This document shows, piece by piece, positions 1-64,000 of a stretch of DNA of 64,000 bases. The stretch covers positions 6,743 to 70,742 of the forward strand of contig JAIPIB010000004.1 of NCBI GenBank assembly GCA_021734905.1. Reading direction: 5' to 3'. How positions within the stretch are numbered: position 1 is the stretch's first letter; each line of letters opens with the position of its first letter. Source of the stretch: Minisyncoccota bacterium. GTDB lineage: Bacteria > Patescibacteriota > Minisyncoccia > Phycocordibacterales > UBA918. The notes beneath the pieces were generated by a model, which saw only the letters and a program-made list of their open reading frames with translations, was not told where the DNA came from and made no database searches. The position numbers and the translations under genes were made by a program.

Positions 1-128
1 CCTCGTTTCTTATTAGGATGTTTGCTTTCCATAATATATTTATAAAAATTTAAAGTGTCATATTGTTTTTTCTTTCCTAAAAAACAATATGTGTAACAAA
101 ACATAATCGTTATACTCGTATTGTTTGG

Positions 129-1217
129 TTATTTATTCATTGGCATAACAAGATACCGTAAGGATGTGTCATGAACATTTTGGATAACCATTGGGCGGCC
201 AACACCAGCACATTTTATAAGAATACTCTCATCATAAATATGTGGAACAACCTCAGCAACATATCGTTGGTTAAAATTCAAAGTAACATCGTCTCCATCA
301 ACATTTGCAGCAATTGCCTCAGTTGTTGCTCCCGCCTCTCCGCTCTGTGCTGAAAGCGTGAAAGTGCCACCTGAAATTGTTACTGTTAGTTGCATAAATT
401 TATTAAGAAAGATGTTTGTCTTTTTTAGTGCATGCGCAAGATCTTTTGTTAGCAGGGTTATTGTGGTTTTGTACTCTTTTGGAATTATTTGTTCATAATC
501 AGGAAATGTTCCACTAATTAAACGTGAAGTAATATAAATCTGTTTCGTTACTAACGCACATTGATTTTCATTTATATAAAGCTCAACATCATCTTCGTCT
601 TCCACAACGCGCGCTAATTCAAGGGCATTTTTATAAGGTATAAGAATGGAATCGTTTAAAATAAAGTTTTTTTGTGGAATTGTTTTTTCCATAAGACGGA
701 AAGAGTCAGTTGCAACAAAGGTTAGGGAGTGCTCTTTTTTTTGATGAATGTAAATACTTCCTAGTTCTGGTTTAATTGATGATTGTGATGCAGTATTTGC
801 TGTTGTTTTAATACCTAACGCAAACACTTTTCCAGTAATATGTGCTGCTTCACCAGTCACCTGTGGAATATTTGGAAAATCATCAACTGGAATACTTTTA
901 ATTTCTGTTTTTGATGTTTGTGATTCAACATGCAAAACATCTCCTTCACTAGTAAGAGTGATTGTTTGTTGTGTAATAAGATTTATTGTTTGTAAAAGAA
1001 TTTGTGCAGGAACAGCAATAACCCCTTCTTCTTCTTGTGTAACTGAAAGTTTCCCCTCAATACCAATCTCAAGATTTGTTGCTTTAATAATTAAAATGTT
1101 GTTTTTTACTTCCAAAAGAACACATTGAAGAATTGGTAGTGTTATATGTTTAGTGCTGATTTTAGAAATAATCTCAAGAAGATGTTGTAGGTCTTTTGTA
1201 TTAGTTGTTATGTGCAT
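129..1217 (-). CDS. dnaN: DNA polymerase III beta subunit (sliding clamp)
   Basis: The 362 aa product has typical DnaN N-terminal motifs (MHITTNTKDLQ...LPILQCVLLEV) and three-domain length. It lies directly downstream of dnaA on the same strand. Confidence 0.9.
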   Translation of the reverse strand: MHITTNTKDLQHLLEIISKISTKHITLPILQCVLLEVKNNILIIKATNLEIGIEGKLSVTQEEEGVIAVPAQILLQTINLITQQTITLTSEGDVLHVESQTSKTEIKSIPVDDFPNIPQVTGEAAHITGKVFALGIKTTANTASQSSIKPELGSIYIHQKKEHSLTFVATDSFRLMEKTIPQKNFILNDSILIPYKNALELARVVEDEDDVELYINENQCALVTKQIYITSRLISGTFPDYEQIIPKEYKTTITLLTKDLAHALKKTNIFLNKFMQLTVTISGGTFTLSAQSGEAGATTEAIAANVDGDDVTLNFNQRYVAEVVPHIYDESILIKCAGVGRPMVIQNVHDTSLRYLVMPMNK

Positions 1218-1254
1218 ATCTTTCTTTTAATTATTTTTTTAAAACCAATTCTTT

Positions 1255-1500
1255 ACTATTAGGGGTGTGGATGTGTGGATAGTCTGTAAGATATCCTAGA
1301 GATGTGGTATTTATTAAATCATTTTTATAACAAGAGTGTGTGTATAGAATGTGTGTGGTTAGTCAGAAAGTGTGAATAGGTAATTATTATTACTTTAATA
1401 AAAAAATTATTGTGGATTTAACTACTATAAAAAAGAAGTTATACGTAGTTATAGACAGGTGTATTATGATCTTTTTTAACACCTCTCCCCACACTATTCA
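1255..1500. promoter_or_regulatory. Candidate oriC segment with DnaA-box-like 9-mers in the AT-rich dnaA-dnaN spacer
   Basis: TGTGGATGT and TGTGGATAG sit in tandem near 1268-1285 and TGTGGTTAG near 1352. Each is 7-8/9 identical to TGTGGATAA, the complement of TTATCCACA. Long A/T runs flank them. No Z-curve or skew calculation was possible. Confidence 0.4.
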
Positions 1501-1502
1501 CA

Positions 1503-2894
1503 TTATTTAAGGAGCATTCGAATTTGAGAAATTTCTTCCTCCAACTCAGTATCCTCCTTTATTTCACGTTTAATTTTCTCACACGAATGAATAACAGTCG
1601 TATGATCCCTACCTCCCAATTTTTGACCTATTGCGGGGTATGAAACTTGAAAATCCTCACGAAGAATATACATAATAAGTTGTCGAGGTTTTACAACCTC
1701 CTTTCGGCGAGTTTTTTCATAAATACTCGCCGGCTCGATATCAAAATATCGTGCAACTTTATCCACAACATCAGAGACAGCGAGTGATTTTCGTGGACGG
1801 GTACTATTTTTAATAAGTAATTTAACCTCATCAAGCGTAAGTGTTCTTCCAAGTAGTTGAGACTGACAGAGAATTGTATTGAGTGCGCCTTCAAGTTCTC
1901 GAATATTTCCTTCAATCGTGTTCGAGAGGTGGTCAACCACATCATCGCTTAAAGTAAGGGTATTTTGGGCAGCTTTTGACTTAAGAATAGCACCACGAGA
2001 CTCAATATCAGGTTGTGGAATATCAACAATCATTCCTTGTGCAAAACGAGACTGTAAGCGCGCCTCCATATTTGACATAAGTGCAGGATGAACATCGCTT
2101 GAGAAGACAATTTGTTTATTGTTGTCGTGCATAGCATTAAAGAGATGGAAAAGTTCCTCTTGAGTTTTTTCCTTATTCATAAGGAATTGGACATCGTCCA
2201 TAATAAGAACATCGTACTGTCTATATTTATCTTTAAAACTATTAGCAGTTCCGTTTTGGAGTGAATTCATATAATCAACAGTAAAACGTTCACTTGTGAC
2301 ATAAAAAACTTTCTTCCCGACGCGCTTCAGTTGGTTTCCAACAGCTTGGATGAGGTGTGTTTTCCCATGTCCCGTTTTCCCGTAAATAAAAAGTGGGTTG
2401 TAGGCAATTCCAGGTTTGTTTACAACGGTACGAGCAGCAGCATTCGCCAACTCATTAAAAGGACCAACAACAAAAGAATCAAAAATATATTTTGGGTTGA
2501 GATTGTCGCTTTTATTGATGTAATATTCCTCAAGGGGGAGGGCTGCATTCACGGTTTGTTTTTTAGAAACCTCGTGCCGTTTATCATTACGTTGCACAAC
2601 AACATATTCAACACTTCTTGCGTGTGGAGAAAGTTCGCGGAGAGTTTTAAGGATTAAACTTTGGAATTTGTCTGACACCCAATCTCGAACAAAGACACTG
2701 GGTACCCCTAACGTAACTGTCCCATCTTCAAGAGCTACAATATGTGTGTCGCGGAACCATGTTTTAAAATTTGCTCCCGTTATAGAAAGTTCAATACTCA
2801 CCAGAGCATCATCCCACAGCTGTTTAACGTCGATTTGTTCAGTGTGAAGGATGCTTGTTGAGATATTTGAAATAGAACTCATAGTTGAAATCAC
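1503..2894 (-). CDS. dnaA: Chromosomal replication initiator DnaA
   Basis: The 463 aa product has a Walker A site (GKTGHGKTHL), a Walker B site (VLIMDDVQFL) and a C-terminal DNA-binding helix-turn-helix (QVSYPAIGQKLGGRDHTTVIHS). This is the classic DnaA architecture. Confidence 0.93.
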   Translation of the reverse strand: MISTMSSISNISTSILHTEQIDVKQLWDDALVSIELSITGANFKTWFRDTHIVALEDGTVTLGVPSVFVRDWVSDKFQSLILKTLRELSPHARSVEYVVVQRNDKRHEVSKKQTVNAALPLEEYYINKSDNLNPKYIFDSFVVGPFNELANAAARTVVNKPGIAYNPLFIYGKTGHGKTHLIQAVGNQLKRVGKKVFYVTSERFTVDYMNSLQNGTANSFKDKYRQYDVLIMDDVQFLMNKEKTQEELFHLFNAMHDNNKQIVFSSDVHPALMSNMEARLQSRFAQGMIVDIPQPDIESRGAILKSKAAQNTLTLSDDVVDHLSNTIEGNIRELEGALNTILCQSQLLGRTLTLDEVKLLIKNSTRPRKSLAVSDVVDKVARYFDIEPASIYEKTRRKEVVKPRQLIMYILREDFQVSYPAIGQKLGGRDHTTVIHSCEKIKREIKEDTELEEEISQIRMLLK

Positions 2895-3192
2895 TAAATT
2901 ACAAGAAGCATTATACTGTCCTGTGGAAAACTGTAAATACCAAATAGTAAAATGGCTTTAGTTCGTACTATCAGGCAGTACTGCTGTGTACAACATGTGG
3001 AGAACAATGTATACGCAGGACGTCAAACTAAATTTTAGTTAAAAATTAGGATTCCCTTTTAAGGGTAGGGTTTGTAGGGTAAAAATTGATAATAGGAGAA
3101 AAATGATGGGGAAAAAGAAACAAGAATTGTGTATGCTCTATGTTCTTGATTAAAAATAGGATTTAGTGTAGAGTGTGAGCCACAAACGTTAT

Positions 3193-3330
3193 ATGCCAAA
3201 ACGAACATATCAACCAAAGAAAAGAAAGAGAGCAACGACACATGGTTTTTTGGTGCGCTCTGCAACAACTCCTGGGTCTAAGGTACTTCAGGCAAGGAGA
3301 CGTAAAGGACGTGCGAAACTGAGCGTTTAG
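3193..3330 (+). CDS. rpmH: 50S ribosomal protein L34
   Basis: A 45 aa ORF, too short for the ORF track, translates to [45 protein letters not shown]. That is the canonical L34 sequence, and it sits immediately upstream of rnpA. Confidence 0.85.
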
Positions 3331-3345
3331 GGTAAACTTAGAAAG

Positions 3346-3681
3346 ATGCTTCCAAAAAAAGAACGATTGAGTAGAGAAGAATTCAATCGGTTTTTTTTAT
3401 TGGGGAAAAGACACCATACGCCATCTCTTCAAATCGTGTATGTCCCCCACCCAACACTTCAGGTGTCAGTTGTTGTTTCAAAAAAGATTGCAAAATTAGC
3501 CGTTGAAAGAAATAAGATTCGGCGGCGGATTTATGATATTGTTAAGAACTGTCGGCCGGAGAAGAAGCCTCACGGAATTTTTATTTTTATAGTGAAAACA
3601 CCCGTAAGTGCGGTTCCTTATGCGGCTCTACGAGATGAAGTTGTCGCGGGAATAGATGCAGTAGGAAAGAAGTTTACTTAG
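3346..3681 (+). CDS. rnpA: RNase P protein component
   Basis: 111 aa basic protein; it sits between rpmH and yidC, which is the conserved synteny, and contains an RNase P protein-like RR motif (KIRRRIYD). Confidence 0.8.
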   Translation: MLPKKERLSREEFNRFFLLGKRHHTPSLQIVYVPHPTLQVSVVVSKKIAKLAVERNKIRRRIYDIVKNCRPEKKPHGIFIFIVKTPVSAVPYAALRDEVVAGIDAVGKKFT

Positions 3682-3706
3682 ATATAAACGTGAGGAGCAT
3701 ACACAT

Positions 3707-4453
3707 ATGAACTTTATTTGGCATTCATTTTTTTTCGATCCAATTTACAACAGCCTTGTTTTTTTTATAGATATTATTCCCGGAGGTGATGTTGGGATAG
3801 CAATTATTTTTACAGTTATTTTAGTAAAGACAATTATCCTCCCCGTTTCACTAAAAGCAGCGCGGACACAGTTTGCTATGCAAGAACTAGAACCAAAACT
3901 TACAAAGATTAAAGAAGATTTTAAAGATAAGCGTGAACTACAGGCAGTTAAGACCATGGAACTCTTTAAGGAGGCGAAGGTAAATCCTTTCTCAAGTATT
4001 CTCCTTCTCTTTATTCAAATCCCGATTGTCCTTGCTTTATATTTTTCTGTATCTCGTGGTGGAGGAACCCTCCTTCCAGCCATTAATACCGACCTTCTGT
4101 ATTCGTTTATTCCTACACCAGAGACTGTGAATATGATTTTTTTGGGAATTATGGATATAACACAGAAAAGTATGCCACTCGCACTTCTTGCTGGTGTGAC
4201 TCAGTATATTCACACAAAACTTTCTCTCCCGCCGCGAAAAGCACGTGACCCAAAAGCAGAACCAAATTTTAAAGATGATTTTGCGCACAGTATGCAGATG
4301 CAGATGCGATATGTGATGCCCGTTATTATTATTGTTGTTGCATATACAATTTCAGCAGCCATTGCACTTTATTTCACCATAAGTAATCTTATGGCAATCG
4401 CACAGGAATATGTAGTTCGACACAAGGGTCTCAAGTTGCCAATACAAAAATAA
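3707..4453 (+). CDS. yidC: Membrane protein insertase YidC/Oxa1 (short form)
   Basis: The 248 aa protein has about five transmembrane segments. It follows rnpA and has conserved YidC-like hydrophilic loops (KLTKIKEDFKDKRELQ). Confidence 0.8.
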   Translation: MNFIWHSFFFDPIYNSLVFFIDIIPGGDVGIAIIFTVILVKTIILPVSLKAARTQFAMQELEPKLTKIKEDFKDKRELQAVKTMELFKEAKVNPFSSILLLFIQIPIVLALYFSVSRGGGTLLPAINTDLLYSFIPTPETVNMIFLGIMDITQKSMPLALLAGVTQYIHTKLSLPPRKARDPKAEPNFKDDFAHSMQMQMRYVMPVIIIVVAYTISAAIALYFTISNLMAIAQEYVVRHKGLKLPIQK

Positions 4454-4631
4454 CCTGCAGGAAAGAAACGAGGTAAATCTGCGAGAGATCAAAAATACAG
4501 AAAGCGAACTCCCCCTTTCTTCCTTATCGTCCTTCTTCTCCCACCCTTCCCTTATACTGCCCACACCCCTTACTCCACCTCGTCCACGTGGACGAGGTGG
4601 AGTAATTAAAAAAAGAAAAGGAGTTTTTCGG

Positions 4632-5792
4632 TTATCGTGCAGACACTTGGGAAGCGTACATCCAAAGTGTGTTGTCGTTTTTATTTATGAAATAGAGGCT
4701 GGTTTCGTCAGAAGAAATACCGATTTTTGAGACATCTATTTCACGACCACTTTCAAGCTCAAAATTACTAATAACAGCACTCTCACCGGCTGTTGTATCA
4801 ATCCCCCAGAGAATATCGCTATAAGAAATTACTCCTTTATACCAACTGTCTGGGTTACTATTAGGAATTTCAAGGTTATACGGAGAAGCGCAGTATAAAA
4901 AGAGCTTGCCGGCCACACACTTTTCAGGGAGGATCGGTATCGAGACTTCTTCAGTCCCACCAACAATGTACGACGTTAAGCTGCCCTCTCCCGAATACGT
5001 GACAATAGGATTATCATGGAACATAAACCCCATCAGGCCTTTTTCTCCTTCTGTAACATACGCAAGCTCATCTTTGTTTATTTTGTAAATATGCCCAACA
5101 ACGCCTGCGGCTGGAGTTGTGTATACATAGATATAGTCTCCCCAAAGTACTCGGACATCCTGTAGGGGTATCGTAAAAAGTCTCGTCGCATTTGATGTTG
5201 AAAGAGTGTAAGAATAACCAGAAGAGCCAGCGTCCTCCAGTAGTCGATAAAAGATAATATTTGGAGTTTTGCCAAAAGAAATATCACGTGCTCCTTTTGG
5301 TAAAAAAGAGCCCTTGAGTGCGGTGTCACCTGAGGTTCCTGTGGGTACTGTACTTACGAGAGTATTCCTGCCCATATTTTCATAAGTACTTATTGCAACA
5401 GAAATACCGTCGAGAGAGAAGACCGCTTCTATTGCCTGTGGAATAGTTGTGGCGCTAATAAGTGACTCTGTTCCTGTGGTGAGATTGATATTGTAAATAT
5501 GTCCTGTGCCTTGTTCTACATAGAGAATTTCGTTTGATGAAGTGAAGGAGGCTCCCGCAACTGGACGAGTGGTGAGTTGACGAAGATTTTGTGGTTTACC
5601 TGCCTCAGTCTGTGGCGAGACATCAACCGTGCCCTGTGGCTGATTCAATGAAGAATTTTGGGTATCGGGGCCACCGGTAAATTTTGTAAAGATGCCACCA
5701 CTTTGAGGTGCCCCATAGATAAAGAAAAATAACCAGATAGCAGTAACGATGATGATGAGTATGCTTCCAATGATAATGTAGATTTTTTTCAT
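4632..5792 (-). CDS. Membrane-anchored extracytoplasmic protein, last gene of the T4SS-like operon
   Basis: The 386 aa product has an N-terminal transmembrane anchor (IIIGSILIIIVTAIWLFFFIY) followed by a beta-rich domain rich in Thr/Ser/Gly. It is co-oriented with the VirB4 cluster and tightly spaced from it. Confidence 0.5.
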   Translation of the reverse strand: MKKIYIIIGSILIIIVTAIWLFFFIYGAPQSGGIFTKFTGGPDTQNSSLNQPQGTVDVSPQTEAGKPQNLRQLTTRPVAGASFTSSNEILYVEQGTGHIYNINLTTGTESLISATTIPQAIEAVFSLDGISVAISTYENMGRNTLVSTVPTGTSGDTALKGSFLPKGARDISFGKTPNIIFYRLLEDAGSSGYSYTLSTSNATRLFTIPLQDVRVLWGDYIYVYTTPAAGVVGHIYKINKDELAYVTEGEKGLMGFMFHDNPIVTYSGEGSLTSYIVGGTEEVSIPILPEKCVAGKLFLYCASPYNLEIPNSNPDSWYKGVISYSDILWGIDTTAGESAVISNFELESGREIDVSKIGISSDETSLYFINKNDNTLWMYASQVSAR

Positions 5793-5795
5793 ATA

Positions 5796-6545
5796 CTAAT
5801 TATGAATAACACATTTTGTTGATCCTAAAAAACCAACTTCCACTAACATTCCAGAGGGGCAAGTCATGACACCATCCGTCTTTGTCTTATCGAAATAGAG
5901 GCACTCTGCAACACCATCAGATATTGAAAATGTACTACCTTGCCTTGCATCACATTCTGCTTTAGTATCGCTCATCTTTTGAATATTATAGGTAAGATCT
6001 TTGTTACCAGCACAACCTTCTTCTAAATGACAATATGCAATTGTTGTTTTTGTTACTCGGGTACCAGTTGGATAATTGGTAATATTTTGGTTAGACCCTG
6101 AACCCGAAGGGCCACCTCCACTTGAAATTGGTGTGGGAAGAGCTATATCTGATGCGGTTCGAAGGACATCAATATTAGTAAGATTTGGGTTAATTTCGTT
6201 CAGGACTAAGTATGGAGCGAGAAGAAGAATAAGCCCAAAGAGGACACCTTTTATATCACTTTTTGCAGATGATTTCCCCGAGACACTGTCTGTTGTGCTG
6301 TATCGGACTCCGGCCCATGAGATACGAATGACAGCAAACATAGCACCAAGCCCAATAGCTAATTTGTAGACAGCATTTATATAGTCAGGAATTGTCGCTC
6401 CAGATGTTGGAAGTCCAGGGAGCCCAACAAGAGGAGTAAAGTCAGGTGTCGCTCCATGAATAAAAACAAAAGGGAAAAAGAAAAACGAAAGTACAAAAAT
6501 TAGGAATCTCCAACAGCTATGTAATAAAGTTTGTGAAGTTTTCAT
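5796..6545 (-). CDS. VirB2/TrbC-like pilin fused to a C-terminal cysteine-rich domain
   Basis: The N-terminal ~130 aa have a signal-like segment, a hydrophobic helix (AVYKLAIGLGAMFAVIRISWAGV), a short polar loop and a second hydrophobic helix (GVLFGLILLLAPYLVL). This matches T4SS pilin topology. The C-terminal 110 aa carry six Cys residues. Confidence 0.4.
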   Translation of the reverse strand: MKTSQTLLHSCWRFLIFVLSFFFFPFVFIHGATPDFTPLVGLPGLPTSGATIPDYINAVYKLAIGLGAMFAVIRISWAGVRYSTTDSVSGKSSAKSDIKGVLFGLILLLAPYLVLNEINPNLTNIDVLRTASDIALPTPISSGGGPSGSGSNQNITNYPTGTRVTKTTIAYCHLEEGCAGNKDLTYNIQKMSDTKAECDARQGSTFSISDGVAECLYFDKTKTDGVMTCPSGMLVEVGFLGSTKCVIHN

Positions 6546-6548
6546 ATA

Positions 6549-7538
6549 TTAGTCAAAAAATAATTTGAAGGCCTTTTCTACAAATTGAGGTATCCGTTGC
6601 TTTGTGACAATACGTAGGTCAATTTCCGCAGTACCTGATTCTCCAACACGGCGTAATGTTATTGCATTCGGAAACGAAAGATCAGAGGAAGCTGGAACAT
6701 TATTAATTTTCCAAGTGAAATCAGCATCATTACTGGAAAGAGCAGTATTCATATAATATGGCTCTCCAGAGATTGTCGTCTCCTCACCAAGAAGTGAAAA
6801 AGGACTCACAAGCTCTCGTTGTGAAAGGCCACGTAATGGATTTTGTTCATAAAAATGAAGCTCTGGGGAAACAGTGATTAGAGAAATATCACCCCCTCCA
6901 ACTAGGGTACCTTTTGCATTAAAAATTTCTACCGATAAAAGACCATTGTCATAATGTGGCATCGTAAAGTCGAGCACATTTTTACCATTAACAGGGCCAC
7001 CAAAAAGAACGGAACTACCTTGAGACCATTTATAGGTGTAGGATTTTTGAGAAGCGCCAGACCCGTCATGAATAATAGCAATTGCACGGAGGGCTGAATC
7101 AGTACTTGGAAGAGCTCTTCCCTTGTAAAAAAGAGGTACGTACGTCTTTGCTTCCAAAATAAGATCAGTAACAGTTGGGGCAATTATAATTGAAGAAGTA
7201 AGTGGAAGAGACCCCGCTCGGGTAAGTGCTACTTGGACAACAACTTCTTCTCCAAGTGCCCCTGTAGTAATCGTACATGAGCGCTCATTTCGACAATGAG
7301 ATTGAGCAACATCATTTGTATACCATCGAATATATGCGCCTGTAGTTTCAAGGCTATAAGCATCAAGGGAGATTTCCACTAAAGAGTGCGGCGCGGGGAA
7401 CTGTGGGTTTGGGATAAGATTCACACCCGCAGCATTTGTAGGAAGCGACTGAGCATGAAGGAAAGATATTCCAAGCCCAAAAAATAGGAAAAGTAAGACA
7501 CTATGCCCTAAAAAACGCCATGATTGCTTCATAGACAT
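6549..7538 (-). CDS. Secreted protein with signal peptide
   Basis: Cleavable signal peptide MSMKQSWRFLGHSVLLFLFFGLGISFLHAQS. The 329 aa extracytoplasmic protein sits inside the T4SS-like operon. Confidence 0.5.
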   Translation of the reverse strand: MSMKQSWRFLGHSVLLFLFFGLGISFLHAQSLPTNAAGVNLIPNPQFPAPHSLVEISLDAYSLETTGAYIRWYTNDVAQSHCRNERSCTITTGALGEEVVVQVALTRAGSLPLTSSIIIAPTVTDLILEAKTYVPLFYKGRALPSTDSALRAIAIIHDGSGASQKSYTYKWSQGSSVLFGGPVNGKNVLDFTMPHYDNGLLSVEIFNAKGTLVGGGDISLITVSPELHFYEQNPLRGLSQRELVSPFSLLGEETTISGEPYYMNTALSSNDADFTWKINNVPASSDLSFPNAITLRRVGESGTAEIDLRIVTKQRIPQFVEKAFKLFFD

Positions 7539-7565
7539 ACCTATAGTTTATCACACGAGACAAGG

Positions 7566-8276
7566 TCAAGATTGTTCAGAACTGAATAATGACTGAAAGT
7601 TCATGTACACAACCCAGAGTATCAATGAAGGGAGTAAGTTTGTTACAGGAATAAGGCTTAATGCAATTACCAATAAGGTTATTCCTGTAGACATGCCTGT
7701 TGCAAAAGGATCATTCCCTAAAAATTTATACCAAATCCAAAAACCAAGAAAAGTTACTATCGCAATCAGAGAAGTCACTCCCCAAAATAATATTCCAATT
7801 TCTTGTGCGGGGAAAGGAGTGCTGAGATCAACAAACCAATTGAGAACTTTCCCTGTTATCGTGCTGGTACTAAAATCTTCATAGATAGAAACAAGAACGA
7901 AAGGTGTGAGGCTTAATACCCCAAAAATGAATTGCCATGTGTAACTTGTACATGCCACACCGATTCCCATCCATTTAGAAAACGAAGTAATTTTACGGGG
8001 CTTTGCGAGGCCTCCTTTTTGCATACGTGCCCTTTCAACAAGGTGCTTTGCGAAAGAACCTTTTCGTGAAGGAGAAGGAGCTTCCTCTGAAGAAGTACCT
8101 CGAAAGCGCGAGGCACCGTTTGCAGATTCTCTCCCGTCACGAAGGCTTGGGCGGGCAGACCGAAGACGTTCACTAGTGAGATGAGAACGAGCTCTATCTC
8201 CAAAACGCATCTGTGCATTTCGAATACCTCCTGTAGTATTTCGAGAGTCTTCTGTCTGTGACGAAGATTGTTCCAT
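7566..8276 (-). CDS. Membrane protein with Arg/Ser-rich disordered N-terminus and four C-terminal TM helices
   Basis: The N-terminal ~100 aa are low-complexity and Arg/Ser/Gly-rich, encoded by locally GC-rich DNA. The C-terminal half has four hydrophobic helices. Confidence 0.45.
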   Translation of the reverse strand: MEQSSSQTEDSRNTTGGIRNAQMRFGDRARSHLTSERLRSARPSLRDGRESANGASRFRGTSSEEAPSPSRKGSFAKHLVERARMQKGGLAKPRKITSFSKWMGIGVACTSYTWQFIFGVLSLTPFVLVSIYEDFSTSTITGKVLNWFVDLSTPFPAQEIGILFWGVTSLIAIVTFLGFWIWYKFLGNDPFATGMSTGITLLVIALSLIPVTNLLPSLILWVVYMNFQSLFSSEQS

Positions 8277-8280
8277 AGAG

Positions 8281-10074
8281 TTATGGTGTGCCTAAAAGTT
8301 CTGCACGAGCTTGTTTAATTTGAAGAATTTGTGAAGGATCAGAGGTGATAATTTGATCTTCAGTGTATGAGGCAATAATTTTAATAGCAACATGTTTAAG
8401 ACCGACAAAGAAGATCCCCTCCCCTACTCCCGATTCAAGAAGCATAAATTTCTCTTCATCGGTAAGGTTGAAGACATCCTTAAGAGTATCAACCGCAGTT
8501 GGCGACTGTTTCATTAAGAGCTGAATGGAGGAGTTGGTAATCATCGGAACGCCATACGGTGAACGAAGAAAATCGTCAACATCCTGTGTGATTGTGGCAA
8601 GACCAAGATAATATTTTCGACCACGTTTAGCGATATTGTGAAGGAATGCGGCTGTGTCTTCTGACTTAAGCATCCACCAAGCTTCATCTATAACGAGAAG
8701 GCGTTTTTTTAATTCACGACGGACAGCCCCCCAGATATGATTTGTAATGATGTACATCGCGATAGTTTTCAGCTCTTCTTCCATGTCACGGAGTGAGAAA
8801 ACAACAAACTTTTGGTTGATGTCGACGTTTGTTGGCTCATTCATGAATCCAGACCATGTGCCTGAGGTGTATTTTGTAAGACGTTGGACAAGAGACTCAC
8901 TTCCCTCCATTCCAGCAAGAACCATTTCAAAATCAGAGAGGAGTGGCGGAGGGAGATCGCGATAATCACCCGACCCCGTTATGTCTTTTAGTGCGTATAC
9001 TTCATGGAGAGCTGTGTCGATAATAGCGTCTTCCTCAGGAGTAAGCCCCCCAAGCATAAGTTTAAAAAGCCCCACAAGTTCAATAATGTGTGAACGAAGT
9101 AGATCTTTCGGGTTCTCATCAGGAAGAGGAACAGGAAGATCAAAGGGGTTGATATGGTGATTTGATGAGAGAGAAATATTAAAAAATCTGCCTCCAGTAG
9201 CCTGTGCAAGATATTCATATTCATGTTCAGGGTCAATGACGAGTACTTCAGTACCAAACATGAGTGATCGGAGAATTTCGAGTTTAACTGCGTACGATTT
9301 TCCAGCACCAGATGTCGCAAAGGTCACTGAGTTGTAGTTGGTGAGAGAGAAACGGTCAAAAAGAACGAGCGAGCTGTTGTGTCGATTTACACCATAGAGT
9401 ATCCCCGTGTCTGATGTGAGATCAAAGGAGGTGAATGGAAAGAAACTTGAAAGAGGAGAGGAATTGAACTTACTGTGCACCATAAGTTTGTCTGAAAGAG
9501 TAGGAATGATGCTCCTGAAACCATCTTCTTGTTGAAAGAAAGCGGGCTTTATGTAGACCAATCGAGTGTCGAGCATTCCTTTTACTTCCCCTTCAATTTT
9601 GTTGAGTTCGGCTTCAGTATCCGCGTAGAGGGCAATATAAAGTCCAACATTAAAAAGCTTTTCCTCGGCTTGCTGGAGTTTGTCTCGAAGATCCTCGAGG
9701 TTGCGGTACGCAGCATCAAGTTGCGGATCTCTAACCATCCCCTTCTCGGCACGTTCATTGATTTGACTTTGCACTTCAGCTACCTTTTTTTGGAATTTCT
9801 TCAAGGTTTCGGCGGTATCAATAGGATGAATCACAATAGAGACATCGAGCTCACGTTCAATATTTAATACTGGCTCTAACCAACCATCATTGAGGTATCG
9901 TGGGTATGAAACTGCAAAAAAGATTCTAGAAAGCTTTCCGCTAATGTTAATGCTTTTTGGATTAACGCTAATTGCAGAGGGGGCAATAACGTCAGGTAAA
10001 GAAAGTGGCGCAGAATTAACCCCCTCTTCAAGGGCACCTTTTTTATTTTGTTGTATGAAATCAAAAAGCCCCAT
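8281..10074 (-). CDS. VirB4/TrbE-family conjugation or secretion ATPase, ATPase-domain portion
   Basis: 597 aa. Walker A-like FATSGAGKSYAV, Walker B-like LLVIDEAWWML, and a VirB4-typical motif (VLVIDPEHEYEYLAQATGGRFFNISL). Confidence 0.75.
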   Translation of the reverse strand: MGLFDFIQQNKKGALEEGVNSAPLSLPDVIAPSAISVNPKSINISGKLSRIFFAVSYPRYLNDGWLEPVLNIERELDVSIVIHPIDTAETLKKFQKKVAEVQSQINERAEKGMVRDPQLDAAYRNLEDLRDKLQQAEEKLFNVGLYIALYADTEAELNKIEGEVKGMLDTRLVYIKPAFFQQEDGFRSIIPTLSDKLMVHSKFNSSPLSSFFPFTSFDLTSDTGILYGVNRHNSSLVLFDRFSLTNYNSVTFATSGAGKSYAVKLEILRSLMFGTEVLVIDPEHEYEYLAQATGGRFFNISLSSNHHINPFDLPVPLPDENPKDLLRSHIIELVGLFKLMLGGLTPEEDAIIDTALHEVYALKDITGSGDYRDLPPPLLSDFEMVLAGMEGSESLVQRLTKYTSGTWSGFMNEPTNVDINQKFVVFSLRDMEEELKTIAMYIITNHIWGAVRRELKKRLLVIDEAWWMLKSEDTAAFLHNIAKRGRKYYLGLATITQDVDDFLRSPYGVPMITNSSIQLLMKQSPTAVDTLKDVFNLTDEEKFMLLESGVGEGIFFVGLKHVAIKIIASYTEDQIITSDPSQILQIKQARAELLGTP

Positions 10075-10163
10075 AATACGTTATCTCAAAGGTTAAACAA
10101 CCAATGATGAAATGTAACTACTCATAACTATATTATACATGGTTTGCTTTGGAACAAATTCCT

Positions 10164-10823
10164 CTATCGTTGCGGTGCATGGGATAGGTCTTCAGGATTA
10201 AATATATGATAGAAAAGCTCCGTGAGTTCCTCTGTGCCAAGAGGAGCCGTTCGAATACCGATTCTTGAAAGTCCTTGTTCAACAACAGAGACACGTTGGT
10301 CGAGTTGTGTACGGTCTTCAAAAAACTTATCTTGCGATTCAACGGGAGTTTTAACTTTTGGCCGTAAAAATTGCTTAATACCTTTTACCTCAAGATTTGA
10401 TGGTGTGTACGGGACGACAATAAAAAAGTTCTTCGTCATAATATCCACCTGGCTTGTGAATGTTTGGATAAATTCCATATATTCACGAAGTTGAATTTTC
10501 ATAAGATCATTGTCCTGAAGGGGCTGCCTTGAAGTAAGTACTTCAAGATAAGGACGAATATCGAGCCGTCTTGATTGGATATATATTTGAATAGAAAAAT
10601 CAATGGAATTTAAAAATGATTGAAATTGAGAAAGTATTGCCTGCTGTTCATCGGTCGATTTTAAAGCGAAGTTTATCGATGAGGCAAGGAGTACCATACA
10701 CATCTGACCATCCTTTAAAATAACCACATCATCATGGATGTCATTTATTGGGACGAACTGTTGTGTTGCATTTTGTGTTGCCATGATATTAATCAGCAGT
10801 AGGATTTTCGAGTTTATGAGCAA
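10164..10823 (-). CDS. VirB4 N-terminal domain encoded as a separate ORF (split or frameshifted VirB4)
   Basis: 219 aa. The motif pattern (PINDIHDDVVILKDGQMCMVLLASSINFALKSTDEQQAILSQFQSFLNSIDFSIQIYIQSRRLD) matches the conserved N-terminal region of VirB4/CagE/TraC ATPases. Summed with the 597 aa downstream ORF it gives ~816 aa, the typical VirB4 length. Confidence 0.5.
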   Translation of the reverse strand: MLINSKILLLINIMATQNATQQFVPINDIHDDVVILKDGQMCMVLLASSINFALKSTDEQQAILSQFQSFLNSIDFSIQIYIQSRRLDIRPYLEVLTSRQPLQDNDLMKIQLREYMEFIQTFTSQVDIMTKNFFIVVPYTPSNLEVKGIKQFLRPKVKTPVESQDKFFEDRTQLDQRVSVVEQGLSRIGIRTAPLGTEELTELFYHIFNPEDLSHAPQR

Positions 10824-11208
10824 GGGCCGTCAATGTGCGTTTTTGAGAAGGAAGAGAAGCTTCTTCCGAAGGAAGTTGAGGTGAAGATTTTGATGAGATA
10901 GTTTGCTCTTGCTCTTTCCTCCAAAAATACAACTTACTCTTGGTTGTATAATTGATAAAAGATTCTAAAAATATTGAGAAGGGTCGGTTGTTTATGCGAT
11001 GGAATGCAAGCGACGCAGAAAGAACTCCAAGTGGTACGCCGAACATAACAAAAAATATAAACGGAAGACTAATATAGAGCACAATAAGAGTTCCAGCACC
11101 GCCAGCGAGATAAATGAACTGACGCCATGTGAGGGGGCCAATGATTTTATCCTCGATCTCTATAAATTGTGGAACTTCAAATCGCATAGGTTTATTGTAC
11201 ATCATCAC
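10789..11208 (-). CDS. VirB3-like small two-TM membrane protein
   Basis: 139 aa with two adjacent hydrophobic helices (FIYLAGGAGTLIVLYISLPFIFFVMFGVPLGVLSASLAF). Its 3' end overlaps the VirB4 N-domain ORF, which is the usual VirB3-VirB4 order. Confidence 0.45.
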   Translation of the reverse strand: MMMYNKPMRFEVPQFIEIEDKIIGPLTWRQFIYLAGGAGTLIVLYISLPFIFFVMFGVPLGVLSASLAFHRINNRPFSIFLESFINYTTKSKLYFWRKEQEQTISSKSSPQLPSEEASLPSQKRTLTALAHKLENPTAD

Positions 11209-11240
11209 GGCACCCAGTCATGATGGATGTCTGGATTAAT

Positions 11241-11831
11241 TTATGAACTCTTCTCTTCAGTATCGTGAGTGGCGGCGCTTGTATTTTCCGTTTTAGTATC
11301 AGTGCCCTTGATTTGCTTAGAGTCACTTGCCATTGTCCGATTTGGTGCTAGAGCTTTAAGTACTTCTTCTCGGGTAAGGGGTTTTGGACCCACTCCCCCA
11401 CCACCGATTGGGGAACTTTCCCCTTTTGGCCAATGCTCAGTATGCCCACCATTCCCTTCCGTCACATCTGGAAGTGAAGTATTTTCCTCAAGTTCCTTCT
11501 TCCAGAGATATTCAAATGCTTGGAGGTCGTCAATGACTGGAGAAAGGACCAATGTTTCTATAAGTGTCGCAAGGTGCTCACTTGTTTCAAGTGAGAGAGA
11601 GGTGCTTTCTTGGATATGTTGAGTAAGCTCAAAAAGAGGAGAATAGAAAGTGAGGACAAGCATCACCTCGTTTTCTATTGACTCGTAGAGTGCCACATCC
11701 ACACTTTCAAATTCAAGGATATCGAGGAGCTCTTTTTTAAAAGATTGTGCAGAGACAATGGCATTACACTGTGGGTACTCAAGAAGACGTTTCTTGAGGA
11801 GGATTTCAGCTTCTTGGCGTGTTATTTCCAT
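11241..11831 (-). CDS. Acidic cytoplasmic protein of the T4SS-like operon
   Basis: 196 aa with no TM segments and a Gly-rich C-terminal tail. Translational coupling is suggested: its start ends 5 bp before the upstream gene's stop. Confidence 0.4.
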   Translation of the reverse strand: MEITRQEAEILLKKRLLEYPQCNAIVSAQSFKKELLDILEFESVDVALYESIENEVMLVLTFYSPLFELTQHIQESTSLSLETSEHLATLIETLVLSPVIDDLQAFEYLWKKELEENTSLPDVTEGNGGHTEHWPKGESSPIGGGGVGPKPLTREEVLKALAPNRTMASDSKQIKGTDTKTENTSAATHDTEEKSS

Positions 11832-11836
11832 AATGT

Positions 11837-13930
11837 TTAACTTTTATTTTTAAGCGCATCAACAAGGGCATCATTTCGAGCGTCTTCCTTTGTCTTCTTG
11901 ATCAGCTTGTTAAAAGCCTTTCGTATTGCTTTTCCAGCCGCGTGTTCATGAGACAGAAGACGCCCAACTGGCCATGTGGATAGGAAGTTGCTTTTTTCAA
12001 GAACCGCTGCGTATCCTTCAATACCTTGTGAGGAAATTTCTCGTTTGAGGTTAGTCGCCTGCTTTTCCATTGTCTCTATAAGACCACGGGCTAGCTTACG
12101 TTCTTCAGCATTAGTAATTTTCTTGAAATCATCCCATGATTTCTTAATGTCAGCTCGCAATTCCTTATACTTGTTCTTCATCTCGTCCGTTTTGCCAAAA
12201 TTGGTACTACCAAGGACGCGACGTTGCTTTTCTTGTTCATATTTCTGTTTGTTTTCTTTGATTGTATTTTCGATAGTTCTAATTGCTGTCCTCTGCGCTG
12301 CTCGTCCCGGGTCACCCTTAGGAAGGTCGTCAAGTTTTTCTTTAGCCCGCACAAGAGCAGCTTCGCCTGTTGTGACCAAATCCTTATACCGTGCCACAAC
12401 TGGATCCGTATCATCAACCTCACCTAAAGATTTAGCAAATTTCATCTCCTTTTCCTCAACTTCTTTTTTAACGGTTGTGTACCCGCCCTTCCTCCCATCT
12501 CCTATACCAAGTGCCCTTCCGACACCGCCGACATTCCGTGCATCAAATGAAGCGTCTCCTACAGCACGAGTCCCCTTAAGGGCGCGACGCGCCAAAAAGC
12601 CAACAGCACCTCTTTTGCTGGCGGTGTCTTTAAGAGATTCCCTTTCTGATATTTTATGTGCCCCCCATCCAATCGTTGCTCTTCCAGTACGTGCGGCGAG
12701 GCCAGCCGTCGTTGCACCAATCATTTCTTTTGTTTTACCAACCACCATGTCCCCGCCTTTGATTCCCATTTTTTGTGCAAGTTGGAGAGAGAAGATGAGG
12801 AACATGATGACGATAACAAAGTTGAGGATAACGTTGAGGCTTCCACTTCCGGTAAAAGCATTCACAAATGAGTCGCCCGAACTTATGTTAAGTGCCGCCG
12901 TTACTGAGGAAAGGACGGAAATGGAGATAAGGAGAAGGAGTAGGTATGCTGGAGCGAAGAAGGAGTAGCTTATGAGTTTTCCCCAAAGATTACCCGCCTG
13001 CGCTGCTGTTTTTGGAAAAACTGTTGCAGCAAAGAGAATTGGCGAAAAAATCATTATAAGAATGAGTGCAACAAAACGCACAATGAGAAGAACACCTCCT
13101 GCGGCAAGAACAAAGCCAGCTACGACAAGCATTATTGATGCCATGACATAGAACCAGAGACTGTTGTCAGACGTTAATCTATTGAGAACTTCGGGATTTT
13201 TTGGTTGTGTATAAAAAGTAGTGATTCCAAGCTGTTGGGCAAATTTTGAAGAAATGTCGCTGTCTCTTGTGTCAGAAATTATCGACGTATAAATTTGCGA
13301 TGCGGTGAGATTTGAGAAATCGATGACAACTTTTGTAAAGAAGAGACTGAAGTTAATAAGAAGCGCGCCAATAATAATTTTTGAAAGGATAGATTTAAAT
13401 GAAGAATTTCCAGGGTCAAGGATCGTCCGAATTCCGAGAAAAATGAATCCAAAAATGAAGGCGAGATTTGCAATATCACGGATAAGTTTCCATATATTGT
13501 TTACAGTCTCGCCAAGGGGCGATTTTGTCATTTTGTCACCCATTTTGAAGACCAGTTCTTCAACAGCTGTTTCAAGGATATTCCCACCGAGCCAAGTAAC
13601 CATCGCGGCTGTGGAGAGTATAGCAAGACCGAATTTTGCTTCCCATGAGGTAGAGGGAGCATTTCCTTCAGCCTTCGGAGCCGATGGCTTTGCCTTAGTA
13701 GCAGCGGGTGCAGCAGCAGCATTTCTTTTTGCAGCATCGGCAGTTACTTCAGTAGGATCCATATCTGCAATTTGTGCAGAGACGCGAGATGTTTGTAGAG
13801 AGATTGCCTGAGTGGAATTATTTGATGCAACTGCGAAAAGAGAGACAGACACTGGAGCAAAAATAATACAAAATACCAAAAACCCTGGAAGGATTTTTTT
13901 GAGTATCATGTTGTTTGTATTTTTTGTCAT
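11837..13930 (-). CDS. VirB6/TrbL-like polytopic inner-membrane protein
   Basis: 697 aa. It has a signal/anchor, an Ala-rich linker, at least six central hydrophobic helices, then a charged coiled-coil-like C-terminal third. This is the architecture typical of VirB6-family channel subunits. Confidence 0.5.
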   Translation of the reverse strand: MTKNTNNMILKKILPGFLVFCIIFAPVSVSLFAVASNNSTQAISLQTSRVSAQIADMDPTEVTADAAKRNAAAAPAATKAKPSAPKAEGNAPSTSWEAKFGLAILSTAAMVTWLGGNILETAVEELVFKMGDKMTKSPLGETVNNIWKLIRDIANLAFIFGFIFLGIRTILDPGNSSFKSILSKIIIGALLINFSLFFTKVVIDFSNLTASQIYTSIISDTRDSDISSKFAQQLGITTFYTQPKNPEVLNRLTSDNSLWFYVMASIMLVVAGFVLAAGGVLLIVRFVALILIMIFSPILFAATVFPKTAAQAGNLWGKLISYSFFAPAYLLLLLISISVLSSVTAALNISSGDSFVNAFTGSGSLNVILNFVIVIMFLIFSLQLAQKMGIKGGDMVVGKTKEMIGATTAGLAARTGRATIGWGAHKISERESLKDTASKRGAVGFLARRALKGTRAVGDASFDARNVGGVGRALGIGDGRKGGYTTVKKEVEEKEMKFAKSLGEVDDTDPVVARYKDLVTTGEAALVRAKEKLDDLPKGDPGRAAQRTAIRTIENTIKENKQKYEQEKQRRVLGSTNFGKTDEMKNKYKELRADIKKSWDDFKKITNAEERKLARGLIETMEKQATNLKREISSQGIEGYAAVLEKSNFLSTWPVGRLLSHEHAAGKAIRKAFNKLIKKTKEDARNDALVDALKNKS

Positions 13931-13945
13931 GTGTTTGTAGTGGCT

Positions 13946-15391
13946 CTAGAAGTCTACTTTGCGACAAGCAACGTCAACGGAATTCGTGAAAGTTTGAATT
14001 TGTGTACCAATGTCAGGAATAGTGATTCGTTCGAGACGAACGGTATCGGCAGCAGAATGTATTTGTCCTGCAGTTCTGTAGGAGTTGAAAATGTTAATTA
14101 AATTAAGCTCAGCTTCGGGGATGTTCGTTCCATGGTATTTCGTAAGTAGGCCTGAGGTAATAGATGCAGATGTTGCACTATTTCTGAGAAGATTGTAATC
14201 GTCACGAAGCGTCGTTAGTTTTGCTATGCGAATCGTTGTTGTTGCTGCTTCATTTTGGGCACCTGACTGGATTGAACTTAATGATGAAGACAGTGCACCA
14301 GAATGACATTTCGCTTCTTCCCCATACATACGCACTTTGTAGCCACGAGCATTATTTAAGGTACTGATGATCTGGTTTTGGAGTGCGAGATACTTCGTCT
14401 CGTCAATAATTGGCGTAGCAAAGACATCCTCAGGAGCAGTAGCTGCACTCCGTGGAATAGCCTCAGCAGACATTCGATCAAAGTAATTACCAGAGCCATT
14501 TTGGGAGTTGGTAAGTCCAAGGAGCCCTCCAGCTCCTGAGAGAACTGTTCCTGCAAGTTGAGAGAAGAGTGCTCCAACAAGTTCGTTCATTTCGTCTGCG
14601 ACTTCAAGTCTCCGTCCGGGGCTTCCAATAGCATCGTTGAGGGTGTTTTGAATAATATTTCCTGGGGTGGTAATGTTCCCTTTTTCATCTTTGAAAGAGA
14701 GGAATCCTTGGCCAAAATCAAGAAGCTTTACCTCGCGACCTTGGGCATTACGAATGCTGAGAGCTAGCGCGGTCTGTGCCTCAAGTACAGCACCATACGG
14801 ATTGTTTTGTGGAGTGAGTGTCATACTTCGCCATCCATCCCATCCTCCAGCAGCAAAGTCACCATTAACAAAAGCGTCGACATTTTTGACGACATCACTA
14901 AGTCGACATTGGGTAGTGTAAGTTCGACTCTTTCTATATTGAAGATCAACGGCAAATTGAACATTGAGCTTAAAGGGCGAACAGAGTCCTGCAAGATTTG
15001 ATCCATAGATGAAATCTCCTGCAATTTTGTCTGCTATATCAGTAAGGAATCCCTCAAGATCAGTTATGAACGCAGGACTTCCCTTGAAACCAGAATTCAC
15101 CCACTGTGTTGTGCTCCGTATCATTTCTTTAAGCATGATATTGATTAGCGCCCATGCAATCATGTCAAATGTAAACTCTTTAAGTACGATAGCGTCAGTA
15201 GCTTGGCTTGTAAGTTTAAGTATTGTTTGTCCAACAACAGTTTCTACAATGTGCGCTGGGTCAATAACGACTTCCCAGGCCTCAACTTTATTAAGTGAAA
15301 ACGTCTGAGAAACCGGAGAAAAAACAAAACTACAGACGAGAAGTAGTGTCGTGCATGAAAAGAATAATTTTTTATACGGAATTTTTTTCAT
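13946..15391 (-). CDS. Secreted protein with signal peptide, in the T4SS-like operon
   Basis: 481 aa. N-terminal signal (LFFSCTTLLLVCSFVFSPVSQTFS); the start overlaps the stop of the upstream gene by 4 bp. Confidence 0.5.
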   Translation of the reverse strand: MKKIPYKKLFFSCTTLLLVCSFVFSPVSQTFSLNKVEAWEVVIDPAHIVETVVGQTILKLTSQATDAIVLKEFTFDMIAWALINIMLKEMIRSTTQWVNSGFKGSPAFITDLEGFLTDIADKIAGDFIYGSNLAGLCSPFKLNVQFAVDLQYRKSRTYTTQCRLSDVVKNVDAFVNGDFAAGGWDGWRSMTLTPQNNPYGAVLEAQTALALSIRNAQGREVKLLDFGQGFLSFKDEKGNITTPGNIIQNTLNDAIGSPGRRLEVADEMNELVGALFSQLAGTVLSGAGGLLGLTNSQNGSGNYFDRMSAEAIPRSAATAPEDVFATPIIDETKYLALQNQIISTLNNARGYKVRMYGEEAKCHSGALSSSLSSIQSGAQNEAATTTIRIAKLTTLRDDYNLLRNSATSASITSGLLTKYHGTNIPEAELNLINIFNSYRTAGQIHSAADTVRLERITIPDIGTQIQTFTNSVDVACRKVDF

Positions 15392-16275
15392 GGTGTGTCA
15401 AAAAGGTAAAAAGCTGCCCCCGGCTCGTCATTCGTATAAGCAACCCCCTGCGCGGTGAGAGCGGAGCCAATTGTTTGAAGGGCAAAGAAAAGTGACTGTG
15501 TATCATCTTCATAACCACGTACACGCGCCAATGAATAGAGTGGGTCAGTAAACGAAACTTGCATTGCACCGATGTCGGTTAGGATTGATTCATATGCATT
15601 CACGAGATCGAGATGCATGAGTGCAAGACTTACAGGTACCTGCATCGCAAGTGTGTCCCTAATAATGTTGGTATAAGCTTGATAGATTGGAGTAAGTGCA
15701 TCAAGCTCTCTTGAATCATTTGTTTCAAGTGCCCGCTGGAGTATAAGTGCTTCATTTTCATTATTGATTGAATATCTCAGTATTATCTCAGTGACTTGAT
15801 TACCATAATCTCGAATTGCTTCAGGCGAATCAGGAATAAGTGCGAGCTCAAGTCTTGTGTGTCGCACGCTGAGGGTGTTTTGGTCGATGGCATCAACAGC
15901 TTTTCCAACAAATGCAGAAGGATCACTAAAATCAACACCTTGCATTTTACCCGTCAGGTAATCCTGGAAAAAAGCTTCTGAAAATTTACCGGTAAGTGTT
16001 GTTGGAGATTGGTACTCATCGTCTCCATAAACTGGAATCGTTGAAGATGGGGTGATAATGGTATCAAAAGCCTTTGCCTCAAGAGCTTTTTGCCAATCTT
16101 GGACGCCGTCGCCGTCGCTATCTTTTGCGTCAATAAGAGTACGTGTCGAAGGTGGGGCAGCAACTACTGATCCTTGCAATGAGGCTTCGTTCGAAGTGTT
16201 CCCCACATACAAAGCACTAAGGATTACTACAATCCCTACCGCGAGCGCACCTCCTATACTAATGATGCCTTTCAC
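15388..16275 (-). CDS. Membrane-anchored extracytoplasmic protein, first gene of the T4SS-like operon
   Basis: 295 aa. Single N-terminal TM (IISIGGALAVGIVVILSALYVG). Confidence 0.5.
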   Translation of the reverse strand: MKGIISIGGALAVGIVVILSALYVGNTSNEASLQGSVVAAPPSTRTLIDAKDSDGDGVQDWQKALEAKAFDTIITPSSTIPVYGDDEYQSPTTLTGKFSEAFFQDYLTGKMQGVDFSDPSAFVGKAVDAIDQNTLSVRHTRLELALIPDSPEAIRDYGNQVTEIILRYSINNENEALILQRALETNDSRELDALTPIYQAYTNIIRDTLAMQVPVSLALMHLDLVNAYESILTDIGAMQVSFTDPLYSLARVRGYEDDTQSLFFALQTIGSALTAQGVAYTNDEPGAAFYLFDTP

Positions 16276-16440
16276 ATGAAATGCTTACTTATAAAGTATA
16301 CCAATTACATACGTAAACTGTTGGTAGTTTATGTATAAACTGTGGTTAACTCACTAAGTTTTTGTGTATTGTGTGTGGAAAAAAATTATCAAAAATAAAG
16401 CCTCTTGGAGGAGAAAGTTGGCAGGTTTTTTTCGGTATAA

Positions 16441-17283
16441 TTATCGTGGTATTTTTGTTTTCTCTAGAATTTTCTTACAGAGATTAATCCAGATAGGCAA
16501 AGCCAGGTCCTCTCCCCTGACCTTCAAAGAAATATTGAGTGTGGAAAAGATGTGAATAAGTGAGCCCCTATCGAGGATTATCAGTAAATTCCCTATAAGT
16601 TGCTTCCTTTTTGACTTAAATCCTTCGTGAAGAATAGCGAAAAAATCTTCTTGGGTAATCCCCTCAAGGCGGTCCTTAGAAATGTCTGAAATAGCGATAA
16701 TCGCTGAGTCAATTTTAGGTTGAGGAGTGAAATTCCCCCTCCCAACCGTTTTTACATACTTTGGCTCACCAAAAACCTTAACAGAAAGAGAAAGGAGGGA
16801 CTCTTTTTTATCTCTCACGATACGCACAGCGACCTCTTTCTGTACTAAAAAAACCAAGGTTGCGGGTTGTATATTGTGTTCTAGAAAAAAACGGAAAAGA
16901 AAACCAGATAGGTAATAGGGGATGTTGGCGATTATCTTGTAGGCGCGAGGCCGAAGGCCGAGCGCTTCCAAATCTACCTCACGAATATCTCTATCCACAA
17001 TAACTAGCTTTTTAGCCGTTATTTCAGCAAAAAATGTTGTGTTAAGGGCCTCTATAGCACGATGATCAGTTTCTATCGCTACCACTTTCGCCCCTCGTTC
17101 AAGGAGCTCTCGAGTGAGAGCTCCTGTTCCCGGTCCGATTTCAAGCACAATATCCGCCTCCATCACCTCGCCTGCATCTGCCATCGCTCGAGGAATCCCT
17201 GCATTATTAAGAAAATTCTGCCCCAATGATTTTTTCGCATCGATTTTAGTTAGATTTTCATGCATAGAGACAAGTATAGGCAC
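16441..17283 (-). CDS. rsmA: 16S rRNA (adenine1518-N6/adenine1519-N6)-dimethyltransferase
   Basis: LGQNFL motif, a SAM-binding site (VLEIGPGTGALT) and the KsgA-family length. The true start may be the internal Met at MHENLTKID. Confidence 0.85.
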   Translation of the reverse strand: MPILVSMHENLTKIDAKKSLGQNFLNNAGIPRAMADAGEVMEADIVLEIGPGTGALTRELLERGAKVVAIETDHRAIEALNTTFFAEITAKKLVIVDRDIREVDLEALGLRPRAYKIIANIPYYLSGFLFRFFLEHNIQPATLVFLVQKEVAVRIVRDKKESLLSLSVKVFGEPKYVKTVGRGNFTPQPKIDSAIIAISDISKDRLEGITQEDFFAILHEGFKSKRKQLIGNLLIILDRGSLIHIFSTLNISLKVRGEDLALPIWINLCKKILEKTKIPR

Positions 17284-17342
17284 GCATTCTTAAAAAGCAA
17301 AGGAATTCAATGCTTGTCTTGTCACAAATTGACATGCTAATA

Positions 17343-17362
17343 TATAGCGATTAATCGCTATA
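17343..17362. promoter_or_regulatory. Perfect 20-bp palindrome TATAGCGATTAATCGCTATA, 13 bp upstream of the TrpR-like gene
   Basis: The sequence is its own reverse complement. A related palindrome (ACTATCGCGATAAATCGCGATAGT) forms the stem of the terminator just downstream of the same gene. Confidence 0.5.
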
Positions 17363-17374
17363 TAAGTTTTGCAT

Positions 17375-17782
17375 ATGACTCGCATTTCAAAAGAAACACT
17401 TGATCCAAAAGTGCAGAAGCAACTTTTTTCTCAGTTCAGTGGACTACTCATGGCGAAAAACAAAAAAGCTCTCGGAGAAATACTCAGGTCTTTGTTCACT
17501 GATGCGGAGATAGTTATGCTTACAAAACGTCTAGCAGTTATCTACTTGCTCATTGAAGGATATTCTTCGTATGCAATTTCCAAGCAGCTTCTTGTTAGTG
17601 ATTCTACCGTTAGGAACCTTAAAAGACAGCTTGAAGTAGGAAGATTTGATGCAATGACAGCAAGCCTGAGAAACAAAAAATTTAATAAGGAAGAATTTTG
17701 GAAGACGGTCGACCTCCTTCTTAGAGCAGGATTACCACCACGAGGAAAAGGAAGGTGGAAATGGCTTTATGAGGGTCAGTAA
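17375..17782 (+). CDS. TrpR/YerC-family helix-turn-helix protein
   Basis: The segment LTKRLAVIYLLIEGYSSYAISKQLLVSDSTVRNLKRQL resembles the Trp-repressor-like HTH. The ORF track start at 17369 is a TTG; the first ATG is at 17375. Confidence 0.45.
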   Translation: MTRISKETLDPKVQKQLFSQFSGLLMAKNKKALGEILRSLFTDAEIVMLTKRLAVIYLLIEGYSSYAISKQLLVSDSTVRNLKRQLEVGRFDAMTASLRNKKFNKEEFWKTVDLLLRAGLPPRGKGRWKWLYEGQ

Positions 17783-17796
17783 TGCTGTTTAAAAAA

Positions 17797-17845
17797 AGCC
17801 CCCACACTATCGCGATAAATCGCGATAGTGTGAGGACTTTTTTAA
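17797..17845. terminator. Bidirectional intrinsic terminator between the TrpR-like gene and uvrD
   Basis: A 14-bp stem (CACACTATCGCGAT / ATCGCGATAGTGTG) is flanked by an A-run on one side and a T-run on the other. Confidence 0.6.
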
Positions 17846-17847
17846 AC

Positions 17848-19782
17848 CTAGTCAAGGTAAACGGTACGTTCGTATCCTGATTCCGTGGGGTTCTCACTTT
17901 CAATGAGATCGCTTCGAATGTCACTAAGAAATGACGATGGAGAGTTAATGCGCTGACTTCCAAAAATAGTTCGAATGTGTGCATAGGAAAGAAATATTTT
18001 TTTCTTTGCTCGGGTAAGAGCAACATAAAAGAGGCGTCGTTCTTCTTCATTATCAATCCGTTCATCACCAAGTCGTTCATGGGGAAATAGCCCTTCTTCC
18101 AGTCCAGTAATAAACACGTATGGAAATTCGAGTCCTTTAGCAGAGTGAATTGTCATGAGACGGACCGCATCAAACTCTTCTTTCTCTTTGAGTTCATCCT
18201 GATCACTTCCAAGTGCTGCATCCTCAAGGAGGTGTTCAATTGCAACAAGAGGTTCCTCCTCATGGTATTTTGTTCCAAGGGAAACAAGCTCACGAATATT
18301 TTCAAGACGTTCAAGCCCCTCCTCTCCGTCGTGTTTGTAGCCCTCTTCTATGCCAGTATGTCTCATGATAAACGTCAATGTCTCATGCACAGGATGCTCA
18401 CCTGCAAACGTAGCAATTTCCTCAACAAGGCGATTAAAAGAATCAACTTTTTCTCGAGTCTTCGCAGGTAGTTCAGCAGTTCTCCCTTCAACAACTTTGA
18501 GAAGGGTTACTTTTCCGATGCCTCGTGGTGGAGTGTTAATAATGCGAACGAGGTCGTTTGTACTACTTGGGTTGAGTGCATACCGCAAAAAAGAGAGGAT
18601 GTTTTTAATTTCTTTTCTCTCGAAAAATTTTGTTCCAAGCATTTGATAAGGGACGTCGTAGTTGATGAAGGCTTCTTCAAGAGCGCGAGATTGGAAGTTT
18701 GTACGGAAGAGAACCGCAATTTCTGAAGGAGATACGTCATTTTTTACTAAGTCTTTTGCGGTAAGTGCCACATATTCCGCCTCCTCTTGTCCACCCATTG
18801 CCGCGTAGAGAAGAATTTTTTCTCCGACGTGATTGTTTGTAAAAACTTTTTTTGGTGGGCGGTTGAAGTTTTTTTCGATGATGTCATTAGAAGCTTCAAT
18901 GATGGTTTGTGTAGAACGATAATTTTCTTCGAGCATAATAATTTTTGCCTCAGGAAAATGACGCTCAAATTGTAAAATATTTTTTATGTCCGCACCGCGC
19001 CATGAATAAATATTTTGATCGACATCGCCAACGACACAGAGGTTTGCTTTATCGCCTACAATGAGCCGAGCGATCTCATACTGCACACGATTTGTATCTT
19101 GGTACTCATCTATGTGTACATGGGTGTATCGCATCCTATATTTTTCCAAGATCGAAGGATGACTTTTGAGCATGGAGAGCGTCTTCGCAAGAAGATCATC
19201 AAAATCGAGAGCATGTTCTTCTCGTAGAATATCCTCATAGTGTTTCCAGACATCACCTGCAACACGGTCAGGATAGGTCTTTGCATCTCCAGCAAATTCT
19301 GATTGAGGAACCGCATCACCCTTTGCTCGAGAAATGATACTCAGCATTTTTCGAGGTTCAAATTGTTTTGGGTCAAACCCTGCACGAGTGAGGGCTTTTT
19401 TAATGGCGCTCGTCGAGTCACTTCTGTCGTAAATTGTAAATTGTTTTCGAAGTCCAAATACCTCATGGTCTTCACGGAGCATACGAACGCCGAGTGCGTG
19501 GAATGTTGTGACGGTTGGAGACGAGTCAATCCCCGCTCGCATGGTTCCGGTAAAAGTGTGAAGTAAGTGAGTGACCCGTTCACGCATTTCTTTTGCTGCC
19601 TTGTTTGTAAAGGTAACCGCAAGGATCTTCTCAGGAGAAGTTCCTTCAAGAATAAGGTTAATGATACGGTGTGTAATGACACGAGTCTTCCCTGAACCAG
19701 CACCCGCAAGGACAAGTAAAGGGCCGGCCGTTGTTAAGACGGCATTTTTTTGAGCATCGTTTAATCCTTCGAGGTGATTCAT
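17848..19782 (-). CDS. pcrA: ATP-dependent DNA helicase UvrD/PcrA family
   Basis: 644 aa. Helicase motif I (AGAGSGKTRVITHR), plus motifs II-VI and the UvrD-like C-terminal region. Confidence 0.9.
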   Translation of the reverse strand: MNHLEGLNDAQKNAVLTTAGPLLVLAGAGSGKTRVITHRIINLILEGTSPEKILAVTFTNKAAKEMRERVTHLLHTFTGTMRAGIDSSPTVTTFHALGVRMLREDHEVFGLRKQFTIYDRSDSTSAIKKALTRAGFDPKQFEPRKMLSIISRAKGDAVPQSEFAGDAKTYPDRVAGDVWKHYEDILREEHALDFDDLLAKTLSMLKSHPSILEKYRMRYTHVHIDEYQDTNRVQYEIARLIVGDKANLCVVGDVDQNIYSWRGADIKNILQFERHFPEAKIIMLEENYRSTQTIIEASNDIIEKNFNRPPKKVFTNNHVGEKILLYAAMGGQEEAEYVALTAKDLVKNDVSPSEIAVLFRTNFQSRALEEAFINYDVPYQMLGTKFFERKEIKNILSFLRYALNPSSTNDLVRIINTPPRGIGKVTLLKVVEGRTAELPAKTREKVDSFNRLVEEIATFAGEHPVHETLTFIMRHTGIEEGYKHDGEEGLERLENIRELVSLGTKYHEEEPLVAIEHLLEDAALGSDQDELKEKEEFDAVRLMTIHSAKGLEFPYVFITGLEEGLFPHERLGDERIDNEEERRLFYVALTRAKKKIFLSYAHIRTIFGSQRINSPSSFLSDIRSDLIESENPTESGYERTVYLD

Positions 19783-20292
19783 GAGTAATTTTTAGTTTCT
19801 CGGGATCAACTATAGCACAGGAGACAGACCGACTCTTTTTAAGAAGAGAAATAACATGAAAATATTACACAACAAATTTTTACATTCACAAATAGCCTAA
19901 ATATGGCTGGCTGCATGAGTGAAATGACCCTTTTTATCTGACTGTGGACAATGTGATTTGGCAAGGTTGCCCCATTTTTTCACTCAGATATCATAGTAGT
20001 GTGCTCGTGTAAGGCACCAATGGAGCGTTTCAAGAACCGCTTTTTTTGTTTCAGAAAATACCGTAATGGTTGTGTGGCGGAGAGTCCATAAAATACGCAT
20101 ATTAAACAAAACTCACACGAATCTCGTTCCCTACTTCATCGCAAGAATGAGGAACAGAGGATATATAGACCTTCCCAATGGCTTGTTATAGAGCTTGTAG
20201 TTTTTTGTATTGTCATCGTTCTTCCTCTTTCTGTTCATGCCGGGGTTTTCTCGCTCTTTTTTGATACAGCCTCAGCAGTTTCAAAAGAAGAA

Positions 20293-21189
20293 GTGGTCTA
20301 TGACTACGATACAAATGCACAGATGGTTCCCCTTCTCAAGGCTGCCCTCCATACTGATCCTAATCCAGCGAAGGGTGGAGGTGATATTATTGTTGCAGAT
20401 GGAGCACTTGTACCAAGTGGAGACAGTAATGGAAAAACAGATTTAGTTAACACGAAAACCAGTAATGGAGAAATAAGTGTATATATAGTAAGAGAAGGAG
20501 ATACTCTTTCACAAATCGCACAGATGTATGACGTAAGTTCTAAGACTGTCCTTTGGGCAAATAATATTTCAAACCCGAGTAAAATTCGTCCAGGTGACGC
20601 ACTCGTTATCCTTCCAATTACAGGAATCCGCCATGTTGTTAAAAGTGGTGACTCACTTGAATCAATCGCCAAGAAATACGAAGGTGATGTTGAAGATATT
20701 ATGGAGTACAATCAACTTGCATCAACAGAAAGTATTCATATCGGAGACACGATTGTGATCCCTGATGGAATGATGAGTGTCCCTCCACCAGTAAGGAAAT
20801 CTTCAGCATCAAAAACGAGTGGAGGCACTGCCACTGGCGGAGCATCATCATTCAGTAAGCCAATACCGGGAGCTATCCGTACACAGGGAATTCATGGGTA
20901 TAATGGCGTCGATTTAGCAGGAGTTCCCGCAGGGACAGCCGTTCTTGCTGCACTCAGTGGTGAAGTTATTGTTGCAAAAGGCTCTGGATGGAATGGTGGT
21001 TACGGTTCATATGTTGTTATCAAACACGCCAATGGAACACAGACACTTTACGGGCACCTTGCAAAAGTGTACGTTTCTACTGGACAAAAGGTTTCGACGG
21101 GAGTACCGATTGGAAGTATGGGTAATTCAGGAAGATCAACGGGACCACATCTCCACTTCGAGGTTCGTGGTGCCAGAAACCCATTTTAG
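20293..21189 (+). CDS. LysM-domain M23 family metallopeptidase
   Basis: Two LysM repeats (YIVREGDTLSQIAQMYDV..., HVVKSGDSLESIAKKYEG...) and a C-terminal M23 signature (HLHFEVR). The start annotated by the ORF track is a GTG. An in-frame hydrophobic segment lies upstream with no canonical start codon. Confidence 0.8.
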   Translation: MVYDYDTNAQMVPLLKAALHTDPNPAKGGGDIIVADGALVPSGDSNGKTDLVNTKTSNGEISVYIVREGDTLSQIAQMYDVSSKTVLWANNISNPSKIRPGDALVILPITGIRHVVKSGDSLESIAKKYEGDVEDIMEYNQLASTESIHIGDTIVIPDGMMSVPPPVRKSSASKTSGGTATGGASSFSKPIPGAIRTQGIHGYNGVDLAGVPAGTAVLAALSGEVIVAKGSGWNGGYGSYVVIKHANGTQTLYGHLAKVYVSTGQKVSTGVPIGSMGNSGRSTGPHLHFEVRGARNPF

Positions 21190-21378
21190 GCGTCGCGCTT
21201 TGTCGATTACTCAAAAAAGCTACTTCAATGTACATGTGTACACCTCGTAGCTTTTTTTGTCTGTCTCCTCACGCTATACTCTAAAATTGGTTTCTGAAAC
21301 CCACAATCCTTTCTAGTGTAACGGATACTATTGTAAAAACCCTGCGAGCCTTTGGCTCGCAGGGTTTTTATTAAGTTC

Positions 21379-22905
21379 TTACGTCTTTACCCTAAAGTGC
21401 AAAGCTTCAAGCACATGTGTTTCTTTCAATTCGTCCGAATCCTCGAGGTCGGCTATAGTGCGCGCAACTTTAATAAGGCGATGATAGCTTCTTGGCGAGA
21501 GCTGAAGTTTTTGTGCTGATTGTTTGAGGAGCTCACTTACACTCTTGCCCAACTCAATACATTCTTCTATATCTCTCGCTGACATTTCGCCGTTTGTTGA
21601 TATCCCTCTACTGGTAAAGCGGATGCGCTCACGTTCACGGGCTCGAAGAATTCTGGCTCGGATCTCTTCAGTCTCATTCCGCTCTGATGTAGTGGTAGGA
21701 TCGCGTTTTTCAACAAGTGTTTCAAAATCGACATGAGGAACCTGAAGCCAAAGGTCAATGCGATCGAGGATTGGTCCTGAGATTTTGTTTTTGTACGTTT
21801 CAAGCATTTGTGCGGCGTAGTCATTGCCCGCATCTCCTCCTCGACTTGGATTCATTGCAGCAACAAGAATGAAGTCTGCTGGAAATATTGCTGTTGAATG
21901 AACGCGAGAAATTGACACCACTCGATCTTCAAGAGGTTGCCTGAGTGCGTCAATTGCACGTCTCTCAAACTCGGGAAATTCATCGAGAAAGAGTACTCCA
22001 TGATGTGCGAGCGTTACTTCACCTGGCTTTGGATGAGTTCCTCCTCCAACAAGGGCTGTGTAGGAAGCAGTGTGATGAGGAGATCGAAACGGAGGACGTG
22101 AAGAGACACCATTTCCAGTGCCAGCGACAGAGTGGATCGATGTGACTTCAAGCGCTTCATCTACCGAGAGTGGAGGAAGAATGCCTTGAAAAGCTCTAGC
22201 GAGCATCGTCTTCCCAGTGCCAGGTGGCCCGACCATTATGATGTTGTGTCGCCCTGCTGCAGCGATCATGAGTCCGCGTTTCGCAGATTCCTGCCCACGA
22301 ATATCTTCAAGACGAACAGTGGCATCATCCCAGAGAGTTGGAATTTGTGTCGGCGGCTCAGGCTCCTTGAGTACGTGGCCATCACGATGGGTGTCGATAT
22401 GCGAGATAACTTCCGACAGTGATCGTGCGGCAATAACTCGTATCCCTGGTATGAGAGCAGACTCCTCTCTGTTTTCGTACGGAACAATAATTTCAGAAAA
22501 ACCTTTGTCGCGTGCAGTTCGCACGATAGGAAGAACACCTCGAATCGGGCGCAATGCACCATCAAGGCCAAGCTCACCAATAAAAATAGTTTTTTCAATC
22601 TGAGCCTCGATTGAGCCTGAAGAAATGAGATAAGAAATTGCCATTGGAAGATCGAACAGCGGGCCGTCTTTTTTTAGGTCTGCTGGGGCAAGAGAAATAA
22701 TTACTCGATGGTTCTGACTCTTTGGCGATTTAAATCCAGAATTTTTTATAGCACTATTTACTCTGTCACGAGCTTCTTCGATTGCTTTTCCCGGGAGACC
22801 AACAACTGCAAATGAAAACAGACCTCGAGAGAGATCTGTTTCGATAGTGACAACGTCGGCTCCGATGAGTGATGGTTGTGCTGCGTATACTCGTGCAATG
22901 TTCAT
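21379..22905 (-). CDS. comM: Mg-chelatase-like AAA+ ATPase YifB/ComM
   Basis: 508 aa. N-terminal Lon-like domain, Walker A (MVGPPGTGKTMLA) and a C-terminal ChlI-like region. Confidence 0.85.
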   Translation of the reverse strand: MNIARVYAAQPSLIGADVVTIETDLSRGLFSFAVVGLPGKAIEEARDRVNSAIKNSGFKSPKSQNHRVIISLAPADLKKDGPLFDLPMAISYLISSGSIEAQIEKTIFIGELGLDGALRPIRGVLPIVRTARDKGFSEIIVPYENREESALIPGIRVIAARSLSEVISHIDTHRDGHVLKEPEPPTQIPTLWDDATVRLEDIRGQESAKRGLMIAAAGRHNIIMVGPPGTGKTMLARAFQGILPPLSVDEALEVTSIHSVAGTGNGVSSRPPFRSPHHTASYTALVGGGTHPKPGEVTLAHHGVLFLDEFPEFERRAIDALRQPLEDRVVSISRVHSTAIFPADFILVAAMNPSRGGDAGNDYAAQMLETYKNKISGPILDRIDLWLQVPHVDFETLVEKRDPTTTSERNETEEIRARILRARERERIRFTSRGISTNGEMSARDIEECIELGKSVSELLKQSAQKLQLSPRSYHRLIKVARTIADLEDSDELKETHVLEALHFRVKT

Positions 22906-22908
22906 AGG

Positions 22909-23277
22909 TTAGATAGTGTGAGTATCATTGAGATGTGCAATGCAAGTGCGTGCGCTTGGGTTTGCATCAAGGCGAGCTTCCTCGATTGGATTTTCACACG
23001 TCTCGCAAAGACCAAATGTTTTTGTATCGATGCGAGCGAGAGCTGCGACAATATTATTGTAGCGGGGCTCGAGTGTTGCGATAAGTGCTCGACGTTCATT
23101 CCACTCTTCAACCGCATCCGCTGCAAGATTGGCATCAGGTTCTTCTGCATCAAGTTCTTCGGGGACAGCTATCCAGTCTTGAGGGTTATCGGGATTGTGT
23201 ATACCAATAGATTTGAGTTCTTCAGCAAGCTCTGTTTTCATCTGTTCTAGACGGACTTTATATATATCAATTTCCAT
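22909..23277 (-). CDS. DksA/TraR family C4-type zinc-finger protein
   Basis: The C-terminal CETCENPIEEARLDANPSARTCIAH motif gives a four-Cys DksA/TraR-type finger. An acidic coiled-coil region lies upstream. Confidence 0.7.
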   Translation of the reverse strand: MEIDIYKVRLEQMKTELAEELKSIGIHNPDNPQDWIAVPEELDAEEPDANLAADAVEEWNERRALIATLEPRYNNIVAALARIDTKTFGLCETCENPIEEARLDANPSARTCIAHLNDTHTI

Positions 23278-23310
23278 AATACAAAAAGTATACCATGGAC
23301 AAATGTACCG

Positions 23311-25203
23311 TTAAAAATTTTGAAGAAGCTTCGAGAGGGCGTTTGAGGAGCTTGTGAGAATAACAGTATTTTGGTTTATAAATGCAGAAAGAAGGATTTC
23401 ATTACCAAATGTGTCTTTAAGAATTCGAATCGACTTATTATTTTGTACAGCATCGACAAAGTTTGAAGCTGGCACTTTGTCTGACATAAAGAGAGGTCGT
23501 AGATCTTCATAGAGGTATTGTTCCCATGCGAGCAATCCAGAAAAAAGAACATCAAAATTGTACGATCGTAGCACGACGTAGGGCTCATTTTTAGTAGTCA
23601 TAACAGACCCAATCATAAAATTTTCATCGAACGAATCCAGAGTTTTCAAAGGAAGTCTTGCATCGAGAAAGACAAGGACCTCTTCCGTTGTTGCTAGACG
23701 GTGTGTGTTTTCGTCTGAAATTACTGGATATAGTTGTGTCGTTTCGGCTTGGGCATTCTGAATTGAAGATGTGAGTAGTGTGAGGAAGTTTTCCCGCGAG
23801 TCTTTTAATTGAATCGAAGTTTGGATTTTTGTTTTGAAGAACTGGGAAACAACAATTTCAGTTTCTGAAACTTGGGATGACGATGAATCACTTGTGCTTC
23901 GTACAAAGAAAAAAGTAAGTAGGGCAAGTATCACGCCAAGTACTGCTACACCAAGGAGAATGAGCCATTTGGCGAGTGACCCAACACCAGCTTTTTGAGG
24001 TATGGAGGACGATGCATCTTTTCCAAGGGAAGTAGTCGGTGTTTTTTGTGTAGTGTGTTCTGCAGGATTTTGCCGATCAACACCGCGGAACATTGCTTGT
24101 GAGGAGCGATGGTATTCAACTTCGGAAGTTGTCGTTGAGGGTTGTTGAGGTGTTGCGAGTTTGTCCGCAATGTGTTCCACGGGTTCACGCGATTTTTGTG
24201 GTTCAGATTCTTCGATTGCTGCGTAACCGTGTTTCGGCTGGTTAGGTGCTAGCGGGGCAACTGACGAAGGGGATGTAGAAACAAGTTCTTTCTGCGAATC
24301 CCGAGCTTCTCGTTTGTACGGAGGATTCGTTTTTACATTATTTTGTGAACTCGGGTATTTTTTTTGTCCAGAATTACCAGTGTCGCGTTTAATAACAGGA
24401 GCAACCATTTCTTTACGGAAATCGACTGACTCAATTTTCGGCGCGGGAGTTATTTGGTTTTCCTGAGGTTTCCCTTCAGCTTCAATAGGAAGATCAAGAG
24501 GGATCTTTTCAGAAGAACTTTCTTGAATTTTCACATCGGGTTGTCCCCCTTGGAGTTGAGCAACATCACTCGAGTATGTTCGCATTTTCTGGATAATCGG
24601 AGTTGATTGTTTGGAGACGATATGGTCTGTCGTCTCAGGTTCAGGAGGTTGAGGTTTTTCTACAACATGCGTCCATGCGGCTTTCTTTTTCTCGAGTTCT
24701 TTTTTTATGACAAGCGGTACAGGCGTCGCGGGAGAGAGACCCTCAGATACTTTTTTGAGTTTTTCAGCAATATGCTCATGGTCATCTTTTGGAACTTGCC
24801 TTGTGTGAGTTGAGGCTTCTTTGATTGTGTCGATCCGAGTTTCTGCTTTCTCAATCACCGGTTCTTCATGGTGACGTATCTCCTCAACAGTTTCAAGTGT
24901 CCCTTCTAATTTTTTTTGGGTATGACCCCACCACTCTGAAAATGCCTCATGGAGATTCTTGCCAAGCGATTGTCGCTGTCCGCGTTTATCCGAGACTATC
25001 GTACCCGTTTCCGTACCATCACTTTTATACGCTTTTGTGACATTAAAGACATCGTCATGGTTAGTGAGGTGAGAGTTTCCTGTTCCGGATTTTTCAGCAG
25101 CTCCAGACTCTTCCGCAGGAGTTGGAATATTGCTAAACGTAATTCCAAGACGGTCGTCTTCTTTAGGGGGGATGCTGGATTGTTTGTCGGAGTCTGTATT
25201 CAT
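23311..25203 (-). CDS. Large membrane-anchored protein with long disordered N-terminal half
   Basis: 630 aa. The N-terminal ~400 aa are low-complexity, rich in Pro/Glu/Lys/Ser/Thr. A single TM follows (LAKWLILLGVAVLGVILALLTFFFV), then a C-terminal ~200 aa folded domain. Confidence 0.5.
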   Translation of the reverse strand: MNTDSDKQSSIPPKEDDRLGITFSNIPTPAEESGAAEKSGTGNSHLTNHDDVFNVTKAYKSDGTETGTIVSDKRGQRQSLGKNLHEAFSEWWGHTQKKLEGTLETVEEIRHHEEPVIEKAETRIDTIKEASTHTRQVPKDDHEHIAEKLKKVSEGLSPATPVPLVIKKELEKKKAAWTHVVEKPQPPEPETTDHIVSKQSTPIIQKMRTYSSDVAQLQGGQPDVKIQESSSEKIPLDLPIEAEGKPQENQITPAPKIESVDFRKEMVAPVIKRDTGNSGQKKYPSSQNNVKTNPPYKREARDSQKELVSTSPSSVAPLAPNQPKHGYAAIEESEPQKSREPVEHIADKLATPQQPSTTTSEVEYHRSSQAMFRGVDRQNPAEHTTQKTPTTSLGKDASSSIPQKAGVGSLAKWLILLGVAVLGVILALLTFFFVRSTSDSSSSQVSETEIVVSQFFKTKIQTSIQLKDSRENFLTLLTSSIQNAQAETTQLYPVISDENTHRLATTEEVLVFLDARLPLKTLDSFDENFMIGSVMTTKNEPYVVLRSYNFDVLFSGLLAWEQYLYEDLRPLFMSDKVPASNFVDAVQNNKSIRILKDTFGNEILLSAFINQNTVILTSSSNALSKLLQNF

Positions 25204-25256
25204 ACAAGGTAATAGTACTATACGAAACTATTCTTGCTAGGGGTACTGGAGGAATT

Positions 25257-25291
25257 AAAAAATACCCGCACGATTATGCGGGTATTTTTTT
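25257..25291. terminator. Intrinsic terminator downstream of pnp
   Basis: Stem TACCCGCA/TGCGGGTA with loop CGATTA, then a T7 run. An A-run on the other side makes it bidirectional. Confidence 0.65.
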
Positions 25292-25301
25292 GTAACGAAA
25301 G

Positions 25302-27437
25302 TTATTTTTTCTCAGGAGCTTTGAGTCCACGTTTTCGCGCAAATTCTGGGTCTGCTTTTTTTATAGAGAGACCAATTTTTCCATCTTCAACTTTTGACAC
25401 AATAACATCAACACGATCACCAACCGCAAGAATTCCGTCAAGATTTTCAAGTCGCCATGGCACAATTTCTGATATATGAATGAGACCTTCGTTTTGACCA
25501 GTCAATCTTGCGAAAGCACCGAAGGTTGCAACACGAGTAATTTCAGCATTGAAGCGTTCTCCAATCTCAAACACTTTTGTAAGGTCAGCGATACGAGTGC
25601 GCGCTAGTTCTGGAGCATCACCCTTTCCTGTTATGTAGACTGTCCCGTCATCTTCGATGGTGATTTCGTCAACACCAGTTTCATCCTTAATACCATTAAT
25701 AGTTTTCCCTCCCCCACCAATGACGAGTCCTATTTGGTCAGGTAAAATTTGCATAACGATAATTTTAGGAGCTCGCGGTGAAATATCTGCACGGTGAGTT
25801 TGAATCTCAGCTTCCATAACATCAAGAATATGCATTCGAGCTAGGCGAGCTTTTTCAAGTGCTTCTCGAAGGATTTTTACTGGGATTCCACCGACTTTTA
25901 CGTCCATCTGAATTGCGGTGATTCCCTCTCGTGTTCCTGCAACTTTGAAGTCCATGTCGCCATGTTCGTCCTCAGGACCTTGGATGTCAGTAATGAGTTG
26001 GTAGGTTTCATGATTTTCCATCATGAGCCCTGAAGCGATACCTGCAACAGGTCGTGTTATCGGCACACCACCATCCATAAGTGCAAGCGTTGAAGCGCAA
26101 ACAGAACCCATTGAGCTTGAACCATTTGACGCCATTGTTTCAGAGACCAATCGAATCGTGTACGGGAAAGACGTTTTTGATGGAATAACAGCAGCAAGCG
26201 CTTTTTCAGCAAGCGCACCATGCCCGATCATCCGACGGTTCGTCCCACCAATTCGCCCAGTTTCTCCCACTGAGAAAGGCGGGAAGTTGTAATGATGCAT
26301 AAAATTTTTCTTGGTACCATTTTCTTCAATAGAGTCGAGTATTTGTGAATCATCTGGGCCACCAAGTGTTAGTGCGGCAAATATGTGTGTCTCCCCTCTG
26401 TAGAAAATACCACTCCCGTGAAGTGCTGGTGAAATTCCTCCTGCTTGAGCGAAGAGTGAACGGACATCATCCATTCCTCGTCCATCAGGGCGAACTTTCT
26501 CATGAATCGTGCCATGGTGGAGTGTTTCATCGATAGCGTGCTCGTAGTATTCGCTTGCAAGTCCGGTATCCTCATCAGGCAGCTCCTCTTTAAGTAGAGC
26601 AAGCCATGTATCTTTGAGTTCATAAAGGTGCACTTTCCCTGAACGGTTTGAAAAAAGCACTTCTTTCAATTTTGCTGCAATGTTGTTTGTAAAGAGAGCA
26701 AGAGCTCCATCACTAAGTGATGGAAGTGAGAGGTCTCGTTTTATTTTGCCAATTTCAGTGATGATGTTCTTTTGGAACACCTCAAGTTGTTCGTTTATAA
26801 GAAGTGCCTGATCGAGAGCGTTACCTATTTCGTCTTCTGATATTTCGAAACCGGCGGACTCAATCATGTTGACTTTTTTTTCTTGTCCGCAAACTAGAAC
26901 CTCATAAGAAAGAAGTCCTGTTGCTCGTTCTAAATATGTTGGGTTAATGATTATTCCACCAGTTTCGATTGATTTCCCAATACGAACAGCACCGATAGGG
27001 CCTGCCCATGGAATGTCTGAGACTCCAAGCGCTAGTGATGCACCAATGATGCTGAGAACATCAGGGTCATCTTCTCCAGCACTTAAGACCGTTGCAATTA
27101 CTTGTATTTCGTTACGGAGAGCGTGGTTAAAAAGTGGACGAACGGTTCGATCAATCATGCGTGCAGAAAGCACAGCCCCGTCGCTTGGTCGCCCTTCTCT
27201 TCGCTGAAATCTGCTCCCTAGAATTTGCCCCGTCGCATAAAATTTTTCCTCAAATTCTACAGAAAGTGGAAAATATGACATTCCACTCGCACTACGACTA
27301 CTCATAACGGCGGTAACTAAAACGACAGTCTCACCCATAGTGATCATGACTGAACCATGTGCCTGATTAGTAAGATCTGTAAAATTTGCAGTCAACGTCT
27401 TTCCAGCGATTTCGATACTATATGATTTTTTCTCCAT
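25302..27437 (-). CDS. pnp: Polyribonucleotide nucleotidyltransferase (PNPase)
   Basis: 711 aa. Two RNase PH-like domains followed by C-terminal KH and S1 domains (GDRVDVIVSKVEDGKIGLSIK). Confidence 0.93.
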   Translation of the reverse strand: MEKKSYSIEIAGKTLTANFTDLTNQAHGSVMITMGETVVLVTAVMSSRSASGMSYFPLSVEFEEKFYATGQILGSRFQRREGRPSDGAVLSARMIDRTVRPLFNHALRNEIQVIATVLSAGEDDPDVLSIIGASLALGVSDIPWAGPIGAVRIGKSIETGGIIINPTYLERATGLLSYEVLVCGQEKKVNMIESAGFEISEDEIGNALDQALLINEQLEVFQKNIITEIGKIKRDLSLPSLSDGALALFTNNIAAKLKEVLFSNRSGKVHLYELKDTWLALLKEELPDEDTGLASEYYEHAIDETLHHGTIHEKVRPDGRGMDDVRSLFAQAGGISPALHGSGIFYRGETHIFAALTLGGPDDSQILDSIEENGTKKNFMHHYNFPPFSVGETGRIGGTNRRMIGHGALAEKALAAVIPSKTSFPYTIRLVSETMASNGSSSMGSVCASTLALMDGGVPITRPVAGIASGLMMENHETYQLITDIQGPEDEHGDMDFKVAGTREGITAIQMDVKVGGIPVKILREALEKARLARMHILDVMEAEIQTHRADISPRAPKIIVMQILPDQIGLVIGGGGKTINGIKDETGVDEITIEDDGTVYITGKGDAPELARTRIADLTKVFEIGERFNAEITRVATFGAFARLTGQNEGLIHISEIVPWRLENLDGILAVGDRVDVIVSKVEDGKIGLSIKKADPEFARKRGLKAPEKK

Positions 27438-27552
27438 ATAACTTCATGATGGTTGCGAGCGATCCAGATTTCAGATTTCAAACAGCATTGAAGCTTGAAA
27501 TCCACCTATCTGCATCGCTCATGAATAATGTGCACAGTGTAGCAAAACCTAT

Positions 27553-27597
27553 CAAAAAAAACACCTATCGAGATACGGTCTCGATAGGTGTTTTTTA
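27553..27597. terminator. Intrinsic terminator between the NYN gene and pnp
   Basis: Perfect 12-bp stem CACCTATCGAGA / TCTCGATAGGTG with loop TACGG, flanked by an A8 run and a T6 run. Confidence 0.65.
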
Positions 27598-27619
27598 ACG
27601 CTATACAAAGGACGAATAA

Positions 27620-28189
27620 TTAATCGTCGTCTGTATCAGTGCCGACAATTTTTCGAATTTGTTTACGAAGGCGATTGTTTCCCTTTAGTCCAATCAGAAA
27701 TTGACTTGGAGTATCATCCATATCAATAAAGTCGTCAACACATTCTTTAAGTCGTGATGAACTCGATTTTCCAAATGCAATACACTCAACCTGACACCCT
27801 TGTGATTTTACGTATTCAACGAGAGGAACGAAGTCCCCGTCTCCTGTTGCGATTATGATTGAATCAACTTTGTTTGAATGCTTAATAGCATCAACAGCAA
27901 GGCCGACGTCCCAGTCTGCTTTTTTGGCACCGCCAAAAAATATTTGAAGGTCCTTCGTTTTTACTTCGATACCGATTTTTTCAAGGGCTTCGAAAAACGA
28001 CTGTTCCTCACCGCTCTCTGTGGTAACAACATAGGCTATTGCTCGTACGAGTTTTCTATCTCCAAGTGCAGCTTTAACGACCGCATCAAAGTTAACCTTT
28101 GCTCGGTATATGTTTTTCGCACAGTGGTAGAGGTTCTGTGTATCGATAAAAATAGCGACACGTTGTTCTTTATGTTTTATAACTGACAT
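27620..28189 (-). CDS. NYN-domain (LabA-like, PIN-related) putative RNase
   Basis: 189 aa. Motif pattern IFIDTQNLY...ATGDGDFVPLV is typical of NYN/DUF88 nucleases. Confidence 0.75.
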   Translation of the reverse strand: MSVIKHKEQRVAIFIDTQNLYHCAKNIYRAKVNFDAVVKAALGDRKLVRAIAYVVTTESGEEQSFFEALEKIGIEVKTKDLQIFFGGAKKADWDVGLAVDAIKHSNKVDSIIIATGDGDFVPLVEYVKSQGCQVECIAFGKSSSSRLKECVDDFIDMDDTPSQFLIGLKGNNRLRKQIRKIVGTDTDDD

Positions 28190-28323
28190 GTTATTCGGGA
28201 CTATTGTATATAAAAATGTACATTCACTTCACAGCTTCTCTTAATTAGTATAGCAGAAATAGCAGCGTGAAGAGAAACACGCACATTCCTTTTAGGAATG
28301 TGCGTGTTTCGAGTTCCTCGCAA

Positions 28324-28590
28324 TTACTTCTTGAGATTGAGTTTCTTGAGGAGAGACTTATACGCCTTCTCATCATGTAGTGCAAGATACTTAAGATGCT
28401 TGCGTCTATCAGCAACCATTTGAAGTAGACCTCGACGAGAATGAAAATCTTTCAGATTCTTTTTGAGGTGCTTCGAAAGTTCGTCTATCTGCTTTGTGAG
28501 AATAGCAACCTGCGCTTCAGGCGAGCCTGTATCGCTGTCATGCCGACGAACTTCCTTTATTACGTTTTCTTTCTTTCGTTTTGTAAGCAT
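28324..28590 (-). CDS. rpsO: 30S ribosomal protein S15
   Basis: 88 aa. The C-terminal HLKKNLKDFHSRRGLLQMVADRRKHLKYL region is highly conserved in S15; the gene is upstream of pnp, as in the canonical operon. Confidence 0.9.
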   Translation of the reverse strand: MLTKRKKENVIKEVRRHDSDTGSPEAQVAILTKQIDELSKHLKKNLKDFHSRRGLLQMVADRRKHLKYLALHDEKAYKSLLKKLNLKK

Positions 28591-28710
28591 AATGTTTTAA
28601 AAATGCGCCTCAATGTGTAGATAGCACACGGACGCTATTAAATCGTAACCTGCGAAGGTTATAACTACTCTACCACAGATTGACATATTTTGCAAGCTCT
28701 GCTCTAGTCA

Positions 28711-28992
28711 TCATTCATGAGCAGAAAGAGTGGATTTTCTCACCACAATATAGGTTCCAACCCATGAGCCCATAGCGAGAGGTACTATATAGAGGTAGTT
28801 TTGCACGTAGTTAAGAACCCCAAATGCGAGGAGAAAGTGCATGAGTGCCCCGGTTGTTGCGGCTTGAAATGGTCTTTTCCCAGCCACAGCGAGTGTGTAG
28901 TGAGCGTACATACCATCAATGATTATGTAAACAACAAAAATGAGAAATGCTGTTGTGATTTGAAGCTCTTGCCAATGCAAACCAATATCCAT
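28711..28992 (-). CDS. Small three-TM membrane protein
   Basis: 93 aa ORF, hydrophobic throughout; no other support. Confidence 0.35.
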   Translation of the reverse strand: MDIGLHWQELQITTAFLIFVVYIIIDGMYAHYTLAVAGKRPFQAATTGALMHFLLAFGVLNYVQNYLYIVPLAMGSWVGTYIVVRKSTLSAHE

Positions 28993-29063
28993 GAATAAAA
29001 TTATACACGATTCCGTAGGCGCATTCTGTTATTGTGCGACACTCCTCATGTACTATATATAGT

Positions 29064-29990
29064 ATGAAACTATCTGAGCTCAAACGAGAATTTCTTGAGT
29101 ACTTAGAAATCGAAAAAGGACGAAGTATTCTTACGATTTCAAATTACGATAGATACTTGGCTCGGTTTTTGACGTATGCAAATACAGAAGATCCCCAAAA
29201 ACTCACGGAGCAGACTGTTAGAGAATATCGTCTCTGGCTTAATAGACAGCCTGGGACAAAAACAGGACGTCAGATTGATACTTTAAAACGAAAAACGCAA
29301 AACTACTACCTCATTGCACTCCGCGCATTCCTTAAGTACCTCCGAAAGCGGAGTATTGAATCACTTAACCCAGAACTTATTGAACTTGCGAAAGTTCCTG
29401 ATAGATCACTTGATCTCATCTCCACACAAGAACTTAACCGACTTATGGATGCGCCTGATGTAAACACTACTCGGGGACTTCGTGACCATGCCATACTCGA
29501 GCTTCTTTTTTCAACAGGGCTTCGTGTTTCTGAATTATGTTCGTTATCACAAGAGGATGTCGATCTTTCGCGAGATGAGTTTTCTGTTCGAGGAAAAGGA
29601 GACAAGGTTCGCGTCGTCTTTCTTTCTGACACAGCACGTAATGCAATCAAAGAATATTTGAAAGTGCGAAAGGACTTTGACGATGCAATGTTTGTTCAGT
29701 ATGGAAAAAATAGTAAAAAAGAGGAAGTGAAAAACAAAGACCTGCGACTTACTCCACGAAGTGTGCAACGTATTATTAAACAGTACGCAACGATTGCTGG
29801 CATTACGCGGAAAGTAACCCCGCATGTTATTCGACACTCTTTCGCCACTGACCTTCTCAGTAATGGCGCTGATATTCGTTCGGTGCAGGCGCTCCTCGGA
29901 CACGCCAATATTGCAACGACGCAAATATACACCCATGTCACTGACAAACACCTCCGCGACATCCACAAGAAATTTCATTCGCGGGGGTAA
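29064..29990 (+). CDS. xerC: Tyrosine recombinase XerC/XerD family
   Basis: Catalytic residues (RHSFATDLL...LGHANIATTQIYTHV) and an N-terminal core-binding domain. The start is taken at the ATG of MKLSELKREF; the ORF track start at 29034 adds 10 aa. Confidence 0.85.
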   Translation: MKLSELKREFLEYLEIEKGRSILTISNYDRYLARFLTYANTEDPQKLTEQTVREYRLWLNRQPGTKTGRQIDTLKRKTQNYYLIALRAFLKYLRKRSIESLNPELIELAKVPDRSLDLISTQELNRLMDAPDVNTTRGLRDHAILELLFSTGLRVSELCSLSQEDVDLSRDEFSVRGKGDKVRVVFLSDTARNAIKEYLKVRKDFDDAMFVQYGKNSKKEEVKNKDLRLTPRSVQRIIKQYATIAGITRKVTPHVIRHSFATDLLSNGADIRSVQALLGHANIATTQIYTHVTDKHLRDIHKKFHSRG

Positions 29991-30130
29991 GTACTATTTT
30001 AAAAAATCCGCGCATGACTTTGTTATAAGTAGGTTTTGTTGACCAAATGAGTCCTTCAGAGTACTCTTCTCCCCAGATTACATAGTTCATTTCGGGCTGT
30101 GATCTTCGACAACTTTCGAGGAGTAATTCC

Positions 30131-31558
30131 ATGAAATATATATCAACCCGTGGAGGAGGAGAACCGAAGTCATTTTGTGACATTCTCCTCGGAGGACTGG
30201 CACCAGATGGAGGTCTTTATCTGCCAGAGACATATCCACGAGTAACAAAAGAAATGCTCACAGAATGGCGCAAACTTTCGTACGCAAAGCTTGCGTTTCG
30301 AATCTTCTCGCTCTTCATCGATGACATTCCGCGAAGAGACCTGTGGGCAATTTGCAGGAAGACGTACACGTCCGATGTCTACCAGTACTGTCGAGAAGGA
30401 TGCAATCCTGCAGACATCACGCCACTCGTTACGCTCGAACCGTGGCTCCATCTTTTGGAACTTTCGAACGGGCCGACACTGGCCTTCAAAGACATTGCCT
30501 TGCAACTTTTGGGCAATCTGTTCGAGTACGAGCTCGGGCGGCGTGGTGAGGTCATGAACATCCTCGGTGCGACATCGGGGGATACGGGTTCGGCGGCAGA
30601 GTATGCAATGCTCGGCAAGAAGGGTGTCAAGGTCTTCATGCTTTCGCCAGAGGGAAAGATGAGTGCCTTTCAACGGGCACAGATGTACTCACTTCAAGAT
30701 CCCAACATCCTCAACCTTGCCGTCCGTGGCATGTTTGATGATGCACAGGATATCGTGAAGGCGGTCTCTGACGATGCCGAGTTCAAGGCAAGGTACAAAA
30801 TCGCTGCGGTGAACTCCATCAATTGGGCTCGCGTCATGGCGCAAATTGTCTACTACTTCAAGGGATATTTTTCCGCGACAAAAAGCAATGACGAGTTTGT
30901 CAATTTTGCGGTTCCGACCGGAAACTTCGGCAATATCTGTGCAGGGCATATCGCACGCATGATGGGACTTCCAATCAAACGTTTGATTCTCGCAACCAAC
31001 GAGAATGACGTTCTCGACGAGTTTTTCCGCACCGGTATGTATCGGCCGAGAAGCTCCGCGAATACGCTCGTCACATCGAGTCCATCGATGGACATCTCGA
31101 AGGCCTCCAACTTCGAGCGGTTCGTCTTTGATTTTGTCGGGAGAGACTCCGACATTGTGTGGAGTCTTTGGCATTCGCTCGGTACTCAAGGATCGTTCGA
31201 TCTCGTGGGAGTCACTCGAAATGATGTTCAGGATTTCGGTTTCGTGTCCGGGGTAAGTACTCACGCCGACCGCCTTGCCACGATTCGCTCGGTGTGGGAA
31301 ACCTACGGCATCATGATTGACACGCACACCGCCGACGCACTCGCCGTTGCACGGCGCCTTCGTCGCCCAGGCGACAACATCGTCGCCCTCGAGACGGCAC
31401 AAGCCATGAAGTTCGAAGAAGCGATTAGTGAGGCTCTCGGTAGTAACCCCGGGCGCAGGCATTCGGATTTCGTCGGTATTGAAAAGCTTCCTCAACGTGT
31501 CGTGGTTATCCCCGCAAGTTCTGCAGAAGTAAAGTCGTACATTGCGAGTAACACCTGA
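30131..31558 (+). CDS. thrC: Threonine synthase (long form), PLP-dependent
   Basis: 475 aa. PLP-lysine motif (SNGPTLAFKDIALQLLG) and the ThrC N-terminal motif (LPETYP). The gene's GC content is clearly higher than its neighbours; overlapping spurious ORFs are dense here. Confidence 0.85.
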   Translation: MKYISTRGGGEPKSFCDILLGGLAPDGGLYLPETYPRVTKEMLTEWRKLSYAKLAFRIFSLFIDDIPRRDLWAICRKTYTSDVYQYCREGCNPADITPLVTLEPWLHLLELSNGPTLAFKDIALQLLGNLFEYELGRRGEVMNILGATSGDTGSAAEYAMLGKKGVKVFMLSPEGKMSAFQRAQMYSLQDPNILNLAVRGMFDDAQDIVKAVSDDAEFKARYKIAAVNSINWARVMAQIVYYFKGYFSATKSNDEFVNFAVPTGNFGNICAGHIARMMGLPIKRLILATNENDVLDEFFRTGMYRPRSSANTLVTSSPSMDISKASNFERFVFDFVGRDSDIVWSLWHSLGTQGSFDLVGVTRNDVQDFGFVSGVSTHADRLATIRSVWETYGIMIDTHTADALAVARRLRRPGDNIVALETAQAMKFEEAISEALGSNPGRRHSDFVGIEKLPQRVVVIPASSAEVKSYIASNT

Positions 31559-31584
31559 TTTGTTTTGGGTACAGTTCCCAGTTC

Positions 31585-31626
31585 AAAAAGCCTGCAACGC
31601 ATTGCGTTGCAGGCTTTCTTTTTTAA
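31585..31626. terminator. Bidirectional intrinsic terminator between thrC and the cupredoxin gene
   Basis: Stem AAGCCTGCAACGC / GCGTTGCAGGCTT followed by a T-run. Confidence 0.65.
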
Positions 31627-31639
31627 TACGAAATTTAGA

Positions 31640-32152
31640 CTACTTAACGACCAAAGTCCCCACCATACCGCTTGCTCTATGTGAACCCACGGAGCAATAG
31701 TATTCAAATGTTCCAACTTCGTCTGCAACAAAGGTAACTTTAGAACTATTCCCTGTTTGCACTTTCTCTGTGCGCGCACTGAACTCATCAAGTACCCAAT
31801 CATGGAAGCCCTCAGTACTTATGAAGTTAATAGTAACGACGTCTCCCTTTGTTACATGAATTTCCTTGAGGTTAAAACTGAAATTTTCACCAGCTACTTC
31901 AAATACTTTTGTCTGCGGGGCCTCAGTTGTTGGGAGTTCAGTATCAACCACTACATCAGCAATCGGCAGTTCCATACCAACATCGCTTCCCGGCACCTCA
32001 TCGGTAAGTGCGTCGATTGTTTCGCTTTCTGGTACAAGGTAAGAATTTTCTGTCGATGGTTCTTGTAAGGAAGATTGTGAACTATCAGAAGTCATCCAGA
32101 GTAAACCGGAGGTTAGCACAAGCGCTATTAGAGCAATATATAGTAGTTTCAT
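31640..32152 (-). CDS. Cupredoxin (plastocyanin/azurin-like blue copper protein) with signal peptide
   Basis: Type-1 copper ligand pattern: an upstream His (EGFHDW) plus C-x2-G-x-H-x4-M (YYCSVGSHRASGM). The N-terminal signal/anchor is MKLLYIALIALVLTSGLLW. Confidence 0.7.
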   Translation of the reverse strand: MKLLYIALIALVLTSGLLWMTSDSSQSSLQEPSTENSYLVPESETIDALTDEVPGSDVGMELPIADVVVDTELPTTEAPQTKVFEVAGENFSFNLKEIHVTKGDVVTINFISTEGFHDWVLDEFSARTEKVQTGNSSKVTFVADEVGTFEYYCSVGSHRASGMVGTLVVK

Positions 32153-32219
32153 AGAAAAAATTATTGATTCAGGAAAGTATTATTTTATCATGTACATAAA
32201 CATGAAGATAATCAAAATA

Positions 32220-32507
32220 TTACTCAACGAGCAAAGTCTCTGGTTGAGGAGGAAGACTGTTTTTTCGAGAAAAGAGTCGTTTAAATTTGTTTGTAAAAAC
32301 GATACGTAAACCGAGGATTTCTAATCCAACAAAGAAAAGAGTTCCTCCAGGAGTGAGTGGTGTTACGAGCATAAGAAAGCCGAACACAACAAGAAACCAA
32401 CCAGCGATTTTTCGAAGTCGTGGCCTTGTGAGGGTATAATTATTAAATCGTTCGCGCATATACTCATGGTGACGCACAACCATGATCGTTCTTACAAGAG
32501 TGAACAA
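32220..32507 (-). CDS. Small two-TM membrane protein
   Basis: 95 aa; hydrophobic segments WFLVVFGFLMLVTPL and LFFVGLEILGLRIVF. Confidence 0.35.
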   Translation of the reverse strand: MFTLVRTIMVVRHHEYMRERFNNYTLTRPRLRKIAGWFLVVFGFLMLVTPLTPGGTLFFVGLEILGLRIVFTNKFKRLFSRKNSLPPQPETLLVE

Positions 32508-32619
32508 GTAAACATTAATAAATCATTTTGTGTTAAATGCCGAGGAATAGAAATACAAAAAAACGAGGACGAGCCTCGTTTTTTTACAATAGATCTAAAG
32601 ATCCAAAAGTGACGATATG

Positions 32620-33414
32620 TCAGATCTTTAACTCAATCGTTGCATCTTCCCGTAGGCTACTGATTAAGTCAGCGACAACTTGTTGCTGTTTCTGACTAAG
32701 AATTTGAGCTTCGATTTGTGGTTTGATTTCATCGAGTGGAGGAAGTTCATTTTCGCCAGCATCAATTCCATCCAAAAATGCCGCTACCTCATCATCCGTT
32801 ACGGTAAGAGCATTGATTGAGGTTTTTGATTCAATATACTTATCTGCAAGTACGCGTTCCTCGATATTGCTTCGAAGTTTTTCTTCCGTAAGTCCTATTT
32901 CAATCATCTTTGATTTGAGAGCATCTTCTCCTCCAAGTTCTGTTGCGAGCTCATCATATTTTTCTTGAACCTCTGCATCGGTAACTTCTATTTTGGCAGC
33001 ATTTGCTGCAGAGATGAGAAGTGCATTATTGACGAGGATCTCAAGTGCTTGATTCTTTACTTCTTTCTGAATTGTTTCTTGGGTAAGGTCTATCCCTTGA
33101 GCAACAGCATTTTTTTCAATAAGGGAAACACTGTCTTCATATTCAGTCTGACTGATTTTATGACCATTTACTATGGCGACGGTCTGGCTATTTACGCGCT
33201 GGGCATATGTGTAGTAGCCAGCACCAACAAGAATGAGTATTGCTACTACTGTAGCACTGACAATGCGTTTATCTTTGTAAAATGGCAGTATCGATGATGA
33301 GCCAGCCCCAGCACTTTGAGTTGTTTCCGTCGGAACCTCTTCAGAAACGGCACATACAGGACTCACAACTTCTGGGGCAATATTTTGTTCGTCTTTTTCT
33401 TGTTTAGTATCCAT
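32620..33414 (-). CDS. SurA N-terminal domain-like periplasmic chaperone-type protein, membrane anchored
   Basis: 264 aa. TM anchor (VVAILILVGAGYYTYA) followed by a region resembling the SurA/PpiD N-terminal domain (VATVNGHKISQTEYEDS...). No PPIase domain is present. Confidence 0.5.
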   Translation of the reverse strand: MDTKQEKDEQNIAPEVVSPVCAVSEEVPTETTQSAGAGSSSILPFYKDKRIVSATVVAILILVGAGYYTYAQRVNSQTVAIVNGHKISQTEYEDSVSLIEKNAVAQGIDLTQETIQKEVKNQALEILVNNALLISAANAAKIEVTDAEVQEKYDELATELGGEDALKSKMIEIGLTEEKLRSNIEERVLADKYIESKTSINALTVTDDEVAAFLDGIDAGENELPPLDEIKPQIEAQILSQKQQQVVADLISSLREDATIELKI

Positions 33415-33481
33415 AGGGTGTTAGGTGATTACAATAAAATATTAGTACAGACTACCATGGGTGGTATTGATTGCACAGAAA

Positions 33482-33817
33482 TCAGTGTGAGCTTTGATCC
33501 TCATGAGTTTTTGAGTCCTCGTCTGAAATTCCCCATTGCCACTTAGGAGACTCTCCTTTTTTGTAGCATATAACAATAAGAATAACGATGAGAATAACGG
33601 CGTGAGGGGCAAAAGCTATAAGCGTGTCGCTTTCTGAGTGTGAGTTTCTATCAATTCTTATAAAATCCCCTAATACGACAGCAATCCAAAGAAGTGTGAC
33701 TCCCCATCCCTCCCTTGTTGCTGGAGTCCACCCCCAGCCGTAGAGCTTTCGTTTGAACCAATATCCTTCAGGATTGTCCTGCATATAGGCGAGATGCTTT
33801 TTGAGAAAGTCTTTCAT
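33482..33817 (-). CDS. Small membrane protein
   Basis: 111 aa; two TM helices. Confidence 0.35.
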   Translation of the reverse strand: MKDFLKKHLAYMQDNPEGYWFKRKLYGWGWTPATREGWGVTLLWIAVVLGDFIRIDRNSHSESDTLIAFAPHAVILIVILIVICYKKGESPKWQWGISDEDSKTHEDQSSH

Positions 33818-34107
33818 GAAAAATAAATTAGTTTTATAAAGAATTGAGTGTGTCTCAGTACATACCTTATATAGTATGAAGGATAGTCAGTGAAGCGCAA
33901 TGGGTGGATGTATTTACGCAAGTTTAGCGTTCACATGTCTGTTGATGTCGATATGTTTAATCTGATCAGAAAAGGTAAAAAAGAGCTTCATATCCTTTAA
34001 TTTCCAGTACGCACTTTAAGTGTGTGTAAAGTCGTCGGCTATTTCTATTTTAAATAAGAAATATCGACGGAAGAAGAATTATAGTCGCGATGCTCGTTAA
34101 TTCTTCT

Positions 34108-35562
34108 TCATTTCTTTCCTAAATCGAGAACTTCATCGATTCGTATCTTTTCAACAAAATCAGGAACGTGAGAGACGAGAATCATCGCGCCTTCGTATTT
34201 ATTGAGCGCTTCAGCAATCACTGGTAGGTGACGGAAGTTTATATGGTTGGTAGGTTCATCGAGGATGAGAAGCCCGGGTTTCATGAGAACAAGTTGTGCA
34301 AATGCAACAAGACCTTTCTGCCCTTCCGAGAGACTCCCGATTTTTGTACGCATAACATCTTGACCGAGGAGAAAGCCAGCAGCGCATGACCTCATGTCCT
34401 CCTCAATCTTACGCTCCATAACCGACATAAGCGCGTCAAAAACTGTATCATCAAAATTGAGCGTAGAAAAATCTTGTCGATAGTATCCAATCTTTACCTG
34501 GGGTGAAACGGTCTCCCCTTTTGCGTGTCCAGAAGCAAGAGTCTCGAGAAGCGTACTTTTGCCAATACCGTTTGGTCCGACTAACTGCAGGTGCCATCCC
34601 TTCTTAAGGGTAATGTCGCACTTTTTTTCTGTCGGCTTGTGATTTCTAATTACTTTGAATGACGTAATTGTTAAAACTTTTGGAGGTATATCTTTCGGGA
34701 TACTTATAACAAACGGACGGATAGTTTTATCTTCACGTCGCACATCAACTTTGTTTTCCTCATAATCTTCCGCTTTCTCACGCATTCGCTTTGCAACAAG
34801 ACGCATCTGGCCCCCTTTCATTGCAAAAAAGTTTGCTTTGTCTTTGTTTGCCTGAATCTCTTTTGCATATTGAGCATTCTTTCTATTTTCTTTTTCAATA
34901 CGAAGAGCAATCTCTCGAACTACATCGTGGTAGTTTCCATCGTATTGCTCGACTGTGTGCGTATGGACGTCGAGGTAAAGAACGCCATGGGTGAATGCAT
35001 TGAGAAAATCAGCATCATGAGAAATAACCACAACAGTTTTCTTGTAGGTTCTTAAAAATTCAGTAAGGTGTTCGATTCCATCGACGTCGAGATTATTGGT
35101 TGGTTCATCAAGGAGGAGAAGGTCTGGATTTTGGATAAGTGCTGACGCAAGAAGAAGTCGTGCCTGCTGTCCCCCTGAAAAAGAGCTAATGAGGCGATCG
35201 TGTGGAGTAGCAAAATTTACCACCTCAAGCACCGCATCAATTTTAGGGTCAATGTCGTACATCTTTTCTGTGAAACACTTTTCAAAAAATTCTTTAATGG
35301 TAAGTGAAAGTTCTTCACGAGGTATTACCTGCCGCGAAACAGCGATGGTTGTTCGCGGCATGACGTTGAGATCACCGCTACTCGTGCGTAGGGTGCCGGT
35401 GATTAAATCAAAGATGGTACTCTTTCCTGCACCGTTCTGGCCCATGAGGGTAAATTTCGCTCCGCGTCGAATAACAAAATTTGCACCAATGAGAATTGGT
35501 TTGTTGTGTGTGTACTCAAACGAGACATCACTAAAGGTAATGAGACCGGCTTCGCGTGACAT
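34108..35562 (-). CDS. ABC-F family ATPase (tandem ABC domains, no TM domain)
   Basis: Two Walker A sites (GQNGAGKST, GPNGIGKST) and two ABC signatures (LSGGQQARLLL, LSEGQKGLVAF) with an inter-domain linker. Confidence 0.85.
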   Translation of the reverse strand: MSREAGLITFSDVSFEYTHNKPILIGANFVIRRGAKFTLMGQNGAGKSTIFDLITGTLRTSSGDLNVMPRTTIAVSRQVIPREELSLTIKEFFEKCFTEKMYDIDPKIDAVLEVVNFATPHDRLISSFSGGQQARLLLASALIQNPDLLLLDEPTNNLDVDGIEHLTEFLRTYKKTVVVISHDADFLNAFTHGVLYLDVHTHTVEQYDGNYHDVVREIALRIEKENRKNAQYAKEIQANKDKANFFAMKGGQMRLVAKRMREKAEDYEENKVDVRREDKTIRPFVISIPKDIPPKVLTITSFKVIRNHKPTEKKCDITLKKGWHLQLVGPNGIGKSTLLETLASGHAKGETVSPQVKIGYYRQDFSTLNFDDTVFDALMSVMERKIEEDMRSCAAGFLLGQDVMRTKIGSLSEGQKGLVAFAQLVLMKPGLLILDEPTNHINFRHLPVIAEALNKYEGAMILVSHVPDFVEKIRIDEVLDLGKK

Positions 35563-35882
35563 AAGTGTGTAGACTAACGTATTTTTAGAGATATTGGAAG
35601 CATAATAAAATAAAACAACTCGTCACATGTATGACGAGTTGTTTTATTCAGGCTCTATTTCTTGTCGCTCTTTTTTGGTTTCTTCTTTTCTTTTCGATGA
35701 CCATCTCCTTTTGCCATGGTGATTTCTTATTTCAATAATACCTATACTGTATCATGCGGTGATCGGGTAAAGGTTATTCATGTGTGCAGAATGGCGGGCT
35801 TTGAATAGAGATCAGTATAAAAAATGCGACAGACAAAAGAAAAGGCGCTGGCGGCGCCTTTTTGGGTTGAAGAACATTTGAA

Positions 35883-36248
35883 TCATTTACGTTTGTGCAT
35901 TCTTGGTCCATGTATACGTAGACGTGCAACATTCGTCTGACCAAAGGTTGTCGTTTCAAGCCTTGGGTCATTGGTTAGTACACAATACATGTCAGCCCTC
36001 AAATGCTTCGCGATAGGTTCACTGTCAGAATCGAACTCATCACCATCGTCATCGGGTGTTCCTGAACGAAGAGCCGATATGTCATCATCATGCAAGTAGC
36101 CTTCATGAGGATCTACCCAATCCCTGAGAGGATCTTTTCTTACCTCTCCGAGTCCATCATCACTCCCTGGGTAGCAATTCGTCAAATCTGCATCACTTAG
36201 TGCAACAAGTGATGGGTACATCATTTTTGAAAAACAGTCGACAGGCAT
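35883..36248 (-). CDS. Acidic hypothetical protein
   Basis: 121 aa ORF with no recognisable motifs. Confidence 0.3.
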   Translation of the reverse strand: MPVDCFSKMMYPSLVALSDADLTNCYPGSDDGLGEVRKDPLRDWVDPHEGYLHDDDISALRSGTPDDDGDEFDSDSEPIAKHLRADMYCVLTNDPRLETTTFGQTNVARLRIHGPRMHKRK

Positions 36249-36427
36249 GACAGTCCTCCTTGGTGAATTATTATTGAGGTGATTTCGTGTTTACAACAAA
36301 AAAACGGTGCTTCTAAGTGCCATAATGCTACTAGATGAAAATTTGTCAATAATATACGAAGGATAGGGATCTTAATTGAAGTTATGAAGAATTCGAAGTT
36401 TATCTTGTTACTTGATACACTAAAGGT

Positions 36428-37219
36428 ATGAAAATCTTCTCATGGAACGTCAACGGCATCCGTGCAGTGTTAAAAAAAGGTGAATTACAGCGGTTTATTG
36501 CAAAACATAACCCGGATATTCTTTGTTTGCAGGAAACGAAAGCATCTGAGGATCAAGTTGATATAGATTTTCCTGAGTATGATGGGTATTGGAGCTCGGC
36601 GGTAAAAAAAGGATACGCAGGAACCGCAATTTTCACAAAAATAGCGCCAATACAGGTGATTTTAGGAATTCCGGAGGATATTGCCTCAAAATATTCACTT
36701 GAGGATAAGTACGGAGACACTATGAAGGAGGGGCGAGTAACAACGCTTGAATTTGATGATTATTATGTAAGTACCGTATACACTCCGAATGCAAAAGAAG
36801 ATCTTTCGCGCATTCCAATGAGGCAAGCATGGGATCCTGCATATTTAGAATATATGAGCACTCTCGAAAAAAAGAAACCGGTAATATTTTGTGGTGATCT
36901 AAATGTCGCACATACTGAAGACGATCTTGCTCGACCAAAAGAAAATGAGGGGAATAAAGGTTTTACAAAAGAGGAACGAGCTGGTATAGACAATATTGTT
37001 GAATCAGGATTTGTTGATACGTTTAGGCTTTATAATTCAGGAAATGGATTTTATACGTGGTGGTCACACTGGGGTGGAGCACGTGATAGAAATGTCGGGT
37101 GGAGGATTGATTATGTGATGGCTTCAAAAAGTTTAGTTCCAATAATAAAGAAAGCAAATATTCATAGTGATGTGATGGGAAGCGACCACTGCCCTGTTTC
37201 AATCGAAATACAGGATTGA
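36428..37219 (+). CDS. xth: Exodeoxyribonuclease III (AP endonuclease)
   Basis: 263 aa with ExoIII-family signatures (SWNVNGIRA, DILCLQETK) and a C-terminal motif (SDHCPVSIE). Confidence 0.9.
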   Translation: MKIFSWNVNGIRAVLKKGELQRFIAKHNPDILCLQETKASEDQVDIDFPEYDGYWSSAVKKGYAGTAIFTKIAPIQVILGIPEDIASKYSLEDKYGDTMKEGRVTTLEFDDYYVSTVYTPNAKEDLSRIPMRQAWDPAYLEYMSTLEKKKPVIFCGDLNVAHTEDDLARPKENEGNKGFTKEERAGIDNIVESGFVDTFRLYNSGNGFYTWWSHWGGARDRNVGWRIDYVMASKSLVPIIKKANIHSDVMGSDHCPVSIEIQD

Positions 37220-37244
37220 GTAAATATCGCAGTATTTAAGCCGT

Positions 37245-37282
37245 AAAATGAGCGTGTCCTTTATAAAGGACACGCTCATTTT
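37245..37282. terminator. Perfect 38-bp palindrome / bidirectional terminator after xth, carrying the TGTCCTTTA...TAAAGGACA motif
   Basis: AAAATGAGCGTGTCCTTTATAAAGGACACGCTCATTTT is perfectly self-complementary. A second inverted repeat with the same arms (ATGTCCTTTA-n10-TAAAGGACAT) lies 30 bp downstream. Confidence 0.6.
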
Positions 37283-37963
37283 AGTTATCCCCAGTTATAC
37301 ACAGGTATGTCCTTTACAGTAATTTATAAAGGACATACTATAGTGATAGGCCCAGAAAGGGCGAGCAGGTAACACAGGGTTACCCCTTAAAGAGATCGTT
37401 ATAAAATTGAGTTAATACCTCCAAAAAAACTCTTAGTACATCACACCGGTGAGGGACGTCGAACAAACTTAGTTCGCGCGCAAATCACCAAAACTATATG
37501 AGTCACATTTATGGAATTGAACCTCACTTGGTTCATCCACTTGAAACCTTATGTTTCAGCAATGACTCAGACCAAACCAAATAGACCGACCAGACCCAAT
37601 AAAGCCCGTAGGACTGGACGCTGAAATACCACATTTCGGCTTCCGATCCCACGGGCTTTTTTTAAATGAAGCATAGAGCGTAGCGACAATGCTGAATTTA
37701 TGTCCCGATTTGTCCTTCCTTGGGCAAATCGCTGGACGAAGTGAGCAAACGAGCACAGCGACTATTGCGAACTTATACAGAAACTCGTAGATATTTTTGA
37801 GAACATAGTGAAAAAATATCACGAGTTGTTGGATTTTGAGACAAGGAACGTAGTGACTGTGCTGTATTTGATCGTATTTTTAATGATTGAAAGGAATGCA
37901 AAAATTAAAGTGAATTACGTAGCAAGAGGAGATATTGTGATGAAGGAAACGTTCCTGTGATGT

Positions 37964-38257
37964 ATGATTAAAATAGATAGAAAGGAGTTCATCATGTCCA
38001 AAAAAATTAAGGATTTGGAACCAAAAGTTGAGCCAACCGAAGAAGAAGTTGCGGCTTATGAAAAATTACTTCGTTTACAAGTAGATTCCTGGGGATATTT
38101 GGTAGTACAACAAGAAAAGCCAGACGTATCTAACAAAAAGCAGCCATGGATTCGACGCAAACCACCAGGAATTCAGGTTACAGGGAAGGTAACGAAAAGG
38201 AGAATGGTTCAAAAAGTATTCCAGTTCCTACTTTTGCTTAAAAAAAGAAAAAGGTAA
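37964..38257 (+). CDS. Hypothetical small basic protein
   Basis: 97 aa ORF with a Lys-rich C-terminus; coding status uncertain. Confidence 0.25.
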   Translation: MIKIDRKEFIMSKKIKDLEPKVEPTEEEVAAYEKLLRLQVDSWGYLVVQQEKPDVSNKKQPWIRRKPPGIQVTGKVTKRRMVQKVFQFLLLLKKRKR

Positions 38258-38317
38258 AAAGCCCAAATAGTGATTACTATATTGGGCTTTTTTAATAAAT
38301 TTTGATCTACTGAAAAC

Positions 38318-39790
38318 TCAGGTCACCTTGTGCTTCTTGTGTAGTTCCGCCACTGCTTCAGCTTCCTCTTTTTCTTTCTTGTCTTTTCCCTTCTTACCTA
38401 ACACATCAAGTTCTATTTCGGTCATCGCCATGAGTTCAAGCGCCCTTTTCTCTAAGTATTCAGTGGTATTTTTAAGAGGGTCGTCGAGAACTTCCTCAAG
38501 GAGTGCGTTTAGCGTGTCACCAAGTTTTTTACTTGGTTTTTCGTTAGTTATTTCCATAATACGAGAACCATCAATTTTGAGCATCTTTACTGAAATAGGG
38601 TCGCGGAGGGCTTCTTCAACCATCGCTGTATATTTCCTAAGTCGAAATGGCTGCTCTTTTGGTCTCCCTGTTCCTATTCGGTCACATCGGCGAAGCTTTA
38701 GAAGATCCCAGATATTCTCTTGCCCAACATTTGCTATGGTTCTTCGTACAGCAGAAAGTGTTATTTCAGCAGGGTCAGAGAAGAACATGTGCCATCGTAT
38801 AAGTGTGGTGATGCGGTCAATTCTTTCCCGAGGAAATTTAAGTTCTTGCAATGCTTTTTTCGCAACGCGAGCACCAACAACCTCATGTCCATGGAATGTC
38901 CAGTCATTCTTTTCTTTCGACCATCTGCGTGTTTCTGGCTTTGAAATGTCGTGATAAAGCCCTGCAAGGCGAATGTCGAATTCCCAATCTTTGTCAGCAG
39001 CATGCTGCATGGTGCGGAGGAGGTGTTCGTAGACATCAAATGCATGTGCTTGGTTCTGTGCTACTCCAATTCCGCGAAGAAGATCGGGAGCAACATGCGT
39101 GAGAAGCTTGAGTTTTTCAAGAAGGATAATTCCCTGCATTGGCTGTTTCGAATTAAGGATGCGAGTGAATTCATCGCGGATACGCTCCTTTGAAATTCGT
39201 CCGAGGTTATCACTACTTTCTGCGATTGCGGACATCGTATCGCTTTCAATAACGAACCCGAGTTCAACCGCAAGGCGTACCGCTCGCATCATGCGGAGAG
39301 CGTCTTCCTGGAAGCGTTCAGAAGCAGTTCCAACAGCACGAAGACGCTTATGGAGGATATCCTTTTCCCCGTTGAATAGATCAACGATTTTTTCATCTTT
39401 AAGCCGATATGCGATCGCATTTACAGTAAAGTCACGGCGTTTCAGGTCTTCCTCAAGCGATACACCAAAATTAACCGAGTCCGGTCGCCGTGAATCAGAA
39501 TATTCGGATTCAGTACGATACGGTGTTACTTCAACAACCTTAAGTGTTGGATCTTCTGTCTCTGGGTTTACAATACCAACCGTACCATAATCGTTATTAA
39601 GGAATGTCTCAGGAAAAAGACTTTCAATTTCTGTTGGGTGAGCAGTAGTGGTAATGTCCCAGTCCTTGGGGGTTTTACCGATGAGGAGATCACGAACACA
39701 TCCACCAACAAGGTACGCTTCAAAACCTCGGTGTTCGAGGGTGTCAGCAATGTGTTGAACTTCCTTTGGTATCTCGCTTCGCGTGATCAT
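38318..39790 (-). CDS. cca: CCA-adding tRNA nucleotidyltransferase / poly(A) polymerase family with HD domain
   Basis: N-terminal pol-beta nucleotidyltransferase motif (GGCVRDLLIGKTPKDWD), an HD domain (LYHDISK) and a ~90 aa charged C-terminal extension. Confidence 0.85.
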   Translation of the reverse strand: MITRSEIPKEVQHIADTLEHRGFEAYLVGGCVRDLLIGKTPKDWDITTTAHPTEIESLFPETFLNNDYGTVGIVNPETEDPTLKVVEVTPYRTESEYSDSRRPDSVNFGVSLEEDLKRRDFTVNAIAYRLKDEKIVDLFNGEKDILHKRLRAVGTASERFQEDALRMMRAVRLAVELGFVIESDTMSAIAESSDNLGRISKERIRDEFTRILNSKQPMQGIILLEKLKLLTHVAPDLLRGIGVAQNQAHAFDVYEHLLRTMQHAADKDWEFDIRLAGLYHDISKPETRRWSKEKNDWTFHGHEVVGARVAKKALQELKFPRERIDRITTLIRWHMFFSDPAEITLSAVRRTIANVGQENIWDLLKLRRCDRIGTGRPKEQPFRLRKYTAMVEEALRDPISVKMLKIDGSRIMEITNEKPSKKLGDTLNALLEEVLDDPLKNTTEYLEKRALELMAMTEIELDVLGKKGKDKKEKEEAEAVAELHKKHKVT

Positions 39791-39860
39791 AATTATATGA
39801 TTGTAGCAGAAAACCGTTGCAATTTCGCCTTACTAACCGTATGATAGCCAAGTCGCTATC

Positions 39861-39932
39861 GCACCCATAGTGAAATGGATATCATAACTGACTTCGGATC
39901 AGTCGTTGGGGGTTCGAGTCCCTCTGGGTGCA
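39861..39932 (+). tRNA. tRNA-Arg (anticodon TCG)
   Basis: Manual cloverleaf: acceptor GCACCCA/TGGGTGC, D-arm GTGA-AATGGATA-TCAT, anticodon stem ACTGA/TCAGT with loop CTTCGGA, T-arm GGGGG-TTCGAGT-CCCTC, discriminator A. No CCA is encoded. Confidence 0.85.
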
Positions 39933-40064
39933 CAAAATGCCAAGCGCAACACGAAAGTGTTGCGCTTGTTGCGTTTTGGCACTCAGAGGGACTCGAGAAG
40001 GTTGCCAGCTATTTTGTAAAAATAGCGACAACCTGTACTGAAACTGTAAGTTTCGAGTCCCTCC
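39929..40064 (+). repeat. tRNA-linked structured repeat unit, copy 1 (136 bp)
   Basis: Begins in the last 4 nt of tRNA-Arg. It contains a terminator hairpin with a GAAA loop, an antisense copy of the tRNA 3' half (GGCACTCAGAGGGACTCGAG), a nested core (AGGTTG...CAACCT with GCTATTTT/AAAATAGC inside) and a sense copy of the T-arm (TTTCGAGTCCCTCC). It is 135/136 identical to copy 2. Confidence 0.85.
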
Positions 40065-40246
40065 AATAATAGACTTCAAGCTCAGAAGTAAGGTTTTTTA
40101 AGGTATTGGTACACAGAATGTACCAATTACAAGAAATATGGCAATTCCTTACTTCGCTATATAAAAGTATAAGTACAACTATTGTTTAATACAAATTAAT
40201 GTATAAACTTGCATATATAGGAACAATAAGATATAATTGATGCAAT

Positions 40247-41410
40247 ATGATAAGAAAACTTAAGTTCAAAAACTTTTATTCCTTTAAGGAAGAGCAGGTT
40301 CTAGATTTCACTGTTACCAAGAAGAAAAGTGACGAATACTATGAATCTCTTGACGGAACTCAAATAAGCAAAGTGATGGCTTTTGTTGGTCCGAATGCTT
40401 CTGGAAAAACAAGTGTCATGAAGTTGTTTGGGTTTCTGAGCTATTTTCTTACATCAGCTTCCAGAGATATCAAAGATACAAATGACACTGGCTTTAACCA
40501 ATATGCATTTTCAAAACCAGAAACAAGCCTTTTGAGTATAGAATTTGAGACTGCTGAAAATCTATTTACTTATGAATTAGAGTTAGACCCTAAACAGGTA
40601 TACCAAGAAACACTTCATAAGAAGATTTTAAAGAAACGAGCACGACCCCTCTTAGTCTTCCATCGAACAATTGAGGGAGTTGAACTAAATAAAAAAGTTC
40701 TTAAAAATATTCCCAAAAAACAACTTGCGTTGTTGCGAAGTGACATTTCCTTAATTGCTTTTTTAAAAGCTAACTTTGATGTGCCGATAATTAATGAAGT
40801 ATATGAATATTTCAATTTATGGTTTGCAAATAATATAAACGAGTCAGGGTATATTGCTTCCCCAGAAACTAAAATGGACGATGCTGCGCAAAGTTACTTA
40901 AAGATTCCGTCATTGAAAGAAAAAATGGAAGAATTTATTAGAAACTTTGATGTTGGAATTGATAAGTTTCTTATTGAAAAGATAGATAGCAAAATTGTAA
41001 TTAAAGGCTGTCATAAAATTAATGACAAAGAACATAATATTCCTTTCCAGTATGAATCTCGTGGCACAAAAACGTTATTTGTAGATTTACTCCCTATTCT
41101 AGGAGGGTTAGAAATTGGAAATTGCTTAATAATTGATGAAATTGAAACAGGACTTCATCCTCAGGCGGTTGATAAATTAATAAGCTATATCGTAGATCAC
41201 ATAAGAAGATCAAAAAAACAGTTTATTTTTTCCTCTCACTCTTTTAACTTTTTAGAGTTATTCGATGCACCACAAATTTATTTAGTTGAAAAGAATGAAA
41301 ACAAAAGTGAAGTCTTTAGATTAGACTCTCTAGGTGTACGACCAGATGAGAATTTCTACTCTAAATATATGAGTGGTGCTTATGGCGCATTTCCTAAAAT
41401 AAGAGTGTAA
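40247..41410 (+). CDS. AAA_21/ABC-type ATPase, AbiLi/OLD-N-terminal-like (putative abortive-infection ATPase)
   Basis: 387 aa. RecF/SMC-like N-terminus (IRKLKFKNFYSFKEE), Walker A (GPNASGKTS), Walker B (LIIDEIETGLHP) and a signature-like FSSHS motif. Confidence 0.7.
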   Translation: MIRKLKFKNFYSFKEEQVLDFTVTKKKSDEYYESLDGTQISKVMAFVGPNASGKTSVMKLFGFLSYFLTSASRDIKDTNDTGFNQYAFSKPETSLLSIEFETAENLFTYELELDPKQVYQETLHKKILKKRARPLLVFHRTIEGVELNKKVLKNIPKKQLALLRSDISLIAFLKANFDVPIINEVYEYFNLWFANNINESGYIASPETKMDDAAQSYLKIPSLKEKMEEFIRNFDVGIDKFLIEKIDSKIVIKGCHKINDKEHNIPFQYESRGTKTLFVDLLPILGGLEIGNCLIIDEIETGLHPQAVDKLISYIVDHIRRSKKQFIFSSHSFNFLELFDAPQIYLVEKNENKSEVFRLDSLGVRPDENFYSKYMSGAYGAFPKIRV

Positions 41411-41412
41411 AT

Positions 41413-41883
41413 ATGAAAGTTCGCCAAATAAAGAAAATGTGCCTCTTGTTTGGCGAAGGCGGGAAAGAAGAAATCTTCTTTCGGTTCTTAGAAAACAGTA
41501 ACAGGTTCAAGAATCGCTTCCCGGATTGGGGAATAGAAATGTCGCATGCGTCTGGGGAAGCGTGCTCAGTTATACTTCAAAAATGTATAAATTTCACATC
41601 CAAGCGTGGTTTCGATTTGGTAATATGCTTTATTGATACAGATAAACTGCAAGAACATGGAAGTCGAAGTGAAGAAGAAAAGAATCGTTTAGAACAGTTA
41701 GCAACAGAACACAGGATTAAAATAATATGGCAAGATCCTGACCATGAGTCAGAGTTAAGTAGGGCTACAAATGGTCGAATAAAAGGAAAAGCTGGTATGC
41801 GGCGGCGGCTAGAAAATAACCTTCAAGCTATCTCAAAAAGCGCTTTTATCCGTAGGATTTTCGCCTTTTTCCCAAATGAGTAA
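41413..41883 (+). CDS. DUF4276/RloB-like small TOPRIM-like protein (putative AbiLii-like partner)
   Basis: 156 aa. The N-terminal LLFGEGGKEEIFFRFL fits the EGxTE-type motif and ICFIDTD supplies a DxD motif. It starts 2 bp after the ATPase gene stop, suggesting translational coupling. Confidence 0.5.
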   Translation: MKVRQIKKMCLLFGEGGKEEIFFRFLENSNRFKNRFPDWGIEMSHASGEACSVILQKCINFTSKRGFDLVICFIDTDKLQEHGSRSEEEKNRLEQLATEHRIKIIWQDPDHESELSRATNGRIKGKAGMRRRLENNLQAISKSAFIRRIFAFFPNE

Positions 41884-41917
41884 GTCTATACTCTTGTTCC
41901 AACGTCGTCCCATAACC

Positions 41918-42053
41918 TGCACAAAATGCCAAGCGCAACACGAAAGTGTTGCGCTTGTTGCGTTTTGGCACCCAGAGGGACTCGAGAAGGTTGCCAGCTA
42001 TTTTGTAAAAATAGCGACAACCTGTACTGAAACTGTAAGTTTCGAGTCCCTCC
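41918..42053 (+). repeat. tRNA-linked structured repeat unit, copy 2 (136 bp direct repeat of 39929-40064)
   Basis: One mismatch to copy 1 (GGCACCCAGAGGG here versus GGCACTCAGAGGG). This copy has the perfect antisense match to the tRNA-Arg 3' half. Together with copy 1 it brackets the two-gene cargo. Confidence 0.85.
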
Positions 42054-42085
42054 TGCCACACACGATAGCATGCTATTATTTTCTT

Positions 42086-43639
42086 ATGAGTGAAGGCACT
42101 TTTAATAAATTATTCAGTGGTCCCAAAGAGAAAAAATCTGAAAAACAACTACCAGTAGATGGTAATGAGCCAGCAAATCCTGCAAGAAGAAAATTTTTGA
42201 TTGGGAGCGCGGCGCTAGCCGGTTCTGCCCTAGCTGGGGCGTATTTAATCGGTCGAGAAAATGATGACGTGGACGAAAGTATTTCTGAAGACAGTCCATC
42301 GTTTCCGTCAGCTGAAAAGTTGAGTGAACTCCAATTTGCACGTGAGAAGATACGAGCATGTGTAGAGAGTATTCAGAAAAGTCCCTTTATGGAGAAGCCA
42401 CAAGAGGCTAAAAACGCACTAGAAAATGTCGTGGTTAATACCGACCACACTTCAGTTGTTCTTGGCATAGAAGAAGCTGACGTTATGAGCACTCTTCATA
42501 TTCAAGATGTTCGAGAACTTTCAGAACAAATTCGAAACAGAAATGGTAAAGGTGATGGAGGGTACACACATCAAGAAGGAAACAACGTGTACAATATTTC
42601 ACTCGAAGATACAGTGGTTGATATTGGAGTGTCGAATCGGTTTTTGGTAAAGAAATATTCGAGTGATGGAACTTTGAGCAGCAGTTCCCTTCCGGTATAT
42701 GCAGTTAAAAGATCTCGTTACGAGAAAAAACAAACAACCCATACAACTGTAGGTAAAAATGGTAAAGAGAAAAAAGTAAAAGAAACCACCGGAGATTATG
42801 TTGAATATGTACCATACATACCACCATCTTCCCATCTTGTGAGCAAAGAGAGCGTCGGATCTGGAAAGGAATATGTGGGTACGGTACTTGAAGCAGCACA
42901 TTCAGTACTTTCTCATCGTATGCTGAAGTCAAACCAAAGAGTCTTGAGTATCTGTCACGACATCTGCAAGCGACTTGCTATTGTTGAGCACGTAGATCCG
43001 ATTGCGCTTATAAAATCTGAGAAAAAAGAAGGCAATGAAACAGAATTGCATGTAGAGGACCGGAGGAAGACATTTTACCAAAAAATGTATGCAGAATACG
43101 GACTCAATCAGGATGCCTCATTCAACCACCTCATCAACTCTCTTGGCGCAGGCGGTATGATGCAGATAATGCGAAAAACATACGAGGACATACGAGCTCG
43201 TATGATTGTTCGGAAAATATTTCTTCCAGATGAAATTCCTGAAGACGCAAACGAAGGAAGGAAAGACCCACTCATTTCTGCAATAATTGCAATGTATCTC
43301 TGCTATGATAACTACCTGGTAAAAGGCAAGGTCCTTACCGGAAAACGTGATGATGAAATAGAATTGGCGCTTGTCTCTATGTATAACGGGAGTCCTAATC
43401 TTTTTAGAAAGATATTGAAAGGTGAAGAAGTGAAAAAAGCAAAAAGAGGTAAAAAAGTAAAAAATAAAAGTTTAGTTAGTGGGAAAAAACCGTCGGTGTC
43501 ATATCCCAACGCAACACCCTTCATATACAAGCTCTTAACACACAACCAAGGTGCAAAATTACCAGGGAGTAGCCAATCAGAAAATGGGAATTATCTTCGA
43601 AAGTATCTCTGGCTCAAAATGAATGAAGGGAAAGTGTAA
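42086..43639 (+). CDS. Secreted SLT-domain (lytic transglycosylase-like) protein with twin-arginine-like signal
   Basis: Start is set at MSEGTF, since the ORF track start lies inside the repeat. The signal region RRKFLIGSAALAGSALAGAYL looks Tat-like. The C-terminal region has SLT-like motifs (NSLGAGGMMQIMRKTYEDI and SMYNGSPN). Confidence 0.5.
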   Translation: MSEGTFNKLFSGPKEKKSEKQLPVDGNEPANPARRKFLIGSAALAGSALAGAYLIGRENDDVDESISEDSPSFPSAEKLSELQFAREKIRACVESIQKSPFMEKPQEAKNALENVVVNTDHTSVVLGIEEADVMSTLHIQDVRELSEQIRNRNGKGDGGYTHQEGNNVYNISLEDTVVDIGVSNRFLVKKYSSDGTLSSSSLPVYAVKRSRYEKKQTTHTTVGKNGKEKKVKETTGDYVEYVPYIPPSSHLVSKESVGSGKEYVGTVLEAAHSVLSHRMLKSNQRVLSICHDICKRLAIVEHVDPIALIKSEKKEGNETELHVEDRRKTFYQKMYAEYGLNQDASFNHLINSLGAGGMMQIMRKTYEDIRARMIVRKIFLPDEIPEDANEGRKDPLISAIIAMYLCYDNYLVKGKVLTGKRDDEIELALVSMYNGSPNLFRKILKGEEVKKAKRGKKVKNKSLVSGKKPSVSYPNATPFIYKLLTHNQGAKLPGSSQSENGNYLRKYLWLKMNEGKV

Positions 43640-43762
43640 ACACGGACAATATGGTCCAATTATATAATCGACACCACCGTTGACTTTTTCGTCGCAAAAC
43701 TGTTTACTTTGCATATTCTCAATGTGTAGTGTATTTGAGTGTTCTTTTGAAAGGATAAGAAA

Positions 43763-44353
43763 ATGGACCAATACCGGACATCGTCATACCTTAGTCATCG
43801 TAGGAAACTCCTCAGACTTTTATCAGCGATGTGGAGTGATCCAAGGGTTCAGTTGTACCGTAACCATAATCTGCCGATTATAAAAGAGTTAGCCGAGGGG
43901 TCAGTCTTTTTGGCGGGCCCGACCTCGCGCCACCAAATTCTTGAGCATAATTGGAGGTGCCTCGCTGTCTACTATTTACGCCGTGCGGGTTTCAGGGGTT
44001 ATATTTACGTTCCTGAACCACACGGACAGGAACAATCTGGTGATTTCACTGAAAAGAGTTTTATTCACTATTGGGAATCTTCACGATTGAATGATGCAAA
44101 GTGTGTTGCGTTTTGGATTCCTAGAAAAGCTGATGAACTTCTGGGTCTAAATACCAACCTTGAACTCGGAATCTTTTTGGGCAAATATAGCAACTTGTCT
44201 AAGGAAGAAAAGGAGAAGAAACTGTTCATTGGTTGGCCTAGAGATGCCGAGCGTATGGGGTTACCACACCATTATGCACACGAACTTGGAGAACATCGTA
44301 TCTACCAAGAAATCAAGCAATTATGCGAGGCGATTGCGCAACAAATGATATGA
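43763..44353 (+). CDS. Nucleoside 2-deoxyribosyltransferase-like (Rcl/DNPH1-like Rossmann) protein
   Basis: 196 aa. FLAGP motif near the N-terminus and GLNTNLELGIFLG, which resembles the DxGTxxELG motif of the PF05014 family. Assignment is tentative. Confidence 0.4.
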   Translation: MDQYRTSSYLSHRRKLLRLLSAMWSDPRVQLYRNHNLPIIKELAEGSVFLAGPTSRHQILEHNWRCLAVYYLRRAGFRGYIYVPEPHGQEQSGDFTEKSFIHYWESSRLNDAKCVAFWIPRKADELLGLNTNLELGIFLGKYSNLSKEEKEKKLFIGWPRDAERMGLPHHYAHELGEHRIYQEIKQLCEAIAQQMI

Positions 44354-44525
44354 CCACGATATCTCACCCAGTCGACTAACAAGTCGTCCAACAGGAAAAG
44401 CCATCTGGAGGACGGCTTTTTCTATGTTTTACTGACCATTTTAATGGCCACGGGCATCCCGTAGTCCGCAAAGTTGACTTCCAGCAAAACCATGGTACAG
44501 TAAACGCGGATAAAAAAGGAGAAGA

Positions 44526-44921
44526 GTGATGGTAAATGAAAAACGCGGTTCTGTGATTGAAGGTTTCGTTTTTGCAGTAACTCTTGCGGCGATTGTGGGG
44601 ATTGTGTGCAAAGTTGCAATCCCTTCCGATGGTTTGAGTGCTTTGTTTGCATACCTTACTGCTGTACTGTATGGGGCAGCAGTGTATGAGCTCTGGGTTT
44701 TCCTCATGAACAACTGCTCATCCCTGGTATGGGAAGACGGCGCCGAACCAGTCGAATTGGACCTAAGACAGACAATCATCGCGCCATTCCTGCCTATTGC
44801 AGTTCTTCTTGCGGTATTTGCCATAGCCATTTTGTTTTTGATGGCGTACTTAAAGTACTTGTACGACAAAGCCCAAGGTCGCCATGATGTGGTAACGAAA
44901 AATCCCCCGACTACAAGTTGA
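44526..44921 (+). CDS. Four-TM small membrane protein
   Basis: 131 aa. Strong RBS (AAAGGAGAAGAGTG ATG) and a downstream terminator hairpin at ~44950-44990. The opposite-strand 162 aa ORF is judged less likely. Confidence 0.4.
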   Translation: MMVNEKRGSVIEGFVFAVTLAAIVGIVCKVAIPSDGLSALFAYLTAVLYGAAVYELWVFLMNNCSSLVWEDGAEPVELDLRQTIIAPFLPIAVLLAVFAIAILFLMAYLKYLYDKAQGRHDVVTKNPPTTS

Positions 44922-45018
44922 CCGAACACATCTCAGTAGAAGGCGCAGTTGTCCACCAACTGCGCTTTGTTTTTATATTAAATCGAACACATGAGACTGT
45001 ATACTATATATAGTTACT

Positions 45019-45681
45019 ATGATACGCAAATCTGCACAGTATGAACAGGCAAAAGAACTACGAATGCGTGGTTTTACATACGCCGAGGTTGCAAAGATTG
45101 TCGGTGTCGCTAAAAGCACTGTTTCTCTATGGTTTTCACGTGAAACATGGTCTGCGAATGTTGCAGAAGACAACACGAAACGTGCGGCGAAGGAAAATAA
45201 AAAACGTATTACTCTTCTAAACAAAGCCCGAAGTAACCAATTTAGAAAGCTCTATACGGAAGCTGAGCGTTCAGCAACTACAGAATTTAAACATTATAAG
45301 AGCAATCCCCTTTTTATAGCTGGTCTTATGCTTTACTTGAGTAAGGGGGATCATTCAAACAGTCCAGTGATTTGTATTTCAAGCTCACGTAAGGAAATTC
45401 ATCGCTTATTCATTAGGTTTTCAACTGAATTTCTTGGTGTTCAAAAAGAAAAAATGAGATTTTGGTTATTACTTAATTCAAGCCATTCAGCCGAGACATG
45501 TTCACGTTCATGGTCGAAGGAGATAGGTCTTTCCGTGAAACAGTTTCACAAGAATCAGATTACTAAGAACAATAATATAGGTAGTACATTGCATGATGGT
45601 GTTGGAAATACTATAATCGGAGGCACACTCATGAAGAAAAAGCTTCAGAAGTGGGTTGAAACAGCTCTTTTGGAGCTGTAG
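45019..45681 (+). CDS. Hypothetical protein with N-terminal helix-turn-helix
   Basis: 220 aa. HTH-like GFTYAEVAKIVGVAKSTVSLWF. It lies immediately upstream of tRNA-Gly(GCC), in the accessory region. Confidence 0.45.
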   Translation: MIRKSAQYEQAKELRMRGFTYAEVAKIVGVAKSTVSLWFSRETWSANVAEDNTKRAAKENKKRITLLNKARSNQFRKLYTEAERSATTEFKHYKSNPLFIAGLMLYLSKGDHSNSPVICISSSRKEIHRLFIRFSTEFLGVQKEKMRFWLLLNSSHSAETCSRSWSKEIGLSVKQFHKNQITKNNNIGSTLHDGVGNTIIGGTLMKKKLQKWVETALLEL

Positions 45682-45690
45682 ATCACATAT

Positions 45691-45761
45691 GCGGCCATGG
45701 TTAAGTGGTATAACGAGTCCTTGCCAAGGATTAGTCGGGGTTTCGATTACCCCTGGCCGCA
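45691..45761 (+). tRNA. tRNA-Gly (anticodon GCC)
   Basis: Manual cloverleaf: acceptor GCGGCCA/TGGCCGC, anticodon stem AGTCC/GGATT with loop TTGCCAA, T-arm GGGGT-TTCGATT-ACCCC, discriminator A. Confidence 0.85.
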
Positions 45762-46260
45762 CAAAATGCCCCGAAAGGGGTTTTTCTGTGGCCAGGAGAA
45801 AGGTGCCGTGCACCTTTCGTGGTAATCGAAACCGCCGGAACGATGTGAGGTACGAACAAGTGAGGCGTGACCCGTGGCACTTATGAGCGTAGCGAATTAG
45901 TGACCATCAGGTTTCAATTACCCCTGGCCGCACCATTAGATAAGTCGGGCTTTTGCCCGGCTTTTCTAATGGTGGTGGGTAATTGAAAAAGCTTTTAAGT
46001 TAGATTGTGAGGCGTATGCCGAAGCAATCTAGCCAAAAGGTGTACTGAAGCAGTATGCTTTCGATTCTTCTTACAGAAGCTGTCTACTTTGCGGGTGTGG
46101 AACACCTCACAAAGTCTTGCGGAATGATGTTAAATCATTCCTCACCCTGGCCACACCATGTGTAGAATAGGCGGGAGGCTGTGAGACCGCAAAGTGGAGC
46201 TAACAGTGAAATGCCGACTCATAGTACAATTACCCAAGTAACCACCCTTTCCACGGGTGG
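45762..46260 (+). repeat. tRNA-Gly(GCC)-linked repeat region with several sense and antisense copies of the tRNA 3' half
   Basis: Begins CAAAATGCC, as the tRNA-Arg unit does, then a terminator hairpin (CCCCGAAAGGGGTTTTT). Antisense tRNA pieces follow (TGTGGCCAGG, GGTAATCGAAACC, GGGTAATTGAAA). Sense copies are TTTCAATTACCCCTGGCCGCAC near 45915-45937 and CCTGGCCACACCA near 46138. Confidence 0.6.
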
Positions 46261-46437
46261 TTTTTATAAAAGACATCTTTAAGGACATTCAGATTTTTGA
46301 GTGGAAAATGTTGAAAACTGGGGAAAACTAAGTTGATATGTGGATAAAGGACACAAATTTATAATAAAATGTCCTTAAAAAATGGCTTAAGATATATGGA
46401 TCGTCAAAATCCAAGACATCTACCGCAATATGTGCAT

Positions 46438-47063
46438 GTTTCACGTGAAACATTTACGATTTGTGCCTATACACTATATAGTTTCATATGAAACCACATG
46501 GCAAAACACAATGAAATTGGTAAATTAGGAGAGGATTTGGCCGCAAAATGGCTTAGAAATATAGATTTTGCAATTCTGGAAAGGAACTACCTTAAAAAGT
46601 ATGGAGAAATTGATATTGTTGCACGTGAAACAGAAATAATTCACTTTATTGAGGTTAAAACTGTTTCATATGAAACAAAGCGTATACTTGAAGACTCTGT
46701 TTCTCGTGGAACGTGGCGCCCTGAGGAAAATGTTCATTTTGAGAAACAAAAACGACTTGCGCGGACCATTGAGGCATGGATTCATGAAAATGAATATTAT
46801 GGTGACTGGCAAATTGATGTCCTTACGGTACGAGTAGTTCCACGTGAAAAGTTTGCTAGTTTTATGATGATCGAGAACGTGATATTTGAATAGTTCCATG
46901 TGGAACAAAGGAATAACGTTCCACGTGAAACACATAATCTAATTATGTGACTAAAAATCAATGTTTTGAGTTTAGTTAACATAGGTCTGGCCTATGTAAC
47001 TATTTTTGAGTAGTAAAACAGTATGTTTCATATGAAACGTACCGTTTGTGTTCCGTGTGGAAC
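46438..47063. repeat. Array of at least 9 related 14-bp palindromes around and inside the YraN-like gene (GTTTCACGTGAAAC / GTTTCATATGAAAC / GTTCCACGTGGAAC-like)
   Basis: Perfect GTTTCACGTGAAAC at 46438. Perfect GTTTCATATGAAAC at 46481 (4 bp before the start codon), at ~46655 (inside the CDS) and at ~47025. Half-site hybrids occur at ~46621, ~46835, ~46893, ~46918 and ~47050. Confidence 0.7.
46498..46893 (+). CDS. YraN/UPF0102-family putative endonuclease
   Basis: 131 aa. The N-terminal GKLGEDLAAKWLRNIDFAILERNY...GEIDIVARE pattern is typical of YraN. Confidence 0.7.
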   Translation: MAKHNEIGKLGEDLAAKWLRNIDFAILERNYLKKYGEIDIVARETEIIHFIEVKTVSYETKRILEDSVSRGTWRPEENVHFEKQKRLARTIEAWIHENEYYGDWQIDVLTVRVVPREKFASFMMIENVIFE

Positions 47064-47065
47064 AA

Positions 47066-47684
47066 TTACAAGATTTTTCTTATTTCTTCGTTGATTTCTG
47101 GGAATTCAGGTCCAATAAAGTGTCCTCGGTCTGTGAAGGTTATTAGTTTTGCAGTAGGGATGTTTTGCTTGAAATACTCAGCGTGGGTAAATGGGACGAG
47201 GTGATCGTCGGTTGAGTGGTATATTAAGATCTTTTGCACTTTCTTTTCTAGAATCCCTATATTTTTGATGTCAAAATCAAAATCATTGCAGTCCCTGTAC
47301 CCATATTCCTTATTACTAAAGGGTGTAGCGACAAGAAAAAGCGCTTTAATAGGGGAAGGGTACATCGTTTTCGAGCAAATATTTCACCAAAAAGTATCCT
47401 CCTTGAGAATGTCCTATAAGAATGACCTCGCCTGTAAGAAACTCAAAGTATCGTTCAAATCATATTTTCCACTCAATGTACTTCGCGTTTTGCTTGTTGG
47501 GCATCGTGGGTAAGAATACATCATGATTTGATCCAAATTCTTCTCGAATTGTGTCTTTCCACCGTTTGGCATGTTCGTGGCCGAAGAGGTCGTAGATTGG
47601 CTCATTTCATAAGTATCCAAGAAAATCCTCGTATTTGTTAAAGGATTCAGCACCGTGAACAATTAATATTTGAGTTTTCATGGT
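47066..47684 (-). pseudogene. Frameshifted alpha/beta-hydrolase (YdeN/RBBP9-like) pseudogene, paralog of 51087-51713
   Basis: Homology to the intact paralog is spread over three reading frames: MKTQILIVHGAESFNKYEDFLGYL*, then ...LPTMPNKQNAKYIEWKI*, then ...ILIGHSQGGYFLVKYL..., then IKALFLVATPF...HFIGPEFPEI. At least three frameshifts are needed to rejoin them. Confidence 0.7.
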
Positions 47685-47783
47685 ATAAAAAGTGTAGCAC
47701 AGCTTTAAAGGTCGCGTGTTTATTGTACAAAAACAGAAACCGCCACCAACATTGATGACGGAATCCGTCGGATGTTGTGGCGG

Positions 47784-48173
47784 TTATGCCCGTTGAAGGG
47801 CTTGGACTTGTTGTGGCTGGGTTGCGGGTCGTACGGGACTTCTTTGACTTGGACGTTGTATTTCGTCTCCAGAATGCTCAAAAAGCGGAAGTTGCCCCAT
47901 CCGTTCTTCGTTTTCGGCTATCCATTTTGATAACTTAATGTATGGGCAGGAAGCCCAAAAAGCCTCCCATAAGAAACCTGCGCCCATCAAAAAGGCAAAT
48001 GCAACAGCCACGTATTTCCAGGTGCCTTCACTGGTTGAGGTCAGGAATGGTGTGACTCCAACAAAGAGGCTTGCGAGCACCAATTCGGGCAAAGTTGCTG
48101 TGAATCCTCGAAGAAAGAGCAGTTCGGAGCCGGAAAATTCGATCCCCGTTGTAATGCCAAATTTAAGTTTCAT
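47784..48173 (-). CDS. Small membrane protein
   Basis: Start is set at MKLKFGITTG, which has a strong RBS (AAGGAGGGTTTTCC ATG). Three hydrophobic segments. Confidence 0.4.
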   Translation of the reverse strand: MKLKFGITTGIEFSGSELLFLRGFTATLPELVLASLFVGVTPFLTSTSEGTWKYVAVAFAFLMGAGFLWEAFWASCPYIKLSKWIAENEERMGQLPLFEHSGDEIQRPSQRSPVRPATQPQQVQALQRA

Positions 48174-48317
48174 GGAAAACCCTCCTTGAAAAATTGTAAG
48201 TGGAGCTACGTTACTGTATATATTATGCAGGAGATAATGTATTTGGTCAACCAAGCAGTATGTGGTTAAAATTATCTTTATCTATGTAGGTGCAATATAA
48301 TTTTGATATAATCGAGT

Positions 48318-48749
48318 ATGATTTTTAAGAAGGAACCAGTTGATTTTAAAACTAAAATGGACGTTGTCGCATGTTATGTTCAACATAAAGGGAAGTTCCT
48401 TTTGCTCAAGAGACAGCCCCATAAGTCGCATGGTGGGAAGTGGGGTCTTCCGGCAGGGAAGGTAGGTGTGGGGGAAAGTTACGAGAGCGCTGTCGTAAGA
48501 GAAGTATCTGAAGAGACAGGTATTGAAATTAAAAAAGAAGATTTTAAACAACTTCAAACATTGTGGGTACGGATTGAAGGTTTGGATTTTCAGTATCACA
48601 CGTTTGCAGTAGAACTTGCTTCTTTGTTAGAGATAACCCTTAGTGATGAGGAACATCAAGAGTATGTTTGGGTATCACCAGAAGAATCACTTCAAGTTGA
48701 TACGATTCATGATTTAAGAGAATGTACGAAACTGTTTTTTAGTCTCTAA
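48318..48749 (+). CDS. NUDIX hydrolase
   Basis: Nudix box GKVGVGESYESAVVREVSEETGIEI (Gx5Ex7REVxEETG). Confidence 0.8.
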   Translation: MIFKKEPVDFKTKMDVVACYVQHKGKFLLLKRQPHKSHGGKWGLPAGKVGVGESYESAVVREVSEETGIEIKKEDFKQLQTLWVRIEGLDFQYHTFAVELASLLEITLSDEEHQEYVWVSPEESLQVDTIHDLRECTKLFFSL

Positions 48750-48764
48750 ATCATTCCTTCGTGG

Positions 48765-49352
48765 TTGATTTTTTTAAGGTATACTTCGTGTATGAATATA
48801 ATTTTTCTTATCATAGTTTTTCTTCTCGGGGTTGGGACGTATGCGGGCGTTAATTATCTAAATGACAAAAACCCTGTAGACTCAAGTATCGATACTGTTG
48901 AGATGATACCTAGTGAAAAAGCTGATATAAAGGTGGCTGAGCCAGCCGAAGAGACAAAAACTACTGTGTCCAAAGGTAGCCCAACGATAGATCTAAGTAA
49001 TCAAGGGCTCGTCAAAGTCCAAGGATCTATTTTTGATAAAATAAACACGGAAGTACTCAATCTTTCAAACAATAACCTCAGTGGGTCATTGTCATCAGAG
49101 ATCGGGCACTTAAAAAATCTCCGCATTTTGGATCTCAGCAACAATAACTTCACCGGTGTGCCGGCAGAAATTGGACAACTTTCGAATCTCGAAGTGCTTG
49201 ATTTGTCAGGGAATCCAATCACCGGCCTTCCGTATGAGCTTGGAAACCTTAAGAATTTGAAAATCCTTGATCTCAGAAATACCAATTATTCAGAGCAGGA
49301 CCTCACGGTCATTAAAGCAGGACTTCCTCAAAATATTGAAATCCTTAAATGA
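48765..49352 (+). CDS. Leucine-rich-repeat protein with N-terminal TM anchor
   Basis: At least six LRR units (LNLSNNNLSGSL, LDLSNNNFTGVP, LDLSGNPITGLP, LDLRNTN...). Confidence 0.7.
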   Translation: MIFLRYTSCMNIIFLIIVFLLGVGTYAGVNYLNDKNPVDSSIDTVEMIPSEKADIKVAEPAEETKTTVSKGSPTIDLSNQGLVKVQGSIFDKINTEVLNLSNNNLSGSLSSEIGHLKNLRILDLSNNNFTGVPAEIGQLSNLEVLDLSGNPITGLPYELGNLKNLKILDLRNTNYSEQDLTVIKAGLPQNIEILK

Positions 49353-49689
49353 GAATAAGGAACACTGAAACTTACAGTTTCAGTACCCATTCAGGATAAT
49401 CTTCTTCGCTTCACTCGAAAAGATATCTCTGAATAGCTTCAGTTCCATATTGTCGTGGAGTCAGGGATCTTTCATTACATGAACGGTTCAGGTTGTATGA
49501 CCGTTTCTTCTTTTAGTATTTGTCGGGGAGCCGGGTGAGACAGTCCTGGAGGCTGTCGCAAGACCTTGAGCAGTTGTTGCGAAAGGTGTACAGCGTCTGT
49601 AAGACGGAATCCGGACCACTCCTTTCTCCGAAAGCCACAATAATCTCCCAGATTATTGGTTCAATTTGGTGTCTTTGTCCTAGTCTGGG

Positions 49690-49760
49690 TCGGGGAGCCG
49701 GGAATCGAACCCGGACCACTCGGTCCCAAACCGAGTACACTACCACTATGCTACACCCCG
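49690..49760 (-). tRNA. tRNA-Pro (anticodon TGG)
   Basis: Minus-strand cloverleaf with anticodon stem CTCGG/CCGAG and loop TTTGGGA, T-arm CCGGG-TTCGATT-CCCGG and a 3' acceptor CTCCCCG+A. One T:T mismatch in the acceptor stem (position 6:67) and a 3-bp D-stem lower the confidence. Confidence 0.65.
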
Positions 49761-49804
49761 ACCAAGACAGGGACGAGATCTAAGACCAAGACACCAAACT
49801 GAAC

Positions 49805-49841
49805 CCCAAACCGAGTACACTACCACTATGCTACACCCCGA
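49805..49841 (-). repeat. 37-bp exact duplicate of the tRNA-Pro 5' half (acceptor through anticodon loop), 44 bp upstream of the gene
   Basis: CCCAAACCGAGTACACTACCACTATGCTACACCCCGA occurs at 49725-49761 (within the tRNA) and again at 49805-49841. The tRNA 3' end (TCGGGGAGCCGGG) is also copied at 49524-49536. Confidence 0.8.
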
Positions 49842-49854
49842 TGCAGCGAGAGAA

Positions 49855-49958
49855 GTCACAAGGCTGTAATTCACTCTCGCAAATATCTTAAATCAAAGTT
49901 TACTTGGATTTAAGATATTTGCGAGAGTGAAAGTATGCTTTGCATACGCCTTGTGACT
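49855..49958. repeat. 104-bp composite palindrome (outer 11-bp and inner 23-bp perfect inverted repeats)
   Basis: Outer arms are AGTCACAAGGC...GCCTTGTGACT. Inner arms are CACTCTCGCAAATATCTTAAATC / GATTTAAGATATTTGCGAGAGTG around a 13-nt centre. Confidence 0.7.
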
Positions 49959-50175
49959 TCCGAGCAAAGAGGGAATGTATCGAGCCGTCAGGCGAGGATA
50001 CACCTCAACTTACCCAATTACGAAATCAGAATGTCTAACTTCGTGACCACGATAATACCATCCGTAGGCTAAAAATGCGAATACCAGCCCATGTGTTTGA
50101 AGAAGATTCATGAGTGTCACATTCTAGGAATTTAGTATTTTTGGATGTATTCAAAACTCTGTTACAATACCGCCG

Positions 50176-51096
50176 ATGATTACACATTATTTTAAGACAA
50201 CAGAGGATACACAGCTTTCCACATGTCCTGAACCAAGAGTTGGAATCTGGACGCATGTTGTTGCTCCGAAAGAGGAGGAGCTTGAGGCACTTTCGGAACT
50301 CTATGGACTTGATGAAACAATTATCAAGGACATTGAAGACTTTTTTGAGGTGCCCCGTTTTGAACAAGAGGGAACTGCTTCATACTTTTTTACGAGATAC
50401 CCCTATGATCTTGAAGATATTGATATTGATACAGTACCTATTCTGATCGTTCTCGGTGAAACATTTTTGATCACCATAGCAGAACAGGAAGTGCCGTTTT
50501 TAAAACCTTTTTTAGATGGGAAGAGAATTTTTTCTACAACACATAAAACAAAATTGTTTTTGGAATTTGTATCAGAACTCATGATTACTTATGAGCGTAA
50601 ACTGACACGAACACGAAAGATGGTGCTCCGAGACACGGGAAGAGTTCGATCAATTAAAGCTCGAGATATTCAGAGGCTGGTATTTTTTGAACAGGAAATC
50701 AATGAGACTATCTCAGCGCTTGTTCCAACACATGATTGGCTGAAGCAACTTACCAAAGGGAATTACATTCAGATGTTTAGTGAAGACCGCGAACTTCTTG
50801 AGGATCTTCTCATTGCGAACAATCAGTTAGTTGATTCATCAAAGTCGATTCTCAAGACAATTCAAAATATTCGTGGAGCAAGTGAATCGATCCTGACACA
50901 GAAATTGAATAGCACTATCAGAATGCTTACAGGATTGACGATTGTTCTTACTATCCCAACACTGATCTCGTCACTGTTTGGTATGAACGTACCACTTCCA
51001 TTGCAAAACAACCCATATGGCTTCTGGTTAATCATTACAATCATTGTTGTGGCGGTAGCGTTCACAATCTACTTCTTACGTAATCGTTGGATATGA
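50176..51096 (+). CDS. corA: Magnesium/cobalt transporter CorA
   Basis: 306 aa. GMN motif (FGMNVPLP) between two C-terminal TM helices, plus the CorA cytoplasmic domain. Confidence 0.85.
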   Translation: MITHYFKTTEDTQLSTCPEPRVGIWTHVVAPKEEELEALSELYGLDETIIKDIEDFFEVPRFEQEGTASYFFTRYPYDLEDIDIDTVPILIVLGETFLITIAEQEVPFLKPFLDGKRIFSTTHKTKLFLEFVSELMITYERKLTRTRKMVLRDTGRVRSIKARDIQRLVFFEQEINETISALVPTHDWLKQLTKGNYIQMFSEDRELLEDLLIANNQLVDSSKSILKTIQNIRGASESILTQKLNSTIRMLTGLTIVLTIPTLISSLFGMNVPLPLQNNPYGFWLIITIIVVAVAFTIYFLRNRWI

Positions 51097-51713
51097 ATAT
51101 AGAGAAGAAACAAATTGTATTCATTCACGGTGGAAATGCATATAGCGAGTATAAAAATTTTCTTGAATGGCTACGCGTAAAAGAAATTGAAGACCCGCTT
51201 GAAGAAGGTGTTTTTAAAAAATGGCAACCAACGTTGCGTACATCACTTTCGCAATCATATGACGTTTATTACCCAGCAATGCCGAATAGTAAAAATGCGA
51301 AGTATGAGGAGTGGAAGATATGGTTTGAGCGGCATCACGCGTTTCTCCGGGACGGCGTCACTCTCATAGGGCACTCGCTCGGGGGATACTTTTTGGCAAA
51401 GTACCTTAGTGAAGAAAAAATGCCAGTTTCGGTACACGCGCTGTATTTCCTCGCGGCACCTTTCGAGAATGATGATTTTGGTGGGGAAGATGGAGGAGAC
51501 TTTGCGTTTGATTCACAAAATCTCCATCGACTTGCTCTGCAAGTCGATGGAGTGTACATTTTTCATTCCAAAGATGACTCTGTTGTTCCATACACACACG
51601 CACTAAAGTATGCAGAAGCACTCCCCGGTGCAGAGCTTGTATCATTTGAAGATAAAAATCATTTTCTCCATGAAAAATTTCCTGAAATTATTGAACATAT
51701 TCAGAAACATTAA
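51087..51713 (+). CDS. Alpha/beta-hydrolase, YdeN/RBBP9-like serine hydrolase
   Basis: 208 aa. Nucleophile elbow GHSLGG and a Ser-Asp-His arrangement (HSKDD...NHFL). Confidence 0.7.
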   Translation: MDMNIEKKQIVFIHGGNAYSEYKNFLEWLRVKEIEDPLEEGVFKKWQPTLRTSLSQSYDVYYPAMPNSKNAKYEEWKIWFERHHAFLRDGVTLIGHSLGGYFLAKYLSEEKMPVSVHALYFLAAPFENDDFGGEDGGDFAFDSQNLHRLALQVDGVYIFHSKDDSVVPYTHALKYAEALPGAELVSFEDKNHFLHEKFPEIIEHIQKH

Positions 51714-52510
51714 TCTTCCTTAGAAGATTTGTCACCCAAAATATTTGTTGATTCCCCGTACTCACCTTGGGTTTTTTTCCAGAGGAGCTCAAATATTTGT
51801 TGCATTGCATGGGCAAATTCAGTGCTTTCAATAATAATTGCTTGCTTGGAGTGCATAATGACGATACGGACACCCCACCCAAACATTTCAAAAGAACAGT
51901 CTGCACTATAAATTGATTCAGGGAGGAATTTTGCATTGATACTCCCTACCGAAGTACCAAAAAATCTTTTATAAGGCTGTAGGTCTTTGTCGTCGGGGGT
52001 GAACCCACGCACGCTGATGTTGAGTTTTATTTTTGCTTCATTCCATGGGATAAAGACCTCGTTGTGTACTTCTTGTTCAATATCGCGCGCTCGAGCAAAA
52101 AACCCAACAATCTCCGTACCTTCAAAATCCTTTAACTTATATTCATAAGCTTGTTTGAGTCCTGCAGTTCCTTCAAAGTAAAGAATATTCGGCTTGTCGC
52201 TCTTCTTTCGTTGCATTGCGAGAAGTTCGGGGATTACTTTCTTTGCTTCTTTCACTCGTTGCTCCACATCCTCAACATAACTTTCGGGGGAGCGTGCTAT
52301 ATACATGCGTTTTTTCTCACCCGTCATCTGCACAATGAGTCCTTTTTCTACGAGTTCCTCCGCAATAACGTACGCAGTGGGGCGTTTAAGCCGAGATTTT
52401 TTTGCAATTTTATATGGTGTAGATGGGCCAAGTTCAAGAAGGGCAAGGTAGACGCGTGCCTCCTTTTCGGTGAGATTTAGTTTCTTCAGAGCTTGAATAA
52501 GTGGTTCCAT
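51710..52510 (-). CDS. TrmB-family transcriptional regulator
   Basis: N-terminal winged HTH (LTEKEARVYLALLELGPSTPYKIAKKSRLKRPTAYVIAEELVEKGLI), typical of TrmB. Confidence 0.65.
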   Translation of the reverse strand: MEPLIQALKKLNLTEKEARVYLALLELGPSTPYKIAKKSRLKRPTAYVIAEELVEKGLIVQMTGEKKRMYIARSPESYVEDVEQRVKEAKKVIPELLAMQRKKSDKPNILYFEGTAGLKQAYEYKLKDFEGTEIVGFFARARDIEQEVHNEVFIPWNEAKIKLNISVRGFTPDDKDLQPYKRFFGTSVGSINAKFLPESIYSADCSFEMFGWGVRIVIMHSKQAIIIESTEFAHAMQQIFELLWKKTQGEYGESTNILGDKSSKED

Positions 52511-52645
52511 AGAGCAAGTATAGCGAATATATAAAAATAGTCAATAATTTTGACAAATACAAAGTAGATATTGAATATATCTATATTTATAAACATAAAA
52601 TAAAGAATTAAGCAGATACATTCTGTTTTAAAATAGACAGTAATA

Positions 52646-52674
52646 TTGACATAGCGCAAATACTCCGGTATTAT
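52646..52674 (+). promoter_or_regulatory. Sigma-70-like promoter (TTGACA-17 bp-TATTAT) upstream of the receiver-domain gene
   Basis: Perfect -35 hexamer, 17-bp spacer and a near-consensus -10, about 90 bp before the ATG at 52767. Confidence 0.5.
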
Positions 52675-52766
52675 ATTGCACAGTTGATAAGCAAGAAATT
52701 ATCAGATCTTTCAAATCCGCGAATTTTTCGCAACCTACATGCCTGGGGGTCAAACTGGGTAAGGAG

Positions 52767-53291
52767 ATGAGCATGGAAAAGCTGAACATTCTGGTGATTG
52801 AAGACAACGTCGCCCACCAACAAGCCGCTCAGGAGCAGCTTTCTGAGCATAATCTAACAATCGTCGGTAGTTTCCCCGAGGCATTGCGAATCTTAGGATC
52901 GTACTCCTTTGTGCGAATAGGGAAAGAAGGATACACATACGAGGGAAACTTCGATGTTGTACTCACCGACATGGAAATGCCTGTTTGTCGCCTTGATAAT
53001 CTTGATCGATCTGTTGTGAAAGATATATCAGCGCCATATGGGTTAGTCCTCGCACTGCGAGCGGCTCAAGTTGGAGTTAAGTACGTTGCGATGATCACTG
53101 ATACAAATCATCACCAGGGAGCAATGAGTAACGCTCTCGATATGGTTACCGGTGCATACTGGAGCCATGGTGGCGGAATGTTTCAGATTGGTCAATCAAA
53201 AGTACTCTTTGCACATGCCGAGACTAAAGCCAACACGGAAAACGTGCGGGTAAAGCAGTGGCATGAAGCATTGAAACTTCTTCTTGGATGA
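52767..53291 (+). CDS. Stand-alone CheY-like receiver-domain protein
   Basis: ILVIEDN at the N-terminus and DVVLTDMEMP at the phospho-acceptor Asp position. No output domain is recognisable. Confidence 0.6.
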   Translation: MSMEKLNILVIEDNVAHQQAAQEQLSEHNLTIVGSFPEALRILGSYSFVRIGKEGYTYEGNFDVVLTDMEMPVCRLDNLDRSVVKDISAPYGLVLALRAAQVGVKYVAMITDTNHHQGAMSNALDMVTGAYWSHGGGMFQIGQSKVLFAHAETKANTENVRVKQWHEALKLLLG

Positions 53292-53596
53292 TTTCCACAC
53301 GCAGACCCCAGTCTGACTGCGTGTAATAAATGAATGGGACGCTCGTAGCGAAGAAAAGTACGAGCACGACAGAGGGATAAGAGACCGAAGCCCTGTCAAA
53401 AGCTTTCTGGTAGATCAGCTTAAACTACCCGTTCGCCCAAACGTGATTGGTGCATTGGCGAGTTGAGTGTTTACTCCTCCTCGCCATCTTTATACAGTTT
53501 CTGAAATTGTCGGAAACTTTTAGAGATTTGTTCTTTCACATTGAACACCGGCATACTGCCAACCGCACCCCAGGTGAGTGGGTAAAGGAGATTGGG

Positions 53597-53746
53597 ATGG
53601 ACAAACAAGAGATTATTGACCAGATCAGTATGCTGCTCGGTCAACTTCTCGCTGAATCTCGCGGGAACAAAGCGGCGATTGCGCTCATCACTGAAATGAT
53701 GAGTTTGATCGGTAAAATTTTTGATTCATTTACTTCGGGAGAATAA
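53597..53746 (+). CDS. Small ORF (49 aa) behind the conserved leader motif
   Basis: RBS TAAAGGAGATTGGG ATG, translation MDKQEIIDQISMLLGQLL... The longer upstream extension in the ORF track runs through the conserved non-coding leader and is probably not translated. Confidence 0.35.
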   Translation: MDKQEIIDQISMLLGQLLAESRGNKAAIALITEMMSLIGKIFDSFTSGE

Positions 53747-53748
53747 AA

Positions 53749-54120
53749 ATGGAAAAGATTCTCGTTGTGGACGACGAAGCACCGATGCTTGATGGGTTGC
53801 TTCGCGTTTCAGGGTTTGAGATTGTTTTTGCCGAAAATGAAAAACAGGCAAGGGCAGTGCTCGAGACGCAACAGATTTCCATCATACTTATGGATGGGAA
53901 TCTTGATCCAGGGAATGATCTCTGGGGGCGCGATGTAGTGAAGCGCCTGCGTTCGTCTGGGTACACACTTCTGATTTGCATGTTTAGCTCCGATAAGGGG
54001 ATGAATGTGGAAGGTGTGGAAGCTGGGGCAGATTCGTCGTTCAAGAAAGACTGGAATGATGATGAAATGTCCGAGCGACTCGGTGAGCATCTCAAAACTT
54101 TGATGCGGGGATCCCAGTGA
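53749..54120 (+). CDS. Stand-alone CheY-like receiver-domain protein
   Basis: 123 aa. ILVVDDE, the phospho-acceptor-position Asp (IILMDGNLDPG) and a conserved K region. Confidence 0.65.
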   Translation: MEKILVVDDEAPMLDGLLRVSGFEIVFAENEKQARAVLETQQISIILMDGNLDPGNDLWGRDVVKRLRSSGYTLLICMFSSDKGMNVEGVEAGADSSFKKDWNDDEMSERLGEHLKTLMRGSQ

Positions 54121-54280
54121 AAAAATAATCTGGGGCGAGACCGTGGTGGAAACAAAAAACGTTTCCACCTTCTTATCAGGATTTTAAATTAAAGTTTGAA
54201 ATTCTGTAGGGATAGTTCTTTTACATTAAACATCGGCATATTGCCAACTGCACCTCGGGCACAGGGGTAAGGAGACGAGT

Positions 54281-54538
54281 ATGAGTACAACGTACTGGCG
54301 TGAAAATACTCTTGTTCGCCACAAGGGAGAGATCGTCTCCGTGCAGAAAAATGGAGATGACCGCCGCGAACTAGACAATGTATCGTCTGGAGACCGTCGT
54401 TCCCGTCAAATCGGGAAGAGGCACTGGCTCCGCAAGGAATCTAATGGGTGGAATTCTGGTGGTGGCTATTGGGACTATGTTTCCATGAAGCTGCCTGGCA
54501 AACCAGAACGAAACCTACGGAGACCTGTAGACAGCTAG
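54281..54538 (+). CDS. Hypothetical small basic protein behind the second copy of the leader motif
   Basis: 85 aa. RBS GGGGTAAGGAGACGAGT ATG. The leader is about 80% identical to the one preceding the 53597 ORF. Confidence 0.3.
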   Translation: MSTTYWRENTLVRHKGEIVSVQKNGDDRRELDNVSSGDRRSRQIGKRHWLRKESNGWNSGGGYWDYVSMKLPGKPERNLRRPVDS

Positions 54539-55312
54539 GGCATGAGCGGGGATCTGGGGCAACACATAACCCTCAGGCGAGACCGCATTTCGAATGAATG
54601 GTCTGCGACGGCAGATTGCGCGGGGTTTCGAAAGATCCTCGAAGGCACAGACCAAGTTAATGTCAGAGTAACGACGTTAACCCAGTGATGGCCAATGTCA
54701 TATCTTCTCCTCGACGAGAAGATATGACCTTAGATAAACCAAAGATTTTGGGTTTATCAGGCATCGAGTCTGTGTAATTCTTCCACTATTCATACCCAAT
54801 GACCTGTAGCGGGTTCCATACATATGAATAGTTGGCGTAGCTTTTCAAGCTATGTGAGGCTGAGCGTCCTCAGTCAATTCCCAAGAGGACTTACAACCTC
54901 CTCTTGGGATCTTCATGAAGTTTCTGAAATCGTCGGAAACTTTTAGAGATTTTGTTCTTTCCAAACTAACACAAGGAGATTGCTATGTTGATCGATTCTG
55001 CTGAGGCATGGGAAGCGTGTAAGGTTCTCATGTTCATGTCTGGGGTCCTCGGGTTTGCAGTCGGGTTTTTTCTTCGCGATCGTTTCTGGGATGTAAAACA
55101 GAAAAATTCGCGACCGAAAGCAGACGTATATCAATTTCCGAAGCGAGGAAGTTAGGACCTTCCTCGGCTTTATACAGTTTCTGAATTTTCGGGAGTTGTT
55201 AGAGAGAAAGTTCATTTCAACATCAAATTTTCAAATCTGTTCAAGTTCGAAAATTGCAAAGATTTTATCTTGTCTGGTTAGTACAAGAATTAGTAATTAT
55301 AGTAAATTTATT

Positions 55313-56680
55313 ATGACAAGCTCGTATTATGTAATTGGTGCAGTACTACTCTACTTTGTCGCGCTGACTGTCGTATCGTATGTAACTGGAAAGAAACATA
55401 ACAATGCGCAGTTTATTTCTGGTGGGTACAAAATACCCGCATTGGGGACATTTTCATCATTGTTCGTGAGCACGATTGATGGTGTCGGTTTGGTCTTCCT
55501 AGTCACACTCGCGGCCTCTATCGGATTTGGTTTGTACTGGTTTGCTATCGGTATTTTTCTCACCGCCCTCCTGTTCTGTATCCAAGCACCTCGAATTAGA
55601 AAACTGAGTGAAGAGAAAAAATTTCTTAACATCACCGACTTACTTAAGTCACAGCTGGGTACAGTTACAGCGGGACTCGCCGTTATTATTGTTACGATTC
55701 TTATAGCAGCGCATTCTGCTTCACTCCTCTATATCTGTGGGCAAATATTTTCCGCAATTTTTGGTTCGACGTTGACGGTGAGCATAATCGTCACTTCGGT
55801 AGTCGTTGGAGGGTACATTTACTTTGGTGGATATAAGGCAGTCATTGCTACTGATATTGTACAATTTTTAGCAATCATTCTTTTACTCGGGGCATCATTA
55901 TTTATTGTTGATTTTCCTTCGGTTAGCTTTGCCCAGCATTCATTTCTTATGAATGATAGTCTCAGTGGTGTTTTTGGAATCATTGTTTTTTCTCTGATTA
56001 TGTTCTATACCGTTCCTGCCATATGGCAGAGGATATTTACTTCGCAGGATCTACGTTCTACGAAAAAATCGCTACTCCTGTTTGGGTTAGCGTATGTCCC
56101 CGTATACTTTGTCATAATTGTGTTAGCCCTAACACTTTTTAGCATGTTCTCAACTATTGATCCGAGTCAGTTGCTCTACACGCTTTCTAGTGGTCAGGCG
56201 AGCCCTTTCCTTGGTGTCATACTGAGTGTGTCGCTTCTTGCGTTAACAATGTCATCACTGGATACACAGGTATATATTTTCCTTTCAACAATTGCATCGA
56301 ATTGGCTCAAGATTGATAAAGAAAGTAATTCTGAAAAGTATGTATCGGTGCTTAAGGTGTTGATCGCAATTTCATTTATCCTTATGACAGTGATTGCGCT
56401 TACGATATCGAACGTTGTGTCATTTGTACTCAGCGCGTTCTCACTATTGAGTGTCTTAGCACCGGCCTTGTTTGTTGCCGTGTATAGTGAAAAAGAAAGT
56501 CGAGTACTGGATTATTCAATGGCTACAGTTACCATCTTTGGTATAGCCGTATTCTTCTACATGATGGCCAACGCGATGTTTGTCGATTTATTTACAAGCG
56601 CAATCCCGGGCCTTGCGACCATCATTGTCACCTTTGTGGGTTGGCTAGCATGGGAATTATTCGACCTAGAAGGTAATTAA
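55313..56680 (+). CDS. Sodium:solute symporter family transporter
   Basis: About 13 TM helices with an SSF-like N-terminal pattern (GKKHNNAQFISGGYKIPALG). The start is taken at MTSSYYVIG; the ORF track start is 39 codons upstream. Confidence 0.7.
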   Translation: MTSSYYVIGAVLLYFVALTVVSYVTGKKHNNAQFISGGYKIPALGTFSSLFVSTIDGVGLVFLVTLAASIGFGLYWFAIGIFLTALLFCIQAPRIRKLSEEKKFLNITDLLKSQLGTVTAGLAVIIVTILIAAHSASLLYICGQIFSAIFGSTLTVSIIVTSVVVGGYIYFGGYKAVIATDIVQFLAIILLLGASLFIVDFPSVSFAQHSFLMNDSLSGVFGIIVFSLIMFYTVPAIWQRIFTSQDLRSTKKSLLLFGLAYVPVYFVIIVLALTLFSMFSTIDPSQLLYTLSSGQASPFLGVILSVSLLALTMSSLDTQVYIFLSTIASNWLKIDKESNSEKYVSVLKVLIAISFILMTVIALTISNVVSFVLSAFSLLSVLAPALFVAVYSEKESRVLDYSMATVTIFGIAVFFYMMANAMFVDLFTSAIPGLATIIVTFVGWLAWELFDLEGN

Positions 56681-56714
56681 TTACTTTTCAGCTCTGACCT
56701 GATAGAGTCTTAGT

Positions 56715-57248
56715 ATGAGTGTTGTACCAAAAATAATTTTACTAGGAGGTCCTCAAGCAACGGGAAAAACTACTTTAGCCAAAGAGCTTTCGTCTCGGTT
56801 GGATGTACCTTGGATCTCAACAGACCAGATACGAACAATTTGTGGCATCATCCCTAAAGGAACGAGGTTACTGTCGGAAGAAATTGAGAACAATGAAGAG
56901 ATATGGAAAGGGGTGGAACGTTTCATCAAAAGCCCTTTCCCTTGGGAGGCTGTGATTATTGAGGGAGTAGCTGTTTTACCGCATTTTGTTTCCTCGTTAG
57001 ACATTGAGGTTAGCCCAGTCTTTATTATTGATACTGACGCGAAAAGAATTGCAGAAACAATTTATCAAAGAAGTTTACTCTCGTGGATAAATACAAAGAC
57101 AGAGGAGCAGCAGAGTAAAAAGGTTGCAGACATCATTGAGTTCAATAATTTTATAAAAAAAGAAACACAGAAATACAACCTTCCAATAATAGAAGTTTCA
57201 AAATCAAATCAAGATATTGAAAAAGTGATGGAATTGCTTGTTGGTTGA
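56715..57248 (+). CDS. P-loop NTPase / small-molecule kinase-like protein
   Basis: 177 aa. Walker A (LLGGPQATGKTT). Confidence 0.55.
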   Translation: MSVVPKIILLGGPQATGKTTLAKELSSRLDVPWISTDQIRTICGIIPKGTRLLSEEIENNEEIWKGVERFIKSPFPWEAVIIEGVAVLPHFVSSLDIEVSPVFIIDTDAKRIAETIYQRSLLSWINTKTEEQQSKKVADIIEFNNFIKKETQKYNLPIIEVSKSNQDIEKVMELLVG

Positions 57249-57440
57249 AAGTAGGAATATATACTCGCATTACCCGAGCGTGATCGCGACATTGGCGAGT
57301 TGAGTGTATTCATCTCCTCGCCATCTTTATCAAGGTTTTAACTTAGGTTGAAGGTTTGATAGAGGGTAAACAGGCGGTTCCTGGAGGGAATCGTCTGTTT
57401 TTTGCAAAAAAACAGACGCAAAAATGATATACTTGTACAT

Positions 57441-57845
57441 ATGGAACATTCGCCAAAATTTCACTCTGATAAAGAAGAATTATCGAAACCAGTACCGTAT
57501 GGAAGGGAGGCGCTTTCTGTGGAGTCAGCACTTGTTACTCAAATTGCACTTATGAGGCACATGATTCCTTCAGAATTGAGAAAATTCATGAGTCAGAGCG
57601 ACGGTGTACATGTTAGTGCAGAGGACTTCTTTTTTGAAAAATGGCAAAAAAAATATGCAATACCGTTTTCTGATTATTGCGATATCCATGCTGATGACAC
57701 AGAACTGATTGAGAGAATGCAGAATCAAGAACTTAAGCCGGAGGACATTCAGACACTTCATGGGTATTTGGAAGGCGAAGCTTTAGAAAGACCATTTTTT
57801 ACACAAGAGGAAAAAGATGAATTTATGAGGAGGAACGTCCATTAA
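57441..57845 (+). CDS. Hypothetical protein
   Basis: Start is taken at MEHSPKF. The upstream ATG of the ORF track lies inside a perfect hairpin (CGTCTGTTTTTTGCAAAAAAACAGACG). Confidence 0.35.
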   Translation: MEHSPKFHSDKEELSKPVPYGREALSVESALVTQIALMRHMIPSELRKFMSQSDGVHVSAEDFFFEKWQKKYAIPFSDYCDIHADDTELIERMQNQELKPEDIQTLHGYLEGEALERPFFTQEEKDEFMRRNVH

Positions 57846-58000
57846 ACGCGAGGATTTTTTGGATGGAGAAGAGTGTCTAGACATGATTTCCTTCCTAAAA
57901 TACCGTGTTTTTGAGTATAAAGTATGGTAATTTAAGTATTCTAGTGAATTCTGTGAAAGAAGTGGGTTTTTTCACCGTCATCGCTTATAATGGGTTCCAC

Positions 58001-58612
58001 ATGGCTTCAGAAGAACAAAAGAAGACAAAAAGGAAAACAGGGACTGACTCCATCGTGGAAGGGCACGAGGAGCGTTTTTTGAAAGCATTTGACGAGTATT
58101 CTGATGCACTGTTTCGTCATGCAATATACAGACTTTCTGATCGCGAAAGAGCGATTGAGATTGTCCACGACACCTTCACAAAGGTGTGGAGCTATTTACG
58201 CTCTGGGCATGAAGTCGATACATACAAGCCATTTTTATATAAGGTCATCAACAATCTTATTATCGATGAATATCGAAGGAGAAAAGAACTTTCTCTCGAT
58301 TCGATACTGGCTGAAGAAGGTGTCGATGAAGGTTCATTTCCTGAACTGTATGAAGGGGGAATCGAGGAACTTACGTTTATGCTCGATGCAAAGAAAGCAA
58401 GCTTGCTCATTTGCGAATTACCCATCGTATACCGAGAAGTCCTCACGCTTCGGTTTGTTGACGGACTTGGACCAAAGGAGATAAGTGAACTCACCGAAGA
58501 AACAGAGAATGTCGTCTCTGTCCGCATCCACCGAGCTCTCAAGATCCTCAAGGGCCTTATTCAGAAGAATGAGGAAGAGGCAGAGACAAAACGCTTAAAT
58601 ACAACACTATGA
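58001..58612 (+). CDS. ECF-type sigma-70 family RNA polymerase sigma factor
   Basis: Region 2 (FDEYSDALFRHAIYRL...NNLIIDEYRRR) and region 4 (VLTLRFVDGLGPKEISELTEETENVVSVRIHRALKIL). The start is taken at MASEEQKK. Confidence 0.75.
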   Translation: MASEEQKKTKRKTGTDSIVEGHEERFLKAFDEYSDALFRHAIYRLSDRERAIEIVHDTFTKVWSYLRSGHEVDTYKPFLYKVINNLIIDEYRRRKELSLDSILAEEGVDEGSFPELYEGGIEELTFMLDAKKASLLICELPIVYREVLTLRFVDGLGPKEISELTEETENVVSVRIHRALKILKGLIQKNEEEAETKRLNTTL

Positions 58613-59961
58613 AATCTTTTGAAAACGACTTAAAAAAATACGCAGAAAAAATACATCTTAAAGTCTCAGAGAGACGGGAGCTTCGTGAGCGTGTTTTGTC
58701 GTACATGGAATATCACCCACTTCCAAAGCAAACACATACTATTGAGAAGCACGCGCAAGGGATTCTCTCAGAGTCTTTTGTTATGTTTCATTTTAATACA
58801 AAGTACATGCGTATAGCTGGAGGCTTTTTCGCTCTGGTATTGATCGTCGCTCCTTTTGTTGCCGAGAAGTCTGTTCCGGGTGACGCTCTCTATCTTGTTA
58901 AGACAGGTTTTAATGAAACCATTCAAGAGCAGTTTGCTAATTCTCCATATAAGAAGATTGAGTTTGAAACAAAACTTATGGAGCGACGTATTGCAGAAGC
59001 GAGAGTCCTTGCAAGCGAAGGAAAACTTACTCAAGAAGTTACGACCCAGCTCGCAGCAACAGTGAAAGAGCACACGGATGCAGTACAAACTGGCCTTGCT
59101 GAACTCCGTACTCAAGACGCTGACGGTGCCGCAATTGCAGAAATTGCTTTCAATTCGTCACTGGAGGTTCAGTCAGCAGTTCTTGGAGCAAATGAAAGTA
59201 CAAATAGCACGTCATCAATTGATTCGATTCTTACTGTCGTGAATGATGCTCGTGATGTGGTTGTCTTGAATCAAGGATCGGTACCGTCATTTGAGGGACT
59301 AAGTGCTCGTGTAGAAATCGAGACGACACGTGCTTATGAATTATTGAAGACTATACGACTGACAGCTACACCTGAAGAGATTGTTGATATTGAGCGTCGA
59401 CTTTCAGACGGCGATAGGCTTTTATTTGAGGCAAAAGAGCGATATTTAACAGAACCTGATCGTGCAATAGAGGATCTTGCAGCAACGCTGAAGCTCTACC
59501 AAAAACTCATTGTTTTCATGGCTGATATAAATATTCAAAAGACTGTTTCGTTGGAATCTATCGTTCCGGTAGTCTTAAGTTACGAAGAGAGGGTCACTAC
59601 AGTGAACGCCGAAATTCAGAAAATTGGTGAGGTTGCCACAACAGTTGTACAACGTCTTGAGTTAATTGATGATAAAGGAGTTCAAGAAAAGGTGGAGAGT
59701 GGAGTTTCTCGAGTCTATGAATTGCTTGGTCAAGCAGCGGCAGCGATTGAGATTAAGGAAGTAAAGAATGCTGAAAGTAGTATTGGTGAAGCACGAGCAC
59801 TTGTTACAGATTTGAATACGATGACAGTGTTTTCGAAAGAATCTGAAGATAATGACTTGATTCCTGCGGATGGGGGAAAGGACACTGAAGAGAAGACGTC
59901 TAGCGAGCAAAGTTTGATCAACAAAGCCTCAAGTACAAAAAGTATAGAACCACTATCTTAA
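58609..59961 (+). CDS. Putative anti-sigma factor (cytoplasmic N-domain, one TM, large extracytoplasmic domain)
   Basis: Start overlaps the sigma gene stop by 4 bp (ATGA). N-terminal ~60 aa, then TM (IAGGFFALVLIVAPFV), then a ~350 aa alpha-helical extracytoplasmic domain. Confidence 0.45.
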   Translation: MKSFENDLKKYAEKIHLKVSERRELRERVLSYMEYHPLPKQTHTIEKHAQGILSESFVMFHFNTKYMRIAGGFFALVLIVAPFVAEKSVPGDALYLVKTGFNETIQEQFANSPYKKIEFETKLMERRIAEARVLASEGKLTQEVTTQLAATVKEHTDAVQTGLAELRTQDADGAAIAEIAFNSSLEVQSAVLGANESTNSTSSIDSILTVVNDARDVVVLNQGSVPSFEGLSARVEIETTRAYELLKTIRLTATPEEIVDIERRLSDGDRLLFEAKERYLTEPDRAIEDLAATLKLYQKLIVFMADINIQKTVSLESIVPVVLSYEERVTTVNAEIQKIGEVATTVVQRLELIDDKGVQEKVESGVSRVYELLGQAAAAIEIKEVKNAESSIGEARALVTDLNTMTVFSKESEDNDLIPADGGKDTEEKTSSEQSLINKASSTKSIEPLS

Positions 59962-59972
59962 AAAGTATACGT

Positions 59973-60010
59973 AAAAAGCACAGTTGGACTTTTGTCAATT
60001 GTGCTTTTTA
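59973..60010. terminator. Bidirectional intrinsic terminator between the anti-sigma gene and the protease gene
   Basis: Stem AAAAGCACAGTTG / CAATTGTGCTTTTT. Confidence 0.55.
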
Positions 60011-60029
60011 CGTATTGCAGAAAAATTTA

Positions 60030-61193
60030 TTATTGATTACCTGCATCAAGTTCTTCTTCGAGAAGGCCAGCAAGAAAGGGCACCATTGCAATTTTGAAGA
60101 TATTTCCTCGAAGGGCAGGATCACCTTGCATGTTTTGGAAAAGTGAAAAACCAGTTTCTTCAATAATAGTCCTATCAACATATGAAAGTGTAATTGCGCG
60201 GAGACTGTGTTCACCTTCCGTTCTCTCATCTCCTTTTGTTGCAATGAGTCCAATGACGTTATGAGTATCTCTTGTCACAATAGGGCCTCCTGAAGCACCC
60301 TGCTCTCCTACAGGCGACTCTGAGATAGAGAATATGTCTGCATAGTTACTTCCAAAAGTATAGAGAGTGCCGATTGTTGTTGGAGCAAGTACAGGGAAGA
60401 TTTTTGTATCTGCACCGTTCCGTATGAGTGCTTCGGCAGGATAACCCGCCGTAACGACAGAGGATCCACTCATTGCGCGAGAAAGTAAGGCAACATCAAT
60501 TTGGATTGAAGGGAACCTGGCGGGCAGAGGTGCTGAGTCGATGGATTTTGAAACATATAACAGAGCATAATCCCGTTCGCCAGTACCTCGTGGAGTTTCG
60601 CTTGTAATTAGGTTTGCGTTTTCAAATATCCATGTTGGAGAAATATACAGAAGCTCTGCTTTATATTTCGGAGACGCTGGATTACCAGATCGTATTACGC
60701 AGTCAATGTTTTTTGTAGAACCCTGTGCATCTTTAAGAAGTAAAAATTGTGCGACGTGAGCATTTGTAAGAATGATGCCCTTTTGGTTAATAAAAAAACC
60801 AGTACCAGTAGTTGTCCTGATATATTTGTCTGTTTTATATTGGCAGTAGATATTTACAAGGGCGTTAGTTATCTTTGTATCAAGAGGGACGTTGTTGTCC
60901 TGTGTGGATGCGTCCTCAGTGTCTGTGCTCGCAATTACTGCTGCTTTTTGGAACCCTACGTGCTCAAGAAGAATTCGAGGGATAGCTCCAGTAGGTGTGA
61001 CGCTTCTTTCCTGACCGGCATTTGAAATTTTTGTGAGAGGGGTATCCTCGATATGTGTAGCAACCTCTTTTGAATTTGAAACTTGTTCGGGCAGGAGTAA
61101 TGACTCAATGTGCCCTGAGAGAGAGTTTGTAAAAGCAAGATATCCAACAAGGATGCTTGTGACAATGTTTCCAATAAAGGTTAGAAATACCAT
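60030..61193 (-). CDS. Trypsin-like (S1 family) serine protease, membrane anchored
   Basis: Catalytic triad context: His (ILTNAHVA), Asp (DYALL) and Ser (GASGGP). N-terminal TM; no PDZ domain evident. Confidence 0.7.
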   Translation of the reverse strand: MVFLTFIGNIVTSILVGYLAFTNSLSGHIESLLLPEQVSNSKEVATHIEDTPLTKISNAGQERSVTPTGAIPRILLEHVGFQKAAVIASTDTEDASTQDNNVPLDTKITNALVNIYCQYKTDKYIRTTTGTGFFINQKGIILTNAHVAQFLLLKDAQGSTKNIDCVIRSGNPASPKYKAELLYISPTWIFENANLITSETPRGTGERDYALLYVSKSIDSAPLPARFPSIQIDVALLSRAMSGSSVVTAGYPAEALIRNGADTKIFPVLAPTTIGTLYTFGSNYADIFSISESPVGEQGASGGPIVTRDTHNVIGLIATKGDERTEGEHSLRAITLSYVDRTIIEETGFSLFQNMQGDPALRGNIFKIAMVPFLAGLLEEELDAGNQ

Positions 61194-61303
61194 GTTGTCA
61201 TTGATTGTATCATGGGGTTTAAAGTGGGAACTGTTTATGCTAGAATCATCCGGGATAAGTGTGTGATGGTTGTGGCGACTATTTCACTGTATCTTCTTCA
61301 CTC

Positions 61304-61374
61304 GCGGGTGTAGTTTAGTGGTAAAACGACTGCCTTCCAAGCAGTAGTTGGGGGTTCGATTCCTCTCGCCCGCA
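61304..61374 (+). tRNA. tRNA-Gly (anticodon TCC)
   Basis: Manual cloverleaf: acceptor GCGGGTG/CGCCCGC, anticodon stem ACTGC/GCAGT with loop CTTCCAA, T-arm GGGGG-TTCGATT-CCTCT, discriminator A. Confidence 0.85.
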
Positions 61375-61553
61375 CATTTGAAAGACCGCCTTAGGGCGGT
61401 TTTTCAGTGTGCGGGCGAAGCAACCTGCTGGGAGCAGGTTGCGCGAGGAATCGAAAAGGTTGTCAGATATTTTAGGAACGAAGTAAACTAAAATATCGAC
61501 AACCTGTACTGACCATGTAATGGTCGATTCCTCTCGCCCGCACAAACTGTAAG
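61375..61553 (+). repeat. tRNA-linked structured repeat unit at tRNA-Gly(TCC), same family as the tRNA-Arg units
   Basis: Terminator hairpin (GACCGCC/GGCGGT plus T5). Antisense tRNA 3' half (TGTGCGGGCGA...GAGGAATCGAAA) split by a 9-bp hairpin. Core AGGTTGTC...GACAACCT enclosing GATATTTTA/TAAAATATC. Then GTACTGA and an exact sense copy of the tRNA 3' end (TCGATTCCTCTCGCCCGCACA) at 61533-61553. Confidence 0.8.
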
Positions 61554-61819
61554 ACTCAAAAATTAGATGTACTTTCAGCAATTTGATTGCAATATAAAAA
61601 CCCCTCACAAGGGGGTTTTTATAGTGGTGGGAACTAATGGATGTATACCCATCGTCTCCTTGATAGCGTTACTTGGTGTACATGTACCAAGTTAATACCT
61701 CCGCTATAAATACATGATAACATTTTTTTAATAAAAACAAATATGGGGATAAAGTTTTATGTGTCTGAAATATAAAATCCCCGCAGGCATAAGCCTGCGG
61801 GGATTTTAAAAGGAGAAGA

Positions 61820-62092
61820 TTATTTCACTGCATCCTTAAGTGCCTTTGCTGCGCGGAACTTTGGTACACGCATTGCTGGAATATCAATAGACTCACCAGT
61901 ACGTGGGTTACGTCCTGTGCGAGCATTTCGAGTCTTCGATGAGAAGATACCAAGCCCAGCGATTGATACTTCATTTCCTTTCTTCAAGGAATCAACGATA
62001 CAATCGATTGATGTTTCTACTGCTCGTTCTGCGTCTGCACGAGTTCCACCTACTGTCTCGTGTACTTTGTCAATTATGTCTGCCTTATTCAT
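61820..62092 (-). CDS. hup: HU/IHF-family DNA-binding protein
   Basis: Starts at MNKADIIDKV. It has the HU arm motif (RNARTGRNPRTGE) and ends with KFRAAKALKDAV. Confidence 0.85.
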   Translation of the reverse strand: MNKADIIDKVHETVGGTRADAERAVETSIDCIVDSLKKGNEVSIAGLGIFSSKTRNARTGRNPRTGESIDIPAMRVPKFRAAKALKDAVK

Positions 62093-62229
62093 AGTGTATG
62101 AAATTGTAACTAGTGGCGTATAATAATTTGTGCGATGCACTTGATGCCATAATGTGGCTACAAACAATTATATAGTACGGTTTCAGTTGTGCAATACACT
62201 ACCGCACTATAATATTGTGTGGTGTAATA

Positions 62230-63753
62230 TTATCTCGCGTATTCAATTGCCCTTGATTCTCGTATCACATTCACTTTAATTTCCCCAGGATAGCGAAGTT
62301 TTTCCTCAATATCAGTCGCAATACTTCGTGCAAGACTGAGTGCTTCGAGGTCAGTGATTTTTTCAGGGTTTACAATAACGCGTACTTCACGGCCTGCTTG
62401 AATTGCAAATGCCTTCTCTACGCCAGGCATAGAGGTTGCGATTTCTTCGAGTTCAGCAAGTCTTTTTATATAGTTTTCAATTGAATCACGTCGTGCTCCA
62501 GGCCGTCCTCCAGATATCGCGTCAGCAACTTGTACAATGATCGATTCAAGAGTGTCGAAAGGATATTCTTCGTGGTGGGCACGCATTGCAATGATAACTT
62601 TCTCATCAACCTCATATTTCTGAAGGATACGAATACCAATCTCTACATGGGTTCCTTGAACTTCCTGACTTACTGTTTTCCCAATGTCATGAAGAAGTGC
62701 ACCAGCACGAGCGACAGCGACATCTGCTCCTACTTCCTCAGCAATAATGGCTGCTATGTGTGCCATTTCGACTGAATGCCAGAGAACGTTCTGGCCGTAA
62801 CTGGTACGGAAATGAAGACGTCCGAGGATTTTTACAAGGTCGGGGTGAAGGTTTGAGACACCAGCTTCGTATGCTGCCTTCTCACCCATCTTGCGGACAA
62901 TGGTACCAACTTCACCCCGAGCTTTCTCAACAACCTCCTCGATTTTTGCTGGCTGGATTCTTCCATCAGCAAGAAGACTCTCAAGTGCTACGCGTGCAAT
63001 CTCGCGGCGTACTGGATCAAATGATGAAAGGGTAATGTGCCCAGGAACATCATCAATGAGTACATCAACGCCAGTCGCTCGTTCAAAAGCTCTCACATTA
63101 CGACCTTCCTTACCAATAATTTTACCCTTCATGTCGTCACTCGGTAGCTCAATGGTTGAGCTCATGATGTCGACACGGAGTGTGTTTCCGATACGGTGAA
63201 TTGCAGACGTAATTATATTACGAGCCTGTTCATCAAATTGTTCGTCACCACGCACTTGAAGCTTTTGGAGCCGTGCAAGAATATCTGACTCACGTTCTTT
63301 TTCAACAACCGTAACGAGTTTCTCGTAGGCTTCTTCTTTTGAAAGTCCAGAAATAGCCTCAATTTTTGCATTGATCTCTGTTTCATGTCCGTCAAGACGC
63401 GTCTTGATTTCTTTGATCTGATCTATTTTTTCACGAACTGACTCGATTTGTGAGTCGACGTCTATTTGACGTTTGTCGAGAAGCTCTTCTTTGCGAATAA
63501 ATCGTTCTTCGGTTTTAGCTAGTTTTTCTTCCTGTTCTTTAAACTCTTGCTTCTTTTCTTTTTCTAGCGCTTCGACTTTTGCTTCAGCTTTTTCAATTAT
63601 CTTAAGGGCTTTTCCTTCCGCATCAATAACACGTTCTTTAATCGAGATTTCAAGTGATTCTTTCTGACTAATTGCGTGTATGTACCTGAGATAATATCCT
63701 AAAGCAATGCCGAGTACTCCTGCGCCAAGGAATATAAGTATTGTGGCTGGCAT
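62230..63753 (-). CDS. rny: Ribonuclease Y
   Basis: N-terminal TM, long coiled coil, KH domain (GKIIGKEGRNVRAFE) and HD domain (HDIGK). The start is taken at MPATILIFLGAG. Confidence 0.85.
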   Translation of the reverse strand: MPATILIFLGAGVLGIALGYYLRYIHAISQKESLEISIKERVIDAEGKALKIIEKAEAKVEALEKEKKQEFKEQEEKLAKTEERFIRKEELLDKRQIDVDSQIESVREKIDQIKEIKTRLDGHETEINAKIEAISGLSKEEAYEKLVTVVEKERESDILARLQKLQVRGDEQFDEQARNIITSAIHRIGNTLRVDIMSSTIELPSDDMKGKIIGKEGRNVRAFERATGVDVLIDDVPGHITLSSFDPVRREIARVALESLLADGRIQPAKIEEVVEKARGEVGTIVRKMGEKAAYEAGVSNLHPDLVKILGRLHFRTSYGQNVLWHSVEMAHIAAIIAEEVGADVAVARAGALLHDIGKTVSQEVQGTHVEIGIRILQKYEVDEKVIIAMRAHHEEYPFDTLESIIVQVADAISGGRPGARRDSIENYIKRLAELEEIATSMPGVEKAFAIQAGREVRVIVNPEKITDLEALSLARSIATDIEEKLRYPGEIKVNVIRESRAIEYAR

Positions 63754-63881
63754 ACTGGATATGCGACGGTGGATATGTCTGTGTCGTGAACTGACCCCAT
63801 CCAACCATCTGGGTTATGTTTATTCAATAATCGACACTCTCACAGTAACAGAAGAAATGATGAGTGTCGAATAAAATACAC

Positions 63882-63927
63882 AAAACCGTCAGACCTCTGG
63901 TCTGACGGTTTTAGGTGTTGGTTTTTT
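63882..63927. terminator. Intrinsic terminator after clpP
   Basis: Stem AAACCGTCAGACC / GGTCTGACGGTTT with loop TCTG and a T-run. Confidence 0.55.
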
Positions 63928-64000
63928 ACTTAAGGATCGTATCCACTAGACCGTAACGTTTGGCTTCGTCGGCCGACATGAAGAAATCGCGGTCAGTATC
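63926..64000 (-). CDS. clpP: ATP-dependent Clp protease proteolytic subunit, 3' end only (truncated by the window edge)
   Basis: The minus-strand translation ...DTDRDFFMSADEAKRYGLVDTILK* matches the conserved ClpP C-terminus. Confidence 0.6.
   Translation of the reverse strand, partial: DTDRDFFMSADEAKRYGLVDTILK

Follow-up and report, generated by a model that had tools for sequence, protein, structure and literature searches.

The region at 4632-16275 of the analysed window (the whole stretch of 64,000 nucleotides, 64 kb) most probably represents a core chromosomal T4SS of the Paceibacteria (Patescibacteria/CPR), belonging to a Patescibacteria-specific lineage of the monoderm MPF_FATA systems that would serve the epibiotic lifestyle. 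The operon is the chromosomal T4SS cluster kept near the origin by nearly all Patescibacteria, which was already published in 2023-2025. It encodes a two-piece VirB4, a PrgI/VirB3 partner, an extended VirB6/TrbL channel protein and a VirB2-like pilin, together with six lineage-specific proteins: four extracytoplasmic (g1, g2, g9 and g11), one polytopic (g8), and one cytoplasmic and acidic (g4). The source genome is a Paceibacteria MAG, and the VirB4 is 100% identical to a protein of an NCBI 'Candidatus Pacebacteria bacterium' MAG.

Operon layout and core components

The 11 ORFs are all on the minus strand with intergenic gaps of -4 to 89 nt, and are packed as one operon, in agreement with the original prediction of eleven co-oriented, tightly spaced or overlapping genes. 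From the 5' end, the features are:

16276-16440, minus strand: spacer 5' of the operon, 165 nt, presumed promoter region
15388-16275, minus strand: g1, first gene of the operon; 295 aa, N-terminal TM anchor
13946-15391, minus strand: g2; 481 aa, secreted or anchored, all-alpha
11837-13930, minus strand: VirB6/TrbL-like protein; 697 aa, polytopic, about 6 TM
11241-11831, minus strand: g4; 196 aa, acidic (D+E 35, K+R 17), no TM segment
10789-11208, minus strand: PrgI-family (VirB3-like) protein; small membrane protein, hydrophobic hairpin
10164-10784, minus strand: TrsD-like protein; detached VirB4 N-terminal domain, 206 aa from the ATG at 10784
8281-10074, minus strand: VirB4 ATPase; C-terminal two-thirds of a canonical VirB4
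7566-8276, minus strand: g8; 236 aa, polytopic, 3-4 TM segments
6549-7538, minus strand: g9; 329 aa, secreted, signal peptide
5796-6545, minus strand: VirB2-like T4SS pilin; signal peptide, TM1, basic loop, TM2, then C-terminal domain
4632-5792, minus strand: g11, last gene of the operon; 386 aa, membrane-anchored, TM at aa 6-24
4571-4604, no strand: hairpin (perfect 15-bp stem, loop of 4 nt) between the facing 3' ends of the operon and yidC

The apparent overlap of the PrgI and TrsD ORFs arises artificially from a TTG start at 10823. The TrsD start in relatives is the ATG equivalent to 10784, which gives 206 aa instead of the 219-aa ORF; an identical gene in the database is also called as 206 aa, with PF26593 (TraC-like) on record. 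Five proteins (g1, g2, g9, the pilin and g11) each have a single N-terminal hydrophobic segment. The fold of 4450-4640 reached -66 kcal/mol (z -3.6; 0/200 shuffles equally stable), and no canonical U-tract follows the hairpin on either strand; the hairpin is probably a transcript end or stabiliser for the operon and yidC. A sigma-70 scan for a promoter upstream of the operon gave results at chance level.

The family assignments of VirB4, PrgI, TrbL/VirB6 and T4SS_pilin pass curated thresholds, which bears out the proposed VirB4-, VirB3- and VirB6-like proteins and the pilin of VirB2 topology. The VirB4 matched NF045971 (conju_CD1110) with 367 bits (cut-off 325) over model positions 184-733 of 752, and PF19044 with E 6e-25; its Walker A (SGAGKS) and Walker B (LLVIDEAW) motifs are intact. 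More than 8000 homologues were found at E<1e-20, with 84-92% identity in the top 120 clusters. The TrsD-like ORF covers positions 1-114 of the CD1110 VirB4 model and matched NF041427 (TrsD, E 1.4e-8) and VirB4_plasma (E 3.6e-12); this split of VirB4 into a TrsD-like N-domain and an ATPase was found in all relatives. PrgI matched PF12666 (37.9 bits, GA 27) and was recovered at 81/84 loci. The VirB6/TrbL-like protein matched PF04610 (27.2 bits, GA 25.9), and its relatives have PF19590 (TrbL_3) and PF04610 on record; its basic, coiled, hydrophilic C-terminal extension of roughly 310 aa makes it an 'extended VirB6'.

The pilin and the lineage-specific proteins

The pilin matched PF18895 (31.6 bits, GA 26.6), as did 14/16 of its homologues. 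Its C-terminal domain comprises 134 aa with six Cys at 172-245. Among the 150 closest representatives, 144 carry a pilin extension of at least 50 aa and 142 have an even Cys count in it; the extension is hypervariable in both length and sequence. Cys accounts for 3.7% of the residues in the extension, compared with 0.03-1.2% in the other operon proteins. The fusion, which had been called unusual, is so relative to the classical VirB2; within the lineage, however, the extension is the norm and no peculiarity of the source genome. With a globular appendage of 134 aa, the pilin might be unable to polymerise.

Six operon products (g1, g2, g4, g8, g9 and g11) have no family, and their roles are proposed from location and fold class only. 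The g1 protein is an extracytoplasmic four-helix bundle with a DSDGDG Ca-loop-like motif and zero Cys. It was considered as a VirB8 and rejected, being a membrane-anchored four-helix bundle with no NTF2 fold; the operon yielded no VirB8-like or VirB1-like protein. In g2, the N-terminal domain is strongly conserved (W-INSGF-G-PAF motif, nearly invariant Cys137/Cys162), and the C-terminus is a helical bundle. The g9 protein was recovered at 78/84 loci. Its profile (34 homologues) matched T4 Hoc (E 8e-5) and the Ig-like domains of LPXTG surface proteins (E 0.003) among PDB sequences; on these weak matches, g9 probably contains Ig-like beta domains. Similarly weak matches of the g11 profile to TolB propellers (E 1.7e-4) suggest that g11 resembles a TolB-like beta-propeller; it has a conserved Cys292/Cys301 pair and invariant K291-C292, W317 and G320.

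The g4 and g8 proteins evolve fast, and family profile searches gave no family for either. The g4 gene is conserved by position alone: tblastn recovered it at only 5/84 loci, and an ORF of 147-350 aa lies between VirB6 and PrgI at 53 loci. An ORF was found at the g8 position, in the VirB4-g9 interval, at 47 loci; the N-terminus of g8 (roughly 100 aa) is basic and of low complexity.

Genomic context and conservation

The genes beside the operon have the same order in the relatives from 129 to 4453:

129-1217, minus strand: dnaN
1503-2894, minus strand: dnaA
3193-3330, plus strand: rpmH
3346-3681, plus strand: rnpA
3707-4453, plus strand: yidC

The operon is located directly beside the origin, as had been proposed: dnaA is 1.7 kb away, and in the relatives the density of DnaA-box-like 9-mers rises to 6.6/kb in the spacer between dnaA and dnaN and to 2.5/kb in the region upstream of dnaA, compared with a background of 0.40/kb. 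Four such 9-mers are clustered at 16341-16559, two of them inside the spacer 5' of the operon; in the relatives this region has only 1.3/kb. The cumulative GC skew climbs over the whole window, in which only 3 kb lie left of dnaA and the skew switch is outside the view. The plus strand is therefore probably leading and the operon head-on. The head-on orientation is conserved in the relatives; it carries little weight, because genes in the window show no bias towards the leading strand. Between 4.6 and 64 kb the minus strand has about 28 kb of coding sequence and the plus strand about 17 kb, and thus a replication-opposed orientation is unexceptional in this genome.

The relatives were species representatives of Kaiser-, Nomura-, Taylor-, Zambryski- and Campbellbacteria/Paceibacteria, with per-gene counts over 84 loci. 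About 80 of these genomes share the syntenic block pcrA-ksgA-[11 genes]-yidC-rnpA-rpmH-dnaA-dnaN, with the same 11-gene order and flanks. Identity in these relatives was 68-85% for VirB4, 53-90% for DnaA and 34-74% for DnaN. Since VirB4 is about as conserved as DnaA and the block is syntenic, the locus is a core, vertically inherited one and not a mobile element.

Known systems, rival explanations and proposed role

The arrangement described for Paceibacteria by Quinonero-Coronel et al. 2025 (Microb Genom 11:001409; PMC12102498) has no essential difference from the present locus. In that work the Patescibacteria VirB4 clade was nested within MPF_FATA; TrsD, PrgI/VirB3, VirB6 and PF18895 pilins are near virB4, relaxases are nearly absent, no T4CP is nearby, the neighbours are dnaA, dnaN, rnpA, ksgA and rpmH, and the cluster is chromosomal and inherited within the class. 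The searchable part of that paper does not mention the Cys-rich variable C-terminal domain of the pilin, the replication orientation or the folds of the unassigned neighbours. The additions made here to the published work are the pilin extension and Cys statistics, the fold readings of g1, g9 and g11, and the conserved head-on orientation.

Southlakia epibionticum ML1 (Saccharimonadia; SEML1_0006-0019) also has a Gram-positive-like T4SS with pilins, in which neither coupling protein nor relaxase was recognised (PMC10633639), and its low locus tags suggest a position near the chromosome start, as here. It has an array of six divergent short pilins, whereas the present locus has one pilin with a large C-terminal domain; moreover, peptidase and lysozyme genes lie downstream of its virB4, whereas the present operon has no hydrolase. 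The nearest hydrolase is a LysM-M23 peptidase (20293-21189, plus strand), about 4 kb past the operon 5' end, and a PNPase is encoded at 25302-27437, about 9 kb past it. The monoderm conjugative systems of MPF_FATA (pGO1/pSK41 Trs, pCF10 Prg, the C. difficile CTn2 CD1110 family and ICEBs1 Con) share the CD1110-type VirB4, PrgI and a VirB6-like protein with the present locus, and likewise lack the VirB7/9/10 outer-membrane core and VirB11; pGO1 also has the TrsD-like split of the VirB4 N-domain. However, they have a relaxase, a T4CP, a VirB1-type hydrolase, VirB8-like proteins and surface adhesins, lack a VirB2 pilin and are carried on mobile elements, whereas the present locus has a pilin, a fixed chromosomal position and no DNA-processing parts. 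The H. pylori ComB (DNA uptake), Bordetella Ptl and Brucella VirB (protein secretion) systems resemble it in having VirB2/3/4/6 homologues and no coupling protein or relaxase; they differ in being diderm, with a VirB7-10 core, of the MPF_T lineage and non-essential for growth.

Conjugation-derived families (PrgI, TrsD, TrbL) and a top VirB4 model from clostridial conjugative transposons (the CD1110 family) might suggest a Gram-positive-type conjugative element or ICE, or its remnant, which moves DNA with a relaxase and coupling protein encoded elsewhere. A T4CP-like ORF does adjoin VirB4 in one of the 80 relatives (L062), and VirD4 homologues occur in most Patescibacteria genomes, away from virB4 (PMC12102498); the source genome may carry a coupling protein gene at another site. 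This explanation is nevertheless very improbable, given the gene order and dnaA-side position kept across species, the conservation of VirB4 and a GC content that resembles the rest of the window and is not foreign. HMM searches and ORF reading found no T4CP (VirD4), relaxase, VirB11 or VirB8-10 within the 64-kb window, and no integrase or repeats flank the operon, as expected from the original claim that these conjugation parts are absent and the locus is not a conjugative element. Relaxases are present in only 103/3,035 Patescibacteria genomes, and the distant T4CP homologue of S. epibionticum is non-essential, unlike its T4SS genes (PMC12102498). A type IV pilus, type II secretion or competence pseudopilus misread as a T4SS has nothing in its favour beyond a 'pilin' plus an ATPase, and is practically out of the question: the ATPase is of the VirB4/TraC type (NF045971, PF19044), not PilB/GspE, and the pilin, which has two TM segments, belongs to the PF18895/TrbC type and not to the class III signal-peptide pilins. 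These assignments refute that reading; HMM searches found no PilC, PilM-O or prepilin peptidase, and they assigned none of the core proteins to a type IV pilus or competence system.

The direction of transport leads to two further proposals. A ComB-like uptake machine (as in H. pylori), which would import host nucleic acids or other macromolecules as food for a cell that cannot make its own nucleotides, is possible but rather unlikely; it is compatible with the anatomy of the preferred core T4SS, because it concerns transport direction. The component set (B2, B3, B4 and B6, no T4CP or relaxase) fits the ComB logic, the idea was raised in PMC11665869, and a preprint on RNA feeding links VirB4 to macromolecule transfer and PNPase to RNA catabolism (bioRxiv 10.64898/2026.06.21.733656); however, the T4SS derives from monoderm MPF_FATA and not from ComB (PMC12102498). 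Export of effectors or contact-dependent protein delivery, with the Sec-dependent g1, g2, g9 and g11 as substrates or tip/adhesin parts, is likewise possible but rather unlikely. Protein export was suggested by Wang et al. for S. epibionticum (PMC10633639), five operon proteins have N-terminal export signals, and Ptl and Brucella VirB are precedents for secretion without a T4CP (PMC12102498, PMC12857230). On the other side, the order and length of g1, g2, g9 and g11 are conserved, as in structural parts and unlike variable effectors, and family and profile searches detected no toxin or enzyme domain in them.

For the preferred core T4SS, known T4SSs suggest that VirB4 hexamers would dock onto PrgI and VirB6 in the single membrane, pull the pilin out of the membrane and assemble its subunits into a wall-crossing pilus or conduit, and that the extracytoplasmic proteins would build or decorate the wall-spanning part. 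Given the pilin topology, the C-terminal domain, which is hypervariable and would be disulfide-rich, would lie outside the cell; should the pilin polymerise, this domain would coat the filament and could set which host surface is bound. Tubular structures have been reported at the parasite-host interface, possibly T4SS pili according to the authors (bioRxiv 10.64898/2026.06.21.733656). A surface or host-interaction apparatus of small-genome symbiont-like bacteria is the published reading for Patescibacteria (PMC10633639, PMC12102498, PMC12857230). T4SS genes including the pilin array were essential for epibiotic growth in S. epibionticum (Wang et al. 2023, Cell; PMC10633639), the one Saccharibacterium for which essentiality was determined, with the differing cluster described above. 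The original proposal of a host-interaction apparatus agrees with the published reading, as a putative role of the Paceibacteria T4SS. By analogy with other classes, a system with no relaxase and no adjacent coupling protein would not conjugate DNA, and might serve the epibiotic lifestyle through host contact and macromolecule transfer to or from the host.

Components of the operon

The operon comprises eleven minus-strand ORFs, from 16275 down to 4632, with intergenic gaps of -4 to 89 nt. Families were called by Pfam and NCBIfam profile searches, which gave clear assignments for 5 of the 11 proteins; the remaining 6 have no family. The genes are listed in the order of transcription.

Genes of the operon (profile scores are given vs the cut-off)
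15388-16275, minus strand, g1, no family
13946-15391, minus strand, g2, no family
11837-13930, minus strand, TrbL/VirB6 with a long basic C-terminal extension (PF04610, 27.2 vs 25.9)
11241-11831, minus strand, g4, no family
10789-11208, minus strand, PrgI, VirB3-like (PF12666, 37.9 vs 27)
10164-10784, minus strand, TrsD-like, the VirB4 N-domain as its own protein (NF041427, E 1.4e-8; PF26593 on the identical gene)
8281-10074, minus strand, VirB4 ATPase (NF045971, 367 bits vs 325; PF19044, E 6e-25)
7566-8276, minus strand, g8, no family
6549-7538, minus strand, g9, no family
5796-6545, minus strand, T4SS pilin of VirB2 topology (PF18895, 31.6 vs 26.6)
4632-5792, minus strand, g11, no family

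The original prediction described these ORFs as a co-oriented set with VirB2/B3/B4/B6-like components, which was accurate, and the T4SS components were borne out by the Pfam and NCBIfam matches. The genes are also as tightly spaced as had been claimed; the overlap between PrgI and TrsD, which stems from an upstream TTG, is artefactual since the relatives begin TrsD at an ATG.

The VirB4 ATPase has a Walker A (SGAGKS) and a Walker B (LLVIDEAW) motif. The profile NF045971 represents the CD1110 family of clostridial conjugative transposons, and the ATPase spans model positions 184-733 with the N-domain missing. The TrsD-like protein aligns to VirB4 model positions 1-114, and its gene, next to virB4 here, is present in 83 of the 84 loci compared. 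Its NF041427 match (34.8 bits) lies under the curated cut-off of 200, and PF26593 (TraC-like) comes from the database record of an identical gene. Judged by the family-profile match, the ATPase appears to be nearest to the monoderm (FATA) VirB4s. The VirB6 proteins of relatives match the TrbL_3 family; PF18895 was also matched by 14 of 16 syntenic pilin homologues, 2 of which matched TrbC as well. The same searches gave no match to a PilB/GspE ATPase, a PilC platform or a class III prepilin, and thus no assignment to a type IV pilus or competence system.

None of the ORFs in the 64-kb window resembled a coupling protein, a relaxase, VirB11 or VirB7-10. The unassigned ORFs of the window did not match relaxase families, and a VirD4/TcpA-type P-loop protein was not found among the window ORFs of at least 450 aa. 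The predicted absence of VirD4, relaxase, VirB11 and VirB9-10 therefore holds within the window, and that of VirB8 is likely; VirB7-10 and VirB11 are not expected because the system is of the monoderm type. Among the large unassigned ORFs of relatives, a T4CP-like gene was detected near VirB4 in one locus only (L062). This 923-aa ORF (425-3196, minus strand) contains TraG-D_C, T4SS-DNA_transf and DUF87 domains, and directly adjoins PrgI/TrsD/VirB4 in the usual place of the g1-g4 module.

Hydrophobicity scans showed one N-terminal export or anchor segment apiece in g1, g2, g9 and g11. The g8 protein has a disordered basic N-terminus followed by three to four TM segments, and g4 is acidic and has no TM segment. 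The bitopic g1 was a candidate for VirB8, which has an NTF2-fold; g1 folds as a four-helix bundle and is therefore not VirB8-like. The g2 protein is all-alpha. Weak sequence-profile matches were obtained for g9 to Ig-like domains (T4 Hoc, E 8e-5) and for g11 to TolB propellers (E 1.7e-4). When profiles of g1 and g2 were run against PDB sequences, the only matches were a calmodulin-like Ca-loop and coiled-coil noise, which were discarded. One g1 homologue (P0311) carries a CPFC thioredoxin/DsbA-like fragment at its N-terminus. It was rejected as a hint of disulfide chemistry, as the domain is truncated and lies on a 1.9-kb contig; a chimera from assembly or gene calling is the probable explanation.

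No hydrolase domain, of the VirB1 type or any other, was found in the 11 operon proteins. About 4 kb past the 5' end of the operon lies the following gene.

20293-21189, plus strand, LysM-LysM-M23 peptidase

This peptidase is a candidate wall-remodelling partner, because M23 and LysM domains were noted in VirB1-like proteins (PMC12102498). An SLT match at 41876-43639 was weak (E 0.002, under GA, the curated family cut-off).

Chromosomal position and conservation

The operon lies between the genes of the replication origin and ksgA.

Genes flanking the operon
129-1217, minus strand, dnaN
1503-2894, minus strand, dnaA
3193-3330, plus strand, rpmH
3346-3681, plus strand, rnpA
3707-4453, plus strand, yidC
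16441-17283, minus strand, ksgA/rsmA, upstream of the operon
17848-19782, minus strand, pcrA/uvrD, upstream of the operon

DnaA-box-like 9-mers, counted at no more than 1 mismatch, reach 6.6/kb in the dnaA-dnaN spacer of relatives and 2.5/kb upstream of dnaA, vs 0.40/kb overall. The enrichment around dnaA therefore places the origin at dnaA, 1.7 kb from the operon end. The cumulative GC skew climbs over the whole window, which has only 3 kb left of dnaA, too little to show the switch of skew at the origin. The rising skew is consistent with the plus strand as the leading strand, and hence with transcription of the operon against the fork. The operon was predicted to be replication-opposed. This head-on orientation was confirmed and is identical in all relatives, but it is a weak signal since genes in the window do not favour the leading strand (by tally, coding sequence amounts to about 28 kb on the minus and about 17 kb on the plus strand).

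A cluster of four DnaA-box-like 9-mers, each with one mismatch, also occurs within 220 bp at 16341-16559, across the end of ksgA and into the spacer upstream of the operon. That it could be a second origin or a conserved site of regulation was rejected, the enrichment in relatives being only about threefold and partly due to duplicates of the window. Scans for sigma-70 promoters and intrinsic terminators across the operon remained at shuffle level. Between the converging operon end and yidC is a hairpin with a perfect 15-bp stem and a 4-nt loop (4571-4604); on the operon strand it comes after a U-run, and it is followed by a canonical U-tract on neither strand.

An NCBI 'Candidatus Pacebacteria bacterium' MAG encodes a protein 100% identical to this VirB4. 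At E<1e-20, VirB4 has more than 8000 homologues, with 84-92% identity in the 120 best clusters. One genome per species was scanned; a relative was present in at least 543 genomes, and the best 80 loci were used for comparison. These belong to Kaiser-, Nomura-, Taylor-, Zambryski- and Campbellbacteria and other Paceibacteria. The gene order of the Paceibacteria loci also occurs in several binned records labelled 'Saccharibacteria'.

In nearly all sufficiently long loci the order is pcrA-ksgA-[g1, g2, VirB6, g4, PrgI, TrsD, VirB4, g8, g9, pilin, g11], followed beyond g11 by yidC, rnpA and rpmH on the other strand and then by dnaA-dnaN; the pilin and g11 are now and then reversed. The comparison of conservation and synteny thus confirmed that the eleven-gene order and its flanks are kept in about 80 species. 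Across these species, the identity to the window is 68-85% for VirB4, 53-90% for DnaA and 34-74% for DnaN, so that VirB4 is conserved about like DnaA and clearly above DnaN. The envelope proteins of the operon diverge much faster than VirB4 (22-52% identity), and g4 and g8 can be identified in relatives by position only.

Signatures of a mobile element were not found, with synteny fixed in about 80 species and no foreign composition. The GC content of the operon (0.40-0.45) is similar to that of the window, and the sole tyrosine recombinase of the window (29034-29990) is xerC/D-like and 13 kb away. The operon is a vertically inherited core locus rather than a mobile element.

Some other features of these sequences were also recorded. 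The pcrA (1-2865) of two relatives (L001 and L002, with VirB4 85% identical) encodes 1011 aa with an intein-splicing domain; the window pcrA (17848-19782) encodes 644 aa without an intein. A low-GC stretch at 39861-45762 (0.35 at 40-42 kb), between tRNA-Arg and tRNA-Gly, holds an AAA_21/AbiEii-like ATPase (40247-41410) overlapped by an RloB-like gene (41413-41883), a 587-aa weak-SLT protein (41876-43639), a nucleoside deoxyribosyltransferase-like gene and an HTH protein; it may be a small islet with a defence or accessory role. At 30000-32000, across the threonine synthase gene (30131-31558), the GC content reaches 0.495, vs about 0.42 for the window. The 630-aa protein at 23311-25203 matched no Pfam family; its long N-terminal half is of low complexity, and it has a C-terminal domain and one TM segment near residue 430.

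The pilin and its C-terminal domain

The pilin (5796-6545) is composed of a signal peptide, two TM helices flanking a basic loop, and then 134 residues with six Cys. With the pilin domain (aa 30-125) as query, 11,178 representative clusters were matched at E of 1e-3 or better. Among the 150 closest of these, 144 have at least 50 residues past the second TM helix (median 115), and in 142 the Cys count of this extension is even. In the lineage as a whole the extension is hypervariable, with a median length of about 115-145 aa. The fusion of a pilin with a Cys-rich domain had been considered unusual; the six-Cys C-terminal domain is indeed present, but it is the rule in the lineage and not specific to this genome. 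Among the 80 relatives, syntenic pilins have extensions of 21 to 315 aa, again with few exceptions to an even Cys count. Cys makes up 3.7% of the pilin extension vs 0.03-1.2% of the other operon proteins, and pairwise identity averages 18% for the extension vs 43% for the pilin core.

The pilin topology places the C-terminal domain outside the cell, where disulfides can form. If the protein polymerises like VirB2-type pilins, this domain would decorate the filament, and it may play a role in host recognition. A tentative and rather doubtful extension of this view is that the one pilin encoded in the Paceibacteria operon is a pilin-adhesin fusion, in which the conserved two-helix core would polymerise into a T4SS pilus, and the hypervariable, disulfide-bonded C-domain (65-315 aa) would be exposed all along it and set host specificity. 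One gene would then be the counterpart, in Paceibacteria, of the arrays of divergent pilins in Saccharimonadia and Microgenomatia. No mention of a Cys-rich variable pilin extension was found in PMC12102498 or in the other PF18895-citing papers searched. If the reading were true, the C-domain would be a host-range handle readable from sequence in a large uncultivated class.

Function of the secretion system

This kind of system is already known from work published in 2023-2025. An unusual Gram-positive-like T4SS with pilins was reported in the Saccharibacterium S. epibionticum by Wang et al. 2023 (PMC10633639); no coupling or relaxase protein was recognisable in it, and Tn-seq showed it to be essential for epibiotic growth in this sole species. 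A survey of 3,035 Patescibacteria genomes by Quinonero-Coronel et al. 2025 (PMC12102498) found VirB4 in 2,417 of them, as a clade nested in MPF_FATA. TrsD was the most frequent partner, and PrgI/VirB3, VirB6 and VirB2-like pilins, including PF18895, occurred near virB4. In that survey VirB8 and VirB1 could seldom be detected and hardly any relaxases occurred, and most T4CP homologues lay at a distance from virB4. The typical T4SS neighbours in Paceibacteria and Microgenomatia were dnaA, dnaN, rnpA, ksgA and rpmH, and the authors proposed a gene-dosage benefit of origin proximity. The Paceibacteria T4SS of this survey has the same component set and chromosomal neighbours as the present operon. 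A 2026 preprint (bioRxiv 10.64898/2026.06.21.733656) described tubes at the parasite-host interface, which may be T4SS pili according to its authors.

In the most likely working model, hexamers of TrsD and VirB4 would by homology bind to PrgI and VirB6 at the membrane, and could power the extraction and polymerisation of the pilin. The export signals, conservation and fold class of g1, g2, g9 and g11 suggest that these proteins form or decorate the wall-crossing part. The genetics in Saccharibacteria and the microscopy in the one preprint point to an assembly that might touch the host cell. Reading the operon as a surface or secretion apparatus, as was originally predicted, is supported and agrees with published opinion on the Patescibacteria T4SS.

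Conjugation through the operon is unlikely, because the locus is chromosomally fixed and lacks DNA-processing genes in the window and in most relatives; the prediction that it is not a conjugative element was borne out by the same two features. For such an apparatus, the T4SS might export proteins, or it might import nucleic acids or nutrients, and roughly equal weight is given to the two directions.

Few envelope machines of ultrasmall bacteria have been shown to be essential to their epibiotic lifestyle; the Patescibacteria T4SS, a system of importance in itself, is one. The present locus is a textbook Paceibacteria example and adds no new kind of system; its added value is modest and descriptive, for a class of which hardly any members have been cultivated. 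It contributes an ATPase conserved at about the level of DnaA, an 11-gene order near-fixed across the class, and a pilin that almost always has a variable, disulfide-rich outer domain. Fold classes are also given for four 'hypothetical' partners, those of g9 and g11 from weak matches. The points on conservation, the pilin domain and the fold classes could steer experiments on host recognition.

Follow-up and report, generated by a model that had tools for sequence, protein, structure and literature searches.

AbiL, PARIS and RloAB have been grouped as systems that combine an ABC ATPase with a TOPRIM/OLD protein (FEMS Microbiology Reviews 2026; PMC13064643). Among them, PARIS (AriA/AriB), in which an ABC ATPase works with a separate TOPRIM nuclease, is the best-understood mechanistic analogue of the locus studied here: it is a toxin-antitoxin-like sensor/effector pair, whose sensor ATPase sequesters the effector nuclease (PMC13064643). 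In Lactococcus, AbiL is carried by a plasmid as a two-gene operon, in which the gene of the ABC/AAA_21 ATPase precedes that of a small TOPRIM-type protein, and an alignment note in the same review implies lengths of ~453 aa for AbiLi and ~206 aa for AbiLii (PMC13064643). OLD and the Gabija protein GajA have the two modules fused in one polypeptide. As for RloA and RloB, they are restriction-linked open reading frames.

We analysed a stretch of 64,000 nucleotides (the window) from a bacterium of the Patescibacteria (Candidate Phyla Radiation, CPR), in which a pair of genes of this type (40247-41883) stands beside a tRNA gene. In our view, the two genes probably form an operon that belongs to the AbiL/RloAB class of ATPase + TOPRIM anti-phage systems. 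Its gene order is that of AbiL, but its proteins are shorter (387 and 156 aa) and it lies on the chromosome, in a tRNA-linked cassette. Its second protein is a homologue of RloB that aligns with the N-terminal, catalytic region at the GEG..E, DxD and E columns, yet it covers only positions ~1-110 of the 195 in the RloB profile; moreover, one homologous pair (L008) adjoins a type III restriction-modification (R-M) system, whereas the window pair has no adjoining R-M genes. The pair shares with PARIS the combination of an ABC ATPase and a separate TOPRIM protein; AriA matches gene 1 (E 2.3e-25), albeit with 88 bits vs. 213 for AbiLi, while the AriB/DUF4435 models do not match the window partner. 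Finally, GajA models weakly match the window ATPase (E about 1e-10), which is encoded separately from its partner, unlike in OLD and GajA.

The cassette is an insertion into a structured unit located after tRNA-Arg, with the AbiL-type pair as its only cargo (Table 1). It is bounded by two direct repeats of 136 nt each, set 1989 nt apart, so that the insertion measures 1,989 bp, i.e., 1,853 bp of unique DNA and one 136-bp unit. The two copies are identical at 135/136 positions, the single mismatch being a T at 39983 vs. a C at 41972, and the last 5 nt of the tRNA gene (TGCAC, one trailer base included) are the first bases of the repeat. The GC content of the cassette (33.7%) contrasts with that of windows of the same size (41.8 +/- 2.6%), and a blastn search of the cassette DNA against 80 syntenic loci of related species returned no match. 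As TGCCACACA follows copy 2 only, it sets the right-hand limit of the duplicated segment; in the fold, it pairs with GGCA and closes the outer stem. The initial annotation had presented the pair as the sole cargo of the cassette, which agrees with our covariance model search, where no further unit appears at 42062-45690. Compared to integrative islands that target tRNA genes, the 1853-bp cargo has no integrase and only two genes, while the repeat begins in the last 5 nt of tRNA-Arg and extends 131 nt beyond it, its T-arm-like end being similar, but not identical, to the tRNA 3' end.

Table 1. Features of the tRNA-Arg cassette (positions refer to the window).
Feature	Positions	Strand	Evidence
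tRNA-Arg(TCG), anchor	39861-39933	+	ARAGORN; Rfam tRNA 63.9 bits
Direct repeat copy 1, resident unit	39929-40064	+	Repeat and inverted-repeat search; R1 model 88.5 bits at 39987-40069
Unique cassette DNA, 1853 bp	40065-41917	+	GC, blastn, Logan contig L006
Putative cassette-borne promoter, TTGCAT - 17 nt - TATAAT	40209-40237	+	Sequence reading
abiLi-like gene (gene 1), ABC-type AAA_21 ATPase, 387 aa	40247-41410	+	ORF call; Pfam, PADLOC, motif reading
abiLii/RloB-like gene (gene 2), 156-aa minimal TOPRIM protein	41413-41883	+	HMM, HHalign, AF2 model
Direct repeat copy 2	41918-42053	+	Repeat search; R1 model 88.7 bits at 41976-42058
TGCCACACA, acceptor-like tail of sense arm	42054-42062	+	Sequence reading

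Gene 1 encodes an AAA_21 ABC ATPase that is nearest to AbiLi rather than to RecF or SbcC. Both AAA_21 (94.3 bits vs. a cut-off of 27; E 1.9e-26) and AAA_15 (49.4 bits vs. 32.1; E 6.9e-13) match it in Pfam, and the best PADLOC model is AbiLi (PDLC02335; 213 bits, E 1e-63), AriA being the runner-up and MADS3, HEC and Gabija ranking lower still. Given the AAA_21 and AbiLi scores and the existence of >1000 full-length homologues at E<1e-10, this identity is not due to chance. Judging from the sequence, the ATPase motifs are intact, i.e., Walker A (GPNASGKTS, residues 48-56), a signature-like SRGTK (271-275), Walker B (LIIDEIETGLHP, 294-305) and an H-loop (SSHS, 329-332); hence, the AAA_21 ATPase initially proposed, including its Walker A and Walker B motifs, is confirmed. 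That proposal would have been undermined by a grouping with the housekeeping proteins RecF and SbcC, but these score far under their cut-offs on gene 1 (14.6 bits vs. 172 for TIGR00611 and 12.8 bits vs. 478.5 for TIGR00618, respectively).

The identity of gene 2 is established less directly. In Pfam, RloB (PF13707) matches the 156-aa protein with 23.3 bits (E 8.1e-5), under the gathering score of 31.5, and over profile positions 2-108 of 195, the C-terminal ~85 positions being absent; AbiLii (PADLOC) matches it weakly (16.6 bits, E 0.0022), and no NCBIfam model does. As these direct scores do not reach the curated thresholds, the system might escape PADLOC or DefenseFinder. At the level of the family, the signal is stronger: RloB is matched by 26 of the 55 members (best E 1e-37) and AbiLii by 27 (best E 4e-24). 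An HHalign comparison of 30 sequences of the clade containing the partner (B clade) with 7 proteins above the RloB gathering score yielded a probability of 99.35% (E 6.5e-21, 112 columns), with the catalytic Glu, DxD and Glu columns lining up, and a profile built on the five closest homologues of the partner recovered bona fide RloB proteins in a search of 1.84 billion sequences. We thus judge that the second gene has a significant profile match, its direct matches being sub-threshold and its HHalign match highly significant.

The EG-x-x-E and DxD motifs read in the initial annotation are indeed present, the former in FGEGGKEE (residues 13-20; E15-G-G-K-E19) and the latter in IDTDK (residues 74-78; D75xD77), and they are followed by DHESE (residues 110-114). 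Across the 55 family members, E15, G48 and D75 are invariant, while D77, E112 and K126 are found in >=90% of the sequences. The AF2 model (pLDDT 95) is a four-stranded alpha/beta fold with E15 right after the first strand and D75xD77 at the end of the third, so the predicted positions of the metal-binding residues fit a TOPRIM fold. No significant match to this model was returned by Foldseek from the PDB, nor was any OLD-like TOPRIM match found for the partner. The annotation had left the choice between DUF4276 and an RloB-type TOPRIM: DUF4276 (PF14103) has no match at E<=1 on the partner and none at E<=0.01 in the 55 family members, and is therefore rejected in favour of RloB. Consequently, of the two Pfam families against which the pair was to be searched, AAA_21 is recovered and PF14103 is not. 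Altogether, gene 2 encodes a shortened, divergent RloB/AbiLii TOPRIM domain, in which the metal-binding Glu and DxD are kept. With the C-terminal ~85 positions of RloB missing, its activity or its contacts with the ATPase could differ. Such minimal versions of RloB (~156 aa) amount to only 86 representative clusters, and the pair may be near the smallest natural ATPase-TOPRIM defence pair.

The two open reading frames are co-oriented, with a gap of 2 nt between the stop codon and the ATG (41410/41413), and the same order, ATPase then B-family member, is observed in 7/7 homologous contexts read (L001-L004, L007, L008, L010/L011; E 5e-64 to 4.5e-41). With an operon kept in all these contexts, an AbiLi-like first gene and an RloB-type partner, the AbiLi/AbiLii-like reading of the pair is supported, and an anti-phage function would follow by analogy with the characterised systems. 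By the same analogy (PARIS and the OLD/Gabija nucleases), the ATPase would bind the small nuclease and keep it inactive, until a phage-derived trigger alters the state of the ATPase and the nuclease is freed or activated; the latter may then cut nucleic acid (tRNA or DNA), which would halt the infection while sacrificing the cell. The module itself is ordinary, i.e., a further member of a known defence family, yet it adds a compact patescibacterial clade to the AbiL/RloAB class, and its small size makes it a convenient object for studying phage sensing and the cleavage target in this uncharacterised class.

Two other functions have to be weighed against defence. The pair might mainly be an addiction module, with the nuclease as toxin and the ATPase as antitoxin, that stabilises the cassette, or the hold of the cell on it, rather than protecting the cell from phages. 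PARIS does act as a type II toxin-antitoxin (TA) pair (PMC13064643), the Pfam description of AAA_21 is "putative AbiEii toxin, Type IV TA system", and the pair travels as a compact unit of two genes that possibly has its own promoter and, in several genomes, stands alone amid housekeeping genes. In fact, this is the situation in most homologous loci, where the pair is not in a defence island. Nonetheless, we regard a purely TA-like role as unlikely, because TA-like behaviour and abortive infection are compatible (characterised relatives show both), and because some homologues have R-M systems or further ATPase-nuclease pairs as neighbours, a context that usually signals defence: besides the type III R-M system mentioned above, a second AAA_21 ATPase with a 230-aa partner adjoins the pair in L001. 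Even less credible, to the point of being nearly negligible, is a housekeeping system for DNA repair or recombination of the RecF/SbcCD/OLD type. It could be suggested by the SMC/RecF-like N-terminus of the ATPase (SMC_N E 1e-4, AAA_23 E 4.5e-4 in Pfam) and by L007, in which the pair lies between trmD and rpoB, but it is at odds with the RecF and SbcC scores given above, with the sporadic distribution of the pair (homologous DNA is not found at the syntenic site in the 80 loci of related species), with a GC content that points to foreign DNA and with the repeats on both sides. A phage origin was considered as well and rejected, as neither close relatives of the ATPase nor copies of the unit core were found on viral contigs. 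An AbiL/RloAB-type defence operon thus remains our preferred reading of the pair.

The flanking units are potentially a bigger result than the genes that they enclose. In copy 1, a terminator hairpin (39941-39968) is followed by an arm (39974-39996) antisense to the T-arm and acceptor 3' strand of the tRNA, then by a conserved hairpin (AAGGTTGCC..CGACAACCT), GTAC and a 5-bp hairpin with a CTGTAAG loop, which runs on into a sense copy of the T-arm (TTTCGAGTCCCTCC); copy 2 folds at -69.7 kcal/mol (z -8.9). These two copies belong to a family of structured elements of about 85-170 nt found downstream of tRNA genes in Patescibacteria. Their common architecture is a three-way junction, in which the closing stem consists of sense and antisense copies of the T-arm/acceptor of the neighbouring tRNA, around a conserved core (AAGGTTGCC..CGACAACCT-GTAC, then the 5-bp hairpin with its CUGUAAG loop). 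Units occur downstream of tRNAs for >=24 anticodons; they show strong structural covariation and their arms change with the identity of the neighbouring tRNA. Known Rfam families yielded no match to the units at gathering thresholds across the window, nor even at E<=10 when two unit regions were searched, and literature searches on tRNA-linked units or cassettes in CPR yielded nothing relevant; the family is apparently undescribed. Several known categories of elements were tried and rejected: a primer-binding site of a retroelement (what the antisense arm matches is the genomic trailer rather than a CCA end), an IS110 bridge RNA (pairing is between the arms themselves, and there is no transposase), a MITE (the "terminal repeats" vary from tRNA to tRNA), as well as a group I intron or a hammerhead ribozyme (no Rfam signal).

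The arrangement unit-cargo-unit is found at about ten other loci, where the cargo is miscellaneous (HAD hydrolase, peptidase S51, DUF5672, aspartyl protease, secreted protein and unknowns) and includes no defence genes. Conversely, neither flanking repeats nor type-1 units surround the homologous AbiL pairs in L001-L004 and L007-L011. The units thus have no specific tie to defence genes, which qualifies the connection with defence-gene mobility put forward in the initial annotation, and the association of AbiL with the units is a single event in this genome. The insertion is clean and datable, places a defence module in a genome below 1 Mb and shows how episymbionts with very few mobile elements can gain immunity genes. 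In their layout, the cassettes recall those of integrons and the attP site of the CTX phage: the cargo is short (usually one or two genes), lacks its own recombinase and is bounded by imperfect inverted-repeat elements of roughly 100-150 nt that are conserved in structure and variable in sequence; further likenesses are the miscellaneous cargo and the occurrence of unit arrays and tandem copies. They differ, however, in that no IntI gene adjoins them and no R''/R' GTTRRRY cores are recognised in the units, in that the arms are copied from the T-arm and acceptor of the adjacent tRNA gene, and in that units stand beside >=24 tRNA species instead of a single attI.

The window comes from a metagenome-assembled genome (MAG) and repeats are a classic cause of misassembly, so the duplicated 136-bp unit could be an artefact, with the gene pair simply lying downstream of tRNA-Arg. 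Logan contig L006 (SRR12088351) carries an identical gene pair in the 1853-nt unique segment and extends by 30 nt into the repeat at either end, which means that the assembly graph forks at each border of the repeat. Such breaks are expected for a repeat joined to four different flanks; L006 is perhaps from the same or a sister sample and hence maybe not independent of the MAG assembly, but the two copies differ by one base and about ten further assemblies, produced by other projects, show the unit-cargo-unit architecture too, which makes an artefact very improbable. With the repeats taken as real, the cassette would have arrived by recombination between a unit carried by the cargo and the resident unit, whether site-specific or homologous. 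Ordinary homologous recombination, be it of the Campbell type or after transformation by a DNA fragment of a related strain, would make the unit mere portable homology devoid of a dedicated recombination function. The copies are nearly identical over their full length, which means that any crossover point within them fits, and about 100-150 bp of homology can suffice for RecA-mediated recombination. Moreover, no recombinase was found in the window cassette or in the other unit-cargo-unit cassettes: the only Xer-like gene of the window (29034-29990) is 10 kb away from the cassette, there is one such syntenic gene per genome, not in or near cassettes, and none was detected across 567 kb of metagenome loci that carry units. 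Yet the two units that flank the cargo of L092 and L163 are not of the same variant (L114 type vs. L130 type with an extra hairpin), the junctions fall at equivalent places in three independent cassettes (window, L032 and L092/L163), i.e., immediately behind the T-arm-like TCGAnnCC..CC and immediately ahead of the tRNA 3'-end GCA, and plain homology tracts have no need for strong structural covariation. We therefore hold homologous recombination to be possible, if doubtful. Only as a tentative and rather unlikely proposal do we suggest that the units are folded recombination sites akin to attC or to the CTX attP, at which a trans-acting recombinase would insert and exchange small promoter-bearing cassettes next to tRNA genes. 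The units are widespread, vary in step with the identity of the tRNA and enclose small cargo time and again. Should they prove to be recombination sites, they would define a further, new way in which genes are exchanged within the Candidate Phyla Radiation, namely a tRNA-anchored, integron-like capture of genes in ultra-small genomes, of which the AbiL pair would be one cassette.

Whichever the route, the cassette probably has its own promoter and may use the hairpin of the downstream unit as a terminator, in which case it would be expressed wherever inserted. The hairpin at 41930-41957, within repeat copy 2, is suitably placed to terminate the abiL operon. The possible cassette-borne promoter ends 9 nt short of the ATG; it is absent from the consensus-scan list because its -35 element matches at 3/6 positions, and a similar TTGCATATATGAGTATAAT is found upstream of a 79%-identical homologue.

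The two open reading frames that the initial annotation had delineated as an AbiL-like module lie exactly where it had placed them; they are co-oriented, with 2 nt between the first stop codon and the second ATG (see the table below). In the product of the first, an ATPase, all the motifs quoted at that time were found, i.e., Walker A GPNASGKTS (residues 48–56) and Walker B LIIDEIETGLHP (294–305), in addition to a signature-like SRGTK (271–275) and an H-loop SSHS (329–332), and its AAA_21 membership is borne out by Pfam (E 1.9e-26, 94 bits for a cut-off of 27), AAA_15 being also matched. Among the PADLOC models, AbiLi is far ahead of all others (E 1e-63, 213 bits), followed by AriA (88 bits), then MADS3, HEC-01A and GajA. 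Since the NCBIfam scores for RecF (14.6 bits, cut-off 172) and SbcC (12.8 bits, cut-off 478) are far under the cut-offs, the protein does not cluster with these housekeeping ATPases, as had been envisaged against the defence reading. Its family is large (>1000 full-length proteins with E < 1e-10 and 42–79% identity); homologues with a named source are mostly from Patescibacteria, and one carries the source label “Abortive infection protein” (an automated annotation).

The small partner, which had been proposed to be a TOPRIM-like protein of the DUF4276 or RloB type, carries the motifs FGEGGKEE (13–20), IDTDK (74–78) and DHESE (110–114). Taken alone, it matches RloB over profile positions 2–108 of 195 (E 8.1e-5, 23.3 bits, under the gathering score of 31.5) and AbiLii below threshold as well (E 0.0022), and it matches neither DUF4276 nor any NCBIfam profile, so that DUF4276 was rejected as its identity. 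Its family is small: a word-index search returned five sequences (the window's own protein included) and a profile search returned 86 at E ≤ 1e-3 out of 1.84 billion representatives. The alignment of 55 members shows no variation at E15, G48 and D75 and hardly any at G16, D77, E112 and K126; the Glu...DxD pattern is that of TOPRIM domains. RloB is matched by 26 of the 55 members (best E 1e-37) and AbiLii by 27 (best E 4e-24). When two groups were compared so as to avoid circularity, i.e., 30 members of the window's clade against seven distant members passing the RloB gathering score, HHalign aligned residues 4–122 with a probability of 99.35% (E 6.5e-21), the catalytic columns being in register. 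Judging from these motifs and profiles, the partner belongs to the RloB/AbiLii TOPRIM proteins, in a truncated and divergent form: the RloB half of the proposal stands, through the comparison of profile with profile, and the DUF4276 half falls. The gene pair belongs to the known AbiL/RloAB class, with an RloB that is unusually small.

Wherever a homologous locus was read, a small protein of the same family comes after the ATPase (clade profile, E 5e-64 to 4.5e-41), and the partner evolves faster than the ATPase, the identities being 62% vs. 79% in one contig and 46–51% vs. 54–56% in more distant homologues, for which ATPases and partners were matched through the length of their contigs. Among these loci, the pair stands alone between trmD and rpoB in L007, and alone amid housekeeping genes, downstream of a tRNA-Gln, in L010; it adjoins a type III restriction-modification system in L008 and a second AAA_21 ATPase plus small-partner pair in L001. 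Such a scattered, compact and at times island-associated distribution is typical for defence modules, the two pairs of L001 together forming a small defence island. The second of these, located beside the 79%-identical AbiL pair, combines a 451-aa AAA_21/AAA_15 ATPase with a 230-aa partner that begins with ..VIQGEGPTEKSF.. and contains TFDTE; it may be the DUF4276-type variant that the initial annotation had in mind.

In the window, which comes from a metagenome-assembled Patescibacteria/CPR genome, the AbiL pair sits in a unique segment of low GC content (33.7% vs. 41.8 ± 2.6% in windows of the same size) between two direct repeats spaced by 1989 nt and differing at one base. A possible promoter, TTGCAT-17-TATAAT, ending 9 nt upstream of the ATG, can be read from the sequence and is not listed by a consensus promoter scan; in the downstream copy of the repeat, the hairpin resembles a terminator. 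A Logan contig (SRR12088351) runs through the unique segment and stops 30 nt into the repeat on either side; this is where the assembly graph should break if two flanks meet at each border of the repeat. The cassette DNA has no blastn match in 80 loci of related species, retrieved via the adjacent CCA-adding enzyme, most of which keep the tRNA-Arg beside that gene, and the interval from tRNA-Arg to tRNA-Gly(GCC) is 5758 nt long here vs. 245–630 nt in the relatives L013, L016, L027 and L017. From the repeats, the low GC content, the Logan contig, the lack of a match in the 80 loci and the short intervals of relatives, it follows that the insertion is real and lineage-specific; the interval is a variable hot spot. 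That the inserted cassette carries a pair of the AbiL/RloAB family is, in our view, highly probable. A covariance model detected no further unit between 42062 and 45690, and the AbiL pair remains, as originally claimed, the sole cargo. Apart from the cassette, the interval contains genes encoding 517, 147, 122 and 220 aa, none of which has a recorded Pfam hit; the 220-aa one, with a putative N-terminal helix-turn-helix, also occurs after the tRNA-Arg units in L019.

Features of the window and of two compared loci (L001, L032)
Feature	Position	Strand	Length	Remark
Direct repeat, copy 1	39929–40064		136 nt	begins within the final 5 nt of tRNA-Arg(TCG)
Direct repeat, copy 2	41918–42053		136 nt	
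Unique segment (cassette)	40065–41917		1853 bp	
AbiLi-like ATPase gene	40247–41410	+	387 aa	
AbiLii/RloB-like partner gene	41413–41883	+	156 aa	
Unit	39934–40064			
Unit	41918–42062			
Unit	45763–45935			
Unit	45936–46077			
Unit	49350–49685	−		
Unit	61376–61546			
Short unit hairpins	40037–40057, 42026–42046, 61508–61528			co-varying 5-bp stem, 7-nt loop
Variable hot spot	39934–45690			tRNA-Arg to tRNA-Gly(GCC)
220-aa gene	45019–45681		220 aa	
XerD-like gene	29034–29990	+		
Palindrome, three times	46437–46932			~180–220 nt apart
UPF0102/NERD-like gene	46498–46893			
Direct-repeat family	53436–53526, 54859–54949, 57273–57363		91 nt	66–73% identical
Second pair, L001	2054–4094	−		
Cassette, L032	624–1754	−		tRNA-Gly(GCC); 146-nt repeats, 95% identical, 914 nt apart; cargo: HAD-family hydrolase

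A unit, i.e., a structured element, follows each tRNA of the window, and further units of this family lie in the loci L012–L194. After tRNA-Arg, tRNA-Gly(TCC) and tRNA-Gly(GCC), it comprises six parts: a terminator hairpin; an arm that is antisense to the T-arm of the tRNA and to the 3′ strand of its acceptor, in many cases with a small hairpin inserted; the conserved hairpin AAGGTTGCC...CGACAACCT; GTAC; a 5-bp hairpin with the loop CUGUAAG or AUGUAAU; and, in sense orientation, a copy of the tRNA running from its T-loop to the 3′ end. These three units fold far better than shuffled sequences (z of −8.9, −12.8 and −5.1, respectively); the sequence after tRNA-Pro, which has the sense copy in a different layout, does not stand out in this way. 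Across 62 distinct units, the core is a conserved three-way junction, with 93.4% of cells paired (vs. 35–49% with partners slid by 1–3 columns), strong covariation (score 0.287 vs. 0.110 shuffled, 0 of 500 shuffles reaching the observed value) and a pair 79–87 that is never unpaired (GC 35, AU 20, CG 5, UG 2), much of the 3′ half being fixed by the search pattern and the informative pairs being those of the arms, the inner hairpin and N:N′. The stems of the short hairpin are TGAAN/N'TTCG, TGACC/GGTCG and TGGTC/GACCG, and its loop is shaped like an anticodon loop that carries GUA, with a U in its second position and an A following the triplet. Many units (e.g., L103, L117, L166, L191) share an insert of the type GTGAGCGAAGCGAAAC in their long inner hairpin; its tandem G-A motifs around a GCGAAGC mini-hairpin resemble a kink-turn or K-loop, and, if this reading is true, the units would act as protein-bound RNA.

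A sense copy of the last 17 nt lies downstream of 54 of 242 tRNAs (mostly from the 80 syntenic loci), mostly at +115 to +175, and the units come in two or more architectures. A match to the 26-base core pattern CAACCTGTACTGAANCTGTAAGNTTCGA was obtained in 103 metagenome stretches, whereas viral contigs gave none. In 92 hits, the sequence reaches far enough upstream to look for a tRNA; in 62 of these, one ends on the same strand no more than 300 nt away, the tRNAs representing 24 anticodons. The arms of a unit differ according to which tRNA it adjoins (at least 24 anticodons in metagenomes). No Rfam family matches the units, and the finding is the more interesting because no description of the elements bracketing the cassette was found in Rfam or in the searchable literature.

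Unit-cargo-unit arrangements recur in other loci, including L032, from a related genome with a different unit architecture. A tRNA-Asn site is polymorphic, with a single unit in L114, L130 and L161 and cargo between two units in L092 (1.7 kb, a 453-aa secreted protein) and L163 (0.55 kb, a 114-aa membrane-anchored protein). The latter two contigs begin inside a unit and have a common downstream flank with different cargo; their flanking units are two different variants, each of which also occurs alone. The tRNA-Asn is intact in L161; upstream of the unit in L114 and L130, only its 3′ half is present, from about the anticodon loop, after unrelated sequence and another unit, which looks like a tRNA fragment displaced by a larger element that integrated in the anticodon loop. 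The metagenome set yields six further such loci (L100, L101, L103, L148, L166, L190), plus two with shorter or weaker repeats at similar spacing (L185, L187). The cargo consists of one or two small genes (secreted protein, peptidase S51 with DUF5672, aspartyl protease, P-loop protein, unknowns), and neither a recombinase nor another recognisable defence gene was found in the other cassettes examined; conversely, no such units flank AbiL homologues in the homologous loci examined in other genomes. With such miscellaneous cargo and AbiL homologues devoid of units, the units are therefore linked to small-gene mobility in general, the AbiL pair being one passenger; the proposed link to defence-gene mobility survives in this broader form and loses its specificity.

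The junctions are placed alike: the repeat stops immediately after a T-arm-like TCGAnnCC..CC, and the far end of the cargo reads ...CC/TGCAC or ...GGA/GCA ahead of the repeated trailer. The folded, tRNA-mimicking unit may be a target of site-specific recombination, for which folded-site recombination at integron attC and CTX-phage attP provides a model; plain homologous recombination between unit copies may also be at work. As for tyrosine recombinases, a single syntenic Xer-like gene per genome was found, and none in 567 kb of unit-bearing metagenome loci. The window's copy, which aligns with E. coli XerD along its entire length at 34% identity and keeps its synteny in many relatives, is the only candidate recombinase there that could act in trans. 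Regarding function, AbiL, PARIS and RloAB have been placed in one group, that of the ABC-ATPase plus TOPRIM/OLD systems, and a sensor/effector model is established for PARIS (PMC13064643). By analogy, the ATPase would probably keep the nuclease inactive until a phage cue releases it, and the freed nuclease would cut tRNA or DNA, thereby aborting the infection. The AbiL pair, a mobile and conserved operon with established domain identities and intact catalytic residues, might instead be a purely addictive toxin-antitoxin, which is the main functional rival, even though such a role is compatible with defence. We consider it reasonably probable, on the PARIS model, that the pair works as an abortive-infection defence through release of the nuclease.

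Elsewhere in the window, the three 91-nt direct repeats end in GTTTCTGAAAT..GGAAACTTTTAGAGA and are unrelated to the tRNA units. Finally, the palindrome GTTTCACGTGAAAC and its variants stand before and after the UPF0102/NERD-like gene, and since L013, L016 and L027 carry the same palindrome in the corresponding position, a conserved operator or promoter element is the probable reading.

Follow-up and report, generated by a model that had tools for sequence, protein, structure and literature searches.

A head-to-tail stack of small folded insertion modules behind a tRNA-Gly gene in a Patescibacteria genome

The 500 bases 3' of the tRNA-Gly(GCC) gene in a 64,000-nucleotide stretch of a Minisyncoccota contig (JAIPIB010000004.1; hereafter the window, to which all coordinates refer) are a head-to-tail stack of small, folded insertion modules, at least three in number. 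The order within each is the same, namely a sense (S) copy of the tRNA end, its own palindromic terminator, an antisense (AS) copy, a structured core and the next sense copy, and the segment copied in both orientations comprises the last ~21 bases of the tRNA. We observed this anatomy, the presence or absence of inserts bounded by direct repeats of the tRNA end, covariation throughout the module families and co-orientation of the modules with the tRNA genes. The modules represent an apparently undescribed class that lies beside very many tRNA genes of Patescibacteria (CPR); no description of them was found in the literature searched, the coverage of which was incomplete and hence gives no proof of novelty. 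The reading that we favour, with a probability of roughly 0.45, is that they are non-autonomous modules of about 130-200 nt that target the T-loop-to-3'-end segment of tRNA genes and enter it by recombination.

The tRNA-Gly(GCC) gene occupies 45691-45761/2 on the plus strand (ARAGORN; 64 bits with the Rfam tRNA model), and its T-loop-to-3'-end segment (S1, about 45739-45762, +; direct-repeat family D4) is the repeated target. When the last 28 nt of the gene were used to scan 45766-46260, three sense and three antisense fragments were detected. The sense copies were GGTTTCAATTACCCCTGGCCGCAC (S2, 45910-45933, +; 24 nt with one mismatch), CCCTGGCCACAC (46145-46156, +) and GCTTTCGATT (46057-46066, +), and the antisense copies were GTGGTAATCGAAACC (45819-45833), GGGTAATTGAAA (45977-45988) and TGTGGCCAGG (45787-45796), with a weak seventh fragment, CAATTACCC, at 46227-46235. 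Four fragments scored at least 9, as opposed to a mean of 0.14 and a maximum of 2 in 300 dinucleotide-preserving shuffles, none of which (0/300) reached the observed count or the best score. The tRNA-like fragments pointed out in the sequence-only reading are therefore real, and its other observations also hold: a terminator hairpin follows the tRNA (stem-loop 45768-45781 in the terminator scan), hairpins are interleaved with the fragments (folding z-scores of -4.6 for 45785-45935 and -8.6 for 45908-46160), and the 9-mer CAAAATGCC is common to the 3' flanks of tRNA-Arg (39934-39942) and tRNA-Gly(GCC) (45763-45771). Single tRNA-like matches of 9-10 nt are weak individually.

The stack opens with the trailer CAAAATGCC and the terminator hairpin T1, which is followed by a T run (together 45763-45786, +). 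We infer that both were brought by unit 1 and are not native, since in a pair of metagenomic loci described below (L136 and L148) the native trailer stands after the second tRNA-end copy, which makes the first trailer and terminator part of the insert. The stem of T1 differs in the closest relative, locus L144, yet remains complementary, as read from the alignment of L144 with the window. The antisense copy AS1 (45787-45833, +), recognized from the antisense matches and paired with S1 or S2 in the fold, consists of an acceptor part (45787-45796) and a T-arm part (45821-45833), and the small branch hairpin that separates them (about 45798-45818) shows three compensatory pairs relative to L144. 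The core of unit 1 (45834-45909, +) belongs to family C and consists of CGGAACGAUG, a hairpin, GAGG, the hairpin CACUUAUGAGCGUAGCGAAUUAGUG and ACC; it has matches in other Patescibacteria loci (nhmmer and blastn) and is 82% identical to L144. In the MFE fold unit 1 is closed by AS1 and S2. S2 with the CCA that follows it (45910-45935, +) serves at once as right flank of unit 1 and as left arm of the unit 2 hairpin, and S2 is 93% identical to L144.

Folding joins S2, the palindromic terminator-like hairpin T2 (45933-45972) and AS2 (GGGTAATTGAAA, 45977-45988; T2 and AS2 together 45933-45988, +) into one long hairpin (45911-45988), which carries six compensatory pairs relative to L144, including the S2/AS2 pair 45916-45984 (A-T versus G-C). 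Unit 2 (45977-46074, +) is an R1-family module, aligned over its full length with the R1 covariance model (45.5 bits, E 5.5e-10). From its 5' end it comprises the 5' strand of P1, AAA, the P2 hairpin (about 45991-46038), in which an A is bulged, the junction UGUACUGA (46041-46048), the P3 mini-hairpin (46049-46059) and the start of S3, and its core is the three-way junction with UGUACUGA that is also found in the tRNA-Arg and tRNA-Gly(TCC) units. It had been proposed earlier that the element at this tRNA is of the same kind as at tRNA-Arg with a different inner core; the match of unit 2 to the Arg-type model bears out the former, and the latter is true of unit 1, with its family C core.

The third sense copy, S3, is broken after the T loop. 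Its left part, TTTCGATT (46059-46066, +; 28-nt query scan), and its right part, ACCCTGGCCACA followed by CCA (46144-46158, +; the same scan and the L144 alignment), are separated by an inverted R1-like core (46067-46143, minus strand) at the T-loop/T-stem junction, which was delimited by comparison with L144 and with inverted relatives; L144 has the unbroken copy TTTCGATTACCCCTGGCCGCA at the position of S3. Read on the minus strand, the inverted core comprises a hairpin (46141-46121), GCAAGA, P2, UAGACAG and P3. Its match to the R1 covariance model is weak (8.9 bits, 46068-46117). The same inverted arrangement occurs in the tRNA-Pro flank, in L019, L004, L086, L069 and L071 and at other loci, where the inverted copies match R1 on the opposite strand at 40-61 bits, and homology to these clear members supports the assignment of 46067-46143 as probably R1-like. 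A decayed fourth unit (46159-46226, +) and a fourth tRNA-end remnant, CAATTACCC (46227-46235, +), were recognized by comparison with L144, where a third unit, C-like, and a fourth copy (GATCGATTACCCC) lie opposite them, with 32% identity left. The final hairpin and T run (about 46242-46265, +), which is absent from the terminator-scan list, was read from the sequence as a terminator.

The R1 and C families were defined in the present analysis, and the R1 covariance model was built from Arg-type units. R1 is a three-way junction closed by a helix of antisense and sense tRNA-end copies; its other marks are a bulged A in the P2 hairpin, the junction UGUACUGA, and a P3 of 4 bp capped by a GUA loop. 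Covariation is evident in both P2 and P3 (the observed value was reached by 0 of 500 shuffles), the lower stem of P2 covaries in 41 matches that were not chosen by the seed motif, and G-U exceeds A-C by 38:10 on the sense strand of these core helices. Family C has a CGGA...GAG internal loop, two covarying hairpins and a GUGACC/ACC end directly 5' of the T-loop copy. The segment 45834-45909 shows these features when aligned with 12 other members, compensatory changes were detected in 17 of 18 pairs (RNAalifold), and the nhmmer profile found the family behind about 35 tRNA-Gly loci. Across Patescibacteria, both cores are found repeatedly and show strong covariation. Neither core had a match in Rfam 15, with which only four tRNAs passed in the window, and permissive scans of 45600-46400 and 61280-61640 returned sub-threshold noise only. 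Known RNA families and ribozymes, including self-cleaving ribozymes, tmRNA and T-box, were rejected on the basis of this lack of matches, and comparison by eye showed no fit of the cores to hammerhead, group II domain 5 or box C/D.

Related units are present elsewhere in the window. Behind tRNA-Arg(TCG) an R1 unit (39934-40067, +; inverted repeat I25; 94.2 bits with the R1 model) consists of the trailer CAAAATGCC, a hairpin, an antisense copy, the core and a partial sense copy, and a second, 99% identical copy of it (41918-42056, +; direct repeat D2; 93.8 bits) lies on the other side of a two-gene cassette, an AbiL-like pair (40247-41883). tRNA-Gly(TCC) is also followed by an R1 unit (61376-61538, +; 91.1 bits). 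The tRNA-Pro(TGG) flank carries two R1-like units (49352-49640, minus strand; 35.9 bits), one of them a tRNA 3' copy with an inverted R1-like core (about 49530-49615) and the other a further unit (49352-49449) whose closing helix is not tRNA-derived.

Comparison of orthologous loci supports the view that tRNA-Gly(GCC) has probably undergone serial insertion. Among 62 distinct metagenomic tRNA-Gly loci 17 were empty, 19 had C, nine had R1, three each had R1+C, C+R1 and C+C, and eight had other arrangements. Loci L136 and L148, an empty/occupied pair the upstream parts of which are 97.5% identical, differ by one 196-nt module bounded by tRNA-end repeats of 19-21 nt, and L023 and L045 are 100% identical up to the copy, after which L023 has an extra C unit and a gene. 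Empty sites, all of them seen in comparisons between lineages, have long palindromic terminators that begin directly after the discriminator base. L144 keeps units 1 and 2 and lacks the inverted insert; its flanks are about 28% diverged, the unit 1-2 cores are about 80% identical, and the two units show 3 + 6 + 1 compensatory pair changes as compared with 0-1 in shifted controls. Strain-level variation of the source genome itself was not seen, as the two contigs encoding the same flanking proteins share the 817-nt spacing. The earlier proposal of repeated insertion and excision thus gains support for insertion, from the L136/L148 pair, L144 and the 62 loci, but not for excision, given that either gain or precise loss could account for the differences. 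The term "scarred region" was wrong, because the modules are conserved and structured. A conserved element in relatives had been named as a finding that would contradict the insertion idea. Since the compensatory changes were kept across about 28% flank divergence, units 1 and 2 do behave like constrained structured elements, and the insertion reading is still supported.

In a wider sample, the loci of which come from 66 assemblies, the unit architecture was present in 79 of 110 motif matches, behind at least 30 tRNA isoacceptors, each with its own antisense copy. The 99 genome loci all derive from MAGs, almost all of which are labelled as groups of CPR/Patescibacteria; none bears the label of another phylum, and 89 of 188 tRNAs at these loci have an extra 3'-end copy. 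R1 matches near a tRNA were downstream of it and on the same strand in 106 of 120 cases, and the compact 130-200 nt architecture with conserved covarying cores was found in more than 150 copies. The duplicated segment extends from the T loop to 1-3 nt beyond the discriminator, is as long as the antisense copy and has sharp, family-specific boundaries. Where the upstream and downstream copies differ, the antisense copy agrees with the upstream rather than the downstream one (28 vs 3). Pairing of the antisense copy with the trailer of its own module is seen as well, in short units this copy covers the T-arm part only, and inverted inserts occur without a matching antisense/sense pair. Some units are located at non-tRNA hairpins (L021, L048), where the local sequence is repeated too. 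Core similarity at different tRNAs was 0.723 within and 0.721 between genomes. As cores are no more alike within than between genomes, there is no sign of recent intragenomic bursts, and recent intragenomic transposition was rejected for lack of any such excess.

According to the favoured recombination reading, an incoming module would supply a replacement copy of the last ~21 nt of the tRNA, and because the module carries this 3' end the tRNA would stay intact. The module would also bring its own palindromic terminator, an antisense copy that would zip with the sense copy into a hairpin of 30-40 bp, and a conserved folded core, R1 or C. The original 3' end would be displaced downstream as a direct repeat and become a new target, so that modules would stack, one of them inverted inside the displaced copy. 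The most likely route would be site-specific recombination within or beside the T loop, with the module entering as a small circle or a folded single strand and recombining with the tRNA gene; the sense/antisense hairpin would reconstitute a duplex copy of the target, the three-way junction of the core hairpins would fall precisely on the crossover point, and a recombinase supplied in trans would catalyse the insertion. Once inserted, modules may be retained under constraint on their structure, the probable reason being that the sense strand, transcribed behind the tRNA, serves as a terminator or structured RNA. A weak point of this scheme is that it does not account for matched sense and antisense copies at each new tRNA, and the units at non-tRNA hairpins, the equal likeness of cores within and between genomes and the retention of orthologous units with compensatory changes count against it too.

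Searches for a driver also speak against this scheme, as the data examined yielded neither an enzyme nor a circular form or an excision product. ORF clustering of the 99 loci revealed no recombinase gene in or adjacent to the units, and the neighbouring proteins included no recombinase by Pfam. A phmmer search of all ORFs of 188 loci with the Xer-like protein of the window, which targets tyrosine recombinases and leaves serine recombinases outside its specific scope, found only two Xer orthologues, neither of them unit-adjacent; the sole recombinase in the window is this Xer-like protein (29034-29990), 16 kb away. The core motif had no match in 2.9 million viral contigs, on which ground a phage or plasmid origin was rejected. 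The HTH gene upstream is a conserved syntenic neighbour of tRNA-Gly(GCC), at empty sites as well, and its product has a LAGLIDADG-looking GLGLYWGEG motif in relatives; a homing-endonuclease driver was rejected, as Pfam and PDB sequence searches of the protein showed HTH only. A replication origin at the conserved downstream TGTGGATAA motif was rejected for want of a GC-skew switch, and TIGR-Tas dual-guide arrays on account of their different architecture (9-nt spacers, 36-nt units). Reverse transcription of mature tRNA was also rejected, with CCA after 12 of 89 copies versus 9 of 89 genes, that is, without enrichment. The tRNA-end copies share the genomic C/CAA trailer, which the antisense copy matches, and the two CCA-ended copies in the tRNA-Gly(GCC) region are part of a hairpin stem.

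The modules share features with several known systems. Tyrosine-integrase islands and prophages at tRNA genes cross over in the T loop. Like them, the modules are flanked by direct repeats from the T loop to the 3' end, carry a copy that keeps the tRNA intact and accrete in tandem at one site; S1, S2 and S3 and the L136/L148 insert display both the tRNA 3'-segment repeats and the regenerated tRNA of integrative elements. Unlike them, the modules are only 130-200 nt long, have no integrase in or near more than 150 copies, bear an antisense target copy and their own terminator, and have cores that covary like RNA or single-stranded DNA. RNA-like covariation and G-U bias are not expected of att sites of a double-stranded-DNA integrase. 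Folded single-strand recombination sites are exemplified by attP(+) of CTX phage, which is used by XerCD, and by integron attC. The S/terminator/AS hairpins are likewise imperfect long hairpins of inverted arms on one strand that could mimic a duplex target, conservation lies in structure rather than sequence, the cassette does not encode its own enzyme, and head-to-tail arrays occur, with gene cassettes between sites (window 39929-42053). The module target differs, being the T loop of a tRNA gene (TTCGANT) and not dif, attI or GTTRRRY, the arms copy the host target, and there are extra conserved hairpins (P2, junction, P3). No IntI or other integron integrase and no GTTRRRY boxes were found with the modules in the window and locus searches.

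REP/BIME/REPIN, Correia and RUP/BOX elements are similarly short, non-autonomous, hairpin-forming, post-genic and co-transcribed, partly domesticated as terminators or stability elements and probably mobilized in trans. The modules differ from these in their strict tRNA 3'-end specificity, target-derived sense and antisense arms and other cores, and have no terminal inverted repeats, GTAG or visible RAYT-type gene. In place of the terminal inverted repeats and 2-14 bp duplications of MITEs and IS elements, their ends are an A-rich trailer and the P3 hairpin, and their repeat of 19-24 nt is the tRNA end itself. tRNA 3' ends also serve as homing sites for casposons and type V-K CRISPR-associated transposons. 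Casposons leave a comparably long duplication of this end (14-15 bp), and the type V-K elements carry sequence matching the adjacent tRNA, but both span many kilobases, encode Cas1 or Cas12k/Tns, have terminal inverted repeats and lack a sense/antisense hairpin; no Cas1 or Cas12k/Tns genes were found in the loci examined. Plant tRNA-snoRNA dicistrons and mascRNA (see the references in PMC12045711) are tRNA-linked RNAs freed by tRNA-processing enzymes. They resemble the modules as structured RNAs directly 3' of a tRNA, in the same orientation and with a closing helix that mimics acceptor and T stems, whereas the module helix copies the specific neighbouring tRNA and the units are insertion-polymorphic and stacking.

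It is possible, though doubtful, that the modules are not mobile but host-functional cis-acting RNA, either a tRNA-shaped chimeric RNA or extended terminators or insulators. Such an RNA would fold from AS, core and S, with an acceptor-like and T-stem-like helix closing the structured core, would be co-transcribed and processed like tRNA, and would spread slowly by duplication, recombination and horizontal transfer. The strong covariation with its sense-strand G-U bias, the 106 of 120 co-oriented matches downstream of tRNAs, the lack of within-genome homogenization, the presence of units at about half of the sampled tRNAs, the palindromic terminators already present at empty sites and the AS1/S2 closure of unit 1 in the MFE fold all agree with this. 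So does the retention of units 1 and 2 with compensatory changes at about 28% flank divergence, which suggests a host-level or cis function rather than purely selfish DNA. A stationary RNA is harder to reconcile with the clean presence or absence of units between near-identical loci (L136/L148, L023/L045), with the variety of core families and of their orders at one and the same tRNA and with an inverted copy inside a displaced tRNA-end copy. Moreover, a terminator separates the tRNA from the core and no promoter was found inside the tRNA-Gly(GCC) stack, and the downstream copy often drifts while the antisense copy remains uncompensated (28:3), so that the closing helix is not consistently kept.

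We regard as rather unlikely the broader proposition that the modules are self-targeting RNA or DNA elements combining guide and scaffold, or related tRNA-shaped chimeric AS-core-S RNAs released by RNase P and the 3'-end machinery. If the former were true, the antisense copy would be a programmable guide of ~20 nt, the conserved three-way-junction core would be a scaffold for a candidate trans enzyme and the guided segment would be duplicated on insertion; the latter would mean a large tRNA-indexed set of small RNAs in Patescibacteria, and either would mean an undescribed RNA-protein system specific to these reduced-genome bacteria. Guide-directed insertion in the specific form in which an RNA or single-stranded DNA version of the antisense copy is a guide of roughly 20 nt that pairs with the tRNA gene, and a trans-acting enzyme cuts both ends of the paired segment to leave a target-site duplication of roughly 20 nt, seems to us unlikely. 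A new target would then need a change of guide only, in line with the more than 30 tRNAs each matched by their own antisense copy, the equal length of duplicated segment and antisense copy with sharp family-specific boundaries, the repeated local sequence at non-tRNA hairpins and cores whose bulged A and invariant junction give them the look of conserved scaffolds for protein binding. Nevertheless, no candidate effector was linked to the units, short units have antisense copies of the T-arm part only, inverted inserts have no matching antisense/sense pair, and the pairing of the antisense copy with the module's own trailer fits a structural hairpin better than a guide.

Direct repeats of tRNA 3' ends are the classic mark of prophage and island integration, and their presence here, together with the cargo genes between unit copies at tRNA-Arg (the AbiL-like pair) and in L068, would suit att scars decayed from large tRNA-integrated elements that were mostly deleted; this is very improbable in view of the single compact architecture with covarying cores in more than 150 copies, the absence of matches in the viral contigs and of integrase remnants, and the structural constraint on orthologous units. 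Chance matches or simple local tandem duplication, for which the weakness of single short matches could be cited, are refuted by the shuffles, by the dozens of tRNAs that carry the pattern matched to their own sequence and by the L136/L148 insert.

tRNA genes are classic landing pads of large mobile elements, and here the same landing pads are held by elements a hundredfold smaller and without an enzyme gene, which encode both target strands and deeply conserved folded cores. If folded single-strand or guide-based recombination is involved, this would be a new and possibly programmable mode of site-specific insertion; should the cores be RNAs, they would constitute two or more new abundant RNA classes in Patescibacteria, for which, to our knowledge, almost no non-coding RNAs are known experimentally. 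The units inflate and scramble tRNA flanks, create pseudo-tRNA fragments and mark hotspots of cargo insertion, such as that of the AbiL-like defence pair, and are thus relevant to annotation and to reading the genome plasticity of uncultured episymbionts.

ARAGORN and Rfam placed tRNA-Gly(GCC) at 45691-45761/2, tRNA-Arg(TCG) at 39861-39933 and tRNA-Gly(TCC) at 61304-61375 on the plus strand, and tRNA-Pro(TGG) at 49686-49761 on the minus strand. When the stretch 45766-46260 was scanned with the last 28 nt of tRNA-Gly(GCC), sense copies of the 3' end were found at 45910-45933 (24 nt, 1 mismatch), 46057-46066 and 46145-46156, and antisense copies at 45787-45796, 45819-45833 and 45977-45988. The multiple sense and antisense fragments described by the sequence-only reading were thus confirmed, since none of 300 dinucleotide-preserving shuffles equalled the match number or the best score; the 9-mer CAAAATGCC, said to be common to the trailers of tRNA-Arg and tRNA-Gly(GCC), was also present. 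RNA folding of the region was much stronger than that of shuffled sequence (z = -4.6 and -8.6 for two stretches). The CCA behind the second and third sense copies (S2, 45910-45935; S3, split into 46059-46066 and 46144-46158) is not a general feature of copies. A C stood directly 3' of the discriminator in 89/89 tRNA genes analysed (comparison loci L001-L099 and the window), usually as CAA, full CCA being rare, and a CCA-adding enzyme gene (38318-39790) adjoins tRNA-Arg.

The tRNA-Arg and tRNA-Gly(TCC) genes share a downstream layout of trailer with hairpin, antisense arm (AS), core, mini-hairpin and sense copy (S). Here AS copies, in antisense, the 3' end of the tRNA that it follows and is often interrupted by a small hairpin, S begins within the T loop, and the conserved core reads AAGGTTGNCAG...CGACAACC TGTACTGA, followed by the mini-hairpin. 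A covariance model of this core family, R1, matched the window with more than 90 bits at 39986-40067, 41975-42056 and 61444-61538, and also matched 49352-49449 on the minus strand. The 136-nt Arg unit is present twice with 99% identity, and between the copies (39929-42056) lie two genes, one for an AbiLi-like AAA ATPase (40247-41410; PADLOC E 1e-63) and one for an RloB-like protein (41413-41883). The arrangement resembles a defence cassette that was inserted into a stack of units; cargo flanked by unit copies was also found in locus L068. The right-hand junction of the Arg cassette carries a diverged tRNA-Arg end, GTCCCataaccTGCAC. At tRNA-Pro, an exact 37-nt copy of its own 5' part lies upstream of the gene (49805-49841), inverted repeats flank the gene (49658-49683/49780-49805), a 30-nt near-perfect palindrome (49870-49931) lies farther upstream, and a 3' copy with an inverted R1-like core lies downstream (minus strand). 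Elsewhere in the window we noted a 91-nt direct-repeat family (53436-53526, 54859-54949 and 57273-57363; 66-73% identity; 3' end GTTTCTGAAATTGTCGGAAACTTTTAGAGA) that has no relation to the tRNA units, and a perfect 40-nt palindrome at 37244-37283 (TAAAATGAGCGTGTCCTTTA/TAAAGGACACGCTCATTTTA) followed by two DnaA-box-like motifs.

In 62 copies, the R1 unit forms a three-way junction in which AS and S pair as P1, P2 is a hairpin, UGUACUGA is the junction sequence and P3 has 4 bp and a GUA loop. Paired cells amounted to 92.8% in comparison to 79% in shuffles, and 18 pairs were changed on both sides; covariation was detected in 4/4 pairs of P3 and 6/8 of the P2 upper stem, to which shuffles and slid registers never came near. 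The covariance model recovered 157 copies in 772 kb at E < 1e-4, the E-values being rough owing to a shortened calibration. Covariation extends to the lower stem of P2 in 41 hits without the seed motif (GGUUG/CAACC, CCUUG/CAAGG, CCCGA/UUGGG, GCUUU/AAAGG); the bulged A and the junction are invariant there. G-U exceeded A-C by 38 to 10 in P2 and P3, which implies that the folded strand is the one co-oriented with the tRNA; among 120 R1 hits that had a tRNA no more than 450 nt away, 106 lay on the same strand and downstream of it. A GA-rich submotif, GUGAGC-loop-GCGAAAC/UGAGCGUAGCGAA, is common to long R1 variants and cores of the second family, C (e.g., 45847-45866, 45880-45904 and 61470-61490); it looks like tandem sheared G-A pairs of a k-turn-like kind and suggests a putative common protein-binding module.

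Behind tRNA-Gly(GCC) such units are stacked. The core of unit 1 (45834-45909, plus strand) has homologues in other loci and belongs to family C, which differs from R1; an RNAalifold alignment of 13 members revealed compensatory changes in 17/18 pairs. Unit 2 (45977-46074, plus strand; 45.5 bits, again with an approximate E of 5e-10) matches the R1 model as the Arg units do and is therefore of the same family as the tRNA-Arg unit. The third sense copy is broken directly behind its T loop by an inverted R1-like core (46067-46143, minus strand) with the order hairpin, GCAAGA, P2, UAGACAG, P3. This core is degenerate (8.9 bits to R1) and was assigned to the family via homology to better-preserved copies; the same arrangement adjoins tRNA-Pro and recurs in several other loci, and inverted cores elsewhere reach 40-61 bits, with the match on the other strand from the tRNA fragment. 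Sequence reading and comparison place a decayed unit at 46159-46235, with a fourth remnant of the tRNA end, CAATTACCC, as its last part; the final hairpin and T run behind it were read from the sequence and are absent from the terminator-scan list.

Searching metagenomes with the 28-nt 3' part of tRNA-Gly(GCC) yielded 86 loci, most of which are orthologous because just upstream they carry a homologue of the HTH gene found in the window (45019-45681). After dereplication to 62 loci, 19 carried one C unit, nine one R1 unit, three R1 + C, three C + R1, three C + C and eight another state; 17 were empty, meaning no match above the thresholds used, and one such call (L167) proved to be a degenerate unit. 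The empty L136 and the occupied L148 are 97.5% identical upstream. The 196-nt surplus of L148 comprises trailer, terminator, AS, C core and one tRNA-end copy, and the native trailer of L136 aligns behind the second tRNA-end copy of L148. Therefore, the module carries its own terminator and one tRNA-end copy. Similarly, identity between L023 and L045 is 100% across tRNA-Ala and the R1 unit behind it, beyond which L023 has an extra C unit and a gene exactly 3' of the sense copy. Such presence/absence differences support the view of the modules as insertions. Where the flanking copies differ, AS agrees with the upstream copy in 28 cases versus 3 with the downstream one, consistent with S, terminator, AS and core being inherited as one block.

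The terminators of empty sites are long palindromes beginning immediately 3' of the discriminator. The HTH gene, also kept upstream of tRNA-Gly(GCC) at empty sites, ends no more than about 40 nt from the 5' end of a tRNA gene, with overlap in some loci. Its product of about 220 aa (window, L002, L067, L082, L093 and most of L103-L188) has an N-terminal HTH and a further C-terminal domain; the GLGLYWGEG motif of its relatives is degenerate in the window copy, and sequence searches of Pfam and PDB recognised only the HTH and gave a LAGLIDADG-like guess no support. Many orthologous loci carry the motif (G)ATATGTGGATAAAGGACA, repeated in some, in the stretch from the tRNA-Gly units to a YraN/UPF0102 gene. 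The motif contains a perfect DnaA-box-like TGTGGATAA; it stands at 46336-46352 in the window and at the same position in L105, L117, L124, L126, L136, L137 and others. As there is no GC-skew switch within the window, this motif probably acts in regulation or as a promoter and is unlikely to be oriC.

An exact scan with the core motif, using one genome per species, gave 99 loci. All were MAGs (comparison sequences throughout were MAG or metagenome contigs), and nearly all bore CPR labels (Paceibacteria/Parcubacteria, Kaiserbacteria, Nomurabacteria, Patescibacteria group and some Saccharibacteria); a few were labelled just "bacterium" and 0/99 were assigned to another phylum. Seventy-nine of 110 motif copies followed a co-oriented tRNA at a distance of no more than 400 nt, and at least 30 isoacceptors were represented, each with an S and an AS that match it. 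Counted independently of the core, an extra sense 3'-end copy accompanied 89 of 188 tRNAs in these loci, typically starting 100-180 nt downstream, and eight loci had tandem identical units. Viral contigs gave no match to the core motif, Rfam had no family matching R1 units (scan of the window and permissive scans), and no published description was found in the literature searched. Cores of the R1 type and related ones are not confined to tRNAs: in L021 (~640-950) and L048 (minus strand, ~1900-2400) they lie at the 3' ends of protein genes, where the terminal hairpin of the gene itself forms the repeated flank (first hairpin, then core, then hairpin copy) and one core is nested in another. In a tRNA-Arg(TCT) variant (L012, L015, L025, L027, L077), a copy of the gene's first ~47 nt, i.e., the 5' portion and not the 3' end, is followed by an R1 core ~30-115 nt upstream of the intact gene. 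The small CUGGGAG-loop hairpin that usually splits AS stands alone in the D-loop region of a tRNA-Gly-like fragment (L082, ~2430-2520, minus strand) and may be an independent mini-insert.

Joined as a circle, the module would take the form of one three-way junction whose long arm, the S/AS hairpin, would be a duplex copy of the target, with the branch point predicted to coincide exactly with the insertion point. On account of this fold we favour a reading in which a small circular or folded single-stranded module recombines with the T-loop region via a trans-acting enzyme. By analogy, this would follow a logic like that of CTX phage and integron attC, grafted onto classical tRNA att logic. The exchange may be a conservative crossover or a fill-in duplication, and the modules may act as RNA or as single-stranded DNA. 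Rival explanations are a purely host-functional RNA module, insertion directed by a guide that duplicates a long target segment, and remnants of large islands. What the sequences show is that the modules have their own terminator, antisense arm and folded core. The direct repeats of the target end measure 19-24 nt, start at a family-specific T-loop position (R1 at 53/54-54/55, C at ~56/57) and stop 1-3 nt beyond the discriminator. No linked recombinase was found near units in the loci examined, and the sole tyrosine recombinase of the window is Xer-like (29034-29990).

The closest relative, L144, has ~72% nucleotide identity in the flanks and shares the C-then-R1 stack; its third tRNA-end copy is intact at the place of the window's inverted insert. 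Identity was 82% in the C core, 79% in the R1 core, 93% in S2 and 58-70% in the hairpin spacers. Compensatory pair changes numbered three in the branch hairpin, six in the S2-terminator-AS2 hairpin (AS2, 45977-45988), one of which is in the S2/AS2 pair (A-T vs G-C), and one in the R1 core, in comparison to 0-1 in shifted controls. The more conserved cores and these changes do not bear out the earlier description of the region as scarred. Cores at different tRNAs of one genome are as diverged as those of different genomes, which implies that the family is old and constrained and not the product of a recent burst.
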